Both the position numbers and the translations under genes were made by a program. This document shows positions 1-64,000 of a stretch of 64,000 nucleotides of DNA, in pieces (within the stretch, counting starts at the first letter, position 1; each line of letters opens with the position of its first letter). The DNA is from Macrostomum lignano (taxonomy: Eukaryota). Location of the stretch: positions 12,146-76,145 of the forward strand of contig NIVC01003803.1 of the NCBI GenBank assembly GCA_002269645.1, read 5' to 3'. The notes under the pieces are model-generated. The model did not search any database. It was not told the origin of the DNA and worked only from the letters and a program-made list of their open reading frames with translations.

Positions 1-95
1 AAGCTTCCGGGTTTGAGGCATATTGACAGGATTTTCAGAAATTTGTAAGGGTCAATTTAATAATTACATTCTGACGTAAAAACCACTTAGCTTAC

Positions 96-128
96 CTCGA
101 AGCCCAGCAAAGTGCTCGAGTCCTCCAT
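96..128 (-). CDS. CDS: Putative 33-nt microexon of CDS (MEDSSTLLGFE in phase 0)
   Basis: tgtttcag| acceptor and |GTAAGC donor bracket 33 nt with no stop codon; no recognisable homology. Confidence 0.45.
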
Positions 129-240
129 CTGAAACACAGTTAACAACAAATTTGTGATATTTGATATTTGTGATATAGTGCACCATACCTGTCTAACTAC
201 CAATCAGTTTATCTACTTATCTACGTGTTTATTTACATGT

Positions 241-503
<263 letters not shown>

Positions 504-532
504 CAACCCATCCCTCTATCTATTCATCCAAC

Positions 533-839
533 TTTAGCTACCAGAAACTCAGCGAACGGCAGCCGGAATTGCACCGGCTGAAACACCGGATGCCGGGAGC
601 AGTTTGTGTTCAATGTGTTGCCCAATTCGTCGTATTCAATCGGGCACACCATTGAGTCGAACTGGATGAGGCAGTGGCCCAGCAGGAGGCTGAACACTAT
701 GGTGGAAAATCCCCCGCCAAGGAAGCCTTCCCAGGTCTTCTTTGGCGACAGTTTAATCAGCGGGGTTCGGCCAAAGAAGAAGCCGAACACGTAGGCCATC
801 ATGTCGTTGCAGATGATCATTGCGCACGGCAGGATCACC
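533..839 (-). CDS. CDS: CDP-DAG synthase exon 5 (3' boundary uncertain, 533 or 542)
   Basis: Signature CNDMMAYVFGFFFGRTPLIKLSPKKTWEGFLGG; acag|G acceptor completes the TGG codon; both candidate donors (GTAGCT, GTTGGA) are weak. Confidence 0.85.
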
Positions 840-930
840 CTGTCTCAGTGTCAGGATGAGACAAGTGAATGTTCGGAAGCTATTCTATTGAAAAAAGCTT
901 GAAGTTTGAAAGTTGGATTTTAAATTTGAA

Positions 931-1137
931 ATTAGGATATTTAGTTAGAATTTGGGATCTTTAGTTCGAAATTGGGATCTTTAGTTCGAAATTGGAATTT
1001 TTAGTACTCGATTGGGATCTCTAGTTTTAAATTGGGATCTTTAGTTCTTAATTAAGATCTTTAGTTAAAAAATTGGGATCTTAAGTTCGGAATTGGGATC
1101 TTTAGTTCGAAATCGGGATCTTAAGTTCAAAGTTAGG
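931..1137 (+). repeat. ~20-bp minisatellite (TTGGGATCTTTAGTTCGAAA), intronic
   Basis: About 10 degenerate units, followed by a few units of the 28-bp family at 1157-1255. Confidence 0.85.
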
Positions 1138-1397
1138 ATATTTTGATCAAAATGAGGATCTGGGAGACTGGCCCAGCAACTGACACTCTGGGAGGCTGGC
1201 CTAGCAATTGAGGATATGGGAGGCTGGCCTATTGGGATATTGGGATCTTGGCTATGGAATTTACAGTTAATTCGAAATAAAGTACAACTACACGTATAAA
1301 ACTTGAACTTTCTCAACCTTAACCAACAAAATTCAATGCACTATGCTGATATTAGCATTATAAATGTGAAACAGCTGTACATCATTGCTTCACTCAC

Positions 1398-1480
1398 CAA
1401 ATAACGCCATCAAAGACGTTGCGGATCATCAGGTGAGACGAGGTGATTAAAAACAGCAGAGTGACGTGAGTCCAGCCGAA
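1398..1480 (-). CDS. CDS: CDP-DAG synthase exon 4 (absent from the ORF track)
   Basis: ccatag|TTC GGC TGG gives FGWTHVTLLFLITSSHLMIRNVFDGVIW; TG|GTGAGT donor; phase 2 fits exon 5. Confidence 0.9.
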
Positions 1481-1563
1481 CTATGGCACAAAAAATTTCC
1501 GGGTTTTTTCAAGTTCAGTTTTTATTGTTTGGTGTGTGTAAAACAAAAACAAAGTATCCTCAC

Positions 1564-1683
1564 CAGAGTGAACTGCTTCAAGTAGTGCTTCTTGACTAGA
1601 CTGACAACGAAACCCACGATACCGCCGCAGTAGAGAGAGAATGATATCAGGCGGTGGTAGGTCAGCAGCGGTTCCAGAAATTG
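1564..1683 (-). CDS. CDS: CDP-DAG synthase exon 3
   Basis: ttttttgcag|CAA acceptor; [10 protein letters not shown]...[12 protein letters not shown]; CTG|GTGAGG donor; 120 nt. Confidence 0.9.
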
Positions 1684-1817
1684 CTGCAAAAAAGAACGGA
1701 GTTGCAAAAGTTATCGTGGATGCCTACTTATAGTAGATAGGATACACGCTTGGGTTTACCTTAGTTTAAGTGATTTTCAAAATAACTTTAGAGTTCAGTT
1801 AGAAATCTAAAAAGGGC

Positions 1818-2680
1818 GTCCCAGCAACTGAAGATCTGTGAGGCTGACCCAGCAACTGAGCATCTGGGAGGCTGGCCCAGCAACTGAGCATCTGGGAGGC
1901 TGGCCCAGCAACTGACACTCTGGGAGGCTGGACCAGCAACTGAGGATCTGGGAGGCTGGCCTAGCAACTGAGGATCTGAGAGGCTGACCCAGCAACTGAG
2001 GATCTGGGAGGCTGGCCCAGCAACTGAGGAGCTGGGAGGCTGGCCTAGCAACTGAGGATTTGGGAGGCTGGTCCAGCAACTGACACTCTGGGAGGCTGGC
2101 CCAGCAACTGACACTCTGGGAAGCTGGTCCAGCAACTGACACTCTGGGAGGCTGGCCCAGCAACTGACACTCTGGGAGGCTGGACCAGCAACTGAGGATC
2201 TGGGAGGCCGGCCAGCAACTGAGGATCTGGGAGGCTGGCCTAGCAACTGAGGATCTGGGAGGCTGGCCCAGCAACTGAGGATCTGTGAGGCTGACCCAGC
2301 AACTGAGGATCTGGGAGGCTGACCCAGCAACTGAGGATCTGGGAGGCTGGCACAGCAACTGAGGATCTGGGAGGCTGACCCAGCAACTGAAGATCTGTGA
2401 GGCTGACCCAGCAACTGAGGATCTGGGAGGCTGGCATAGCAACTGAGGATCTGGGAGGCTGACCCAGCAACTGAGGATCTGGGAGGCTGGCCCAGCAACT
2501 GAGGAGCTGGGAGGCTGACCCAGCAACTGAGGATCTGGGAGGCTGGCCTAGCAACTGAGGATCTGGGAGGCTGGTCCAGCAACTGACACTCTGGGAGGCT
2601 GGTCCAGCAACTGACACTCTGGGAGACTGGCCCAGCAACTGACACTCTGGGTGGCTGGCCCAGCAGCAACTGAGGATCTG
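1818..2680 (+). repeat. 28-bp minisatellite (CCAGCAACTGAGGATCTGGGAGGCTGGC), CDS intron 2
   Basis: Period of 28 read directly (1851 to 1879); explains spurious ORFs 1788-2669. Confidence 0.95.
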
Positions 2681-2719
2681 GAATTGTGGCTGCCTGCTCT
2701 AGACAACCGCAGAACTCAC

Positions 2720-2896
2720 CTTTCGGTGTAGCAGAATCCTAAACTGGTCGATCATGCTCTCGCCGAAGAAAAAATAGTTTGAAGCAAACAGGAAGAACCA
2801 GCTCAGTACTCGAAACCAGGGCAAGTCGTGGCTCCGATAAATGGCGTGTCCAATGCCGATGATCTCCTTGAAGCAGAGCATCTGCAGCAGCAGAAT
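2720..2896 (-). CDS. CDS: CDP-DAG synthase exon 2
   Basis: ctgcag|ATT acceptor; ILLLQMLCFKEIIGIG...LPWFRVLSWFFLFASNYFFFGE; AAG|GTGAGT donor; 177 nt, phase 0. Confidence 0.9.
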
Positions 2897-3084
2897 CTGC
2901 AGGAGCAGTTAAGAATATGCATACACTTATATGTAGCATTTTCATAAATACTACTAAACTGCATATAAATTGATTCTTGACTATGGACTGCATAAAAGGT
3001 TTTGAATTTTAATTATTTTGTCTGATGATTTTAAGGCGAGAAATAATACAAAGTCTAATTTGTCTTTAAAATTGTCTTTTTAAA

Positions 3085-3147
3085 GTAAACGGCTTGAGTA
3101 ACTATCTGTGCTAATAGATAAAGAAATGCCTCGGCAGCTAAATAGTG
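3085..3147 (+). repeat. Degenerate 28S rRNA-derived fragment (R2/I-PpoI target region), copy A
   Basis: GTAAACGGCTTGAGTAACTAT-N18-AAATGCCTCGGCAGCTAAATAGTG vs recalled eukaryotic 28S GTAAACGGCGGGAGTAACTAT-GACTCTCTTAAGGTAGCC-AAATGCCTCGTCATCTAATTAGTG. Confidence 0.8.
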
Positions 3148-3171
3148 TAAAAAATTGATAAACAAATTTAC

Positions 3172-3411
3172 CAATCCAACAATGGCCAAGGGACCAAGAT
3201 AAATGATCAAACTGAACGAACTGATCATAACGAAGCTCATAATGGTTCGGATGACCCAGTTTTGCCACCGAGGCGACAGTGGGGCCAGCAATCGCTGAAG
3301 TATATTGCTGCTTTCTTCCGGCGTCGATTGTGTTGCCGCTGGGTTGCCAGGTGCATTAGAAGAAGGCGGCCTGCCATTTGCTTTCAAGTTTGAGGCTGAT
3401 TTGTCAGACAT
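3172..3411 (-). CDS. CDS: Phosphatidate cytidylyltransferase (CDP-DAG synthase), coding exon 1. Model: complement join 3411-3172, 2896-2720, 1683-1564, 1480-1398, 839-~533, possibly 128-96, then continuing beyond the window start
   Basis: ATG at 3411; RWQNWVIRTIMSFVMISSFSLIIYLGP matches the CDS1/2 N-terminal TM region; donor TTG|GTAAAT at 3171. Confidence 0.9.
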
Positions 3412-3623
3412 TTTGGTGTGTCTACATGAATTTCAATTTTATTTTTTAAAACATGATATGTAACTATTAATTGTAAGTCTTCCAGCTGGAATTCTTTGAT
3501 TAATCATATCATATGCATTAGTAACTTCATTATAAACTATAGTCTAATGCAGGTTCATATACCATGCCTGCCGAGGTTTGCCCATATTGCTTTTTTTCTG
3601 TAGCACATTTAGCCACATGGCAG

Positions 3624-3825
3624 TAGGCGCCACGGAACAGGGGGGGGGGGGGGGGGGGGCAGCTGCCCCCCTGACATTGAGTTGGGGGGGCATTGCCCCC
3701 CTTCAAATACCGTTCAACAGCATAATTTTGCTCAAATTTTTGGTCATTGTCCAAGACAGGGTCTGGGCTTGAGTTTCGGAAACTTGGTCCTGCCCCCCTG
3801 GCAAAAACTTGTTCTGCGGCGCCTG
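3624..3825. mobile_element. hAT-type MITE, 202 bp
   Basis: TIRs TAGGCGCCACGGAAC / GTTCTGCGGCGCCTG; perfect 8-bp TSD CATGGCAG at 3616-3623 and 3826-3833; G-run interior. Confidence 0.85.
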
Positions 3826-3989
3826 CATGGCAGATTTTGTCTGCATTGCCTCCCTAATGCTTAATAATTAAATCTCATTAAAGAGATTTACACAATCAAA
3901 ATGTTTCAATAGTAACTGCATAATCAAATGCATTTTTTTGGGGATGGGAATAATGCAGACAGAATCTAGCTGCCAAATGTGTTATGGGC

Positions 3990-4445
3990 AAAACTCGGCA
4001 GGCAACTTGCTTGCAGGCAATTCATTCACAGGCCAGTTGCACTGCAGGCAAATCTTGGTAGGCAATTCCTAGCGGGCAAATTTCTATGGGCAATTTGCTC
4101 ACAGGCAAAATGTATTACAGGTAAATCTTGGTAGGAAAAGCTCAGCAGGCAAATCTCTATGGGCAAATCTCTTGCAGGCAATTTGTCTGCAGGCAATTCT
4201 CATGGGCCCTGATTACTCTACCTTCCCCCCTTGGGTTTTTACCTTTCAGAATCTTCCCCTGAGTCTTTACCTTCTAAAATCTATCCCCTGGGTATTTATT
4301 CTCTAGAATCTGCTTCCTGTGTCTTTACCCTCCAGAAACCCCCCTCTAGGTCTTTACCTTCTAGAATCTGCCCTCGCAAGTCTTTAATCTCTAGAATCTG
4401 CCACTATGGGTCTTTACTCTATAGCATCTACCCCTGAGTCTTTAT
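3990..4445 (+). repeat. Two adjacent degenerate minisatellites (GGCAAAT-core, then TCTTTAC..CTAGAATC-core)
   Basis: Motifs recur about every 20-30 bp. Confidence 0.7.
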
Positions 4446-6326
4446 TATATTACATTTGTTGGCCTGCCACTTACCTTACTTTCTAGTTCCCCTATTTCTA
4501 TTCTATTCAAAAGTTTGAACTGATAATACTGTTTGTCTAGAGTTTATAAACAGCCATTAATACTAACATAATAAAATTGACAATTAAGAAAAGAAATTCC
4601 TTATTTTTAAAGCACAAAACCTTTATGAGAGAAACAATATAAAGTTACAATAAAAGTATGGGCTGGGTTATAATAATGAAGATAAAGGAAGTTTGTGGGC
4701 CACATATAAAGTTTTTGTGGGCTAGATCTGGCCCGCAGGCCAGAGGTTGCTAACCCCTGATATAAGGGATATATTCAAATTAGCATTTAACTTATGCTAA
4801 AAGACCTATTTTATTTTATTTATTATCACTATCATATCCCCTTATTTGGAGATAGAGATTAGGCAAAAATTGCCATGAGCATTATTCATTAGGGGGCCTA
4901 ATATGCCCTTGAAAGACAAGAAACTGAAAGCCTTAATTTTTTGTGATTATAGACCTAACAATTATAAACTGTTTGAAACCTACCGTTGCAATGAATATAA
5001 GCTATCTTATATTGCTTTTTCAAGTAGAATCCTTAATAAAGAAGCCTAAAAGGCTACACAGCCACTAGAAAAGTTTAAAAAGTTTAAACTGCTCAATATT
5101 TTATAATATTTTATCTGCAATGAATTTTCTAGAGTAGAATTTATTGTGTCTATTGTCTATAGCAAATTCTTTCAATAGGCTCCTATATGCACCCAAAAAG
5201 TCAAATGCACAATGTTTAGGCTTTAGCTGGCATTAGGCCCCTAGGCAAAAAAACAAGTCTTAAATGACCTATGCTTAGGCCACGTGCTTAGCATTAAGCA
5301 TAAAAATAAATAAGTACTGCTCATTATTTAAATACAATAGTCAATATATATTAATACAATAGCTAATGCATGCTAAGCCTAAGGCTAAGCCCTAAGGTAG
5401 GTCTACAAATTTTGAAATTTATAAATCATTTCAGCAACTGAAAGTTGACCTAAAAACTATGATATATATTCAGAAACAATAACAAATGGAAACTTGAAAC
5501 AATAAGCAATAGCTGATGAACTTCCTAGTTGGTAAACACGTTACAACACTGAACAGCAGGAAGCTAGCCTACGTGCCTACTTGTACAATCCAATGTGAAA
5601 CTGAAATGCAATACGACTTTTAAATTGCTTCCGGCTGGAAATTGCCGCTGACTTTGTTCGTTAAAACTAAAACATTACATAAGAAAGACATTTTTGTTCA
5701 CATTGGCTACTAAAATAACTTAAATATGCGGAAGTTAGTTTTTCAAAGTCTTAAGTAACATATTTGATTACTTTTAGGGCTAATACAAGCATTTACATTA
5801 ACGACGGTGCATGCTTGACTTTTTCGCATTGAACGGCCGAAGCCAATCCTGTAGACTGTAGGTCACTGGTCAGATCGTCATATTCCATTTCGTCATATCA
5901 GATGACGAAGTGACCAGAAGCAAAGTAGCTTGAAAATAATATGACTAAGTGACCAAATATTTAGTTATGCTTGATACTAATGCTGCAGACTGTAGACTGT
6001 AGAGCCTGTTACTGTAGATTCCTGAGAATAGAGCCTAGAAGCAGAGCTACACTCCTTTATCTACCCATGCTCCTTAAAACAGCAATGGCTACTGATGAGT
6101 GATAGCCACTGGGCCAAATTTAAATTATTATAAGTATTGAATTCAATCTTAATTATAGAGGTCAATGACAGCAAATCAGCAATGCCAATAGCTTCCACTG
6201 ACCACTACTGGCACAGTGGCACTGGCACTGCAGTCCACTACAAGTTAGTTAATTACCTGTCTAGTTGTACAATTAAAATTACTGAGTATATTTTTTACTG
6301 AGTATATTAATTAGTAAAAATTATTT

Positions 6327-6665
6327 AGGTGCGTCGTCATAGATTTTATGGTGGGGGACAAGCCAAGAATTCTACATGTACATGACTAGGCTAAATTCCT
6401 ACAGTACATTATTTTCCAAATCGGTGTTGTCAGCAATCATTTTGGTGTGGCAGGCACTCATTTTGGCGCCACAGACATATTATGGTGGCAAAATCACTCA
6501 TTTTAGCACCATAGTCACCATTTTGATGCTGTAGGCACTATATTTTTTTAGCCAGCCATGAAGCAAAATTATTGATTTCCATAATATAGGTCAACAGGTG
6601 GAGTGGGGAGACAATTAAGCATTTGCATGCTGGCCCCCATATCTTTTACTGGACATGCCCCCCCC
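6327..6665. mobile_element. Non-autonomous DNA element; same family as 11296-11884, opposite orientation
   Basis: GCGTCGTCATAGATTTTATGGTGGGGGACAA end matches the reverse complement of 11845-11880; internal CACTCATTTTGGCGCC units. Confidence 0.6.
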
Positions 6666-7391
6666 TATGTTAATAACATTTTAAATACCTTCTAGTTATG
6701 AGTTTTAAACTAAAGGGGATCAAATATTTATTTGTGTTATGTGAATTTGTAAGTATAGGCTGGCTACATCTATTGCAAAAATATACAAGCTCTTGCCTTG
6801 GTATATTTATGCCTAAGAAAATATGTTAGACCTAGACTAGATAGTAACTCCAAGTCTAGCTAATAAACATAGATATTTAATGTATTTACAACATCATAGA
6901 CTTATTATATTTATATGTACTTTATATCACCTATATGAGTGTATAGCTAAACTTATTTTAATATGCTTGATAATCTATGTTTATTCTTTTAGATAAAAAA
7001 GATGGCTTTTGTGTCAATTTACAATTTTCAGCTTATATTATAGGAGTTGATTATTTTGGGTTTAAATATAATGTTTTTAACCTCACAAAAAGTAATGATT
7101 AAGCTATAGGCCTATTAACATTTTTAATTTTAGCAATGTTATTAATAATAATGAAAATCTATACATAATATGAATGATTATTTATAAGGAAAATTTATCA
7201 CTAATAGCTATAGCTTTTATTCATCTGTTAGTCATCCATTTAAGTGAGACTACCCCATTTTCATCCATTAGTTTAATAGCTCTGCCTCTAGTTTATTACA
7301 GTTAATTTAACTAGTTAAAAACTGGTAAAAATACTCAAGCAATAACCAATCAATATTTTAATGCTTCAGCAAACAAGTCCAACAATTCAAA

Positions 7392-7988
7392 ATGGGCAAA
7401 CAAAAGAAATCTAAATCAGACAAAGATATTCACAGTCAAGGCCAGCATAAGAAAAAGAAAAAGAAGACCAAGTCAAAGAAAGAGAAACGAGATCGTGAAA
7501 AAAGAAGTGACAAACAAAAGCAGCCTCACAAGGAGTCTCTGCCATCTGATGAGTCACTGAATTCTTCAGAAGAGCTCGGCTTTGATCCAGTCAGGGACTG
7601 GCAACCAATGTTCGACAGCTTCTATGATCCTGTGATGGCTGGCAATGCAGATGGCGGTTTGGCAGCTGGACTGCACGATCGAGCTGTTCAACGAGCCCTA
7701 CTGGCTCAGGCGTACTATCGCCCAGATTCCCAGCCTCATCAGCTGCTACCACTGGGAGTTGGCAGGGAAGAAGGTGAACTAGAGCAGGATTGCGTCATCT
7801 TTGTGGGCCGGTTAGATGCGGCCACTACAGAGGCCGACCTGTGCAGTCTGTTTGAAACCTGCGGCCGTGTTGCTAACTGCAGATTGGTGCGCGACTGGGC
7901 GACAGGATTGTCAAGGCGATATGGCTTTGTGCAGTTCTGCAGAGCTGAGGATGCGCAGAGAGCTCTGCGGCGCTGCGATGGAGCCACC
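7392..7988 (+). CDS. SNRNP35: U11/U12 snRNP 35 kDa protein, exon 1 (join 7392-7988, 8616-8795)
   Basis: DWQPMFDSFYDPVMAG..HDRAVQRALLA and an RRM (IFVGRL...LVRDWATGLSRRYGFVQF) match SNRNP35; donor ACC|GTAAGA. Confidence 0.9.
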
Positions 7989-8032
7989 GTAAGACTTCTG
8001 ACAGCTGTCCAGTTATGAGCATTTGGGGCTAA

Positions 8033-8405
8033 TCAGTGTCAATAAACAGATTGATGAGCATCTCTAGGAAGCTGGTATGAGCACCAATAAACAGATTGAT
8101 GAGCATCTTCTAGGAAGCTGGTATGAGCACCAATAAACAGATTGATGAGCATCTCTAGGAAGCTAGCTGTCATGAGCACTAATAAACAGATTGATGAGCA
8201 TCTCTAGGAAGCTATCATGAGCACCAATAAACAGATTGATGAGCATCTCTAGGAAGCTAGCTGTCATGAGCACTAATAAACAGATTGATGAGCATCTCTA
8301 GGAAGCTAGCTGTCATGAGCACTAATAAACAGATTGATGAGCATCTCTAGGAAGCTAGCTGTCATGAGCACTAATAAACAGATTGATGAGAATCTCTAGG
8401 AAGTT
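8033..8405 (+). repeat. ~44-49-bp minisatellite in the SNRNP35 intron, each unit containing AATAAA
   Basis: Eight AATAAACAGATTGATGAG units at 8041, 8086, 8132, 8181, 8226, 8275, 8324, 8373. Confidence 0.95.
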
Positions 8406-8615
8406 GCTATGAAGGTCAACAAAGATGCAACGATGAGCTATCTGGGAAGCTAACTAGGATCGAAAAGAAACATTCAATAAGTATCTTTCCTGGAAATTCT
8501 AATTACTGTATGAGGTCGTTGATTTTATACTTTACTTTAAGTAGGCTAATCCGCGTTTTTTTTTCAAATTTAGCTTAGCTAATTGTTATAATAAACTCCA
8601 TGCATTACACTGTAG

Positions 8616-8795
8616 GTGCTGGGCCGACAGATTATAGTAGACCGGGAGCGCTCGTTGAGCCAGGCTGGCTGGGTGCCACGGCGGCTCGGCGGCGGCCTGG
8701 GCGGCCGGAAAGAGAGCGGCCAACTGCGGTTCGGCTGTCGGGCCAGGCCATTCCGGCGGCCTGTGGCAGCGGCCAAGACCAAGGACCGCAGTTAG
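8616..8795 (+). CDS. SNRNP35: SNRNP35 exon 2 (true frame differs from the ORF track)
   Basis: tgtag|GTG; translates [49 protein letters not shown]...TAG, the SNRNP35/U1-70K-family motif. Confidence 0.92.
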
Positions 8796-9185
8796 AAATG
8801 TGCGCCATATCTGCTTACTGTACTACTTATGGCTTGCCACTGTGGGCCCTTGCGTTTTAATTGGAATTGCATTTTTAACTTAACTGCAGCTTTTAGCCAG
8901 TGTATTTCAAGCTTTTACGTCTATGGTAAAAATATAATTCTGTGTTTGCCGCGCGTCCACAGTGAATGCTGTTGTCTATGATAATATCTTATAAAATCGA
9001 TAATTAATATGCCTGTGCAAAAACAATAACAAGAAAAATCTATCTATAGCTAAGTCTTCATTCTTGCTTATTTTTATAATCGGCTGTCACTGACTGAAGC
9101 TGCATACAAGATTTACGAGATTAAAGCGAAGAATTCTCTGAAAGTGAAACAGGTACTTAGTTCTGTGGCTTTTCTGGCTTCTGAT

Positions 9186-9206
9186 TTGTCTGTCTGTCTG
9201 CCTGCC

Positions 9207-9267
<61 letters not shown>

Positions 9268-9298
9268 GCCTGCCTGTCTGTCTGTCTGCCTGTCTGCC

Positions 9299-9343
<45 letters not shown>

Positions 9344-9346
9344 GCC

Positions 9347-9415
<69 letters not shown>

Positions 9416-9586
9416 GCCTGCCTGTCTGTCTGTCTGTCTGTCTGTCTGCCTGTCTGTCTGTCTGTCTGTCTGCCTGCCTGTCTGTCTGCCTGTCTGCCTG
9501 TCTGCCTGTCTGTCTGTCTGCCTGTCTGTCTGTCTGTCTGTCTGTCTGCCTGCCTGTCTGTCTGTCTGTCTGTCTGTCTGTCTGCC

Positions 9587-9619
<33 letters not shown>

Positions 9620-9920
9620 GCCTGTCTGTCTGCCTGTCTGTCTTAGTGTCTGTCTTTCTGTCTGCCTGTCTGCCTGTCTGTCTGTCTGCCTGTCTGTCTG
9701 CCTGTCTGTCTTAGTGTCTGTCTTTCTGCCTGCCTGTCTGTCTGTCTGTCTGCCTGTCTGTCTGCCTGTCTGTCTGTCTGTCTGCCTGTCTGTCTGCCTG
9801 TCTGTCTGCCTGTCTGTCTGCCTGTCTGTCTGCCTGTCTGTCTGTCTGTGTGTTTGTCTGTCTGCCTGCCTGTCTGTCTGTCTGTCTGTCTGCCTGTCTG
9901 TCTGTCTGTCTGTCTGTCTG
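9186..9920 (+). repeat. (TCTG)n/(CCTG) microsatellite, probably in a 5'UTR intron of the downstream small gene
   Basis: Direct reading; donor-like CAG|GTACTT at 9153 and acceptor ccatag at 9990. Confidence 0.95.
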
Positions 9921-9992
9921 TGTATCTACATTTAGCTATGCACGTATCTCTCTATTGCAAAACATTGCTGCTGTAGAAAGCAAGCCATAGCA

Positions 9993-10220
9993 ATGGCGGA
10001 TCTGTGCCCCGGTCTGCTCTGGTCTGTGCTGTGGTTCTTCATCCTGATCCTGTTGGCCTGGCCGATCGCATTTCTAATTGCTTGGCTCTACATTCTGCTG
10101 CTGCCATTCTCAGCCTGCATCCAGCCGCTGCAGGCGGTCTGCGAGGCGTTGCTGGGCGTGGTTAAACTGTGCCTCACCTGCGCCGAGGGTATGATTGCCA
10201 TGAAGCCCCTGTGCGGCTGA
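9993..10220 (+). CDS. Uncharacterised 75-aa hydrophobic, Cys-rich small membrane protein, paralog 1
   Basis: ATG-TGA ORF in a GC-rich island; AATAAA at ~10242; 54/75 aa identical to 13788-14015 with conservative changes. Confidence 0.88.
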   Translation: MADLCPGLLWSVLWFFILILLAWPIAFLIAWLYILLLPFSACIQPLQAVCEALLGVVKLCLTCAEGMIAMKPLCG

Positions 10221-11295
10221 AGGTTACGAGTATATACATTCAATAAAAACGTCAATCAATAAAATTCATATGTAAGGTAAATCGTTTTAATCAATAGTTA
10301 TCATAATCATAAAATATATGTCCGCAGTTTATACGACGTACATAAGTTTATACATATAAAGCTTTTTGCACATAACTGTGTGAGAATCATTTCCTGTACT
10401 TTTTCGTATTTTAAATAAATTGTTTTAACTGACTATAATAGCTTTTCGTCCAATCCAAGAGTCAATTACACCAAGGGTAGGCAAAGTTTTTTACCTCTCA
10501 GCCCAGATAGATCAGGAACCTACATGTAAATATAAGCGCATGACAGCACGCCATGAGGGGGGAGAGAGGAGAGGGAATAGAGAACAGAGAGCTGAGAGCA
10601 GGAGTGGAGAGAAGGAGAGAGATGTGTTGTTACCATAGGATATCCACCCGTTGTGCCAACCGGAAACTCTATTAAATGTATAATTTTTGCAGATGTCTAA
10701 TTATCGTAGCGAGGCAGTGCTCTATTTGAAGCCGAGGGGCGGCTGGTAGCAGGGTAGCTTATATAGAAGCAATAATAGAGCAAATTGACTTTGACGACTC
10801 GGGATTTAGGACATAGAATACAATAGAATTAAGAAAGCTTGGGCTTTACCACACAATGCATGACATGTTCTTGTGATCATTTATCTAATCTAAACAAAAT
10901 AGCACGCTCAGTTTGAGAACGATATATAAAACAAGCTAAAGTTTCCGGAAAAATACATTTAGGAAAGTTATATTGCACCAGTCTATCTCAAAGTGCCTGG
11001 ACTTTGAGACAGGGAGAGACATCTCAAAGTGCCCGGACAATGCAAAGCAGCTCAAGATATCCGGGAAGGAGAAAACAAAGCAGGTTTTTTGCTTGGCAAA
11101 GTATCCGGGCGGATATTGTAAGTGCGTTCGAATATCTGGGCCAGACAAAAAAACCCCAGATAGTATAAAGTGTAACACTGGCAATAATGAATGAAATCCG
11201 GACACACAGCAGTTAATTGTTTCTGAAGTCGCGCACAAACATGGAAAGGAATACCGATAGCCAAATAAAAGTTCTGTTGCATTGTGGATGGACCA

Positions 11296-11884
11296 GGCGC
11301 GTCGCCACCGAAGGGGACAGGGGAAGGACATGTCCCCCCAGTAAAAGCTATGGAGGGACATGCCATTGCTTTGTTCCCCCCCACCCCACCATGTGACCCA
11401 CTGTGTCAATCAATAAGTTTTCTTCCAGGCGCCAAAATATAGCGCCTTCGGTGCCAAAATGAGTGCCAGCGGCGCCAAAATGAGTGCCAGCGGCGCCAAA
11501 ATCAGTGCCAGCGGCGCCAAAATGAGTGCCAGCGGCGCCAAAATCAGTGCCAGCGGCGCCAAAATGAGTGCCAGCGGCGCCAAAATCAGTGCCAGCGGCG
11601 CCAAAATGAGTGCCAGCGGTGCCAAAATCAGTGCCAGCGGCGCCAAAATGAGTGCCAGCGGCGCCAAAATCAGTGCCAGCGGCGCCAAAATCAGTGCCAG
11701 CGGCGCCAAAATCAATGCCTGCGGCGCTAAAATGGTGGCTGCGCGCGGCGCCAAAATAATCGCTGACAGCACTATTCTGAAACAAATGTACATGTAGGAA
11801 TTTACTTATGTACATGTACAATACGCGTATGCATAATTCTTGGCTTTGTCCCCCCACCAAAAATCCCATTGCGACGCCTCTGCA
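11296..11884. mobile_element. Non-autonomous DNA element with an internal 21-bp tandem array (GGCGCCAAAATGAGTGCCAGC, 11440-11760)
   Basis: GCGTCGC/GCGACGC termini with GGGGAC subterminal motifs; family copy at 6327. Confidence 0.65.
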
Positions 11885-13147
11885 ATGGAAAAGACTCCCG
11901 ATGGCCAAATAAAAGTTCTGTTGCATTGTGGATGGACCAAAGTGGTGTATAGAGTGAAGAGGGAAAACTTGGCCGAAAAGTCCCGAGCATCAGCTAGAGA
12001 TGGACGCGCGCACATTTGGGTCAGCGCGGGCCGAAACGCCCCACCGAACTAGCAAACCAAAAAGTATAGGAGCCTAGCAAGAAAGGGTGCAGAGAGGACG
12101 AGATTTGGAAATTTCTGAACATTTGCGAACCGCCCAGTGCTTGGGACTTCCTCTATAATTGATTTCGCAATGCAAAAACGGTTGAAAGTCAGAGGTATTT
12201 ACATGTACCGCTGAGCTGGTCTCCTGCCTCAACAGTGTGCGTTTTGTTGCCAATAAATCTGTAAACGGCAATTCATATCAGAGATTAAATAAACGTGAGT
12301 TTTTCTTTCGCAATTTTTTCGTTTCTATTTCTTCAAAAAAAGCGAAAAATGTTTGCATTAGAAAATAGGAAGATAGGAACCCTGCATGGTACAACTATAA
12401 AATCGGAATCGCTTTGGAACGAGAAGGCCTGCTTTTCTGACCAAAAAAGGCGCGGCTCCCCTTTGAAGTGATCTCCACTTTATGCTATATAGTTAAAGTC
12501 AAAGTTGAAATCTACATTTCAACAAGACTCCCTCGCCCTCATAATATCACTCGTCGAGTCAAGCTGCAACAGAAACAAAATCAGTGCATTTGTATTTGCC
12601 GTTTTACAGGTATCTCTGAGCACAGTCCTGTGTGTGTGCATGTACGTTATACATGTATATAGGCTAGGCATGTGAAAATGGTTACAGGAAGATAAGGCAA
12701 GAGACCAAAGTAACTGAATTGCACAAATTTTTTTTTGCATACGATCTTACGATCTTATCTGCAGATATCTCTTCCCTAAAGGTTTGGTTGGAGCCTACAC
12801 TGCGTAAATTAGCGATTCACTCAATTCTCGAATCGAGCTGACTCTGAAAATTACATGCAGCTAGCGATTTTATAACAGCTACATTTTTAGCTGATTGCAC
12901 TGGCGAAAAAAATCCTCGCAAACTAATTTCTAGTGGAGTCTGTTGCTAAAATCGACAATTTACCGTCTGCTTTCGTGAGTCTTTCGAGTTTTAAAGGTAA
13001 TAAAACATGTAAATCAGTTTAATTATTAAATCTTTGTACATCTTTGGGACATCTTTGATATGGACTTTAGTCAATTTTCATCAGTTATAGTGATGCATGA
13101 GAATTTAGCCGCTGAATACTTAAACACCGTAGCACCAATTAGGAGGT

Positions 13148-13650
13148 AGAAGCATCTGAGCACTCTCATTGCCGAGTAACACCTTAGACAGAAGCATCTG
13201 AGCACTCTCATTGCCGAGTGACACCTTAGACAGAAGCATCTGAGCACTCTCATTGCCGAGTGACACCTTAGACAGAAGCATCTGAGCACTCTCATTGCCG
13301 AGTGACACCTTAGGCAGAAGCATCTAAGCACTCTCATTGCCGAGTGATACCTTTAGACAAAAGCATCTGAGCACTCTCATTGCCGAGTGACACCTTAGAC
13401 AGAAGCATCTGAGCACTCTCATTGCCGAGTGACACCTTAGACAGAAGCATCTGAGCACTCTCATTGCCGAGTGACACCTTAGGCAGAAGCATCTAAGCAC
13501 TCTCATTGCCGAGTGATACCTTTAGACAAAAGCATCTGAGCACTCTCATTGCCGAGTGACACCTTAGACAGAAGCATCTGAGCACTCTCATTGCCGAGTG
13601 ATACCTTTAGACAGAAGCATCTGAGCACTCTCATTCCCGAGTGACACCTG
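13148..13650 (+). repeat. 42-bp minisatellite (AGACAGAAGCATCTGAGCACTCTCATTGCCGAGTGACACCTT)
   Basis: About 12 near-identical units; explains 14-aa periodic ORFs. Confidence 0.95.
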
Positions 13651-13787
13651 GAGGTACGTGCAGACGTACTATAGTCAATCACCATTGAAGGCACAAACAT
13701 GACGAACATTTAATTTCAATTGCGACACCGACTATGAATAATTGCATGCATTTTTTTCGCATTTTTTAGCCAACCAAATAGAGCGAA

Positions 13788-14015
13788 ATGGCTAACCTGT
13801 GCCCCGGCCTGCTCTGGGCCTTCATCTGGTTTCTCATCCTCATCTTCCTGGCCTGGCCGATCGCATTCCTAATCGCCTGGCTGTACGTACTGCTGCTGCC
13901 GTTCTCCGTGTGCATCAGCGCGCTGCAGTCGGTCTGCGAATCAATTTTAGGCATTCTTAAATTGTGCGTCACCTGCACGGAGAATATGATGGGCATGAAG
14001 CCGCTATTCGGTTGA
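13788..14015 (+). CDS. Uncharacterised 75-aa hydrophobic, Cys-rich small membrane protein, paralog 2
   Basis: Same length and Cys pattern as paralog 1; shared WPIAFLIAWLY.LLLPFS.C core. Confidence 0.88.
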   Translation: MANLCPGLLWAFIWFLILIFLAWPIAFLIAWLYVLLLPFSVCISALQSVCESILGILKLCVTCTENMMGMKPLFG

Positions 14016-15537
14016 AACTGCAATGATGATTGCAGAACAACTTGACACTGTGCGCAATCAATCAATTAAATCAACAAGCGTGATTACAAATAAACAAATT
14101 CAATTGTTTTATATTAGTCATTAGCAAAACTAGCAGACAAAACAATATATACAACAAAACTTAGCCTTTGTTATATTGCACAATTTTTGTAATCTGTTAA
14201 ATAAAACTTAATATGCATGGCTACATGGTTAAACTTTTAGTCAAAGCAAAGTGTCACACGCTGATTAAAACAAATGTAAGGCTCACTTGTATATACGTGG
14301 ACAGGGATGTCTTCAGATACTAAAATAGCTAGATGGGCCACTCAGGCATATTTTTACACTGTAAAACAGCTTTCTACTTTCAGTTCAGTAGCAAAGAAGA
14401 ATACATAAGCTATTTTATAAAAATAAAGGCAGCTGAAATTACTTCGATAAGTTTAGAAGCCCAAGCTTGCAGGCGTAAACAGCTTGCTAATTGGTTCAGC
14501 AGTAATGTACATGAGCCAGTCCACTGAAATGTACATGGCCGCTTTAAGCTGGAACTCCGAGAAAGGCAATAAAAATTGGGGCGGGCGGAGGGCCGGGAGG
14601 GGTAGTGTGGAAAGGAGCGGTTGGAAGAATTAAGCTGGGATCTGGGAGTAGAACCAATAAATGCCTTGGTTTTAAAAATAAATTAAAATACCTTTTTAAT
14701 TTACTACTGAACTGAAAGTAGTTTGCACGCAAATTTGCTGAGTGGCCCATGCAGGGATGACAGGTATTTTTGCACTGGAGGAAGTTTCAGTTTCTCGCAA
14801 ATTTTTGGACGCATTTTGATGCAAGCGTTCTGTACTGTCTGAACTTGATGCCGTGAATTATACAGAGAATATTTTTTACACGTAGATCTGATGCTTGCTG
14901 CTGCATCAAAGCGTAGGGAATGTTTACGGGCTTCCAATCCAGTAGAGTTTATAATAAGAAGTCCCTGGCCAGAGTGGCCATTCATTATATTCAAAGAGTT
15001 TAACCATGAATACCAATGTCTAAACTGTGGCTTTTAAAATTATGCACTTGACTTATGAGCACTTGCTCAAACAAGTTGATAGAGGTTAGATCAATAGATA
15101 ATCTCTCAGCGTGTTAGGGGTGTGATGATGTGAGAGGGCTTGACTCCCTCGGTGTCAACAGCTTCCAGATATTTGCTATAGCAAAACACACAATCATCGA
15201 GAATTGCTTAGGGCCTTAGGCAAAGGAATCGCGTATCAAACACCCTCAGAAAGCCTCTCGATATGGCCCTTGGTCCTATGGGCACCACACTCGAATTGAT
15301 GGCCGAACAAGCTTAAAGTGATAGTTGTCACAGGTGCATTGAACTTGAAACGAATTCAACCGAGTTTGTAAAAGGCCTTCAACAGATAGGGGTGATTGTT
15401 TGATTTAAAAAAAACTTGAGCCTCCCTGTGTGAACAGCTGATATATCTGCAGTATATCTACCTATAAGCTAGCTAGATCTTGCTACATATTTGACTTTGA
15501 AGCCTATTCAGCTCACTGCTCTTGTCTAGGCTAAGCC

Positions 15538-16308
15538 ATGCCATGTCAAAGATTCCATCTATCGTACGTGATACTGATTGCTACGTCTCACCTATTCATC
15601 TCGGGCGCTGCAATCGCTTGCCCGTCGGGCACCACTCGAATTGATGGCTCAACCAGGTCCTGGTGCGTCAGATGGTACGCCAACGGCGCCACCTTCTGCA
15701 ACGCTGTGAAGACATGTCGCGCGAACGGCGAGGAAATGATCGACAAGGAGGTGTTCGACGCCATGAGGGCAGAAAGGTCGCTATTTGGCGACATGTTTTG
15801 GTGGGTCGGACTCACCGACGCTCTGAAGGAAATGGGCACCAGCAAGACTGGCTGGGTGTGGCTGAACACGCGTCAGGAGCTCACCGCTGCAGATGACTAC
15901 TTCTACTCTGCTGAGCCAAACGACAGAACACATCAGGACTGCGCTACGACCTACAAGAAGCTGAATCGGATCAGAGACGAGTCCTGCAGTGCCAAGCGTC
16001 CGTTCTACTGCTATCTGGAAGGGTCCAAGAAGCCATCGCCTTCGAGGCTGCAGTTCAAGCGGACTCATATTGCAAGCTACAGCCAGTTGGACCCCGGATG
16101 TTGGTTGAAATGGACCGGAATCCGCGCCATATCAAAGTGCGCCTACTTATGTGTTAGCCAGGGATCATTGACGGACTGCATCGGATTCTACTGGCATCCC
16201 TGGAGGCTGGAGTGCTTCATCCTGCCCTACTTCGACGCCTCTGTGCCTCTTGGCTTCGACACTGATGAAGAGAAGCGGAAGTGGCGCAAGTACCTACGGG
16301 TTCTGTAG
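15538..16308 (+). CDS. Secreted C-type lectin domain protein with a C-terminal PAN/Apple-like domain, intronless
   Basis: Hydrophobic signal peptide; WWVGLTD, WVWLN, EPN motif, C...C-x7-FYC; C-terminal CAYLC...CIGFYW...C pattern. Confidence 0.85.
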   Translation: MPCQRFHLSYVILIATSHLFISGAAIACPSGTTRIDGSTRSWCVRWYANGATFCNAVKTCRANGEEMIDKEVFDAMRAERSLFGDMFWWVGLTDALKEMGTSKTGWVWLNTRQELTAADDYFYSAEPNDRTHQDCATTYKKLNRIRDESCSAKRPFYCYLEGSKKPSPSRLQFKRTHIASYSQLDPGCWLKWTGIRAISKCAYLCVSQGSLTDCIGFYWHPWRLECFILPYFDASVPLGFDTDEEKRKWRKYLRVL

Positions 16309-17157
16309 GATACTCAAGGATAACTACAGAGGATACTACAGAAGACAACGCCTGGAGAGTCAACTTCTCAACCGAAGCGATCAATACTGTACCCCAGCGA
16401 TTAACTAGATCGACTGAATGAACTGTGTCCGATGTATATAAGACAACATTGTTACTGTTCCAACTGTCAGAAAGCTACACATTTTAAACAATTACAATCA
16501 AAGGACTGCCAGGGTTACGAAACAATTTGAAAACTGTGCAACCCACAGAATATTTTCTGTGGTGCAACCACATACGATGATTGTTTGTACTACCTATTTT
16601 CTTTACTACGAGTATCGTCTTGACAACCTTATCTGACACCGAACCCCCCCCCACGGGACAGTTGCTGACCACCTGAACTGCGGGTTGGGGGCGGAGCAAC
16701 TCAACGGTAAACGCGTGATTCCCAGCCATGAGAGGGCCAGCCCCACCTCAAGGCACAGAGACTTTATTGACGTATATTTATGCCCTGTAATTGCTTACTA
16801 TAATTAAAAGCAAAAAATATAAAATCCAGTAAAAACAAGAGGTTGCAAGTTGGTGGTAATAAAAATAGCGCTATTAATTACATCAGAGTAAATATAAGCG
16901 AAGTAATGTGAATTGCACGTACATGTATATTTACATGCTGATCGAATAAACAAATGATGTTCATTTTCTGTTGCAAAAAAGATAAAATAGCGTACAACAT
17001 CCAATTGTACAGTTAATTGTTAAAAACGCAATCAAATCATTTTACGAGTATTCAGCAACTACCCGGCTGCCAACTTGCAAATAATGGCACAAAATTATTT
17101 TAGAATATCTGCATAATTCTAAGTTTAGAAGGTAACTACTGATAGTGTGAGGGTCAG

Positions 17158-18265
17158 GGGGAGCTGACACTGAAGGAACAGCGGGAGCTGACACCAAAGG
17201 AACAGTGGGAGCTGACACTAAAGGAACTGTGGGAGCTGACACTGAAGAAACAGCGGGAGCTGACACTAAAGGAACTGTGGGAGCTGACACTGAAGAAACA
17301 GCGGGAGCTGACACTAAAGGAACTGTGGGAGCTGACACTGAAGGAACAGCGGGAGCTGACACCAAAGGAACTGTGGGAGCTGACACTAGAGGAACAGCGG
17401 GAACTGACACTGAAGGAACAGCGGGAACTGACACTGAAGGAACAGCGGGAACTGACACTGAAGGAACAGCAGGAACTGACACTGAAGGAACAGCGGGAAC
17501 TGACACTGAAGGAACTGCGGGAACTGACACTGAAGGAACAGCGGGAACTGACACTGAAGGAACAGCGGGAACTGACACTGAAGGAACTGCGGGAACTGAC
17601 ACTGAAGGAACAGCAGGAACTGACACTGAAGAAACAGCGGGAGCTGACACTGAAGGAAGAGTGGGAACTGACACTAAAGGAACAACGGGAACTGACACTG
17701 AAGGAACAGCAGGAACTGACACTGAAGGAACAGCAGGAACTGACACTAAAGGAACAGCGGGAACTGACACTAAAGGAACAGCGGGAACTGACACTAAAGG
17801 AACAGCGGGAACTGACACTGAAGGAACAGCGGGAACTGACACTGAAGGAAGAGTGGGAACTGACACTAAAGGAACAGCAGGAACTGACACTGAAGGAACA
17901 GCGGGAACTGACACTGAAGGAACAGCGGGAACTGACACTGAAGGAACAGCGGGAACTGACACTGAAGGAACTGCGGGAACTGACACTGAAGGAACAGCAG
18001 GAACTGACACTGAAGGAACAGCGGGAACTGACACTGAAGGAACTGCGGGAACTGACACTGAAGGAACAGCGGGAACTGACACTGAAGGAACAGCGGGAAC
18101 TGACACTGAAGGAACTGCGGGAACTGACACTGAAGGAACAGCAGGAACTGACACTGAAGAAACAGCGGGAGCTGACACTGAAGGAAGAGTGGGAACTGAC
18201 ACTAAAGGAACAGCGGGAACTGACACTAAAGGAACAGCGGGACCTGACACTGAAGGAACAGACAC
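17158..18265 (+). repeat. 24-bp minisatellite (GGAACTGACACTGAAGGAACAGCG) just 3' of the minus-strand stop at 18296
   Basis: More than 40 units read directly. Confidence 0.97.
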
Positions 18266-18295
18266 TGACGAGCAGAACCGATGGCACTGACAGTC

Positions 18296-19075
18296 TCATT
18301 CGTCATCAGCGGCGCCAGCGCCAGCTGTTAGACATTCGCGCGCCTCGGCCAGCAGCTGCAGCAGCTCCGCTTTGGTCTCAGAGCTGAGTCTGGCGCCGCC
18401 GCCGCCTCCAACAGAGCTGCAGCCCAGAGCTCTGGCAAACTCAGCCAGCCGATCAATCAGCACCTCATTGTCGGCAACGCATCGACGCAAATAGCGCAGC
18501 TCCGCTATGAGGCGCGCGCCGCGACTGCGCGCTTTCTCAAATAGGCGCAACAGATTAGAGTAGAGCTGCTGCTTCTCCTCTCTGTAGCTGGTGTTGGGGG
18601 TGGCGCTGGCAGGCGGCGGGTCAGCTGATTCAGCGGCGCGCTTAGCCGGAGGCGAATCCGACGCTGGCGGCGCCGGCGGTCGCTTCTTTGATGACGTCAC
18701 CGACTGGACGTTCGCGATGGTTGGCTGTTGCAACAGCAACTGCTGCTGCTGCTGTTGTAATTGCAGTTGCTGCTGCAACAGAAGCATCTGCTGTTGCTGC
18801 TGCAGTCCCATAGGCGCTGCTGCTGCACCGGCTGTTGGCTGCAGGCCGCCTTGGGGAGCGATGAGCAAATTGACAGTGACGAGGCCTTGCGGAGTCTGGA
18901 TCTGGGCCGGGATGGCGAAACTGGTCAGAGGCAGAGCAGCCGCAGAGGTGGAAGCGGCCGGGTTAGCGGCTAACAGCTGCGGCTGCTGCTGCGGACTGGA
19001 CAGAACTGTCGGGGGTTCGAATTTTGTTACGCGAATCTCTTCGTCAGCAGCGGAGGCGGCATCGGCACCGAAGTT
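18296..19075 (-). CDS. Terminal exon: polyQ/Pro-rich region plus a C-terminal coiled coil
   Basis: ctccgcag|AAC acceptor; 260 codons to TGA; heptad-like LYSNLLRL...ELRYLRR...LIDRLAEF. Confidence 0.75.
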   Translation of the reverse strand, partial: NFGADAASAADEEIRVTKFEPPTVLSSPQQQPQLLAANPAASTSAAALPLTSFAIPAQIQTPQGLVTVNLLIAPQGGLQPTAGAAAAPMGLQQQQQMLLLQQQLQLQQQQQQLLLQQPTIANVQSVTSSKKRPPAPPASDSPPAKRAAESADPPPASATPNTSYREEKQQLYSNLLRLFEKARSRGARLIAELRYLRRCVADNEVLIDRLAEFARALGCSSVGGGGGARLSSETKAELLQLLAEARECLTAGAGAADDE

Positions 19076-19134
19076 CTGCGGAGTGTACACGCATGAATTC
19101 TCAGATTAGAGATCAGAGGCTCATGTCAGTCAGT

Positions 19135-20065
19135 GCGTCAGTGAGTCAGTGGGTCAGCCAGTGGGTCAGTCAGTGGGTCAGTCAGTGGGTCAGTCAGTGG
19201 GTCAGTCAGTGGGTCAGTCAGTGGGTCAGTCAGTGGGTCAGTCAGTGGGTCAGTCAGTGGGTCAGTCAGTGGGTCAGTCAGTGGGTCAGTCAGTGGGTCA
19301 GTCAGTGGGTCAGTCAGTGGGTCAGTCAGTGGGTCAGTCAGTCAGTCAGTCAGTGGGACAGTCAGTGGGTCAGTCAGTGGGTCAGTCAGTCAGTCAGTCA
19401 GTCAGTCAGTCAGTCAGTCAGTCAGTCAGTGGGACAGTCAGTCAGTCAGTCAGTGGGTCAGTCAGTCAGTCAGTCAGTGGGTCAGTCAGTGGGTCAGTCA
19501 GTCAGTCAGTCAGTCAGTCAGTCAGTCAGTCAGTCAGTCAGTCAGTCAGTCAGTCAGTCAGTCAGTGGGACAGTCAGTGGGTCAGTCAGTGGGTCAGTCA
19601 GCCAGTCAGTCAGTCAGTCAGTCAGTCAGTCAGTCAGTCAGTGGGTCAGTCAGCCAGTCAGTCAGTCAGTCAGTCAGTCAGTCAGTCAGTCAGTCAGTCA
19701 GTGGGTCAGTCAGTTAGTCAGTCAGTGGGTCAGTCAGTCAGTCAGTCAGTCAGTCAGTCAGTCAGTCAGTCAGTCAGTCAGTCAGTGGGACAGTCAGTGG
19801 GTCAGTCAGTGGGTCAGTCAGCCAGTCAGTCAGTCAGTCAGTCAGTCAGTTAGTCAGTCAGTCAGTCAGTCAGCCAGTCAGTCAGTCAGTGGGTCAGTCA
19901 GTCAGTCAGTCAGTCAGTCAGTCAGTCAGTCAGTCAGTCAGTCAGTGGGTCAGTCAGTCAGTCAGTCAGTCAGTCAGTCAGTCAGTCAGTCAGTCAGTCA
20001 GTCAGTCAGTCAGTCAGTCAGTCAGTCAGTCAGTCAGTCAGTCAGTCAGTCAGTCAGTGGGACAG
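19135..20065 (+). repeat. (CAGT)n / CAGTCAGTGGGT microsatellite filling an intron
   Basis: Direct reading. Confidence 0.97.
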
Positions 20066-20103
20066 TCAGAACTGCACCTAATCAGTGAGTTACAGGTACT
20101 TAC

Positions 20104-20490
20104 AGACTGACGCAGGCTGGAACCACCTGGCTCCTCTTCGTCATCGTCCGAGTCGCCTGTTCGGCGGCGGAGGGGTCGAGAGGTTGGCGACCCATTCGTT
20201 GGCGTCGGAGTTTGCTGTATCGACGAATTAGCTGACAGAGTACCTTCGGGATCGACATCGTCGAACGGTTTTCTATCGACACTGTTTTCATCGTCATCAT
20301 TGCCGTTGTGCGGACTGTCAGCGTCGGCTGCTGAAGATTCTTGAAGCTCGCGAAATCTGTCAGCAACTAGACTTGACGGTTGCTGTTGCTGGGGGCTCAA
20401 CTGAGGCGGGCCGTCTTGGCTGACGCTGTCTTCGTCTGATAGGGCCACGGGAACGTGCATGGCCTCGGCAGGAATTGTTTGAGGGCGATT
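20104..20490 (-). CDS. Acidic/Ser-rich coding exon; either LIN54 exon 3 or the first exon of a separate downstream gene
   Basis: GC-rich and open; acceptor ccctgcag| at 20491; donor TCT|GTAAGT; phase 0 on both sides. Confidence 0.7.
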
Positions 20491-22335
20491 CTGCAGGGTG
20501 TTTGAGGGTGATTTTTCTGGGTGTTTGAGGGCGATTCTGCAGGGTGTTTGAGGGTGATTTTTCTGGGTGTTTGAGGGCGATTCTGCAGGGTGTTTGAGGG
20601 TGATTTTTCTGGGTGTTTGAGGGCGATTCTTCTGGGTGTTCAAGTGCGATTCTTCTGGGTGTTTAAGTGCGATTCTTCTGGGTGTTTAAGTGCGATTCTT
20701 CCGGGTGTTTAAGGACGATTCTTCTAGGTGTTTAAGGGCGATTATTCTGCGTGTTTGAGGGCGATTCTTGTGGGTGTTTGAGGGCGATTCTTGTGGGTGT
20801 TTGAGGGCGATTCTTGTGGGTGTTTGAGGGCGATTCTTGTGGGTGTTTTAGGGCGATTCTTGTGGGTGTTTAAGGGCGATTCTTGTGGGTGTTTAAGGGC
20901 GACTCTGCAGGGTGTTTAAGGGCGATTATTCTGCGTGTTTGAGGGCGATTCTTGTGGGTGTTTGAGGGCGATTCTTGTGGGTGTTTGAGGGCGATTCTTG
21001 TGGGTGTTTGAGGGCGATTCTTGTGGGTGTTTTAGGGCGATTCTTGTGGGTGTTTAAGGGCGATTCTTGTGGGTGTTTAAGGGCGACTCTGCAGGGTGTT
21101 TAAGGGCGATTCTTGTGGGTGTTTAAGGGCGACTCTGCAGGGTGTTTAAGGGCGATTCTTGTGGGTGTTTGAGGGCGATTCTTGTGGGTGTTTTAGGGCG
21201 ATTCTTGTGGGTGTTTTAGGGCGATTCTTGTGGGTGTTTAAGGGCGACTCTGCAGGGTGTTTAAGGGCGATTCTTCCTGAGATTCAGGGCGATTCTTCCG
21301 GGTGTTTAAGGACGATTCTTCTAGGTGTTTAAGGGCGATTATTCTGGGTGTTTTAGGGCGATTTTTCTGAGTGTTTAGGGCGATTCTTCTTGGTGTTTAG
21401 TGGCGATTCTTCCGGGTGTTTAAGGGCGATTTTTCTCTGAGTGTTTAGGGCGATTTTTCACTGAGTGTTTAGGGCGATTCTTCTGGGTGTTTAAGGGCGA
21501 CTCTGCAGGGTGTTTAAGGGCGATTCTTGTGGGTGTTTGAGGGCGATTCTTGTGGGTGTTTTAGGGCGATTCTTGTGGGTGTTTTAGGGCGATTCTTGTG
21601 GGTGTTTAAGGGCGACTCTGCAGGGTGTTTAAGGGCGATTCTTCCTGAGATTCAGGGCGATTCTTCCGGGTGTTTAAGGACGATTCTTCTAGGTGTTTAA
21701 GGGCGATTATTCTGGGTGTTTTAGGGCGATTTTTCTGAGTGTTTAGGGCGATTCTTCTTGGTGTTTAGTGGCGATTCTTCCGGGTGTTTAAGGGCGATTT
21801 TTCTCTGAGTGTTTAGGGCGATTTTTCACTGAGTGTTTAGGGCGATTCTTCTGGGTGTTTAAGGGCGACTCTGCAGGGTGTTTAAGGGCGATTCTTGTGG
21901 GTGTTTGAGGGCGATTCTTGTGGGTGTTTTAGGGCGATTCTTGTGGGTGTTTTAGGGCGATTCTTGTGGGTGTTTAAGGGCGACTCTGCAGGGTGTTTAA
22001 GGGCGATTCTTCCTGAGATTCAGGGCGATTCTTCCGGGTGTTTAAGGACGATTCTTCTAGGTGTTTAAGGGCGATTATTCTGGGTGTTTTAGGGCGATTT
22101 TTCTGAGTGTTTAGGGCGATTCTTCTTGGTGTTTAGTGGCGATTCTTCCGGGTGTTTAAGGGCGATTTTTCTCTGAGTGTTTAGGGCGATTTTTCACTTA
22201 GTGTTTAGGGCGATTCTTCTGGGTGTTTAAGTGCGATTCTTCTGGGTGTCTGAGGGCGATTTTCTGGGTGTTTAAGTGCGATTCTTCTGGGTGTCTGAGG
22301 GCGATTTTCTGGGTGTTTAAGGGCGATTCTTCTGG
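20478..22335 (+). repeat. ~23-bp satellite (GGGTGTTTAAGGGCGATTCTTGT) with a 368-bp higher-order repeat
   Basis: Diagnostic variant CCTGAGATTCAG at 21276, 21644 and 22012. Confidence 0.95.
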
Positions 22336-22989
22336 TGGAGTGGAGTTTTTGAATTGCTGGAATGCTTTAGGAGCAATTCCTCAGGAAAAAAAGAAACAAT
22401 AAGACGTGAAGACAATGAAGCTTCATGTCAGTTCATGACTAATTTAAGAACCCGAACAATTAAAACAGAATAATATATTTGTGATACCCAGTTTTGATAA
22501 ACAACTGTAAATAGCGACAGACAAGATACAACAGAGAGAATGTATTTAGCAAAATAATTCACAGTAAATTATTAAAAAAGCACAAAAACTGCCAACTGGC
22601 TACTTAACAGAATATTTAGTTTATAGTAATATAGTATACAAGAAAGTGCACAATAAAAGTAGCTAAAATGTGTGCAATTAATGGCATAATGTTAAACTGA
22701 TTCTTAGAAGTATATACACCAAAAAATTGAAATAAGATGTTATTAATAGAAAAATAAGTTTCAGACACGCCAGTGAATGCTTACAAGAGCTGCACTTTTC
22801 GGAGGGCATCATAGAATTATATAACCGGTTGATTTAGAGGTTTGGGGACGCTATCAACTACTGAATAGTAAGTAGTAAAGCGAAACAAATGAAAGTTATC
22901 AATCAACACAATCATTATTTTTATTATTATGGAAAGTTAGCAAACAAGAAATTCATGCATTTTGTATAAGAACGCCAACTATTTGGAGG

Positions 22990-23460
22990 GTAAAATGGGA
23001 GATTTTAGGTAGGGTAATAAATGGAAGATATTAGGGAGAATAATGAATGGGAGATTTTAGGGAGGATGATAAATGGGAGATTTTAGGGTGGGTAATAAAT
23101 GGGAGACTTTAGGCAAGGTAAATTGGGAGATTTTAGGAAAGGTGAAATGGGAGTTTTAGAGAGGGTAAATGGGAGATTTTAGGGAGGGTAAATGGGAGAT
23201 TTTAGGGAGGGTAAATGGGAGATTTTAGGGAGGGTAAATGGGAGATTTTAGGGAGGGTAAAATGGGAGATTTTAGGAAGGGTTAATTGGGAGATTTTAGG
23301 AAGGGTAAATTGTAGATTTTAGGGAAGGTGAAATGGGAGATTTTAGCCAGGGAATAAATGGGAGATTTTAGGGAGGGTAAATGGGAGATTTTAGGGAAGG
23401 TGAAATGTGAGATTTTAGCGAGGGTAATAAATGGGAGATTTTAGGGAAGGTAAAAAAGCG
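22990..23460 (+). repeat. ~22-24-bp minisatellite (AAATGGGAGATTTTAGGGAGGGT)
   Basis: About 20 degenerate units. Confidence 0.9.
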
Positions 23461-23667
23461 TTTTTAGGAAGAGTCAAGATTGAAAATAGTGATGATTTTA
23501 CCTGATAAGCTTACATGTTGAAATTTGCAAAAATGTCAATAACAATACATTGAATGATACGAATTTTAAACATAAAGACAGCTTACTTAAAGTGAAAAAA
23601 CTGTTATTTAGACAGTCATAGCTGGTTACTAAAGCAGAGCAAATCAAATAACATCAACGATAACCAC

Positions 23668-24064
23668 CTGTTCAGACTTCATGTGGCCGCCAAAGTCCAG
23701 AGACTGCTGTTGAAGCCCGAGACTGGCGCCGCTGCCGCCGGGGCCGGAAGCTCCGACGGGCAGACCGGAAGTGACGGCAGCAGTGGCGGCGGCGGCAGAT
23801 GAGCTGCCAGCTCCGCCAATGTCGCTCTGCCGATGGTGATGAAAAGAAGACACGTGATGCGAACCGGACATTGCGCCGGCAGTCACCGGCCTACTGCTAG
23901 CGGCGCCTTCAATCGCCTGTTGAAGACAATCGCCGAATTCTTGCAGGATTGCGCGCTCCTGAGCGGCTGGCAGGTCTTCGGCTTTGTCAGCGAGATCGGC
24001 CCTGTTCACCAGGCAGGAGGCGACGCCTTCCAGCACCGGCTTGGTCAGAAAGTCGGCCACCGTG
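23668..24064 (-). CDS. LIN54: LIN54-like exon 2 (conserved C-terminal helical region); may instead read through to TGA at 23644
   Basis: gtcag|C completes AAC; FLTKPVLEGVASCL...ERAILQEFGDCLQQAI matches the LIN54/tesmin tail; donor candidate CAG|GTGGTT. Confidence 0.85.
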
Positions 24065-24084
24065 CTGACGGGGTGGTGAGGGTT

Positions 24085-24435
24085 AGGGCGATTCTCAATG
24101 ATATTTTAGGGGCGATTCTCAATGATATTTTAGGGACGATTCTCAATGAGACTTTAGGGGCGATTCTCAATGATATTTTAGGGACGATTCTCAATGAGAT
24201 TTTAGGGGCGATTCTCAATGATATTTTAGGGACGATTCTCAATGAGATTTTAGGGGCAATTCTCAATGATATTTTAGGGACGATTCTCAATGATATTTTA
24301 GGGGCGATTCTCAATGATATTTTAGGGACGATTCTCAATGAGACTTTAGGGGCGATTCTAAATGAGACTTTAGGGGCGATTCTCAATAGTTTATTGGGTG
24401 CGAAGCGATTCTCAATGGTTTATTGGGGGAGATTC
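24085..24435 (+). repeat. 24-bp minisatellite (GGGGCGATTCTCAATGATATTTTA), LIN54 intron 1
   Basis: About 13 units. Confidence 0.95.
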
Positions 24436-24485
24436 TCAAGAGCTGCAAATCCCAGACAAAAAGGAAACAAGGGCCCCACTCTCAC

Positions 24486-25186
24486 TTGTCAGTCGGGCGC
24501 TCATTACGGCGGTAGCCAGTCTCCGGCGGCGCCGTCTTATTCGTGGCCTCCATAAACTTGTTCAAGCAGCGCCGGTGCACGCTCTCCTCAGTGTTCTTGC
24601 AGCCCTGGCAGCGGCACATGTTAGTGCAACTAATCTTGGCCTCAAAGCATTCGCAATAGTTTTTCAGGCAGCCGCTTCGCTTACAGTTGCAGCCTTTGTT
24701 GTGCCGGCGTTCGCCTTCGCCTTTGCCAATTTTCGGATGAAATGCGAATGGATTTCGATTGAGCACAGATTTAATAGCCTTCTGCCTGACCTGCTCAAAG
24801 TCCAGATTATTCATGCAACCATTGCAATTGCAGTTATGGCACAGCTGGCCCTCAGAGAAGCATTCGCAATAGAGCTTCAAGCAGTGGCTCTTGTTGCAAT
24901 TGCAGCCGCGAAACTCCCCGGATGGTTGACCTGAGGCGGCTGCGGCGGTGTTGGCCTGATAGAAATTTCTAGGAATCCTGGGCTCAGACCGTTTCCTAGA
25001 CAGAGAACCATAGGAGATCGGATTGTAAATTGCCTGCTGCTGCTGTTGCTGAGGCGTCTGCTGCAGATGGTGGATACCAGAGCCAGAGGCATCCGACATC
25101 ACCATGTACTGCAGCTGACCATCGGACTCATCTGCTAGTACCATACTAGGCCGGATAATTTCACTGTGCTGCACTAAGCGCTGCAT
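24486..25186 (-). CDS. LIN54: LIN54/tesmin (Mip120)-like MuvB subunit, exon with two CXC (CRC) domains. Model: complement join 25186-24486, 24064-23668, 20490-20104, 19075-18296 (2265 nt, in frame)
   Basis: [17 protein letters not shown]...CNCNGCMN...[10 protein letters not shown]...[26 protein letters not shown]...CRCQGCKN; donor AA|GTGAGA. Confidence 0.92.
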
Positions 25187-25797
25187 TGTTGCTTTTACAA
25201 TTGGCGATTATCTTTGATCAACTGATTGAGTAAAGATTGATAGCTTTTTGGCTGAGACTAGTTAACCATGAATACAATGATTATTTGTTAATTACCTGTA
25301 GAATATATGAAACTGATTGATCACATAATTAGCAACAAATAATTCTGCCCATTCTACTGACTTTTAAGCACATATATATGGTGTACAATGGCTTTGTATC
25401 CTAAAGTGTGTCAAAACAAAGTACAGGTATATAATTACTTATACAATTTCTATTATTTATTTATATATTAGAAAGCAAAAAATAGTTAAAAGAGCAATTT
25501 AACAAAAATTATAATAAAAGTTTATATATTAGCAAATATTTCATAAGGTAAATTTATTTATATACAATGTTAAAAAAATCAAAGTCAAACCATAAAATAT
25601 CAAAATCAAGGGTTTAAAAATAACATTGTCTATTCTAAATTAAGGAGAATTCTTCCTATTAACCATTTTATACATGCACAACCTCCAAAATTCAGTCAGC
25701 CATGCGACTTTTTTTAAACAAAAAATGCAACATTGTTTTTGGCCAAAGATGCGACTTACATGTAGAAGAAACCCTAAGGCAAAATTAACACAACTTT

Positions 25798-25849
25798 GGG
25801 TAAACGGCGGGAGTAACTATGACTGTATATTGCCTCGTTATCTACGTAG
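25798..25849 (+). repeat. 28S rRNA-derived fragment, copy B (centre deleted)
   Basis: 27-nt GGGTAAACGGCGGGAGTAACTATGACT identical to recalled 28S, then GTATAT, then TGCCTCGTTATCTA. Confidence 0.85.
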
Positions 25850-26030
25850 TACTACTTTGGTATTTATTCAGGTGGGCATTTTTGCGACTTTCCTTGATTG
25901 GCCGCCTGTTGCGCATTTATGAATCATTTCATTTTTCTCTCAATCAATTTTCTTTCATCTAAACAATACCCACTATTGGTAGAAAGGATAGAACAACAAT
26001 GCACTTGTTAAGGGTCTAACTTAATTACCT

Positions 26031-26400
26031 ATCTATACCTAAAAAATAAAACTCCCTCTCCCTCTATGTGTATATATACTCGTACAATGTGTTTGCTAAG
26101 GACTCCCAAACCACTTAACCAAATGTCACCAAATTTTGCATGTACCCTAAATGCACATCTCACTACAGAGAATGTCTATACTATATAAAAATTTCTTAAA
26201 TTCAATTTTTTGTATGTAAAAAAAGCAAAAACTGCTTAAAAGACATGATTTTTTTTCCCAATTCTCCATAGCATTGTTCTACTTATACCTTTTACCAATC
26301 CTACTAAAATTTGACACAACAATATTAAACTATTGTGATGCAATCATACAAACTTTGTCTCAAAGTTAATCCTAAATGGCATTATGCACTTTTAAACTTT
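26031..26400 (-). mobile_element. Helentron/DINE-1-like non-autonomous fragment
   Basis: Inverted partner of ~29980-30543 (GGTTTGGGAGTC...TATAGAT terminus; AAATTTG...CAAAATT motifs); class assignment is by recalled resemblance only. Confidence 0.45.
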
Positions 26401-28539
26401 GTCTAGTTTCTGTCAGCCTATTAACCACTCCAACCTCTGCCTCTCTCTTTCCTTTATCTGGCTAGTATAAAAAGGTAGTAAGAAAATAAATGCTAACAAA
26501 AACATATAATACAATTTTTCTTTTCAGCCAATGCATTTTGTCAATCATAAGATATTGTTAGGGCCAATTCAATTCAACTCAATGCAATACACTCATTATA
26601 TTTAAAAGCAAACTGTATAGTCCAAAGGCAAGTCAAGACAATCTGGTAGAATTTGAAGAGAGTCTAAGTATAGAATGAAGGGAAGGAGAGAAAATAGACA
26701 TGACACTGCTCATAGTACTCTGAGCTCACATTCTACCCCATTGCTAGCTAGCTACATATTCAAGTTGGGTTTGTGCATTCTGATATATTTCAATAATAAT
26801 CTTGAGCTTATGGTCAAATTTGCACCTATCTAACACTTTGAAGAGCTAAATTGGTTCACTGTCACATTTTTACAAACAAGCAGATGGTCATTAATTGCAG
26901 AGCTTTTTAGCCAATGTTCCCTAGCTCTAATGTGCAGGTGTTGCTTTGTTTTTCCAATACAAGAAATGCCTTGATCTTCAGAGTAGCAAAATTGGTAAAC
27001 AACACCAGCCCTACACTTTAGAACAAGTGGAACAGCTGACTTAAGCCTATTAGCATAGCAGCCAATCTTTTCAGTGCAAAAAAACAGTCTAAACAGTGCA
27101 TTTAAGCCATTAGCTAAATGTTTTTTTCAATTTTTTTTCTCGAAGTCAAGAAAAATGCCACAAAAAAGAACCATCACAGCATCCCTGGAGTTCCTGGGAC
27201 TTTCCTAGGACTAACCTTTTTTCTCCTCAATCTTGTTTTCTCTCTTTATCTTCAATAAAAATTTAGACAATTTTTATCTTAAACAAAACAAAAGGAATAG
27301 AAAAAGAAAGATATAAGCAAAAAGAAAGGTGAGAGGAGAGGAAAAATAAGATAGAAAAAGAGTAAAAAAGGAGAAAAGTCTAAAGATCCTAAATCATAAT
27401 TTAATATGCAATTTTATTTATCCTCATCCTAACTATTAATAACTATTTATTTGAGCATGATTTTAGATTTAATAATATATGCAAAATAGTTCTAAGGCTT
27501 AGAAATTAGCAGCTTCAAAATCTATTAGAATGTTATATAAAGCTGTTATTATATTTTGATCATACATTGGAACTTTTACACCATAGAGATAGAAGCAAAG
27601 AATGATCTTATCTAATTTTATGATGACTTTATAGAATAGGCACTATATGTTTCAATAGCTTATATAGGCCTTATATAGAATAAAAAGCAAATATAAATTA
27701 TAAAAAAAGATTTTTTTACAAGTAATAGCCTACTGTTTTAGTCTTATTAAGGCCTTATACAATATATCTAGCTTTTATTAAGATAATAATAGGCCTACAT
27801 AATATAATTTTATATGGACATTAGACAATAAAATATACTATAGAATATAGAGGAAACAATATAGTAAATTAGGCTCCTAGGTCTATTTTTTCCATTCTTA
27901 ATCAACTTTATATAGCTTTTATATATTATACATATAGGCCTATTATGTATATTAGATTAAATTTAAATTATGACAAAATATTTACTAGACCTATCTTTAT
28001 TTTAAATTAGCAATTTAGATTTATTACCTCCAATCAAGAAAATAACTTTTAATATACTAGAATAAACCTGTGCCCTATATATATTAATTACAAGAGGAAA
28101 AAATTCAAAGTCATTAGTATGTAGCAAAACAAAATATTTTTCTATATTTCCTAAATACACTTTGTCTTTAAACTAGTTTAGGTCTATACTATTAGGTGTA
28201 TACACAATATTACAAGCTGTTGAAACCCACGGATTTTGAACCCAAGGAATTCCAATCCCTGGAACTACTTTTGCATGTATTCTGAAATCTAAGGCCATAC
28301 ACAAACAAAAACTTGTTAATAGTTAATAGGATAGAGGTAGACATAAAATGGAGCACATTTGTGTAAAATTAGGGTTTGAGGCAAACATTGATCTTGTTGG
28401 CTGGGGTACTGCACAGAATGTCAGGCAATGTCTGTTTGACTCTAAAACATGTATTTGCAAAATCTGGCCTCTCCTGACTCTCCCTATGTCCTTTGGATCC
28501 TTTAAAATTTCTATCGCCTCTTCTGTTTCTTCTCTTCTC

Positions 28540-28577
28540 TCTTGTCCCTTGTCTCTCCTCTCTCCCCTCTTCTCTTG

Positions 28578-28647
<70 letters not shown>

Positions 28648-29320
28648 GCTCTCTCTCTTTCTCTCTCTCTCTGTCTGTCTTTCTTTCTCCATTTTCCTCT
28701 TTCCTCTCCTCTCTCCTCACTCACTTCTTTACCTTCGTCTCTCCTTTCTCCTCTCGTCTTTGTAATCTTTCCTCTGTTCTCTCTACTCTCCCATCTTTCA
28801 TCTGTTCACTCTCATCTCTGCTCTCTCATCCTCCTTTTTAATCTGGCATCTCTGTCTTATATGTTCTCTCACCTCTCTCCTCTGTACTCTTTTCTTTCCC
28901 CTCTTTTGACTCCTTACTTTCCTTTCTCCTTTCTTCTTTTCTCTTCTCTACCCTTTTCTATACTCTGCCTCCCTCTCTTCTCTCTCTCTCTCTCCACTCC
29001 TCTCTCCTTTATCTCTCATCTCTCCTTCCACCTTTCTCATCTCTACAACCTTAAAGATGTAGAGATATATCTTTGTCTCTTCTCTCTTCCCTTTACTCTC
29101 TCATCTCTTCTTTCACCACTTTCCTCTCTGCTGTCTTTTCTCTCCTCTCATCTGCAGCTCTCTGCTCTCTCATCTCTACTCTCTCCCCTTTTCGTCCTCT
29201 CTCTCTCATTGTCCTCATCTCTCATCTCTCCTATTATCTTTTATCAGTTCTTTTATCCCCTCTTGTCGCCTCTCCTCTTTTCGAATTGTCTGTTCCTTCT
29301 TTTTTCCACTTTCATCTGCC
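28540..29320 (+). repeat. (CT)n microsatellite within a pyrimidine-rich low-complexity tract
   Basis: Pure (CT)n at ~28580-28645, degenerate flanks. Confidence 0.95.
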
Positions 29321-29979
29321 TTTCAGCTATGAGCTGGATTCTTTATCTGGCCTTTGAGGTAAAATTCTGCCCATCACTGCTTGGAAAGCCAGTTTGTGGG
29401 ACATAGTACTCTCATGGTTGTTCTCATGCTTTGATCACATCATCTTTCTTGCCAATTTGCAGCCCTGAAAGGAATGTGTATCTTCAGCTCCACTGCAATT
29501 TGCATCAGTCTAACAACCAAGGAAATATGCATTTCTTAGGAGGCCATTTAAAATTTACGCAATACCTTTAAAAGAAACCTAAAATTTCTATGGTGTGCCT
29601 AATTTAGTAGGGTTGTATTGCATTGCATCACATCGCCTTTTTATAAATCTTTTGCTTTTACAAACCATGCTGGATTCCCTTGATTTGCCAATTGCCATCC
29701 ACTGTTAAGCTTCTGCAAAGTTTGCCAATATAGAGGGGAAGGTAGTGGTTAGAATTTCTCACTAAACTGTTATAGATAGCTAAACGTAGCCTCTCTACTC
29801 TTAGGTTGCAGAGAAGGCTATAAATAAAGTTATTCCAAAACACTGTACATTTGCTATGTACATTTAGTCCTATTGCCCAACCCTTTGTCTGGCTCTGGAG
29901 GAATGAATGAGTAAAGTGGCACAAACAACAGAAAAAGCATACAAACTTTACACGCTTACAGTTTTTCTGAATGAGTTAC

Positions 29980-30543
29980 AGAGTTGTAACTTTACATTTT
30001 GACAGAGAATGAGTCAATGAAGAATTGTGTCAAGTTTGAAGTTGATCGCTTCATGTGGAGCAAACTTATGGCAGCTGAAAGTTAGTCAATTTTGAAACCC
30101 TTTTACATATCTGGGCCTAGATTAGGATTGGGAAAGAGAGGCAGGTGGGCGGAGGTTGGGGTGGTTGCTATGCTGAAAAAAACAGCCTAACTTTAAAAGT
30201 GCACAGCACTGCTCAAGATTAACTTTGAGACCCAAAATTTTACATGATTGTGCCAAAATAGTTGAAGATTGTCTGTGTCAAATTTGAAGAGAATCAATAG
30301 AAGTGGAGTGGCACTATGGAGGATTTAGTGAAAAAATTGCGCATTTTAAGCAGTTTTTTGTACTTTTAGGTAGGAAGACTTGAATCTAGGAAATTTAAAG
30401 GTAGCCTAAGACATTCTCCATAGTAAGTTTAGGGTGGGTGTAAAGTTTGGTATAATTTGGTTGAGCGGTTTGGGAGTCTATAGCAATTAAAATTGTCTAC
30501 AGACAGACAAACAGATACAGAGTTTTGATTTTTACATATAGAT
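29980..30543 (+). mobile_element. Helentron/DINE-1-like non-autonomous element
   Basis: Ends GGTTTGGGAGTCTATAGC...ACAGACAGAC...TTTTTACATATAGAT next to a T-run. Confidence 0.45.
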
Positions 30544-30659
30544 TTTTATGCAATATTTAAAAAAATATATATTTAATTTAAAACATCCACTGAAAAAAGT
30601 TTTGTGACAATAAGTCAATAGTGATTCAAAAGGCAAAGTAGTTTTGCACTTGAATAGGC

Positions 30660-30898
30660 GGTGTAGGACCAAGACCGCCACACACCAAGACCACCACACT
30701 TGGGGAGCTAAGGGAGAAATTTGAATTTATGTGTTATTAGATAGTGCTAGAGAGGAGATGAGTGGGTAGGAGAGCCAGCAGTGAGAAAAGAACCTATGAG
30801 AGGAATAGCACTGCTAGAAGATTGGTAGCTCCCCCTCAATACCAGTAGCCAGTAATAGCTGTGGTGGTCTTGGTGTGTGGCAGTCTTAGTCATGCGCC
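30660..30898. mobile_element. MITE, 239 bp, with ~45-bp TIRs and an 8-bp TSD
   Basis: GGTGTAGGACCAAGACCGCCACACACCAAGACCACCACA / inverse at 30859-30898; TSD GAATAGGC at 30652 and 30899. Confidence 0.85.
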
Positions 30899-32625
30899 GA
30901 ATAGGCCTATGAATGATCATGAGCATTATTTATGATCCCTAGCCTCATCCCAATTCTATGATGATAACACATTTGCTGTCTTGTTGCAAGGTTTATAACT
31001 TAACTTTGAATTTTATGTTTAGGCCTATGTATAGTCAAGTCAATGTTTTTTGGGTTGTAAAATAATATGTTTAGATATACTTGTACTTTTAAAAAATGAG
31101 TTTATCTTTACTTTTAAAGTATTTTTAAGATATATAGTCCAGATATTTTGTTTAGACTGACATTATATTTGATATTTTGTTGACAAACAAAATGACTGCA
31201 TCATATTTTTGTAGACAAAAGTGGCAAACAAACTAATAGCAGACAAAATAACTTTCAACTAGTAATAGTAGGCTAATAGCAATCTGGGAAATCAGCTCAA
31301 GTACCTGCAAGTCATCAATAAGAAAAAAAGAATAAAAAAGCTAATAAAATTTTTAAAAATGACATAGGCCCCTAATGATAGTGGGCATCAATAAAAGTAA
31401 GTTGAGCCAAGGTAAGGTATAGTATAGGCCTAGCAAAAAAGTTAGGGGCATACTTAGTCTTAGGTAGGCTGCATAGCCTAAAGGTAGATAGGCCTAATAA
31501 AAAAAATTAAAATAGGCCCCCTATTATAACTCACTAAAATTAATTGCCCATCTCCATAGGCCTAGCATAGGCATAGGCCTAGGGAGCCTAGCCTAGGTAG
31601 GTCTAGTCATCTAGGGTTGGCTAGGCTAGGCCTTAACCTACATCACCTACTCTATGTAAATCTAAGGAGAATGTCTACTTTTTAAGTTTGGGCCCAAATT
31701 TTTTATGAACTTGCATACAGAAGCACGTGCAAATAAGTCAGTCAGTTCATGAAAAACTAAGCAAAGCAACGCTAGGGTCGACCTCACTTGGCACTTTAAA
31801 CCTGAGAATGCTAGGCTACAGTCGTGATCTGGGTTAGACAGACACAGGCAGACTTCAAACTTCACTTTTCAAAGGTGACACAGCAAAACTTATAGCCTTC
31901 AATCAATTACGAAAAATTTGGGCAATCATTGGTCACAAAAGCAAATTGGCGCCGGCGGGAAAACAAAAATAAGGGAATAAAAATAGTTCGTTTACACTAT
32001 TGTCGTCTTGAAAATAGCTTTTTAAACAAAACAGACAGTTTAAAAAACTTTTAAAACGTCCTAAAATGCATGCTATGTTTCTCATTGTGAAAAAGGTATA
32101 AAGAAAAATCTAGATGAATTATCTTATATTGTATTTACAAAATTTAAAACTGGCAATCGAACTTTCATATTTATGATGACAACGTTCGACGCGTTCATAA
32201 ATTAATTGATATGATTGCTTTCTTGTTTTGCTGGGATTATGATTAAATGAGAAATGCTGCTCAAGCAAGCCTTGTCACTGTTTTCCTGCAATCTAATTAA
32301 TAATCTGACTATCCTTTTCTTTCTTTTCTGAATTTCACTTGACTAGCGCGATAGCGCAGCGCCTAGGGCTAGGGTAGGCCTAGTTAGGCCTATAGTAGGG
32401 GTCTAGCATCTCACTCTCACTGCATCTGTCGATTTATGTGAATCTGTACCTTTTTGACTCTTTAACTAGACTTGCTGTTATACACGTTAGGCCCTAGGCC
32501 TACTTAGATTAAATATTATGGCTAGGGGGGCTATCCTGCAGAATTGTTTGTTAAACTCACTGTATGCATATTTTTTAGCTATTGACATGAAGCTTGCAAA
32601 AAATGAATATTTTCATTATGCCAAC

Positions 32626-32820
32626 CAGGGGTGTAGGGAGGGGGGATAGGGGGGATATATTCCCCCGAAGAGCCTGACCAAAACTTTTTTGTTGCCTTTG
32701 TTGCTATACATGCTACCATGTGACTCTGTCATAGCACTTTTACCTTGGTGTAGGCCTATCCCCCATAGAAAATTCACCTTGGTGTATCCCTCCTGTAGGA
32801 AATTCCTGGCTATGCCCCTG
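32626..32820. mobile_element. hAT-type MITE, 195 bp
   Basis: CAGGGGTGTAG / CTATGCCCCTG termini; perfect 8-bp TSD ATGCCAAC. Confidence 0.88.
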
Positions 32821-33260
32821 ATGCCAACATTTTAGAAGTGTTTAGGCATTAAAATTATATGATTCTGCAGGATAGGCCTAGCTGATATTATTTCTATTAG
32901 TAAAATCTTAATTAAAACAAATAATTTAAAGCTAGGCCTAGGCCCTAGCTGCCTCAAGTTAGAGCTAGGGCTAAATAAATGCTCTTTGCCTCTGAGTCTA
33001 TAATTATATAATGTTAGCCATTTGCTCCCTAGGCTATGACTAGATACAAATACAAGTAAACAACTTAGTCTTTAACTCAATGGTCTCAACCCTTTGATTG
33101 GTTCCCACTTGGCCAAAGCCAAAAAGGCAATTAACTTAATGTAGCTAGGCCTAGTTAGGCATATAATTTATTATTTATATAGCTAGCCATAGTGCCAGCT
33201 ATGGAAATTCACACTGAAATTCACACAAACTTTGCTCTGCGCATGGATCCTCTATGGTAA

Positions 33261-34051
33261 GGCTCATTCCATATAAGATGAACATTTTTGGAAAATAGAA
33301 AAAAGTCAATATTTTTGCTTGCCATTGCCTTATCAGCCAATTTTTTTTACCAAATGTTTTTTATGTGTAATATCTACAATCTAAGAATAAATAAATGATA
33401 AAATGTTGGATTAGTATGTTATCAAGTGGCAAAAAGTCATTTTTGTAAAAATTTGGACATTTTTCTAAGCAAAAGACATCATTAAGTTTGTGTACCTTTT
33501 AAAAATAAATAGAAAGCTTTGGAAGGTTGAAACAAACTATAGATAAAAGTATAGTACTTGCATCATCAGATAAAAGTATTGGTGACCAAATAATCTATAG
33601 ATTATATTTTTAATATATTGGTACCTCAAAGTTACTGAATTGACAGAAAAAAATATGTTACGACCATAATGTTACGACCATAAGGCTGCCTTTTCTTTTG
33701 TATCATTGTTGCCTTTTGAGTTTATATATTCTACAAAAAGAGTATGATTACTGAAGATGTTGTTAGTCAAATTTTAAAAAATGTATTGCAAAATATCAAA
33801 AATAAAAAATGTTATAAGACTTTTACCTTTTAGTTTCTATATGTCAAAAATCCTGTTGTTACGACCATAAGTGCCATTCAAGGTTTAATAGCATCTATAC
33901 TAATGATGATATCTACATGAAACTCTATAAAAATATTCTTGACAAAATTATCTTTCATTTAAATATTGGTTTAGTATATTCTATTATTATATTTTATTTT
34001 ATAAGTAAAAATAGTCTGTCATGTTACGACCATGCTTATATGGAATGAGCC
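33261..34051. mobile_element. Non-autonomous DNA transposon, 791 bp, with a 4-bp TSD
   Basis: Perfect 17-bp TIR GGCTCATTCCATATAAG; GTAA on both flanks; internal GTTACGACCATA repeats. Confidence 0.8.
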
Positions 34052-34986
34052 GTAAGCAAAATGACAGTTTTGACCATTAGAGAGATTGCTGACAGGTTGG
34101 ACAAGCCAAAATCAACAATTCATCAAAGCTTACTTGGCATGGATCTCATGAAGCTCAGCCTATAATTTGTGTAACTCAATGGTACAGGTACAGTTATTTT
34201 AATGGGTATAACTTTTGTTCTCTGGATCAATTTTTAAAATTCAAAAAGCAGTTTGTAGAGGAGATTTTCTACTATCAGTTCATAAAATTTCAAATCACCA
34301 GAAGCTAGGCCCTATAGAATGAGAGCTACAGTTAAAAATATCACTATTTTTTTGGATACCCTCATACAAACATCTCATTTTTAGTATTATGGATTTATAC
34401 AACTGTCTAATGTGAAATGAATGTGCTTTAATTTGCTTACTAAACTGAACTTTTGAAAAAAATAATTCAAGCATTCTTTTCACTTTATTGTATTAGGGCT
34501 TGCTAATCCTTCTGATACAGATGCAAGTTGTATAGATTAGATGGCCATAAACTTTTTTCCTATTTGTAACCTAGACAGAAAGTTATCGCAAGGCAACTAA
34601 GCAACAGCTATATCTTTTTTTGCTAAATAATTATATTTGAGGATTTGCAAAATGAAAGACTAAATAAATTGTTTATGTATTTTATATTATTTTGCTGTAA
34701 AATTGTCAGATAATTTTAAGACCTTTAGGTGCTAATGATTTTTAGTTTCTTTATTGTTTTATTTTAGCAATGCATAAAAATGCATATGCCAAAACACAAA
34801 AATTAACTAAATATAGCAAGACAAATAGAAAAAAAAATAGAAGAAATAAATAAACACTAGCTATTGAAAATAAATCAAAAGAGATAAGGAGCATTAAATA
34901 GTTAAAGCTAGGGAGAGAAAAGAAAGGCATGCTATTACCTGCTTCAAATATTGCTTTAAACAGTTAATTCTTTTTTGCAGCATCAA

Positions 34987-35094
34987 ATGGAGCACAGCCT
35001 TAGAATCTGTTCAATCGATGTGGTTACAGAGGCTAATCAGAACAATTTTCTATTGCCTCGTCAAGTGGCTGTGGATATTGATGATGACTTAACA
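34987..35094 (+). CDS. GGNBP2: Gametogenetin-binding protein 2, exon 1. Model: join 34987-35094, 35611-35877, 36982-37475, 38739-39117, 39899-40303, 40610-41068 (2112 nt)
   Basis: ...PRQVAVDIDDDLT resembles GGNBP2 RRQIPLYIDDTLT; ACA|GTGAGT donor; absent from the ORF track. Confidence 0.8.
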
Positions 35095-35129
35095 GTGAGT
35101 AAATTTAGTAATAAAACTTTTTTGTCACT

Positions 35130-35490
35130 TTAGGTCCTTCAAGGGTTATCTTTAGGAATCCTCAGCTGTTATCTTTGGGATCTTTAGTGGGTATTTTAGG
35201 GACCTTCAGTAAGTATCCTTAGACCTTCGGTGCATATTTTTGGGACCTTCAGTGGGTATCTTTCAGATCATCAGATGGTATCTTTGGGACCTTTAGTGGG
35301 TATTTTGAGACCTTCAGTGTGAATATTTAAGAGTATCAGTGGGTATCTTTAGGACCATAAGTAGACCTATCTTTAGGACCTTCATCAGTGGGTATATTTG
35401 AGATCATCAGATGGTATCTTTGGGACCTTCAATGAGTATCTTTGGGACCTTCAGTGGGTATTTTGGGGACCTTCATTTGGTATCTTTAAG
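35130..35490 (+). repeat. ~22-bp minisatellite (CAGTGGGTATCTTTGGGACCTT), GGNBP2 intron 1
   Basis: About 15 degenerate units. Confidence 0.85.
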
Positions 35491-35610
35491 TTTTCATAAA
35501 GCATGGGTACATTATCGCCCTGTCATTCCTGTAGTAACTTGAAAAGCCTTAAAATGCTTTGAGTTGAACCTCACTAAACCTCAATTATTTTATTTCGATT
35601 TTCCATTCAG

Positions 35611-35877
35611 GTCACCATGCAGCTGTGCGACACCAGACTGTTCAATCTGGCTTACGCCTCGTCGCCAGCCGGTCAAGACGATACCGGCGTTGCCGCCTTC
35701 AAAGAAAAATTTAATCTGTTCACGCAGAAAGAGCTGGCTGACTCGCTGATGGGCAGCTCGGACGATTTGGGCAGCGCCGCAATCTCCGTTATTGGCTGCG
35801 TCGGCTGCAGACGCGCTGTTGAAGCCTTCCTGGGCCATGTTGGAGAGACTGGGGAGCCGGCGCTGGACCCCGTGCAG
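35611..35877 (+). CDS. GGNBP2: GGNBP2 exon 2
   Basis: IGCVGCRRAVEAFL...GEPALDPV; cattcag| and CAG|GTTAGT. Confidence 0.9.
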
Positions 35878-35883
35878 GTTAGT

Positions 35884-36860
35884 ATTGGGATCGGGATTTG
35901 AGGTAGCTGGGATCGGGATCTGAGTAGCTGGGATCGGGATCTGGGTAGCTGGGATCGGGATCTGGGTAGCTGGGATCGGGATCTGGGTAGCTGGGATCGG
36001 GATCTGGGTAGTTGAGATCGGGATCTGGGTAGCTGGGATCGGGATCTGGATAGTTGAGATCGGGATCTGGGTAGCTGGGATCGGGATCTGGGTAGTTGAG
36101 ATCGGGATCTGGGTAGCTGGGATCGGGATCTGGATAGTTGGGATTGGGATTGGATTTGAGGTTGTTGGGATCGGGATCTGGGTAGCTGGGATTGGGCTCT
36201 GGGTAGCTGGGATCGGGCTCTGGGTAGCTAAGATAGGGATCTGGGTAGCTGAGTTCGGGATCTGGGTAGCTGTGATCTGGGTTTTTTTGGGCCATTTAGG
36301 GTTTTTTGGATCCCTGAAAACCTCATTGGCAAATGGATTTTTGGCATCAGAGGCCAATCTCGCAACTTCATTTTCCCAATGCCAGTTGCCAATTTCAAAA
36401 ATTGACAATTTCAATAACAAGTCCCAGACAGTCTCATTCCCCTCAATTATACAGTGCATACACGTTTAATGAGCCTTGGAAATATTCATCCTCAAGAATT
36501 TGGCTAGTTGCCAATGAGCAACCAAAAATAGCCATTGGCAACTGGATTTTGAGCCCCAAGGGCACGCTGTTGCCCCCCAGGCTGTGATCGGGATCTGGGT
36601 AGCTGGGATCGGGATCTGGGTAGCTGGGATCGGGATCTGGGTAGCTGGGATCGGGATCTGGGTAGCTGGGATCGGGATCTGGGTAGCTGGGATCGGGATC
36701 TGGGTAGTTGAGATCGGGATCTGGGTAGCTGGGATCGGGATCTGGATAGTTGGGATTGGGATTGGATTTGAGGTTGTTGGGATCGGGATCTGGGTAGCTG
36801 GCTCGGGGATTATGGTAGTTGGGATTGGGATCAGGAATGTGTGGTTGTCGGGATCAGGAT
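35884..36860 (+). repeat. 21-bp minisatellite (TGGGATCGGGATCTGGGTAGC) split by a 304-bp insertion
   Basis: Arrays at 35884-36276 and 36581-36860. Confidence 0.95.
36277..36580. mobile_element. Small insertion element with an 8-bp TSD inside the minisatellite
   Basis: The variant GCTGTGAT occurs only at the two flanks (36269, 36581); CTGGG...CCCAG ends. Confidence 0.7.
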
Positions 36861-36981
36861 CTTTGATCTGAATATCTGTAGTTGTGATGTGGCTAATTAG
36901 TAGGGATCTTTGTAATAGGAATTCGGGACCGGAAGCATGAGTTCCAGACTTTAACTTTAATTTTTGTTAAAAATTCTGCAG

Positions 36982-37475
36982 CTCCGCGGAAAGACGATCA
37001 GCCTTCACAGCGACTGGTTCGCCTCGGCCACCCGACTTCACTACCTACTTGAAGTAGTTCGCCGCGTACTAGAATGCCGAGTTACTGCCGGCGGCAAGGC
37101 AAAGAAAGGCCGCAGATGCGCTATGCACGGCTTGGACGCGCACAAAACGGGCAGGACCAGCTGGAAGGAGCTGTGGGATGTCATGACAACGGAATGCCGT
37201 GCCGAGCTAGGCCTGGTGTCATTCGAGTCGCTGGAAGACACCCTGGACGCTCATCTTGTCAGGCATAAATTCTGTCGCGAGTGTCGGGCCAAAGTTGAAC
37301 GCGCATTCGCCATGATGATTGGCGACGAGGCGCCCGATAACACCTATAAGCCTGCGGTGTTCGCCTTTGTTCGCGTGTGCAAGGAGCGCGGGCATTTGCA
37401 CCTGCTGCCGGACAAAACCGCCACCGACACGCTGTACGAATTGGTGGATAGGGCCGAGCCCGAGCTGCTGCAGAG
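36982..37475 (+). CDS. GGNBP2: GGNBP2 exon 3
   Basis: RCAMHGLDAHK, WKELWDVMTTECR, HKFCRECRAKV, RAEPE; AG|GTGAGT. Confidence 0.92.
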
Positions 37476-37486
37476 GTGAGTAATCA

Positions 37487-38210
37487 GGTGTCTTTTGTTG
37501 TGTCTCATAGTCTGTTCGAATGTGTCTTTTGTTGTGTCTCATAGTCTGTTCGAATGTGTCTTTTGTTGTGTCTCATAGTCTGTTCAGATGTGTCTTGTTG
37601 TGTCTCATAGTCTGTTCAGATGTGTCTTGTTGTGTCTCATAGTCTGTTCAGATGTGTCTATTGTTGTGTCTCATAGTCTGTTCAGATGTGTCTTGTTGTG
37701 TCTCATAGTCTGTTCAGATGTGTCTTGTTGTGTCTCATAGTCTGTTCAGATGTGTCTATTGTTGTGTCTCATAGTCTGTTCAGATGTGTCTTGTTGTGTC
37801 TCATAGTCTGTTCAGATGTGTCTTGTTGTGTCTCATAGTCTGTTCAGATGTGTCTATTGTTGTGTCTCATAGTCTGTTCAGATGTGTCTTGTTGTGTCTC
37901 ATAGTCTGTTCAGATGTGTCTTGTTGTGTCTCATAGTCTGTTCAGATGTGTCTTGTTGTGTCTCATAGTCTGTTCAGATGTGTCTATTGTTGTGTCTCAT
38001 AGTCTGTTCAGATGTGTCTTGTTGTGTCTCATAGTCTGTTCAGATGTGTCTTGTTGTGTCTCATAGTCTGTTCAGATGTGTCTTGTTGTGTCTCATAGTC
38101 TGTTCAGATGTGTCTTGTTGTGTCTCATAGTCTGTTCAGATGTGTCTTGTTGTGTCTCATAGTCTGTTCAGATGTGTCTTGTTGTGTCTCATAGTCTGTT
38201 CAGATGTCTT
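37487..38210 (+). repeat. 32/34-bp minisatellite (GTGTCTTGTTGTGTCTCATAGTCTGTTCAGAT), GGNBP2 intron 3
   Basis: About 22 units. Confidence 0.96.
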
Positions 38211-38738
38211 TTACGCTCGTAGTGTGTCCTTCCTTAGTCTTTTCACAGGTGTCTTTTGTTGTGTCTCATAGTCTGTTTAGATGTGTCTCTTGGTGTGTCC
38301 GTTAGTCTGGTCAGATGCGCCTTTTAGTTTGTCTATTAGGCCTTTCAGATGTGTCTTAAGGTGTGTCCATTGATCTTCTAACATGTCTCTGTATATCTGT
38401 TATTACATTCAGCTCTTTTTGAGTGAAGTGTGCCTTCACGTAAATGTGTTTATTAAACTTTGGCCTTGGTTACAGCTATTGTTGCATTCATGAGTCTTGG
38501 GTGGTGGGTGGTGCTGTGTCTGGCTGTGTCCGCCCAATTATCTTTAAGCATGTCTTCAGTTGTGTCCATTAGTCACCATGTGTGTCTGTTGTTCTTTTTA
38601 TGTGTCTCTGGGCATGTCAATATCTCTATTCAACAAGGGCAAGCGTAACCATATCAGGCCTCTATTCCAGAGCCTGCGAATTCCCTTTGACCTTATTACC
38701 TACTGATGTGCCGCTCAATGTAGCTCCAACAATTGCAG

Positions 38739-39117
38739 CAATCCGCGCGAACGCCATGCGCAAACAATGGACGCGGCGCAAGAAGAAGTGCTCACCTGCA
38801 TCGGATTGCACCTGTACAACCGGCTGACTCACCTGGCTCACACGCTCCGGTCAGATGAACAGACCTGGCTGCTGTCTCTGCTGCTTTGCCTTGAACAGCT
38901 CCGCCAGGGTTTGGAATCAGCCGTAGAAAAGAAGCGCGGCTACTCCTCTTTGGACCTGTTCTACTGGCAGCTGGAGCGCGAGGAGAAGGTGGCCGAGCAG
39001 CGGCGCGAAGCTAAACGAGAGAAGCGTCGCCAGAAACGGCAGAATAAACGGGCAGCGGTTGGCAACGGCGCCACTGATGGAGACGGGGCCGACACTGCTA
39101 CTGACTCTGTTGTGACG
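38739..39117 (+). CDS. GGNBP2: GGNBP2 exon 4
   Basis: RERHAQTMDAAQEEVLTCIGLHLYNRL...EKRRQKR; phase fits exon 3; donor ACG|GTAGTT. Confidence 0.9.
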
Positions 39118-39159
39118 GTAGTTACTGTTGCACTTGATGCTTTGACCTCCCAGACCATA

Positions 39160-39685
39160 TTTGTAGCTGGTGCCCCTCTGTAGCTGGTGCCCCTCTGTAG
39201 CTGGTGCCCCTCTGTAGCTGGCGCCCCTCTGTAGCTGGTGCCCCTCTGTAGCTGGTGCCCCTCTGTAGCTGGCGCCCCTCTGTAGCTGGTGCCCCTCTGT
39301 AGCTGGTGCCCCTCTGTAGCTGGTGCCCCTCTGTAGCTGGCGCCCTTCTGTAGCTGGCGCCTCCTCTGTAGCTGGCGCCTCCTCTGTAGCTGGTGCCCCT
39401 CTGTAGCTGTCGCATCTTTGTAGCTAGCGCCCCCTCTATCTAGCGGCCCCCTGTAGCTGGCGCCATTCTCTGTAGCTAGCGGCCCCTGTAGCTGGCGCCA
39501 TTCTCTGTAGTTAGCGTCCCCTCTGTAGCTGGCGCCATTCTCTGTAGCTAGCGGCCCCCTGTAGCTGGCGCCATTCTCTGTAGTTAGCGTCCCCTCTGTA
39601 GCTGGCGCCCCTCTGTAGCTGGCGCCCCCTCTGTAGCTAGCGGCCCCCTGTAGCTGGCGCCATTCTCTGTAGTTAGCGTCCTAGC
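39160..39685 (+). repeat. 17-bp minisatellite (GTAGCTGGTGCCCCTCT), GGNBP2 intron 4
   Basis: Direct reading. Confidence 0.95.
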
Positions 39686-39836
39686 CGTAGTTGGTTCCCG
39701 TTTTTTAAAGTGCATCTCTTCTTTCCTTTAGTTCGTAGTTCCTTTAAACGAGTAAGTCAGCATTTCGACTGTCGTGAAAAGCGTACGCTATAAGACTTAT
39801 CATTATATACCTTACCGTAGATTTTTTAGCTGTTGG

Positions 39837-39898
39837 GTAAACGGCTGGAGTAACTATAGTAGTATTTTAGCATAAAATTCCTCGTCATCTAATTACAG
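39837..39898 (+). repeat. 28S rRNA-derived fragment, copy C, ending at the GGNBP2 exon-5 acceptor
   Basis: GTAAACGGCTGGAGTAACTAT-N17-AAATTCCTCGTCATCTAATTACAG. Confidence 0.8.
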
Positions 39899-40303
39899 AT
39901 TGCTCCAGTGACGCAACACTTGACTGGGGATAGCGAGACAACATCAGCTACTAATTGTGACAACAAGGTTGATGAACAGTCAGCACCCACTAGTCAGCAG
40001 CAGCCACCACCGAGGCCTTCCGATCATTCGCCTCGATCCTCTGGCGGCAGCAACGGCGGCGGCAACTGCGGCGCGGCTTCTTCGGCCTCTTCGTCGTCCT
40101 GTTCGACAAGCCACAATAGCAGCGGTTTCAGTGAGACTGAGGAGTGCTCAGCGACTGGCGGACGCAGCGTTGGCGGTTCAGTTCGTCGTCAGCGTACGAC
40201 AGGCAATCAGACACAAAGACAGCAGCAGAAGCCGTCGTCTATGGAAAGCGTAGCGAACGGTGCGCAAACAACTCAGTGCGATCGGCAGCGTCCGCTATCG
40301 TCT
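39899..40303 (+). CDS. GGNBP2: GGNBP2 exon 5 (Ser/Gly-rich)
   Basis: ctaattacag| acceptor; TCT|GTAAGT donor; 405 nt, phase 0. Confidence 0.75.
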
Positions 40304-40609
40304 GTAAGTCTGGGGCGTGTGTTATTGCGTCATTTTTTAAATTGTAATTTAGTAATCTAGCTTATTGGTCGGGTCAGGACTAATAATGTACTTTTGAAGG
40401 TCACGTCTGATGACGTCATTCTAAGAGTCGCAATTGACGATGCCATTCTCAAGGTCACGATTGATGATGTCATTCTTTAGCTCAAGACATTATTAGATTA
40501 CTACTGATTATGTCATTCTCAAGGTCACAAATGATGACGTCATTCTCAAAGACTCTGGACACATGATTTTTAAAATCAGTGTGATTTGTTTTATCTGTTG
40601 ACATTTCAG

Positions 40610-41068
40610 TCCCGGCAAGACCATCAGCAGCAGCCGAGGCCTAATCGAAAATCTGCAAAGCAGACGCAGCCACAGCAACAGCGAAAGCAACCACAGCAGA
40701 AGCAGCAGCAACAACAGCAGCAGCAGCAACACTGCAGCAATGGATGCTCTACTACTGCTAGTAAGCGCAACAGCAACAACAACAGCAGCCATAACAGCAG
40801 CAGTCATCCAGGTTGCTATCGCGGCGCAGATGACAGCGGATGCGATGAGCCTTGCACTTCTCAGCTCCTGCACCACCTGGGCTCCACTGTAGGTAGCGGA
40901 GGCGGTGGCAGTGGCGGAGGCGGCGGCGGTATTCCGGAAGACGTGGTCGAAGACTTTCTGAAGCACCGGTTGGAAATTGGGAAGCAACGCGAGGAGCTTC
41001 GTCGACGGCTTCGCCAGCAGTGGGCCGAGAAAGTCAACAGCGGGTCGCTGCCGCAGGCGCAGCAGTAG
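40610..41068 (+). CDS. GGNBP2: GGNBP2 terminal exon
   Basis: atttcag|TCC; polyQ; C-terminal IPEDVVEDFLKHR...QREELRRRLRQQW helix as in the GGNBP2 tail. Confidence 0.85.
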   Translation, partial: SRQDHQQQPRPNRKSAKQTQPQQQRKQPQQKQQQQQQQQQHCSNGCSTTASKRNSNNNSSHNSSSHPGCYRGADDSGCDEPCTSQLLHHLGSTVGSGGGGSGGGGGGIPEDVVEDFLKHRLEIGKQREELRRRLRQQWAEKVNSGSLPQAQQ

Positions 41069-42183
41069 CTGGGCCTGGACTGGATGGATTAATTATTATT
41101 ATTACTATTATTTACTATTAATTATGCCACTATAAATTGTTTGTCGGAGTCGCGAAATTAATAAATTTATTTAATGATTTAATCTATTATATTATGCCTA
41201 TGGTCGTATGACCTTACAAAGGCATTACCTACGTTACTACATAGAATTTATAAGCTGGCACAGATCAAAATACGTCTACTGTGAGATACAGGTATTAACT
41301 ATGAAATTTGATTGCCAATGACCCTAATTAGAATCTACTACACAATGAATACAATAATTTCATTACACTACAGCAATTCTGAACTATTTAATAAGCCTGT
41401 CCGTTTTTGGGTTGTTGCCTTTTCCCATCCAATCCCCATATTTTGCGCGGTGTTTGGTACTAATAGTAGCTGTTATGTAGTAGCATTGTCCGGTCCTATA
41501 TGTCCTCTAATTCGGGTGTAGAGTTGTTGCGGAACCAAATATACTCGCTATTTAAAATAATTAACGAATAAGTTCAAGCAAAGCAAAATAAATCGATTAT
41601 ATTTAAATTCCCTATTCAATCGTTATTTTAAAATTGAAAAAAAAATTCTTAATTTTTTTGTTTCTTCTTTAGTTAGTTAGAAGTTTTTTAGTTAATTGTT
41701 ATAAAACTGTTATTTATTTGTTTTTTTATATTTCAATGTATGAGTTGAATATTGCAAAATCTGTTTGCAATATTCGCAAACCACCCATAGATTTCGGAAA
41801 TGTCTATGGTGGAAGTCAAGTCTGTTCCAATTTGCTAGAAGATAACTAAACAAACAGTTTGGCCATAACTAACCTAACTCAGGTTTCTCTGATTTTCATT
41901 GAAAGTAACTTGTCAATCAGAAGCGGTTTCTGCCATAGACTGGGAATACCCGATCCAGACAATTTAGCCTAGGAATCAGAGAAAAACTACCTTAGTGTAT
42001 GAACTCTACACTCCATTAGATTGTCCCATAGAAGTTCTTTGTGTAGTTTGAATTGAAATTGAATTTGCTCAAAAGTGAACTGAATGTAAATATGTAAATT
42101 GAAACAAAGTTCCTTTCTTATATAGACTAAACTGTCTGTATTATGTAATCTATTCCCAGTCGGCAAAGGCACGGTCAGCAAGG

Positions 42184-42320
42184 ATTTCATTCCACGAGTT
42201 TCCGAATCGAGGCGACCTGCTAGATGGAAAAATGGTTAAAGAGCATTTCCCGAGAAGCAACTTTCAAGCCAACGAAGCATAGAATTTGCTCTCTTCACTT
42301 CACGGAATCCTTCTTTTTGA
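42184..42320 (+). pseudogene. Frameshifted THAP zinc-finger relic (P-element/THAP9-like transposase remnant)
   Basis: ISFHEFPN (one frame) then EKWLKSISREATFKPTKHRICSLHF (next frame): the FP...W...P...CS.HF THAP signature. Confidence 0.7.
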
Positions 42321-42994
42321 ATACTCTGTGTGTTTACGTCCCACGCTTGCGATCTCTAATCTTGGCCTCATCTTGTATAGCTGATATTTCAGTTGTCATT
42401 CCAGTTGCTAGATTTAGAATTCCTTGACGATGGCGCCCTTTTTGCAAGTTCAAAATATCGAAATGGAATCGATTTTAATGAAAACCAGAGAACTGTGCGA
42501 ATCCATCAACTGAAGCGTTCGCAGCAGCTGATGTCTGTGGCCCAAACCCCGGGGTTTTCCATGAGAGGTACATGTATTTATTGACTGACCATTGTCGCTA
42601 ACTCGATAGCTGAAACAACCGCGCCCTTTTGCCTTGCGGCTATTGGCATACTTGCGGGATCTGCTCCAGACACAGGAACTGGGATTACCTGCTAATTCCT
42701 TGATTCGGCTGATACCAGATTCTTGCCATGAGAATTCTGCGACAGCGCGACAGACTCTGACATTTGCCGCATCTCGGCATTTCGTTTGGAAAGGCTATAG
42801 AATTGCAAATCTAGCGGGCGATCTTTTTGAGCGGGCTCCATTCTAAAATTCGATTTGCTATTTGGATTTGGATTGCTCCTTTTCTTTCTTATGGTTACAT
42901 GTCCTACAGTTAGCTTGTACGAAAAGAGTTGTCTATATGGGTGACGGCCATCCAGTGCAGCATGTAAGAAACGCAGCTGTCTATGAAATATATA

Positions 42995-43580
42995 CTGTCC
43001 GTCAAAAGTTCCGGAACCCTTGCTACAATGACTTCTAGCGGACATAATTTCAGTCCGTTTCAATTGTAACTTGATTCAAATGAAAGCTGCGGATCTCAGC
43101 TCCATGATGTGGTCAAGAAAAAGTTTATTCGAAGGAGCGCGTGTGAACAGGCCAGTGTTATGTACATAAAGGTTAGAGAAAAAAGTGAGGAAAAGACAAA
43201 CAAGCAATTGTCTATGGTTGCTGAGTCTATGGAGCAAACACACATGGGAAGGAATCGGTTTGCGCGCAGTGTTCAGCCTGGCTAACATTAGTCTATGGCC
43301 AAAACTTGTGTTGAAATCAACAGGCTCTTATGGATTCTTGTGCAGTCAGCTTTCATGGGAGAGTCAATTGCTTGTTTGTCTTTTCCTTACTTTTTTCTCT
43401 AACCTTTATGTACATAACACTGGCCTGTTCACACGCGCTCCTTCGAATAAACTTTTTCTTGACCACATCATGGAGCTGAGATCCGCAGCTTTCATTTGAA
43501 TCAAGTTACAATTGAAACGGACTGAAATTATGTCCGCTAGAAGACATCGTAGCAAGGGTTCCGGAACTTTTGACGGACAG
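42995..43580. mobile_element. Tc1/mariner-type foldback MITE, 586 bp, with 216-bp inverted arms
   Basis: Arms 42995-43210 and 43365-43580 nearly perfectly complementary; TA on both flanks; termini CTGTCCGTCAAAAGTTCCGGAAC. Confidence 0.9.
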
Positions 43581-44067
43581 TATACTATTGAGGCACGCAT
43601 GAGCGCACGAGTGCCATAGAATTTTATCACAAGGCATCACAGAACCAGAATCTGTGCGCGGTGTAACACCTACAGTTTGGCGGCCTGCGATCTTAGGCTG
43701 TATTATCACCTAGGCGATAGAGTGACTATATATCGTTCTTACCCCGAATAATCTGAAATTAACAGATAATATATTGATATGGTCTCTGCAACAGCATATA
43801 CCGTATGTGAACGAGTAATTCATACACTGCCATAGCCAGTTTTTAAATAAGACGATGTGCACGGACGCAGAACGTAATTTACAGTAATACGTTATTTACT
43901 AGTACTGTAAGTAATGCTTTCGCTATAGCTAAGTAGATGTATGAATTGCAGTAAATATACCATTATTAAAGTTAAATAAAATTAACAGACAGAGCTCTAG
44001 CCCAAAGGCCAAATCTGAAGAAGGAACATATTCTTTGGATTCAATAATCTGGTACTGAACGGAGGAG

Positions 44068-44490
44068 CGGAGAGACAGATTAAGGGGCTGAGGGAGGAGC
44101 AGAGGAGCGGAGAGGCAGATTCAGGGACTGAGGGAGGAGCGGAGAGGCAGATTCAGGGGCTGATGGAGGGGCGGAGAGGCAGATTCAGGGGCTGATGGAG
44201 GAGCGGAGGAGCGGAGAGGCAGATTCAGGGGCTGAAGGAGGAGCGGAGAGGCAGATTCAGGGACTGAGGGAGGAGCGGAGAGGCAGATTCAGGGGCTGAG
44301 GGAGGAGCGGAGAGGCAGATTCAGGGGCTGAGGGAGGAGCGGAGAGGCAGATTCAGGGACTGAGGGAGGAGCGGAGAGGCAGATTCAGGGACTGAGGGAG
44401 GAGCGGAGAGGCAGATTCAGGGACTGAGGGAGGAGCGGAGAGGCAGATTCAGGGGCTGAGGGAGGAGCGGAGAGGCAGACTCAGGGACTG
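44068..44490 (+). repeat. 32-bp minisatellite (GAGCGGAGAGGCAGATTCAGGGGCTGAGGGAG)
   Basis: About 13 units; inverted copy at 46045-46265. Confidence 0.95.
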
Positions 44491-45029
44491 AGGGACGGGT
44501 TCAAATAAAAGTGCAAAAAAAGAAAACCAAATGACACAATTGACGACAATCTTAGCTTGAGGCATTGAGCAGCTATCTGATGCGTTTGTATCAAGTTAAA
44601 CAAATGTATTAATGAGTGGCGCGCAGAGCCGGTGGGTGTGCATCGCAGATGTGTCGAATACGCGACAGTAATATTAGTGAAGAGATTGGTTGTACTTTTA
44701 CAGGGCACAAACTGCTGCACACAATTTGAGAAAGCAAAGAAGAGTAATTAGCATTTTAAAAAAGAAGAAACACACCGCAAAGTGAGCAGACTGCTATAGG
44801 GGTAATTTGAATCATCATAGCAAAGCAAATATTTGTGTGGTGGTTTTGATCGCGAGGAATACTGCAAGAGCGTGGCGGCGTGGGAGCCAAATCCCAGACA
44901 GCATAGAAATCCGATAAAAAATAAGCAAAATAGTAAAAAGCAGTAACTTCAGCTGACTGGACACCAGCTCTGAAGATATTTTCTACACAGTAAACTGGCT
45001 TTTCAACATCAGACAGTTCTATCAAAACC

Positions 45030-45490
45030 AACTGATGCACTCAAGTGGGGCTTAATCTGAACTGCTAATCCCACTGATGCACTCAAGTGGGGCTTAATCT
45101 GAACTGCTAATCCCACTGATGCACTCAAGTGGGGATTACTCTGAACTGCTAATCCCACTGATGCACTCAAGTGGGGCTTAATCTGAACTGCTAATCCCAC
45201 TGATGCACTCAAGTGGGGATTAATCTGAACTGCTAATCCCACTGATGCACTCAAGTGGGGATTAATCTGAACTGCTAATCCCACTGATGCACTCAAGTGG
45301 GGATTACTCTGAACTGCTAATCCCACTGATGCACTCAAGTGGGGATTACTCTGAACTGCTAATCCCACTGATGCACTCAAGTGGAGATTAATCTGAACTG
45401 CTAATCCCACTGATGCACTCAAGTGGGGATTACTCTGAACTGCTAATCCCACTGATGTACTCAGGGGGGTTAACATAACCTGCTAATCCT
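45030..45490 (+). repeat. 42-bp minisatellite (CCACTGATGCACTCAAGTGGGGATTAATCTGAACTGCTAATC)
   Basis: About 11 units. Confidence 0.95.
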
Positions 45491-46044
45491 AGCACGGAAA
45501 CTCCATGGCTCAGTAACCAGTTATGTTTCCATATGTTTCCACTTTTTTTTAAAATCAGAATGCTTATAGTGTATGTGTGGCTTAGTTATAACACGTATAG
45601 ACATTGCGTCACCCATGTACAATTATATATGCAGAAGCATTTGTAATATTTAAAAAAGGTCACAAATAGACAAAAAGTTGAAATTCTGTCATAAAACACG
45701 TTATCCACGAACACAAGAGTAACGGGAAACAACACAGCCAGTTTGTTTATACTAGAGTTATTGTTTTTTATCAGTTTAAATAAATAATTATTAGTATTGC
45801 TACTAAGCTTAGAACAGTATCTTAACTTTGCTTTCACAAATCTATAAAACAAATAAAAAGCAACAGATTTCATGGACTAAGCTTAGAAACTCGACGAAAA
45901 CAAACAGTAAAAGAGGAGTTCAAGCAAAACATTTTTATTTGCCTTTAGTTGCTAACGCAACAGAAAACACAAACTTAAAGACAAATGGGTCAAGAAGTTC
46001 TGAAATCTTTATTTTAGACAGCTCAGTTCTCAAATCTGCCTTCT

Positions 46045-46265
46045 GGATCCTACCTCAGTCCCTGAATCTGCCTCTCCACTCCTCCCTCAGTCCCTGAATC
46101 TGCCTCTCCACTCCTCCCTCAGCCCCTGAATCTGCCTCTCCGCTCCTCCCTCAGCCCCTGAATCTGCATCTCCGCTCCTCCCTCAGTCCCTGAATCTGCC
46201 TCTCCGCTCCTCCCTCAGCCCCTGAATCTGCCTCTCCGCTCCTCCCTCAGTCCCTGAATCTGCCT
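46045..46265 (-). repeat. Inverted copy of the 32-bp array at 44068-44490
   Basis: CTCCCTCAGCCCCTGAATCTGCCTCTCCGCTC units. Confidence 0.93.
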
Positions 46266-46937
46266 GTCTGCCTCTGATCCGGTTTTCTGATTTCAGAACT
46301 CCATGATTGGAAATCTGTAACTAGATTAATTTTGATACATATAGGTTTAGTTTATTCATTTAATCTTAATAAGACTAAATTTGAAAAGACAATCGGTAAA
46401 ACACAGTGACTTTGATGAAACAATAAAACAATGAGACGTACATATCGATAATATATATATTTATCCTCATAAATACTCCTAAGCATTTCAGACAAATAGT
46501 ACACAAAAGGGTAACATACACAAACGGAAACATGATTTGAAAAAAATGAGGGTTGGCTTTTATTTCAGTATCTGAATAGAAGTGCTAAACATTTTAGTTT
46601 TTGATCAAGAAATTGTCCGGCAAGTTGACAATTCAGCCACAGATATATATCATCACTAAAAGAAAGGTGCCAGCAGCAACCTCTATGTCTATGGGCAAAT
46701 CCAAATCTACTGCTGGCCAAATGGCAATTCCCAACTTGGTTGGCTCATCTATCAACCTGGCTGACAAAAAATAAACTTCCTCATCGAACTTAACACTGAT
46801 TGGCGTTCAGTCCCATAGACTATGGAAAATTAGGAAGATGGCGTTAAATAGAATTTTACCATAGACAAAGTCGGCCTATAAAAATGCATTTAAAGAGAAA
46901 AGAAGATAAGAGATGTTAGCAGACTATTAGAGGGGAG

Positions 46938-47125
46938 GGGGCGTAGCCCAGTGGTCAAGCGCGGCGCTTTTACGTGCCAGCGGCCCAGGCTCGATTCCAA
47001 GTGCAGTCGCATTAATTTTGCGGCTAAATTGGAATCTCAGCTTGGCTCTGCTCGTGAAATTAACGCCCCTGAGGGCCAAGCCCCTAGGCACAGTGAAGTG
47101 TACATGCCTAACGATAAATAAAGTT
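46938..47125 (+). mobile_element. tRNA-derived SINE
   Basis: A box TAGCCCAGTGG and B box GGCTCGATTCC with a broken cloverleaf, a non-tRNA body and an A-rich end. Confidence 0.7.
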
Positions 47126-47523
47126 AGGGCCGCTGTACACTCCTGTGTGAGTGTGTGCCTGTGCGTATGACTGCGTACGTATCCGCGCGCTTGTGTGCCT
47201 GCTCAGGGGAGTCGGCGGAATGGGCAGCAATGCCTCTCCGCCGGTTGTGTGACAATAGGTGCACACAGCCATAGACAACACACACATTTCTGACTGAAAG
47301 ACAAGCAAGCCTATAATTGAACAATTAAACTAGTCAGAAAGTTGCTCATTGTCTATGGCCGAACCTATCTCTGTCCTCACTTACAGCGGCCCTGACTTTT
47401 GGAGCCTGACATCACCCCACCGCCTGGAAACTCAACTAACTAACAGATTAACAAAACCAGCAGGCGCACAAATTGAAACAGCGCGAACTCATTGCAATAG
47501 ACTTGACAAATAGCAAAACTCAC

Positions 47524-47870
47524 TCAGCAATTAAGCAAATTCTGATTGGCACGATCAGTTTCGGCTTCAACAAAATCGTCAATTAAAGATGGCCAAGCCT
47601 CGTTATGATCGTAAGCTGATAAGTCGCTTCCGCAGGTGTCAATAAAGGTCAAAAACATGTTCCAGGTGTCTCTGCTGACGCCTTTGACGCCCGAGGCACC
47701 AGATTGCAGCCAGGTTAGCCAGGCGCCTAAGAGAGGCGGTACGCCCGACGGTCGGGCCTCGAATACAAGCGCCCACAGGTCCGTGGCCATGGGCAGCTGA
47801 AGGGTGCGTTGGCCGCTCTCCAAGCCAAAATCGAAGGCCCAACGGTAGAGATCCTTGAAGGCGACGTCTA
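47524..47870 (-). CDS. DCUN1D3: DCN1-like terminal exon
   Basis: FKDLYRWAFDFGLESGQR...KGVSRDTWNMFL...YDHNEAWPSLIDDFVE; NAGNAG acceptor CAGTAG. Confidence 0.9.
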
Positions 47871-47934
47871 CTGAAGGTGAAAGAAAGACTTGATGAGCTC
47901 AGTGCTATGAACCTTTGTTTGTGGGATTCTAATA

Positions 47935-48455
47935 TATTGGCTTTGATGTGCCACTTTAATCAATTTGCTTGGATGTGCCTCTTTAAATTTGCTTTGATGT
48001 GCCGCTTTAATCTACTGGCTTTGATATGCCGCTTTTATAAATTTGCTTTGATGTGCCGCTTTAATCTACTGGCTTTGATATGCCGCTTTTATAAATTTGC
48101 TTTGATGTGCCGCTTTAATCAATTGGCTTTGGTGTGCCGCTTTTATCTACTGGCTTTGGTGTGCCGCTTTTATCTACTGGCTTTGGTGTGCCGCTTTTAT
48201 CTACTGGCTTTGTTGTGCCGCTTTTATCTACTGGCTTTGATGTGCCGCTTTCATCTACTGGCTTTGGTGTGCCGCTTTTATCTACTGGCTTTGGTGTGCC
48301 GCTTTTATCTACTGGCTTTGGTGTGCCGCTTTTATCTACTGGCTTTGTTGTGCCGCTTTTATCTACTGGCTTTGATGTGCCGCTTTCATCTACTGGCTTT
48401 GATGTGCCGCTTTTATCTACTGGCTTTGATGTGCCGCTTTAATCCACTGGCTTAG
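47935..48455 (+). repeat. 27-bp minisatellite (GATGTGCCGCTTTTATCTACTGGCTTT), DCN1 intron 2
   Basis: About 19 units. Confidence 0.95.
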
Positions 48456-48545
48456 ATGTGCCGCATATTACACACGGTAACCATAGCAACATAACATGGC
48501 TTCACCCGGCAACCATAGCAACAAGCATCAATCCAATTCACTCAC

Positions 48546-48870
48546 TGTCCTTGACGTCCAACATATCGCCGGACATCCGGCCGCCAGCGCGGCCACCTGT
48601 CATGGCGTCCAGCCGGGCGTCAAGCGCCGCGCGCAGCCCATCAGCGGTTGGCGCCTCTGCCTGCCGCAGAGCAGCGCAACCGCGTCTCAACTCGGCCTCA
48701 GTGAAGGCGCACATTTCGCGGGCCCGGCACAGCCAGGCTAGCAGTAGAACGCGAATATCGACGGGATCGAGGCCGAGGTCTCGGCAGAGATGCGCCACGC
48801 CGCCGGCGCCAATTCTTAAAGGCGGCGTCGATGCGCCAGCGCTGGCGCCATTATCGTCGGTTGGGTCGAC
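48546..48870 (-). CDS. DCUN1D3: DCN1-like exon 2
   Basis: LCRDLGLDPVDIRVLLLAWLCRAREMCAFT..E...GC matches the DCN1 PONY domain; A|GTGAGT donor. Confidence 0.88.
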
Positions 48871-48915
48871 CTGTAGATATTATTGAATAGATATTATTAT
48901 ACAGTTATTAATAAA

Positions 48916-49051
48916 CTGAAAATATTTAGGTGGCGAGGCATTTTAGGTACTAAAAAGAGGTATAGTTACTCTAGCCGTCTACCTACGCTGTTAATTAGGT
49001 GACGAGGCATTTTCATTAGGAAAGAGAGGTAGAGGTACTCCGGCTGTTTAC
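48916..49051 (-). repeat. Two tandem 28S rRNA-derived fragments (copy D 49051-48988, copy E 48982-48916) in DCN1 intron 1
   Basis: Minus strand: GTAAACAGCCGGAGTACCTCT..AAATGCCTCGTCACCTAATTAACAG and GTAGACGGCTAGAGTAACTAT..AAATGCCTCGCCACCTAAATATTTTCAG. Confidence 0.8.
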
Positions 49052-49063
49052 CCAACTACTTGC

Positions 49064-49321
49064 CTCGAAAGCATAGCTAGCAAAGAATCGATCGAATTCC
49101 GTAGTTGCTGCTACAAGCGAAGACGAAGCTGACCGATCGTCACCGCCAACAATATAGGCTTCGCCAGCCTGCAGGCGACTGGTCTTTGCTGATCCATCCG
49201 ATGCTAAAGCAGAGTTTGGCACTGGCAATGGCGGCCTACGCTTGCGCTTGCCCGACTGCTGCTGCGACTTTGGCATCATGTCGGGATTGGCGGCAGCTTT
49301 GAGTGACAGGCAGCTGCCCAT
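49064..49321 (-). CDS. DCUN1D3: DCN1-like protein (DCUN1D3-type), exon 1. Model: complement join 49321-49064 (or 49052), 48870-48546, 47870-47524
   Basis: MGSC myristoylation/palmitoylation-type start as in DCNL3; FDRFFASYA; two in-frame donors (GAG|GCAAGT, TGG|GTAAAC). Confidence 0.75.
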
Positions 49322-51142
49322 TTGGCAGGGGAAAAATTATCGATTTGGAGAAATTATTGTTTAGAAAGACAATTGGGAAGGGGCGCAATGCAGTAGCTAG
49401 TTAGATATGGAAAAATACTGTTTCAACTGGCCTCTGTTCACACTTCAGTGGATTAATTAGAACTCAACCTATCAGGCCTGTCTGTGTACTTCTGATAGCA
49501 ACTAATCTGATTGGCTGAACTGCTGATCTGGCCAAGACGGTGGCATGAAATTATTGGGAAAATATTTCATTCATTAATTACATAATTAAAAAGGCCCCAA
49601 AAGAAAACTTTTTTAAAGATTATGCATTCACATGCATATACTTTCTAACCCCTATTAGAATGAAGCAATAAGAAACATGGGTATCAATAAATTTATCTAA
49701 CAAAAGTTTTTATTGACCAGAATATTTTCAACCAAGAGCTTTGCCTAGCAATAAAATATCAAGTTAGAATTCATATCTAGATAATTTTTTTCTATTTTTA
49801 TCTAATTCAAAGGGTACACATATCATTAAAAGTGATAATAGCCAGGCAAAAATAGGTTAGAAACCTCAATAGTGATAATAATAATAACTATTTATAGCTT
49901 ACCCTAATGGGCAGACATGTGACCAATAGTTTAGCTGCAGCTTTTATGCAATGCACCTGAAGACTGCATATGGTTATTTAGCACAAGGATTATAGGGTCA
50001 CCACATACAGTCAATTATCCTAGCTTACTCATTTTATATCTAGATGAACTGAAGCAATATAAAGTTAAGTATCTTGCTCAAGGATACAAATTGTTCCATG
50101 TGGATTATGAATTGAATCTCAGATATTTAAGTCATAAGTCTAATACTCTAACTAGTAACAACTAGGTTACAACTCCCTTAAAATGGTACAAATTAAAAAC
50201 CTTGGTAAAGGAGCAAGAGGCCTAGATAATGGTTATAATATTAAGACAAAATAATGATTTCTTTTGCCATTAATATAAAAATGGATAATGATATTGAAAT
50301 ATTATTAACTTTGAATGCAAAATATGAAATAAATATATAAATAAGCCAAATTCCTTAGGTATCTAGGAAAATAGCTTAATTGATATAGGAATATTAACCA
50401 GGGAGTAGAGACAAAGGGACAATTGCTTCTCTCTCTTTTAGGAAAGCAATAACCTAAAAAAATAAAGGAGGCCAAGTATATGAGATTGCCAAAATACAAA
50501 GATATCCCCCTCTGTCCCTCAATTGGGTTTTTATCTTCTAAAACTTCTTTTCAACAAATTTCTAATTATGCCACTATCATAAACAAAGAGATTAATTAAG
50601 TATCTACGATTTAGGAAGGTTATAAAATTTAAAGTATCAATTGTAACTTTTTGTAAAACTTTTTTTGTTTTTTGTTGTATTTTTAGTCTTATTGCTATTG
50701 TCATTAATATTAATAATGCATTTGTCATTTACTTACAAAATTTTAATAGTCCAAAATATTAATTTATTAATGCAAAAAATCTTAATGGCAAGTAGTCTAT
50801 TAGGCCTAACACAAGTAAAAAATAAACACTTATTAATAATTTATTCTTTATAGATGGACTGATGCTTATCAATAGATCAAGGTACTCAATATTGCATTTA
50901 ACATAGATATGCTATATTATATAAGTGCAACTACCTTGATTTAAACTGGTCATGCAATTTACTTGGTGTAAGACCAAGATGGCCACAACATTGAATCTCT
51001 ATTATATGTTTTCTTTCTACCATTAATTAGCAACTTAATAGCTATTGTTTTAATCAATCATAATCAATAGATTTGAAACAAATTATTTATAATACAAAAA
51101 CTTAAATCTTTTTAGTGTTTATGCCAATTTATTATCATAGGG

Positions 51143-52116
51143 CAGGGGTAAGCAAACTTTTTTCAATATGGGCTGGATTGGAAAACTGGCTGAAGGGGGC
51201 AGGCCAGAAAAAATGCACAACAAATTGAGGCTAAACGACCATTTGGTATCCTATAGAATTGTTAGTTAAAATTATTTTTTTCACTTGAGTTTGATTCCTT
51301 TCTATTTTTAGAGTTCAAAATATAAAACAAGTGAAAAAAATTAACTGTTTAACATGTACTGGCAGCTAAATTGTTTGTTATAGTCAACTGCCACATCACA
51401 ACATGAGGATACTACTTGGAAGTTAAACAATGGCACAATCCAACCTGAGGCTGCTAGTTGTCGAGCCATCCAGAGAGTAGTAGTCCAAAATCAGAAAATT
51501 AAGCAATGGCTTTTGACCTGAATCCCAGTATTGGCAGCTTGGCAGCTAATTTTTCAATCTTAAGTGCATCTCCCTTTAATGTCCCCATAGTCACAGTTTT
51601 TTACCATAGACATATTTTTATGCTTTGTATATACAAAACTGATACTATTTTTTAGAATTCCTAAAATCAGCGTACAAACTCAAATGTGGAGAGATATGTA
51701 GATAAAATTACCCAGTCACACTATTACCCAACATTAAAGTAGTACCCTTGTATTGTGAGAATTGACTATAATAAGCAATTTAGCTAACAGAACATGTTAA
51801 ACTGTTATTTTTTCACTTGTTAAATATTTTTGGACTCTAAAATAGACAAGAAATAAATTCAAGCAAAAAAATAATTTAAGGAACAATTCTATAGGATAGC
51901 CAACAATTTTTATAGATGATAGACCAAATACAACCAATAATCCCACACTTAAAATTGACAAGAATGATAGGATGAAAGCTTTTAAAGTTGAATATTTCAA
52001 CACAAAATTGGTTTCCAGGCCACTTTTACATTGTTAAATAGTAAGTGTGCTATAGGCTGGACTTGAAGATGTCGCTGGCTGGATCTGGCCCACAGGCCGC
52101 AGTTTGCCGACCCTTG
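51143..52116. mobile_element. hAT (Charlie-like) non-autonomous element, ~974 bp
   Basis: TIR CAGGGGTAAGCAAACT / AGTTTGCCGACCCTTG; subterminal GGCCCACAGGCCGC; flanks TCATAGGG / CCATAGAG (6/8 match); related end fragments at ~4730-4760 and ~10472. Confidence 0.75.
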
Positions 52117-52146
52117 CCATAGAGCCATATATATTAAATATATTAC

Positions 52147-52914
52147 TGTGACAGGCCTTTTGGCTCTGTCTTTCTAAACTTCTAACTATTAGTGTTTATT
52201 AAATATCCTACGAGCTGCCACCAAAGTTGTTACAGGCCTTTCACCTCTTACTTTATTAATTTTAATCCCACCGATTTGCCAACTACAGTTATCCTGATTA
52301 TACTTGCTTTTACTCCCTAACTATTTCTTAGAATTTCATTTAAATATTTCTGGGTAGCGTTCTTAGTAGCGTTTCTGGTAGCGTTCTTAGTAGCGTTTCT
52401 GGTAGCTTATGGCTTGCTTTCTGGTAGCGTTCTAGTAGCTTATGGCCTGAGCGGTCTAGTACTGGTATATGTATTAGTGTATAGTCCTAATCGGGCGTTC
52501 ACCAAGACTAGAGGGTCACGGCGCCTCTCTTGGTATATCTCCAAGAATTAGTCCCAATTCCCTTCTCTTAGCAAATTTCTTAGAATCGTTTCACAGGTTT
52601 TGCAAATAAATAAGTCGCTATTTAGCTCAAAGACTTTGAAATGGTTTAGATTGAACTGCTTATTCTGTTCGCAATTATTTGCTCACGAGTAAAAGACAGT
52701 TGGAGTATATTTGTCGCAAAACCGCTCCTATATATAGTGATTTTCCCCACATACGATTAAAACAAAAAAATAATTCTCCAATTTATTTCGCGCATTAAAA
52801 CAAACTATTATTTGGCGTTCGCGTAGATTCAGTTTCTAAGAAAGATTCGAATATACAGTTATTACATTGAAAGAACATTCGAGTATACTATGATAAAGGC
52901 ATAGCACTAGTACA
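52147..52914 (-). repeat. 3' LTR (768 bp)
   Basis: Near-identical to 60053-60818; preceded on the minus strand by PPT AGAGGAGGAAAG (52916-52927). Confidence 0.96.
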
Positions 52915-53200
52915 ACTTTCCTCCTCTATATATCAAATTTTGAACGAAATACTATATTATATGTATACAGTGAAAAATTGATATCGTAGGAAAATGCAGG
53001 TGAAAAGGTGCAAAGCAAGGTGCAGAAAACACAATTCAGTGCTAAAACAATTGGTGCATAAAATGGTTGTGATAGAACTATTATGTAGGTAAACCATTAA
53101 AGTGAGAACTATTATGGAAGCAAAACGAACTATTATAAAAGTATTATAAAAGGCAAAATTGTTATTAAAGGCAACGCAAAAGTTAGTTCACCTCAATAGT

Positions 53201-54076
53201 TCAGATAAACATGCAGGGCTCCGGGAGGTCGCGATAGTAGGGCCAGCCGACTTGAGCGAAAAACCATCGGTACTCTTCGTCGAGGACCGTCAGCGCTGGC
53301 GGCGGGTTGGCTCTTATAGCTCGCTGGAGGCGATAGGCGACGTCCTGGAGAACAGCGACAGCTTCCTGGTAACTGAATTGATCCCTCAGAAACTTCAGGT
53401 GTGTCCAAATTTGCGAGCATTGGGGGTAGCGCTGTCGGCTGTCGGATCGGTGGTACGCTACTTTCAGTGCGTATTGCTCAATGTGGAAGCGTAGCTTTTC
53501 CACCTCTGCTCCGCGAGTCTCCACAAGTTCTCGGACGATGCGATGAAAATCTCTCTGCGAATTCGATTGCTGCTGGCTCGGCTGTAGTGCTGATGGCTGG
53601 CTAGACTGCTGCGCTGATTGCAGGCTCGGCTGCAGCGCTGACTGCTGCGCTGATTGCAGGCTCGGCTGCGACGCTGGCTGCTGAGCTGGCGGTGTCGCAG
53701 CTGTCGATTTCTTCTGCCGTGGTGCCGGGGTCTTTCTCGATGATGGGGCAGCTGGCGGTGACACCAACTGCTGCGTTCGGCTTGATGTCGACGATCCTGG
53801 CGTGGCCTTGACAACATAGGAGCGCACGGGCGCAGCTGCCTGTGCTGCCACCAGGGCGGCGCGCTTCTGCTCGGGGCCTTCGACCCTCATTTGGCGGCAA
53901 GGCGATGAAGCTGGCGATGATGTTCTTGGCCGTTTGCTGGATACACCAGGCGCCTTTGGACGTGTTGCACATCGAAGCGGTGCCTCATTTTCGTCGGTGT
54001 TGGGCGCTGGCTGGGGCTCCATATCGTCTGACAGATTGCCAATTAACTCGTCCAAGATATCAATAGAGTTGTTCAT
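53201..54076 (-). CDS. Orphan third ORF (291 aa) inside the retrotransposon; not env-like
   Basis: caaaATG start; intact frame; GC-rich; no signal peptide or TM segment visible; upstream TATA and GC box. Confidence 0.75.
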   Translation of the reverse strand: MNNSIDILDELIGNLSDDMEPQPAPNTDENEAPLRCATRPKAPGVSSKRPRTSSPASSPCRQMRVEGPEQKRAALVAAQAAAPVRSYVVKATPGSSTSSRTQQLVSPPAAPSSRKTPAPRQKKSTAATPPAQQPASQPSLQSAQQSALQPSLQSAQQSSQPSALQPSQQQSNSQRDFHRIVRELVETRGAEVEKLRFHIEQYALKVAYHRSDSRQRYPQCSQIWTHLKFLRDQFSYQEAVAVLQDVAYRLQRAIRANPPPALTVLDEEYRWFFAQVGWPYYRDLPEPCMFI

Positions 54077-54158
54077 TTTGATTTCTCTGCGAATGGCTCT
54101 TAGAATAGAAAGGAAGCTAGCAGTGAGCTATGGGATCTGTGGGGCCTGCGGGTGCTCG

Positions 54159-54227
54159 TATTTATAGGCTGGCGGGCCGAAAAACTGGACCTCTTCGAAG
54201 CACTCCCCTCGCGCGTGGGGCGGGGCA
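54159..54227 (-). promoter_or_regulatory. Candidate internal Pol II promoter for ORF3
   Basis: GGGGCGGGGC GC box at ~54217-54226 and TATAAATA at 54166-54159, 90 nt upstream of the ATG. Confidence 0.55.
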
Positions 54228-54475
54228 TGCCAGATTTGACAGATTTGACAACTAAATTTTTATGGATTTTCTATTTCTTTTTATAACTTTTTTATTTTTT
54301 GATAGATTTTCTTGAGTAAAGTATCAAATTAAAGATCGCATTTTGTAGATTAATATGGTATTTACAGATTCGCTCTATGTACAGCATGTCAAATTTTATA
54401 AGCAGATAAGTAATTCTAATACGGAATTTTAACTATTTAACACTGTTTCTTATGGGAAATTGCTTACGTCATGAT

Positions 54476-56379
54476 TTAAGGTGCTAAATATTTCGCGTAG
54501 CGCCTTCGGGGCACAAATCCTGTCGCGCCTTCTCTTTCTCTCCTTCGCTGAGTCATCCTAAAGTTATACCTATTCTCTGGCTGAACTCGTTCCTCCTCTA
54601 ACTCTAATGCTCCTTCTTCTTCTTCTGATGGCTCATCTGAGTCAGTCGCTCTCTCTGTATTCTCACTGTTCAATTCTTCATTTCCTTCGTTTTCACTCTG
54701 CGAATTCGGATCTGCGAATACTCTCCATTGAATTCTGTTTTCTTCGTCTGAGCTTTCCTCCTCTAAAATTTGAACTTCTGGAATTCTAACTTCTTTTTGT
54801 CTATGGCAAATTCTTTTATTCGACTTCGGCGGTTCCTTCTTCTTAGTTGACACTGGTGCTGGTTTTAAATTATTATTAATTTCCTCTGGTAAATCAATTT
54901 CGGATTTCGGCACTGGAGTCAGATTATTTCTATGTACTAATAGTTTTTCTCCGCTCCTTTCGCCATTGATTTCTCTTTGCACACGGAACACTGTGTCTGA
55001 TATCTTCGCAAGTACTCGATAGGCTGCTCTCTTCTTTCGATGAAACTTGTGGCTCTCCTCTTGGTGAAGTTGAGGGTTGTTGATGAGAGCGAGACAGCCA
55101 ACTGGCACATTTTTAGGCTGACGATTCTCAACTTCGTCCTCTTGCCTTTTCTCTCGCACCTTTTCGAGTTGTCTTCGCACAATTGCTTTTGTCTCCTCGA
55201 TTCTCTTCGCATGATCCAGCACATAACTAGGATAGTCTCGGTATAGTCTTGGCCTTTTCACAATGCTATCTATTGGCAAATCTGCTTCTCTCCCGAATAG
55301 TAAGTAGTGTGGTGTGAACCCAGTAGTTTGATTAACACTGGTTCGCACAGCTACCAAAGCGGCGGGTATGAGCAGATCCCAATCTGAATGATCCTTTTCA
55401 ATCAAACAGGTTACAATCGATTTAATTTGCTTGTTAAATCTTTCGACAAGCCCGTTACTCTGAGCATGGTAAGGCGTAGTGCAAGTATGCTTAATGCCGT
55501 ATAGGGTACAGAATGCCTGAAATTGGTGACTTACAAAAGTCTTGCCATTATCAGTGTGTATCCATTGACACTGGCCATACTCGCTGAAAATTCTCTCTTG
55601 TATCGTTTTGATAACAGTAGCGGATTTCTGATTCCGAACCGGAAAAGCGAATGGGAACTTTGTTGTACTATCTACACAGTAAGTACATATCGGTGTCCTC
55701 TTCTGCTTTCCTTTGATATTGGACCGATCAAATCTATGTGCAGCCGATGGAATGGCTCACATATCGGAAAGGTCTGCACCGGTGCTCGTACTTTATTTCC
55801 GCTTTTACTTTCCAAACACGGGATGCATTCTACGATGTACTTTTCAACTGCAGTCACTAACCCCGGCCTCCAGAATCGGTCTCGGACTCGCTGTAGCGTC
55901 TTGTCCCGACCTAGGTGGCCTGCTAGCGGACTGTCGTGCAGCTCTTTGAATACATCTTTCTCAATCTTCTCTGGCAATACTACTTTTCGTTTACCGTCTT
56001 CACTGACTGTCAGCATTTCATCTTCGATTTTCATCTGCTCGTAGAGCTTAACCATCTTCTTCAACTCTCCGGATGCATTTTCTGGTAACTTCGGCTCACG
56101 TACTTTCTTCTGCTTCCAGTCCATCAAGGTTCTTATAGAAGGATCAGCATGCTGCGCTGAAGTCAGCTGCTCTTTCTTCAATGGAACCGAGAGGTAATCT
56201 GTCAGAAGCTTTCTGCACACTGTCTCTTCCTCTTCGAAATAGTCTCTTGCATCTTCATAGATGTCATCATCATCTTCGAACTGATCACTGGCATCTTCGT
56301 ATTCATCATCTGCGAATTCGTCTTCGGAATCTGATTCATACTCTTCTGTGAAGTCGGTCTGGCAACTCTGATCTTTCAC
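54476..56379 (-). CDS. pol: Pol segment 3: integrase, interrupted by a frameshift near 55672
   Basis: HDSPLAGH...C..C zinc finger; after a -1 shift, VDSTTK, HTDNG and GLVERFN (DDE); degenerate GPY/F module. Confidence 0.93.
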
Positions 56380-58292
56380 GCTGTAGTCACGACTTGTTTC
56401 ACAGCGCTGGTTTCTATTGTCATCTTAGGAATTTCGGCCTCATTCTCTTTGATCTTAGCATCTTTCTGTTCAACTGGTGGTTCCGAGGGTCGCCGTGACA
56501 ATCCATCTGCGTTGGAATGTTTGGCTCCACTGCGGTGCTCAATATCGTATTGAAACTCACTCAGTCTTTCAATCCATCTTCCGAGAATTCCTTGGGCTTC
56601 GGTCTGGCGCAATAGCCATAGAATTGCCTTGTGGTCTGTGCGGGCCAGAAACCTTTTGCCAATTAGGTAAAATCGGAAGTGTTTCATGCCATCTACTAGC
56701 GCTAATAGCTCTTTTCTGGTAATCGGATATCTTTTCTCAGACTCTTTCATTGCTCTGCTGAAGTAAGCAATGGGTCTTTCAACCCCGTCCGATTGTATTT
56801 GACCCAGGCAAGCACCAATTCGGTCTTCGCTTGCGTCGGTGTCTAACACCATTCGAACATTTTCGTTCTCTGAGAATTCTGGGTACGCGAGTACTTCGGT
56901 CGATGTCATTCTCTGCTTCAACTGCTGGAAAGCCTCGTCATGCTTCTTGGTCCACTTTTCCCTAAAGTTTTGAATACCTTTCTTAGTTAATTGAAATAGC
57001 GGATGCGCTGCCTCTGCGTAATTCTTTACAAATCTGCAGTAGTAGTTACACAACCCCAAGAAGCTTCGCAGTTCTTTGACCTCTTTCGGCGTAGGCCATG
57101 ACTGTATCGCTTCGATCTTAGCTGGGTCTGTTCTAATCCCTTCTCTTCCTACGATATGCCCTAAGTACTTTAGCTCTTTCTGAAACAAGTTGCACTTTTT
57201 TGGTCTTAATTTTAGTCCTGCTGAGATTAGTCTTTGAAATACTTCTTGCAGATGACCGAGATGATCTTCGAATTTCTCTGAGTATGTCACAATATCATCT
57301 ATGTACGACATCGCGAATTTGTGCTGTATTCCCATCAGCACCAAATTCATGAGTCTCTGGAATGTACCAGGAGCGTTAGACAAGCCCTGTGCCATGACCT
57401 GATATTCGAACTGGCCTCTGGTAAGGGTGGAAAAGGCTGTCATAAATTTGTGCTCTTCTTTGATAGGTACCTGCCAGTATCCAGAGTTTAAATCTAGACT
57501 ACTGAAGTACTTGCTTCCAGATAACTGAGCGAAAGTCTCTTGTATGTTCGGCAATGGATATGGGTAATAGTTCACTCTCGAGTTCAGGACCCTGAAGTCA
57601 CTGACGATTCTTATGGATCCATCCTTCTTAGGAACTATCACTAGCGGCGTTGAATAAGTACTATAGCATGGTCGGATCAGGTTCTTAGCAAGCATGTCGT
57701 CAAGTTGCTCATCTACTTGCTTTTGCAGATGTGGTGGAATTCTGCGTGTTGGAATCCTGACCGGTGTGGTATCTTTTAGAGATATTTCATGAGTCACAAG
57801 ATGGGTGAGACCCATGTCTTGGTTGGTCTGCGAAAATGCTTCCTTGTTCTTCTTTAGCAAATCGATCACTAGTCCTTTCTGTTCTGATGTTAGCTCTTCT
57901 CCTAAATCGATCTCGTTTATCCAGCTGTACTCACTCTCTTCACTCTTCACTGTCCTAATTGCATCATCTGAACTGGCTTGACCTTTGCTGTTAATAGAGT
58001 AGGCCAGGCCTCCTGGCTTCAAGGGTTTGGCCACTCCAATCAGCGTAGATCTTGTCAGTCTGATATCGTCATTCTGTCGATTGATTATTTCCACTACTCC
58101 TGTTCCATCGTTCATGGTCACTAGAGTAGGAATCATCTCTAAGGAATTTCTCTTCGTAGTCACTTGGCCTCCAATGGTGTCAATGACCATTGGCGTTCCA
58201 TAGTTAGCTTCTGATCCTTTAGTCATTCTAATTGGAATTCGAAGAGCGCTATTCGCTGGTATAGTCACGCTGTTATGGCTGTAATTCGGCAA
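56376..58292 (-). CDS. pol: Pol segment 2: reverse transcriptase and RNase H
   Basis: LDLNSGYWQV, GLSNAPGTFQ, YIDDI, LDTDAS, ELLA, TDHKAI, ADGLSR. Confidence 0.96.
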   Translation of the reverse strand: MPNYSHNSVTIPANSALRIPIRMTKGSEANYGTPMVIDTIGGQVTTKRNSLEMIPTLVTMNDGTGVVEIINRQNDDIRLTRSTLIGVAKPLKPGGLAYSINSKGQASSDDAIRTVKSEESEYSWINEIDLGEELTSEQKGLVIDLLKKNKEAFSQTNQDMGLTHLVTHEISLKDTTPVRIPTRRIPPHLQKQVDEQLDDMLAKNLIRPCYSTYSTPLVIVPKKDGSIRIVSDFRVLNSRVNYYPYPLPNIQETFAQLSGSKYFSSLDLNSGYWQVPIKEEHKFMTAFSTLTRGQFEYQVMAQGLSNAPGTFQRLMNLVLMGIQHKFAMSYIDDIVTYSEKFEDHLGHLQEVFQRLISAGLKLRPKKCNLFQKELKYLGHIVGREGIRTDPAKIEAIQSWPTPKEVKELRSFLGLCNYYCRFVKNYAEAAHPLFQLTKKGIQNFREKWTKKHDEAFQQLKQRMTSTEVLAYPEFSENENVRMVLDTDASEDRIGACLGQIQSDGVERPIAYFSRAMKESEKRYPITRKELLALVDGMKHFRFYLIGKRFLARTDHKAILWLLRQTEAQGILGRWIERLSEFQYDIEHRSGAKHSNADGLSRRPSEPPVEQKDAKIKENEAEIPKMTIETSAVKQVVTTA

Positions 58293-59055
58293 ACCCGTAC
58301 GGGTAATTTTGTAAACTGAATTGGGATGCAGGTCCTTCTTTTAATACAAGCATTCCTCTGGAAAGGCTGATGCTGTCGCAGAAGTTCATGAAGAACTCCA
58401 TCCCGAGTATGTCGTCACACTCGTGATTGCACAGCAGGAACTCTGTCTCAATCTCTATCTCTCCGAATCGTATTTTCGTTCTGACTTCTCCTTCAATTCG
58501 CACACTTGATCCGTCAAACGTAGTCACTCTTCTAGTAGTCAACTCAATTTCATCACTTCTGAACATCTTTTTCCAAGTACTCTTGCTTAGGAAATTATGT
58601 CCAGCTCCTGTGTCTAGCAGGAAGTAGACCTTTCGGTTTCTTAGCATTCCATTGACGACTGCTTCTCGTCCTTTTCTCTCCGTATCTTCTTCGAATTCTT
58701 TCTTCGAATGCTCATTCGGAATTACTGTACTTTGTACTTTATTATTCGGCCTACTGTGGCTGGCAGACGCATGACTAGGTGCAAGCGGCGTATGTACACG
58801 AGGTGCAAAATTTTTATTTGGTTTTCTGTGAAATTTATTGAATTCGGCATGCGTTCTGCTGTTACTATACTGTCTGGCATTACTTCGATACGCATTATTT
58901 ACAAATTCAGAGGCCTGAAATTCGCGATAATTGTTGCTAGAGGGACGTGGCCTCGCAAAGCGGCCCTCGCTACTCAGTTTCCCTGCTGCTTCTGGTAGTT
59001 CACACTCGCTGACCGTTTGGCCTAGCGCTCTGGCAATTCCTCGCCATGTGGCCAA
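58273..59055 (-). CDS. pol: Pol segment 1: aspartic protease
   Basis: FLLDTGAGHNF and DILGMEF motifs. Confidence 0.9.
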   Translation of the reverse strand: MATWRGIARALGQTVSECELPEAAGKLSSEGRFARPRPSSNNYREFQASEFVNNAYRSNARQYSNSRTHAEFNKFHRKPNKNFAPRVHTPLAPSHASASHSRPNNKVQSTVIPNEHSKKEFEEDTERKGREAVVNGMLRNRKVYFLLDTGAGHNFLSKSTWKKMFRSDEIELTTRRVTTFDGSSVRIEGEVRTKIRFGEIEIETEFLLCNHECDDILGMEFFMNFCDSISLSRGMLVLKEGPASQFSLQNYPYGFAELQP

Positions 59056-59953
59056 GCTTCCCGCAATTGTAGCAGGCTCGAGGCTGCTGCTGTTGCTGTG
59101 GCTGCCTGTTGAACTGAGGCTGACCGCGCCATACTGGCTGCTGCTGCTGCTGCTGCTGCGGTCCAGCGACCTGAGCGTACGTTTGATATTGATTCTGCGG
59201 ATGATACTGCTGACGGCTAGCTCTCTTCTCTTCCATCAGCTCCTCAATCGCCTTCTTCTGTTGCTCTAACTCTGCTCTCTGCTTCTTGATGATGTCCTCA
59301 AGCTTCTCCTGATCTGCCTTCTGCTCACTCTCGCCTTCGCCTTTGGCCATTCTCATGTTGACATTCTTGTGAGACATGTTCCACGCAGCCTCCATCCTTC
59401 TTAGCATTCTTCTAGCCTCTTGTAAATTGCCTGGCTGCGCAAAGATTAGCTTCTCACGGGTCTCTGACGGAATTCTGATTCCCTTGATGAATTGCTCAAC
59501 AATTTCTTCTTCCCTTTGCTCAACCGTCATATTCGGAAATGCACGCGATGCCAGCTCGATCAAACAGTCTGCGAAAGTCTCTACAGGCTCATTTCTGCCT
59601 TGCATTCTTCCACGAAACTCCTCTCTGAATTCTGCGGAACTACCGATTCTTCCGAATCGCTCAATCAGTCGCTCTTTGAACTCTTCGTATTCAAGATCCT
59701 CGGGCAGATTTAGGCGCTGTACCGCTGCGAATGCAGTGGACAGGTCCAGATTAGCTAGCAATTCCTGCTTCCTATGTTCCTCATCTATCCCTTCTACTTC
59801 ACAGCGCTGATCGAAGGCTGTTAGCCAGATCCGAATGTCTTGCGTAGGTGTGAATTTCTGAATCTTAACGTGTCTCATCGGCCCTATCTCTAGTCGGTTT
59901 CGCAATTCTTCTGCCAGCATGGCGATGGCGTCATTAGCCTGATTCTGATTCAT
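59000..59953 (-). CDS. gag: Gag with capsid-like domain and a CCHC zinc knuckle
   Basis: CYNCGKLGHMARNC; FRGRMQGRNEPVETFADCLIELASRAFP. Confidence 0.93.
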   Translation of the reverse strand: MNQNQANDAIAMLAEELRNRLEIGPMRHVKIQKFTPTQDIRIWLTAFDQRCEVEGIDEEHRKQELLANLDLSTAFAAVQRLNLPEDLEYEEFKERLIERFGRIGSSAEFREEFRGRMQGRNEPVETFADCLIELASRAFPNMTVEQREEEIVEQFIKGIRIPSETREKLIFAQPGNLQEARRMLRRMEAAWNMSHKNVNMRMAKGEGESEQKADQEKLEDIIKKQRAELEQQKKAIEELMEEKRASRQQYHPQNQYQTYAQVAGPQQQQQQQPVWRGQPQFNRQPQQQQQPRACYNCGKLGHMARNCQSARPNGQRV

Positions 59954-60032
59954 CTTTCTCTACGAAAAACTTTTCAAATTATTCTTCGGAATTCTTCTGA
60001 ATCTAGTTTTGAGAGTTCGCGCCGTTTCTCTA

Positions 60033-60050
60033 ATCCCACCGCTGCCACCA
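60033..60050 (-). promoter_or_regulatory. Primer binding site complementary to the tRNA-Leu 3' end
   Basis: TGGTGGCAGCGGTGGGAT, 2 nt from the LTR; matches the ...AUCCCACCGCUGCCACCA end of tRNA-Leu(AAG/UAG). Confidence 0.9.
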
Positions 60051-60052
60051 GC

Positions 60053-60818
60053 TGTGACAGGCCTTTTGGCTCTGTCTTTCTAAACTTCTAACTATTAGTG
60101 TTTATTAAATATCCTACGAGCTGCCACCAAAGTTGTTACAGGCCTTTCACCTCTTACTTTATCAATTTTAATCCCACCGATTTGCCAACTACAGTTATCC
60201 TGATTATACTTGCTTTTACTCCCTAACTATTTCTTAGAATTTCATTTAAATATTTCTGGGTAGCGTTCTTAGTAGCGTTTCTGGTAGCGTTCTTAGTAGC
60301 GTTTCTGGTAGCTTATGGCTTGCTTTCTGGTAGCGTTCTAGTAGCTTATGGCCTGAGCGGTCTAGTACTGGTATATGTATTAGTGTATAGTCCTAATCGG
60401 GCGTTCACCAGACTAGAGGGTCACGGCGCCTCTCTTGGTATATCTCCAAGAATTAGTCCCAATTCCCTTCTCTTAGCAAATTTCTTAGAATCGTTTCACA
60501 GGTTTTGCAAATAAATAAGTCGCTATTTAGCTCAAAGACTTTGAAATGGTTTAGATTGAACTGCTTATTCTGTTCGCAATTATTTGCTCACGAGTAAAAG
60601 ACAGTTGAGTATATTTGTCGCAAAACCGCTCCTATATATAGTGATTTTCCCCACATACGATTAAAACAAAAAAATAATTCTCCAATTTATTTCGCGCATT
60701 AAAACAAACTATTATTTGGCGTTCGCGTAGATTCAGTTTCTAAGAAAGATTCGAATATACAGTTATTACATTGAAAGAACATTCGAGTATACTATGATAA
60801 AGGCATAGCACTAGTACA
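60053..60818 (-). repeat. 5' LTR (766 bp)
   Basis: By eye, one substitution and two 1-nt indels relative to the 3' LTR. Confidence 0.96.
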
Positions 60819-60983
60819 TTACCATCAGTTTATTGAGAAATCATTGCTAATATTTATGCTATGCAAAAATGAAATAAATATGCAACAAGGTATTTATTTT
60901 GTGCTTAGCTACTTGCTTTATTAAGTTTATTTAGTGGATAAACATCTATAGGTCAAGCTACAATAAAAGCTAGGCCATGTGGC

Positions 60984-61447
60984 AATGGCTAGAGTTCCGG
61001 CACCGGAACCCATTTTCTAACAGCTACGGATCCGGCAGTGCCATTATAATATAGATGGAACATTATATTTTTCTTTCTACAGGTGGCTGATATTGAGATT
61101 TTGTTCTAGATTAAAATTTAAGACGATATGATAAGATTTAGGATGAGATGCTTCTAATATTCAGACTTCTTAAGATATGTTCATACATGCGCAACCTTGG
61201 GAATCACCCGGCCGTTTCTATTGGCAACACACACATGTAAGTCGCTATTGGCTGAGAGCAGTCACGTGACTACTATTCTGTCCAATAGCGACTTACGTGT
61301 GTGTGTTGCCAATAGAAACGGCCGGGTGAATCCCTAGGTTGCGCCCAAGCATGGATATGTTCTTAGTAGTCTTTATATGCTTCTATATGGCACTGCTGGA
61401 TCCCTAGCTGTTAGAAAATGGGTTCTGGTGCCGGAACTCTAGCCATT
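60984..61447. mobile_element. Palindromic MITE with ~70-bp TIRs and a 155-bp central palindrome
   Basis: AATGGCTAGAGTTCCGGCACC.GAACCCATTTTCTAACAGCTA and its inverse at 61388-61447; inner arms 61189-61344; no TSD resolved. Confidence 0.8.
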
Positions 61448-63179
61448 ACCAGGCCATGTTGGTATGTGGCCATCTTGGTCATGTGCCATTTACTTCTTAG
61501 CCAAAAATACAACTTACCTGTGAAATAATTAGATAAATAGGAAAATACTAAAAGTCTAAAATAGGATGGCTTTTGGTGTATATATAGCTTGATTCTGACT
61601 AACCTTGTTCTGGACCAAGTATTAAGTTCTAGACTTCTAGCTTAGAATATCAATTGTAAATGAAGCAAAGCTAAAAAAATTATAATAATATAAATTTAGT
61701 GTAAACTTTGCTAAAATCGATCGCATACCTATATACCTAGATAGATAGATAGATACCGACAGACCATTTTTAGTATAGGGGCCTATGGATATAAATAATT
61801 TGTTACTACAATCAATAGTTATTAGCCTACCTAATATTAGTTAGGCATTAGGCCCTAACTTTAAAAATTTTGGGCTTAATGAATATACATTTACTGTTAT
61901 TAATATAATAATAATTATTATTATTAGTCAACTCATTTTTATAGTATTAGGGTTTAGTTAATTATGATACGTCATATACTGTATAGACCCAATCGTGTAT
62001 GAAACTGCGATTAAATTTTTTGCGTTTTTTTTGCGGATAGTGATCATTTAAAAAGTTATCGTTTTTAGATAGGAAGATAAACAAACTGTACTGTGATATT
62101 ATGCAGTTCTGTCTGCATTTTTATAAATTGTATATATTAGTAGTGCAGATTTTTTTGTATACTTTTTGAAGTTTCTAAGCAAAAATATACTTACACTAAA
62201 ATTATACAAGACACCAACACAACTTTCCATCGGAACTCACATTTTTGTTGGGCCAAGCAAAGGTTTAAGTTTTAACCTGTTCTTGTTTGGTTTAAACGCG
62301 ATATGAAATTTAAGATATGAGATATTATAGTAAATTCGCAAACAGCACAAAACTATTTTGTTTGTTCCGTTAATGTCAGATACCACTAAGATAAACCCAC
62401 CACAAAATTATTTCGCAATAAAAACATTCCATTGCCCATTGGTAAATGGCAAATGATCGTGATAGTAGATAGCATTTTTTTGGCTCCCCAACGGGGGGCG
62501 CTGATTGCTAGTCAAATATACTATGAACGATGCCTCCTACTCTTATTCATCTCGATAGTTTTTTGTATTTTGTTATTCATTATGGGCGTATGGCAGCTAG
62601 GCCCATAGCTGTTTATTTTATTTTTAGTAATTTCATGTTTTTTTGATTCAGCCTGCAGGAATCGCTTTTTTCTTCTTAAACCTAGTCTAGGGCCTAAAAA
62701 GGAGAGACACATAAGTTATGAATAGGAAATCATTAAGTATTCAACTTACTTAGAATGATATTTGCATGGATAATTAGCTATATTGCAAAACATTAAATAA
62801 AAACTTTTAGCAATAGAATGTTATTAAATTCTTCTTCACTTGTAACTAATATAATCAATTAAAATTAAATAAACTTTTTCATGAAATAGAACTTGATAAT
62901 CATTAGTAATAAAAAATTACAATATTAGCTTTGAGCAAATTCTTTAAATATATATTAATACTTGTTATATTTTATATTTAATATGGTTATTAATGTTCTA
63001 AAATCTATTTTTTTAATAACGAGTTTTCAAGCTTTTTGTTTTGAGGCTTTTTATCTCCTTATCATTTGCTACTCTTAAAAAAATTAAACATTTATTGCTT
63101 TTTTCTATAACATTGTTATTATTTTATATTCCTTATACTTTTTTGATAATTAAGTAACCTCACTAAAACATTTGCTGAC

Positions 63180-63495
63180 ATGGCTTCAGGCTCTAGCCTT
63201 AAACAGGCTAAAATCAATCACAGAAATAGTCGCATCAATTCTAAAAGCCAGGCTCAAATAACAGCCGATCTTGTTATTGAAGATGACATCGACACTGAAC
63301 TGTCTGTTGCAGCTCTTGGAGGCTCCAGATGGCAGCATCAGCAGCAGCTGGGACAAAAACAGCAGCAGCATCATATAACTTCGTCACATGGCAGAAAACC
63401 GACCGCCCCTGCAGGTAGCAGCAGACTTGGTGCAAGTGGCGATGCAATTCCAGCTTCCTTTGGCAGCAGAATCTCTAACAGGACAGAGACTGAGG
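63180..63495 (+). CDS. Probable coding exon of an unidentified gene continuing past the window end; next exon likely starts at 63953
   Basis: GC-rich open frame after AT-rich DNA; donor-like GAG|GTTCGA; acceptor ttccgccaacag| at 63952; boundaries uncertain. Confidence 0.45.
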
Positions 63496-63510
63496 TTCGA
63501 GCTTTGATCT

Positions 63511-63835
63511 GTGCTGGCGCCTCTGGTGCTGGCGCCTCTGGTGCTGGCGCCTCTGGTGCTGGCGCCTCTGGTGCTGGCGCCTCTGGTGCTGGCGCCTCTG
63601 GTGCTGGCGCCTCTGGTGCTGGCGCCTCTGGTGCTGGCGCCTCTGGTGCTGGCGCCTCTGGTGCTGGCGCCTCTGGTGCTGGCGCCTCTGGTGCTGGCGC
63701 TCTGGTGCTGGCGCCTCTGGTGCTGGCGCCTCTGGTGCTGGCGCCTCTGGTGCTGGCGCCTCTGGTGCTGGCGCCTCTGGTGCTGGCGCCTCTGGTGCTG
63801 GCGCCTCTGGTGCTGGCGCCTCTGGTGCTGGTGCC
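63511..63835 (+). repeat. 15-bp minisatellite (GGCGCCTCTGGTGCT)
   Basis: About 21 units with one 1-nt deletion at ~63700. Confidence 0.97.
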
Positions 63836-64000
63836 CCATTCAAATAAAATGACACCCCAAACACCCAGTAAAACCCAGTAAACACCCTGCCACTCGAGCC
63901 ACTCAGCCTTCTGATACCAAATAACACTTACTTCCACTATTTCCGCCAACAGCTGGACTCTGTGCAATTTCCACCGGTTCGCCGTGGTCAAGCCGGGTCA

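Follow-up and report, generated by a model that had tools for sequence, protein, structure and literature searches.

A short 28S rRNA-like module in Macrostomum lignano, carried in part by a class II MITE

Introduction

Why should short look-alikes of a single conserved segment of 28S rRNA recur in the introns and intergenic DNA of Macrostomum lignano, and by what route did they arrive there? The question is raised by a stretch of 64,000 nucleotides from contig NIVC01003803.1 (referred to below, at its full length, as the window), in which an initial annotation, made from the letters alone, described a family of five motif copies resembling the part of 28S that contains the R2 insertion site and the I-PpoI site. 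That annotation proposed a miniature rRNA-derived retroposon, or R2-related footprints, whose centres had repeatedly been cut by an rDNA-specific endonuclease and mutagenically repaired. No description of this family was found in the literature on Macrostomum introners, R2, MITEs and 28S-like repeats. The analysis reported here indicates that the 28S fragment is a repeat of a fairly ordinary kind, if a curious one, that shows no rDNA nuclease scars, and that at least one of its lineages rides as the central segment of a MITE of 250-300 bp.

Results

The copies and their match to 28S

Fuzzy matching of the window with two 21-nt queries from the 28S segment, one for the left arm (GTAAACGGCGGGAGTAACTAT) and one for the right (AAATGCCTCGTCATCTAATTA), recovered five paired arms, in the same order and orientation each time and at the places where the initial annotation had put them (A to E; Table 1). 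The reference is the near-universal form of this segment, which we take to represent the gene, and from which M. lignano's own 28S may differ. Mismatches to the left query number 2, 0, 1, 4 and 3 in copies A, B, C, D and E, respectively, and mismatches to the right query 3, 5, 1, 1 and 3. When up to three mismatches were allowed, each arm was matched four times in the window, against 0.00 and 0.01 matches expected from dinucleotide-preserving shuffles, and when up to five were allowed no arm matches appeared anywhere in the window beyond the five pairs. At 0-5 mismatches per 21 positions in each arm, the identity of the motif to the conserved helix 68-71 segment of the reference is significant, and the proposed derivation of the family from 28S at the R2/I-PpoI position is upheld by it.

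The 28S-derived module is about 66 bp in length, running from (TT)GGGTAAACGG to CTAATTAG(T); it maps from the 3' strand of helix 68 through the 5' strand of helix 71 and the loop, and is centred on the R2/I-PpoI position, spanning about -36 to +30 around the R2 nick site. Beyond (TT)GGGTAAAC ... CTAATTAG(T) no 28S homology was found on either side, the matches picked out there by eye being at chance level, and the copies display no similarity to one another outside the ~66-nt core. Further conserved probes from 18S, 5.8S and 28S, about 1 kb in all, were compared with ~230 kb of M. lignano DNA and had no look-alikes there; since this 66-nt segment is the only rRNA segment that has them, the family does not reflect a general scatter of rDNA fragments.

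Three of the copies had been noted to share a GGCT, which was taken to suggest amplification from a diverged master copy. GGCT is indeed present in A, C and E, but it does not serve as such a marker: the position takes G, A, T and C across the copies, and the GGC-N-GGAG position is a variable site, uninformative about a master. The expectation that copies would be frequent fared better, with three more independent insertions in roughly 90 kb of additional M. lignano sequence, making a total of eight independent copies in about 150 kb of non-redundant sequence, itself a tiny sample; the TE-rich (retroelement-rich) M. lignano loci L002 and L003, 38 kb in length, contain none.

Table 1. Positions of the copies, their carriers and other repeats (window coordinates unless a locus is named; 'arm-less' denotes copies that have no MITE arms)
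Feature	Position	Strand	Remarks
Copy A, arm-less	3085-3144	+	left arm 3085-3105, centre 3106-3123, right arm 3124-3144
Copy B, 28S-like core within MITE	25800-25848	+	left arm plus GACT 27/27 identical to canonical 28S
Copy C, arm-less	39837-39895	+	followed by CAG, exon from 39899
Copy D, arm-less	48992-49051	-	sense, DCN1-like intron 1
Copy E, arm-less	48923-48982	-	tandem with D, spacer 6-8 nt
Copy F	L009 21298-21359; L008 10618-10679; L007 18932-18994		further 28S-like copy
MITE with copy B near its middle	25669-25921	+	253 bp, TIRs and 8-bp duplication
TIRs of B MITE, 14 bp	25669-25682; 25908-25921		TATACATGCACAAC; GTTGCGCATTTATG
Left target-site duplication of B MITE, 8 bp	25661-25668		AACCATTT
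Right target-site duplication of B MITE, 8 bp	25922-25929		AATCATTT
Empty site for MITE insertion B'	26965-26972		single AATGCCTT in window and L011
Empty site for MITE insertion G	31054-31061		GTTGTAAA in window
Sister MITE, palindromic, lacking 28S-like core	61182-61353	+	172 bp, TIR CATACATGCGCAAC
8-bp duplication of sister MITE	61174-61181; 61354-61361		GATATGTT
Inverted-repeat element, 239 bp	30660-30898		
8-bp duplication of 239-bp element	30652-30659; 30899-30906		GAATAGGC
Inverted repeats, ~400 bp	26031-26452; 30148-30534		70-80% complementary; also in L011
Ty3/Gypsy LTR retrotransposon	52146-60818		
Direct repeats of Ty3/Gypsy element, ~769 bp	52146-52914; 60052-60818		99.6% identical
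ORFs of Ty3/Gypsy element	59953-59000; 59055-58273; 58292-56376; 56379-55672; 55405-54476	-	
Minisatellites	237-557; 1701-2783; 9095-9935; 11378-11796; 17030-18300; 19100-21400; 24038-24445; 35822-36919; 37451-38412; 39111-39395; 44037-45528; 47883-48545; 63446-63895		periods 8-42 nt

Host genes of the copies

The gene context of each copy was established by mapping annotated proteins back onto the window. The protein encoded by the exons that flank D and E is 98% identical to a Macrostomum lignano DCN1-like protein, and the two copies occupy most of intron 1 of that gene (49063-48871, 193 nt, minus strand), in sense, so the mapping confirms the tandem pair that had been placed in the DCN1 intron. 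Copy D begins 12 nt past the annotated GC-AG 5' splice site (GAG/GCAAGT) of this intron, and copy E lies about 50 nt upstream of its 3' splice site. The first bases of D also supply an in-frame GT site (TGG/GTAAAC) 12 nt downstream of the GC site (window 49052-49063), which, if used, would add four residues (ASSW) to the protein.

Copy C, likewise in sense, forms the last 62 nt of an intron of ~770 nt in a GGNBP2-like gene and ends at the 3' splice site. Copy A is antisense within intron 1 of a minus-strand CDS1-like (phosphatidate cytidylyltransferase) gene (~3171-2894, ~278 nt), with about 27 nt between it and the 5' splice site. Symmetrically around the copy lies a weak inverted repeat of 17 nt (13/17 complementary; 3057-3073 and 3152-3168), which is AT-rich and may be due to chance. 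Copy B is intergenic and lies about 0.5 kb upstream of a minus-strand gene of the LIN54/tesmin-like CXC type. The mixed orientation of the intronic copies (A antisense; C, D and E sense) rules out a single role at the level of RNA.

The MITE that carries copy B

The element that surrounds copy B is one of four full-length members that align TIR to TIR, with the TIR consensus CATACATG(C/T)GCAAC at both ends and the 28S-like core at profile positions 125-191 of 296. These members are 253-296 bp in length and contain TGCGACTT sub-repeats in their interior; the only ORFs that overlap the element are two short mechanical ones (82 and 47 aa), with no sign of coding. The MITE arms form a poor palindrome, and stretches of the arms other than the middle vary too. 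Target duplications of 8 bp accompany three independent insertions (B and two others, B' and G) as well as the sister MITE, and in the homeologous locus L011 both copies of the duplication around the B element read AATCATTT. The sister MITE has the same TIR, a different interior and no core, which indicates that the 28S-like core is a module of one subfamily only. Sub-threshold Rfam matches to mir-249 and mir-96 were noted on both strands of that sister element, and are artefacts of its palindrome.

Copies B, B' and G are accordingly members of a non-autonomous class II transposon. The 8-bp duplications and the 14-bp TIRs fit a hAT- or P-like carrier. hAT elements are characterized by an 8-bp duplication with the preference nTnnnnAn and by a YARNG-type start of the TIR; one of the four target duplications fits nTnnnnAn, the other three read nAnnnnTn, and the TIR starts with CATAC. 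No transposase was found in the loci read, and the MITE is presumably mobilised by a transposase acting in trans.

Filled and empty sites in homeologous loci

The M. lignano loci considered here are duplicated (homeologous), and the homeologs of the DCN1-like, CDS1 and GGNBP2-like genes were compared with the window; noncoding divergence between homeologs is 4-8%. In locus L010, insertion B' is a 296-bp MITE with a 28S-like core and AATGCCTT on either side, and insertion G is a 269-bp MITE, also with a 28S-like core, flanked by GTCATAAA and GTCGTAAA; both sites are empty in the window and in L011. These two comparisons of filled with empty sites establish that the MITE moved by cut-and-paste after the homeologs had diverged, its movement postdating the M. 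lignano genome duplication, and the MITE-borne copies were therefore dispersed via DNA transposition and not by retroposition.

The suggestion of a mini retroposon is not supported by these observations, as the only copies with demonstrable mobility sit in a class II MITE that has TIRs, 8-bp duplications and empty sites. Moreover, poly(A) and Pol III boxes are absent from the copies and their flanks, and the copies, whose left boundary is fixed, form no 5' truncation series.

The arm-less copies behaved otherwise in the same comparison. Copies A, C, D and E are found at the same places in all homeologs examined (A in L006, L007 and L009; C in L005/L011 and L010), and being common to the homeologs they predate the split. 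Their matches to the MITE profile cover positions 125-191 only, with neither TIRs nor flanking duplications, and alignment of their flanks with the MITE arms gave z scores of -1.6 to 0.7, versus 21-74 in positive controls.

Copy F and a possible second carrier

A further copy, F, lies at about position 4268 of contig NIVC01003803.1, ~8 kb before the start of the window, and has counterparts in two homeologs; the divergent homeolog, in which an empty site for F was sought, does not contain the region. C-to-T and G-to-A transitions account for almost all of the heavy decay of F, and its centre keeps TCTTA..AAGG. No B-type MITE arms were found around it, even with transition-tolerant scoring; instead, F lies midway in an inverted repeat of 34 nt (74% complementary; arms at 21192-21225 and 21457-21490 of L009), and the unit is bracketed by a direct repeat of ~10 bp, GCTATA(G)CCTA. 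These features suggest, less strongly than the corresponding ones do for the B-type MITE, that the inverted-repeat unit of F is a second and unrelated carrier of the module.

The diverged centre

Well-kept flanks around a scrambled centre had been attributed to every copy. This holds for A, C, D and E, in which the arms are identical to 28S at 150 of 168 positions (89%) versus 26 of 71 in the centre (37%; Fisher p = 3e-16), but not for G and B', which keep a recognisable 28S centre. In gapped alignments to 28S, shuffled sequence scores as well as the centre of A, C or D, and the centre of E is marginal, whereas the MITE-borne centres stay 28S-like with gaps (14/18 in G and 12/18 in B', both above shuffles); the centre of F, at 13/19 with gaps, is above shuffles as well. 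The centre is 17-18 nt long in four copies and 8-18 nt over all of them, copy B having lost ~10 nt there.

Where the MITE-borne centres differ from 28S, they do so by small indels around TTA/AGG/TAG, at the TTAAGG/TAGCC position. Among the MITE copies a block extending from ~60 nt left of the core through GACTGT is near-identical, and a variable stretch follows directly; it begins halfway along the element, at position 136 of 269 in G and 155 of 296 in B'. This halfway point coincides with the 28S R2/I-PpoI cleavage position, and because imprecise repair at the midpoint and cutting by an rDNA nuclease predict changes in the same place, these data do not separate them.

Changes between homeologs at A, C, D and E number 5/210 in the arms, 4/88 in the centres and 79/1171 at other intron positions. 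The centres thus changed no faster than the surrounding intron since the split, which speaks against repeated cutting in place; they are no current hot spot, and the scrambling occurred before the homeologs separated. Change in the arms was about 3-fold lower than elsewhere in the introns (p = 0.012), but this contrast vanishes when the repeat-rich intron of C is left out (4/126 vs 14/291). The right arm of A has taken two substitutions since the split, and the centre of D is 5 nt shorter in the homeologs. Constraint on the arms is weak at most. The 5-14% by which they differ from 28S would be reached by neutral decay within a few times the age of the homeologs, and the arms can be read as simply younger than saturation. 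A signature of templated repair, in which a centre copies a word from its own right arm, was sought, and matches within a copy were no better than those between copies.

Searches for function and for rDNA elements

Rfam searches at the copies, in both gathering and E-value modes, returned no match to rRNA, group I introns, snoRNAs or miRNAs. The consensus RNA fold of the copies (-2.1 kcal/mol, one compensatory pair) reveals no conserved structure, and snoRNA boxes are absent whichever strand of the copies is read; a 7-bp terminal stem seen in C and D was discarded as a candidate, being kept in neither A nor E. The family pattern had 0 hits in JGI metagenome contigs. The intact I-PpoI 15-mer, CTCTCTTAAGGTAGC, is kept in no copy, and no copy matched a group I intron model. 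R2-related footprints, as had been proposed, find no footing in the surroundings of the copies, which are introns or MITE, with no sequence of R2 or of any other element between or beside the arms.

Other repeats in the window

The 239-bp inverted-repeat element (Table 1), present in the window and in L011 and represented by a clean empty site in L010, belongs to a second MITE family that is polymorphic between homeologs. Between the LIN54-like and GGNBP2-like genes, the pair of ~400-bp inverted repeats encloses about 3.7 kb. A young LTR retrotransposon of the Ty3/Gypsy type, whose open frames for gag, protease, RT-RNase H and integrase lie on the minus strand, is missing from the homeologous loci L004 and L005, and its closest database protein is only 51% identical. 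Minisatellites are numerous, mostly within introns of annotated genes; they yield long spurious ORFs, and their lengths differ between homeologs.

Discussion

The account that we favour, with moderate confidence, is that a 66-bp 28S module was captured once and spread by a class II MITE, and that the arm-less copies in short introns are its older relics; the module is best read as passenger DNA rather than as a gene. All copies would then derive from one captured fragment, as their common boundaries and a shared T insertion suggest. This T, between GCC and AAATGCC, is present in all copies other than B, and most copies also have TT before GGG; both are derived only if the 28S of M. lignano is canonical at these positions, as we assume, and does not itself read TTGGG and GCCTAAATGCC. 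The centres of A, C, D and E were probably scrambled before or upon being laid down, rather than by ongoing cutting, and the centre may be a weak point owing to its place at the midpoint of the carrier, where gap repair after excision, or breakage at the centre of a palindrome, could join ends imprecisely; the poor palindrome of the MITE arms and the variation elsewhere in them count against this. As for the arm-less copies, the module may have been captured as filler DNA or cDNA at chromosome breaks, or the carrier arms may have been lost; exons are only 12 nt away from D, 3 nt from C and 27 nt from A, too close for arms to fit in between, so that simple decay of a full MITE is unlikely. We infer a link between A, C, D and E and the MITE from shared boundaries and one shared indel only.

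There are two alternatives to each of which we would give a small but appreciable chance. In the first of these, a discrete ~66-nt 28S-like DNA or cDNA with fixed ends was pasted repeatedly into chromosome breaks, ordinary breaks in introns giving rise to the arm-less copies and gap-repair junctions of internally deleted transposons to the centres of the MITEs. Such a process would explain the missing duplications, the constant ends and the central place of the module in two inverted-repeat elements, and it agrees with several observations: (i) the boundaries are identical in all copies; (ii) the arm-less copies, in both orientations, have neither target duplications nor poly(A); (iii) the same core is central in two unrelated inverted-repeat elements; and (iv) a single rRNA segment is represented. 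Against it, no such RNA or DNA species is known, fresh captures of rRNA should have intact centres, which A, C and D do not, and the shared T insertion points to one diverged copy if the 28S of the species is canonical.

The second treats the motif as a functional bipartite element, in which the two 21-nt arms are selected as binding sites and a spacer of ~17-18 nt is free to vary, the putative binder being an R2-type zinc-finger/Myb domain or C/D snoRNPs that normally act on this part of 28S rDNA or rRNA. The contrast in identity between arms and centre in A, C, D and E, the centre of 17-18 nt in four copies, the lower rate of change in the arms since the split, and the location of all four arm-less copies in introns of conserved genes near splice sites are in keeping with that view. 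The contrast in rate, however, is gone without the intron of C, the right arm of A took its two substitutions in the same interval, and the divergence of the arms is compatible with neutral decay; the spacing is not fixed, given the shortened centre of D in the homeologs, while the mixed orientation excludes a single RNA-level role and neither a conserved fold nor snoRNA boxes are present.

We consider it quite unlikely that, as the initial annotation would have it, an rDNA-specific endonuclease of the R2-protein or I-PpoI type binds the arms and cuts the centre, with error-prone repair until the site is uncuttable. The extent of the segment around the R2 nick site, the clustering of MITE-borne indels at TTA/AGG/TAG together with the deletion of B there, and the retention of TTAAGG in F while its arms decayed are in keeping with such cutting. 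The indel position, however, is also the MITE midpoint, the centres of A, C and D have kept their length and look random instead of being deleted, and the centres show no excess of change since the homeologs parted. In none of the loci read was an R2, group I intron or endonuclease gene found, and M. lignano is unlisted in a recent R2 catalogue of 300 species, which is an absence of report only; in addition, the model offers no mechanism of dispersal. Were it true, the copies would constitute a natural record of the off-target activity of an rDNA-specific element.

A related proposal, to which we assign a still slimmer chance, is that a protein specific to the rDNA site, either R2-type or a domesticated relative, continues to recognise the dispersed look-alikes, so that the arms persist and the centre is scrambled. 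In that event the MITEs would be seeding introns with decoys, or off-target sites, for an rDNA-specific element, and a three-way interplay between host, DNA transposon and rDNA retrotransposon would follow. Finally, an introner, that is, a mobile intron whose own GT...AG (G/GTAAAC ... CTAAT..AG/) creates introns on landing, is hardly credible: every copy read in sense starts with GT and has an AG within 7 nt after it, C ends exactly at a 3' splice site and D starts at an in-frame alternative 5' site, but the idea was dropped after protein mapping had revealed the mixed orientation of the copies and the annotated splice sites, with A antisense to its host intron, C only the last part of a far longer one, the annotated GC 5' site of the D/E intron upstream of and outside the element, B intergenic within a MITE, and the GT and AG already present in 28S.

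The preferred reading, a module captured once and carried by a MITE, explains the rRNA-like matches in M. lignano introns and intergenic DNA, and bears on repeat annotation, on the filtering of rRNA from RNA-seq data and on rDNA-targeted integration tools tested in M. lignano. The presence of the same 66 bp at the centre of two kinds of inverted-repeat element, and in bare form near splice sites, could also inform the question of how MITE interiors are formed and how breaks are repaired.

Comparison with known systems

The few transposable elements that bear rRNA-gene modules are joined here by a DNA-transposon case with a fragment of 28S coding sequence. A close parallel is offered by Pokey, a piggyBac-family element of Daphnia that inserts at the TTAA of CTCTTAAGG in 28S (PMC3849761, PMC10946416). 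Pokey and mPok likewise combine a class II element with MITEs that have an rDNA-derived interior and are tied to the same 28S region. Pokey, however, carries repeats derived from the IGS and no 28S coding sequence, generates TTAA duplications and sits in rDNA, whereas the M. lignano MITE has the 28S piece inside the element, 8-bp duplications, and genic and intergenic insertions.

Dispersed repeats with rRNA-gene modules also include SINE28, the 5S-derived SINEs and Cassandra TRIMs (PMC10946416). These are retroelements, in which the 5S module acts as Pol III promoter, while SINE28 draws on the 3' end of 28S; the M. lignano family, in contrast, has a DNA-transposon carrier and a helix 68-71 segment, with no evident function for the module. 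Some R2 families have 28S-like sequence in their 3' UTR (PMC5035012), and loss of R2 target specificity is on record in trematodes. The M. lignano module resembles R2 targets in being centred on the R2 cleavage position and in covering roughly the stretch contacted by the R2 protein, but its copies are outside rDNA, have no R2 adjoining them, and are either enclosed in a TIR element or on their own.

Dispersed rRNA pseudogene fragments are known as LSU-rRNA repeats (PMC5381670). They too are non-functional, rDNA-derived DNA outside rDNA arrays, but represent all parts of the rDNA unit with random ends, whereas in M. lignano one 66-bp segment recurs with fixed ends. Abortive gap repair leaves filler DNA at the junctions of internal deletions in hAT, P and Mutator elements. 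Such filler resembles the present case in that it would bring foreign sequence into a transposon's middle and make that middle the most variable part; it is normally unique to each deletion, however, whereas the M. lignano module recurs in two inverted-repeat elements and by itself.

Follow-up and report, generated by a model that had tools for sequence, protein, structure and literature searches.

An intact non-envelope third gene in a young Ty3/gypsy retrotransposon of Macrostomum lignano, representing a conserved protein family with a possible nuclear role

The window analysed here, a stretch of 64,000 nucleotides from the Macrostomum lignano contig NIVC01003803.1, harbours on its minus strand an 8.7-kb Ty3/gypsy LTR retrotransposon, recognised by its LTRs, primer binding site (PBS), polypurine tract (PPT), target-site duplication and a gag gene followed by PR-RT-RH-IN. 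The parts of the element, with coordinates of the window, are as follows.

60053 to 60818, minus strand: 5' LTR (TG...CA); a TATA-like site within it lies at 60640
60033 to 60050, minus strand: PBS, tRNA-Leu-like
59000 to 59953, minus strand: gag, 317 amino acids, one CCHC knuckle
54476 to 58647, minus strand: pol, with the order PR-RT-RH-IN, split over several frames in this assembly
53201 to 54076, minus strand (sense to gag-pol): ORF3, 291 amino acids, CAAA-ATG start
52916 to 52927, minus strand: PPT
52147 to 52914, minus strand: 3' LTR
52146 to 52143 and 60822 to 60819: target-site duplication GTAA, 4 bp

The two LTRs differ in 3 of 769 columns (one substitution and two single-base gaps), and the element is a young, recent insertion. 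We take its PBS to correspond to tRNA-Leu, and the element may belong, judging from its motifs, to the Gmr1/Osvaldo cluster, of which 40 families have been reported in M. lignano. Some 80 nt short of its end, each LTR also contains another PBS-like stretch (60129-60112 and 52223-52206), preceded by LTR-end-like sequence, as if the U5-PBS border had once been duplicated.

ORF3 is situated after the integrase stop (at about 54478) and before the PPT. An intact sense ORF of this length at this place had been claimed in an earlier note on the same DNA and is indeed present at 54076-53201; a stop-free frame of 250 amino acids was obtained in none of 2000 base shuffles of ORF3. The note also pointed to gag and ORF3 as the sole internal ORFs without a frameshift, which is true of the window but carries little weight as evidence. 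In gag-pol, the LTR and the promoter alike, contigs from short reads depart from the window by indels of one base, so that some of the pol frame breaks probably stem from errors of assembly, and an intact ORF3 is no sign of selection in so young a copy. The encoded protein has the following features.

54032 to 54055, minus strand: acidic amphipathic helix motif [IL]Dx[LF][LI]xxL, residues 8-15, present in family members P0001, P0002 and P0007 and helical in the P0007 model
53957 to 53986, minus strand: conserved EAPLRxxTRP motif, residues 31-40, including RxxTxP
53855 to 53935, minus strand: basic pair KRP ... K[RK]AA, bipartite-NLS-like, residues 48-74
53204 to 53569, minus strand: conserved C-terminal domain, residues 170-291, predicted five-helix bundle

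The acidic helix, the KRPR motif, the P/S/Q-rich middle and the aromatic C-terminus were all found as previously described. The P/S/Q linker (53575-53690) contains in-frame tandem repeats of 12, 24 and 36 nt, which are missing from the relatives introduced below. Lying 3' of pol in the sense orientation, ORF3 might be thought to encode a divergent env or a small fusogen, but this is very improbable. ORF3 has no TM segment, its highest 19-residue hydropathy being 1.02, a value not exceeded in any of its five relatives scanned, and a furin site (R-x-K/R-R) occurs in none of the six proteins, so neither of these marks of an env or env-like protein is present. The N-terminus looks acidic and, in the hydropathy scan, has no hydrophobic stretch, and the fold predicted for the C-terminal domain is a soluble helical bundle. 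The previous conclusion that ORF3 is not env is upheld.

An exhaustive search of 1.84 billion representative sequences yielded five matches to ORF3, four of which we kept as real (E values from 2e-18 to 4e-5). These relatives show about 30-43% BLASTP identity to ORF3, three of the four are named Macrostomum lignano, and no further family members were found in the sequence searches. The relatives are as follows.

P0002: 349 amino acids, Mlig016073/Mlig008906
P0003, with a longer form P0007: from contigs
P0004: 90 amino acids, Mlig008543
P0006/P0008: 118 amino acids, Mlig026206

P0006/P0008 consists almost of the domain alone; it is encoded at two loci that share a gene name and may be a domesticated or truncated form. 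The alignment of the C-terminal domain has nine invariant columns, and three distinct full-length proteins (about 31-40% identical) keep the acidic helix, EAPLRxxTRP and KRP...K[RK]AA, with the linker drifting. Because the short motifs and the domain are kept while the linker drifts, the sequences suggest that the family is under selection at the protein level. The ORF3 protein belongs to no named family in the libraries searched; the label 'orphan' given to it earlier is thus apt for family names, and otherwise not, as four relatives exist. The related proposal of a nuclear accessory factor of no recognised family stands as far as a non-env accessory ORF without a named family is concerned, and the conservation of the NLS-like motifs among the relatives is consistent with a nuclear factor. 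The family appears to be undescribed: we found no description of it in the literature searched, which consisted mostly of non-subscription papers, and the word ORF is absent from the text examined of an article on the LTR families of M. lignano (PMC12801592).

The GenBank gene set of M. lignano is, according to its published outline, transcript-based, with transcripts overlapping annotated repeats left out (PMC5730564), and the relatives may therefore be either unmasked element genes or host genes. This bears on the view that ORF3 is a recently captured host gene of a Macrostomum-specific family, carried with its own promoter as a passenger, the conservation then stemming from the host genes. 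We regard such a capture as unlikely. Three of the relatives are host gene models in a set filtered against repeats (PMC5730564), and the G+C content of ORF3 (0.58) exceeds that of pol (0.43-0.44), but that of gag is raised as well (0.51); furthermore, the closest database relative is about 40% identical, so that no recent donor is seen, and ORF3 lies where accessory genes usually lie, its signals being compact. Data from public sequencing runs also speak against it. We inspected four runs, each from a different study; three are guessed to be RNA and one carries no label. Only contigs were used, which cannot show RNA starts and drop rare forms. In all four, contigs cover ORF3 and cross the PPT-LTR junction, and single contigs from X3, X8 and X16 extend from the LTR through ORF3 to 54542, 54910 and 54782, respectively, i.e. 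into the integrase tail or stop. ORF3 belongs to the element. No differences inside ORF3 were seen among the 40 listed of 385 rows, and a contig from X12 represents a diverged sister that departs from the window copy at 60 of 287 letters (about 79% identity) without any gap, which argues against a recent capture and is a hint of coding constraint.

Word depth over 52915-54900 (integrase tail, spacer and ORF3) is about twice that over gag-pol (55000-59900) in all four runs, amounting in X12 to 199-223 for the 3' block versus 119-129 for gag-pol, and one X8 contig departs from the window sequence at 54928. With depth not being a copy number, this hints that another pol lineage, or a derivative with a deletion, carries the ORF3 block as well.

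Two sets of signals upstream of ORF3 are relevant to its expression.

54217 to 54225, minus strand: GC box, part of a candidate internal promoter
54159 to 54166, minus strand: TATAAATA (TATA), with a start expected near 54136-54140
54099 to 54127, minus strand: branch-like CTCAC, pyrimidine tract and AG, a candidate splice or trans-splice acceptor

The GC box and TATAAATA had been placed just upstream of ORF3 before, and both are there, at 54225-54217 and 54166-54159. TATAAATA occurs once in the element, and the first ATG after it is the ORF3 start. In a test framed post hoc, 3000 dinucleotide shuffles of the 408-nt spacer produced the GC box together with the TATA 18 times, and the TATA alone 853 times. 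On these sequence signals, we lean slightly towards an ORF3 mRNA that starts from the GC-box/TATA site and ends in the 3' LTR. Splicing or trans-splicing at 54099 is a lesser yet appreciable possibility, and another route would be a long shot. The AG at 54099, 23 nt before the ORF3 ATG, shares the top rank for pyrimidine content among the internal region's 727 AG sites and has the branch-like motif; the note had overlooked this site, which is as well placed as the promoter signals. In addition, 38.8% of non-redundant M. lignano genes are given as trans-spliced (PMC5730564), and the env of Oikopleura Tor3a is reported to be spliced from the LTR (PMC4402516). The same protein could accordingly be made with no internal promoter at all, from an mRNA spliced from the LTR transcript or trans-spliced at this acceptor, an option that we deem rather doubtful. 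It leaves a GC box and a TATA at promoter spacing unexplained, none of the 15 listed joints, out of 20, connects the LTR or a leader to 54099 (contigs lose rare forms), and no loose end falls at 54099 among the 24 listed of 427, in runs guessed to be RNA.

Foamy viruses carry accessory genes (Tas/Bet) near their 3' end under an internal promoter. They share with the present element the 3'-end accessory gene, but are retroviruses, unlike it, and this precedent, invoked earlier for ORF3, is not the nearest one, since LTR retrotransposons with an internal promoter of their own have already been published. It is in fact well known that further ORFs can lie between pol and the 3' LTR, and what appears to be new here is the protein family. 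A conserved extra ORF in this position, typical of accessory ORFs with their own promoter such as Grande gene23 and those served by Tor Penv, is what we find, with its context established for this element family. Maize gene23, an accessory ORF of the Ty3/gypsy element Grande, is described as having a nuclear product, its own promoter, an antisense orientation and no database homologue, and it occupies the position of ORF3; it is antisense and from a plant, whereas ORF3 is sense and from an animal, its promoter being a candidate and its localisation predicted (PMC7264820). In the Oikopleura elements Tor3b and Tor4b, animal LTR elements with a sense third ORF like ours, env is reported to be driven by the internal promoter Penv, which lies, in the case of Tor4b, in the stretch following pol; the Tor ORF3 is, however, a membrane glycoprotein, and the protein studied here lacks a TM segment and a furin site (PMC4402516). 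The non-env third ORFs of gypsy-like elements from bdelloid rotifers provide an invertebrate parallel, but they are reported as GDSL esterases, DEDDy exonucleases or TM proteins, none of which ORF3 matched (PMC5408684). Finally, CERV of Caenorhabditis elegans Cer1 is presented as a nuclear regulator and nuclear export factor, a regulatory rather than enzymatic product of an LTR retrotransposon from an animal, in which an NLS is combined with helical domains; the similar features of ORF3 are predicted, and CERV differs in its length (517 amino acids), its spliced mRNA overlapping gag and its G-protein-like domain (PMC10309623).

The C-terminal domain of ORF3 was modelled as a five-helix bundle (pLDDT 84), and confident all-helical models were obtained for two divergent family members. 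Neither sequence nor fold comparison gave a significant match in the libraries searched, and no match was seen in a viral fold library. A Pfam histone-fold match (E 0.11) in one of seven members lies mostly over the linker, and the model is a five-helix bundle. A weak match is to the INTS6 C-terminal domain (ISDCC: INTS6/SAGE1/DDX26B/CT45; PDB 7bv7_C), 70-71 of whose 74 residues align to ORF3 helices 2-5, with 26% identity in one model and 13% in a second; the ISDCC profile is not among the Pfam scan results, where filters drop weak matches. The INTS6 domain is described as binding the Integrator subunit INTS3 through Pro823, Arg825, Arg857, Phe858 and Lys859 (PMC8368002), and the spacing of its Pro, Arg(+2) and Arg(+34) is matched in the ORF3 family. 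With the residues mapped by spacing rather than by a residue-level alignment, Pro and Arg(+34) occur in all five distinct members, Arg(+2) in four of five (Cys in the window copy) and Phe-Lys in none. That INTS3 is the partner of the ORF3 domain is, on this weak likeness of models, an improbable though specific idea. In a yet more speculative extension, the element would have captured an INTS6 C-terminal-like domain that has since diverged and sits on a disordered nuclear scaffold, making the protein a transposon counterpart of SAGE1/CT45. Expressed from the internal promoter, it would sequester INTS3 as a decoy and so weaken the termination of element transcripts by Integrator; if the INTS6 lead were true, ORF3 would be a transposon-encoded antagonist of Integrator.

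The reading that we prefer, with a probability of roughly one half, is that ORF3 is an intact non-env third gene of a conserved family that likely encodes a nuclear adaptor binding host proteins to favour expression of the element. The protein would be translated from a short mRNA of its own, whose end would fall within the 3' LTR, and imported into the nucleus by the basic pair, import being perhaps gated by phosphorylation of RxxTxP, which we take to be a 14-3-3-type motif. The acidic helix and the helical domain would dock on host factors, with the linker, predicted to be disordered and flexible, between the docking helix and phospho-motif on one side and the helical interaction domain on the other, and the protein would act on the host transcription or RNA-processing machinery for the benefit of the element. 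A Rev/CERV-like factor exporting unspliced genomic RNA, with the acidic leucine helix as its export signal, seems a poor fit, as ORF3 has no arginine-rich RNA-binding stretch and Gle1 scores are within background. Characterised regulatory proteins of animal LTR retrotransposons are few, CERV being one case. This family, which seems not to have been described before and combines a confidently predicted fold with short conserved motifs, offers a handle on how such elements counter or use host transcription control, in a species in which RNAi and LTR reporters are reported to work (PMC12801592).

Further observations concern the element and its surroundings. At 54476-54800, the integrase carries a long acidic tail that turns basic at its end, and contig variation over this interval is greater than over ORF3. 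Immediately outside the 5' LTR are nested inverted repeats with arms of 65 and 63 nt (60980-61451), and an inverted pair of 223 nt (98%) is found at 42991-43584; both resemble MITE or foldback elements. The window also contains host-like coding sequences, which we presume from their translations to be a cysteine-rich CXC tesmin/LIN54-like exon (24482-25186, minus strand), a secreted C-type-lectin-like protein (15538-16308, plus strand) and GGNBP2-like exons (37123-39183, plus strand).
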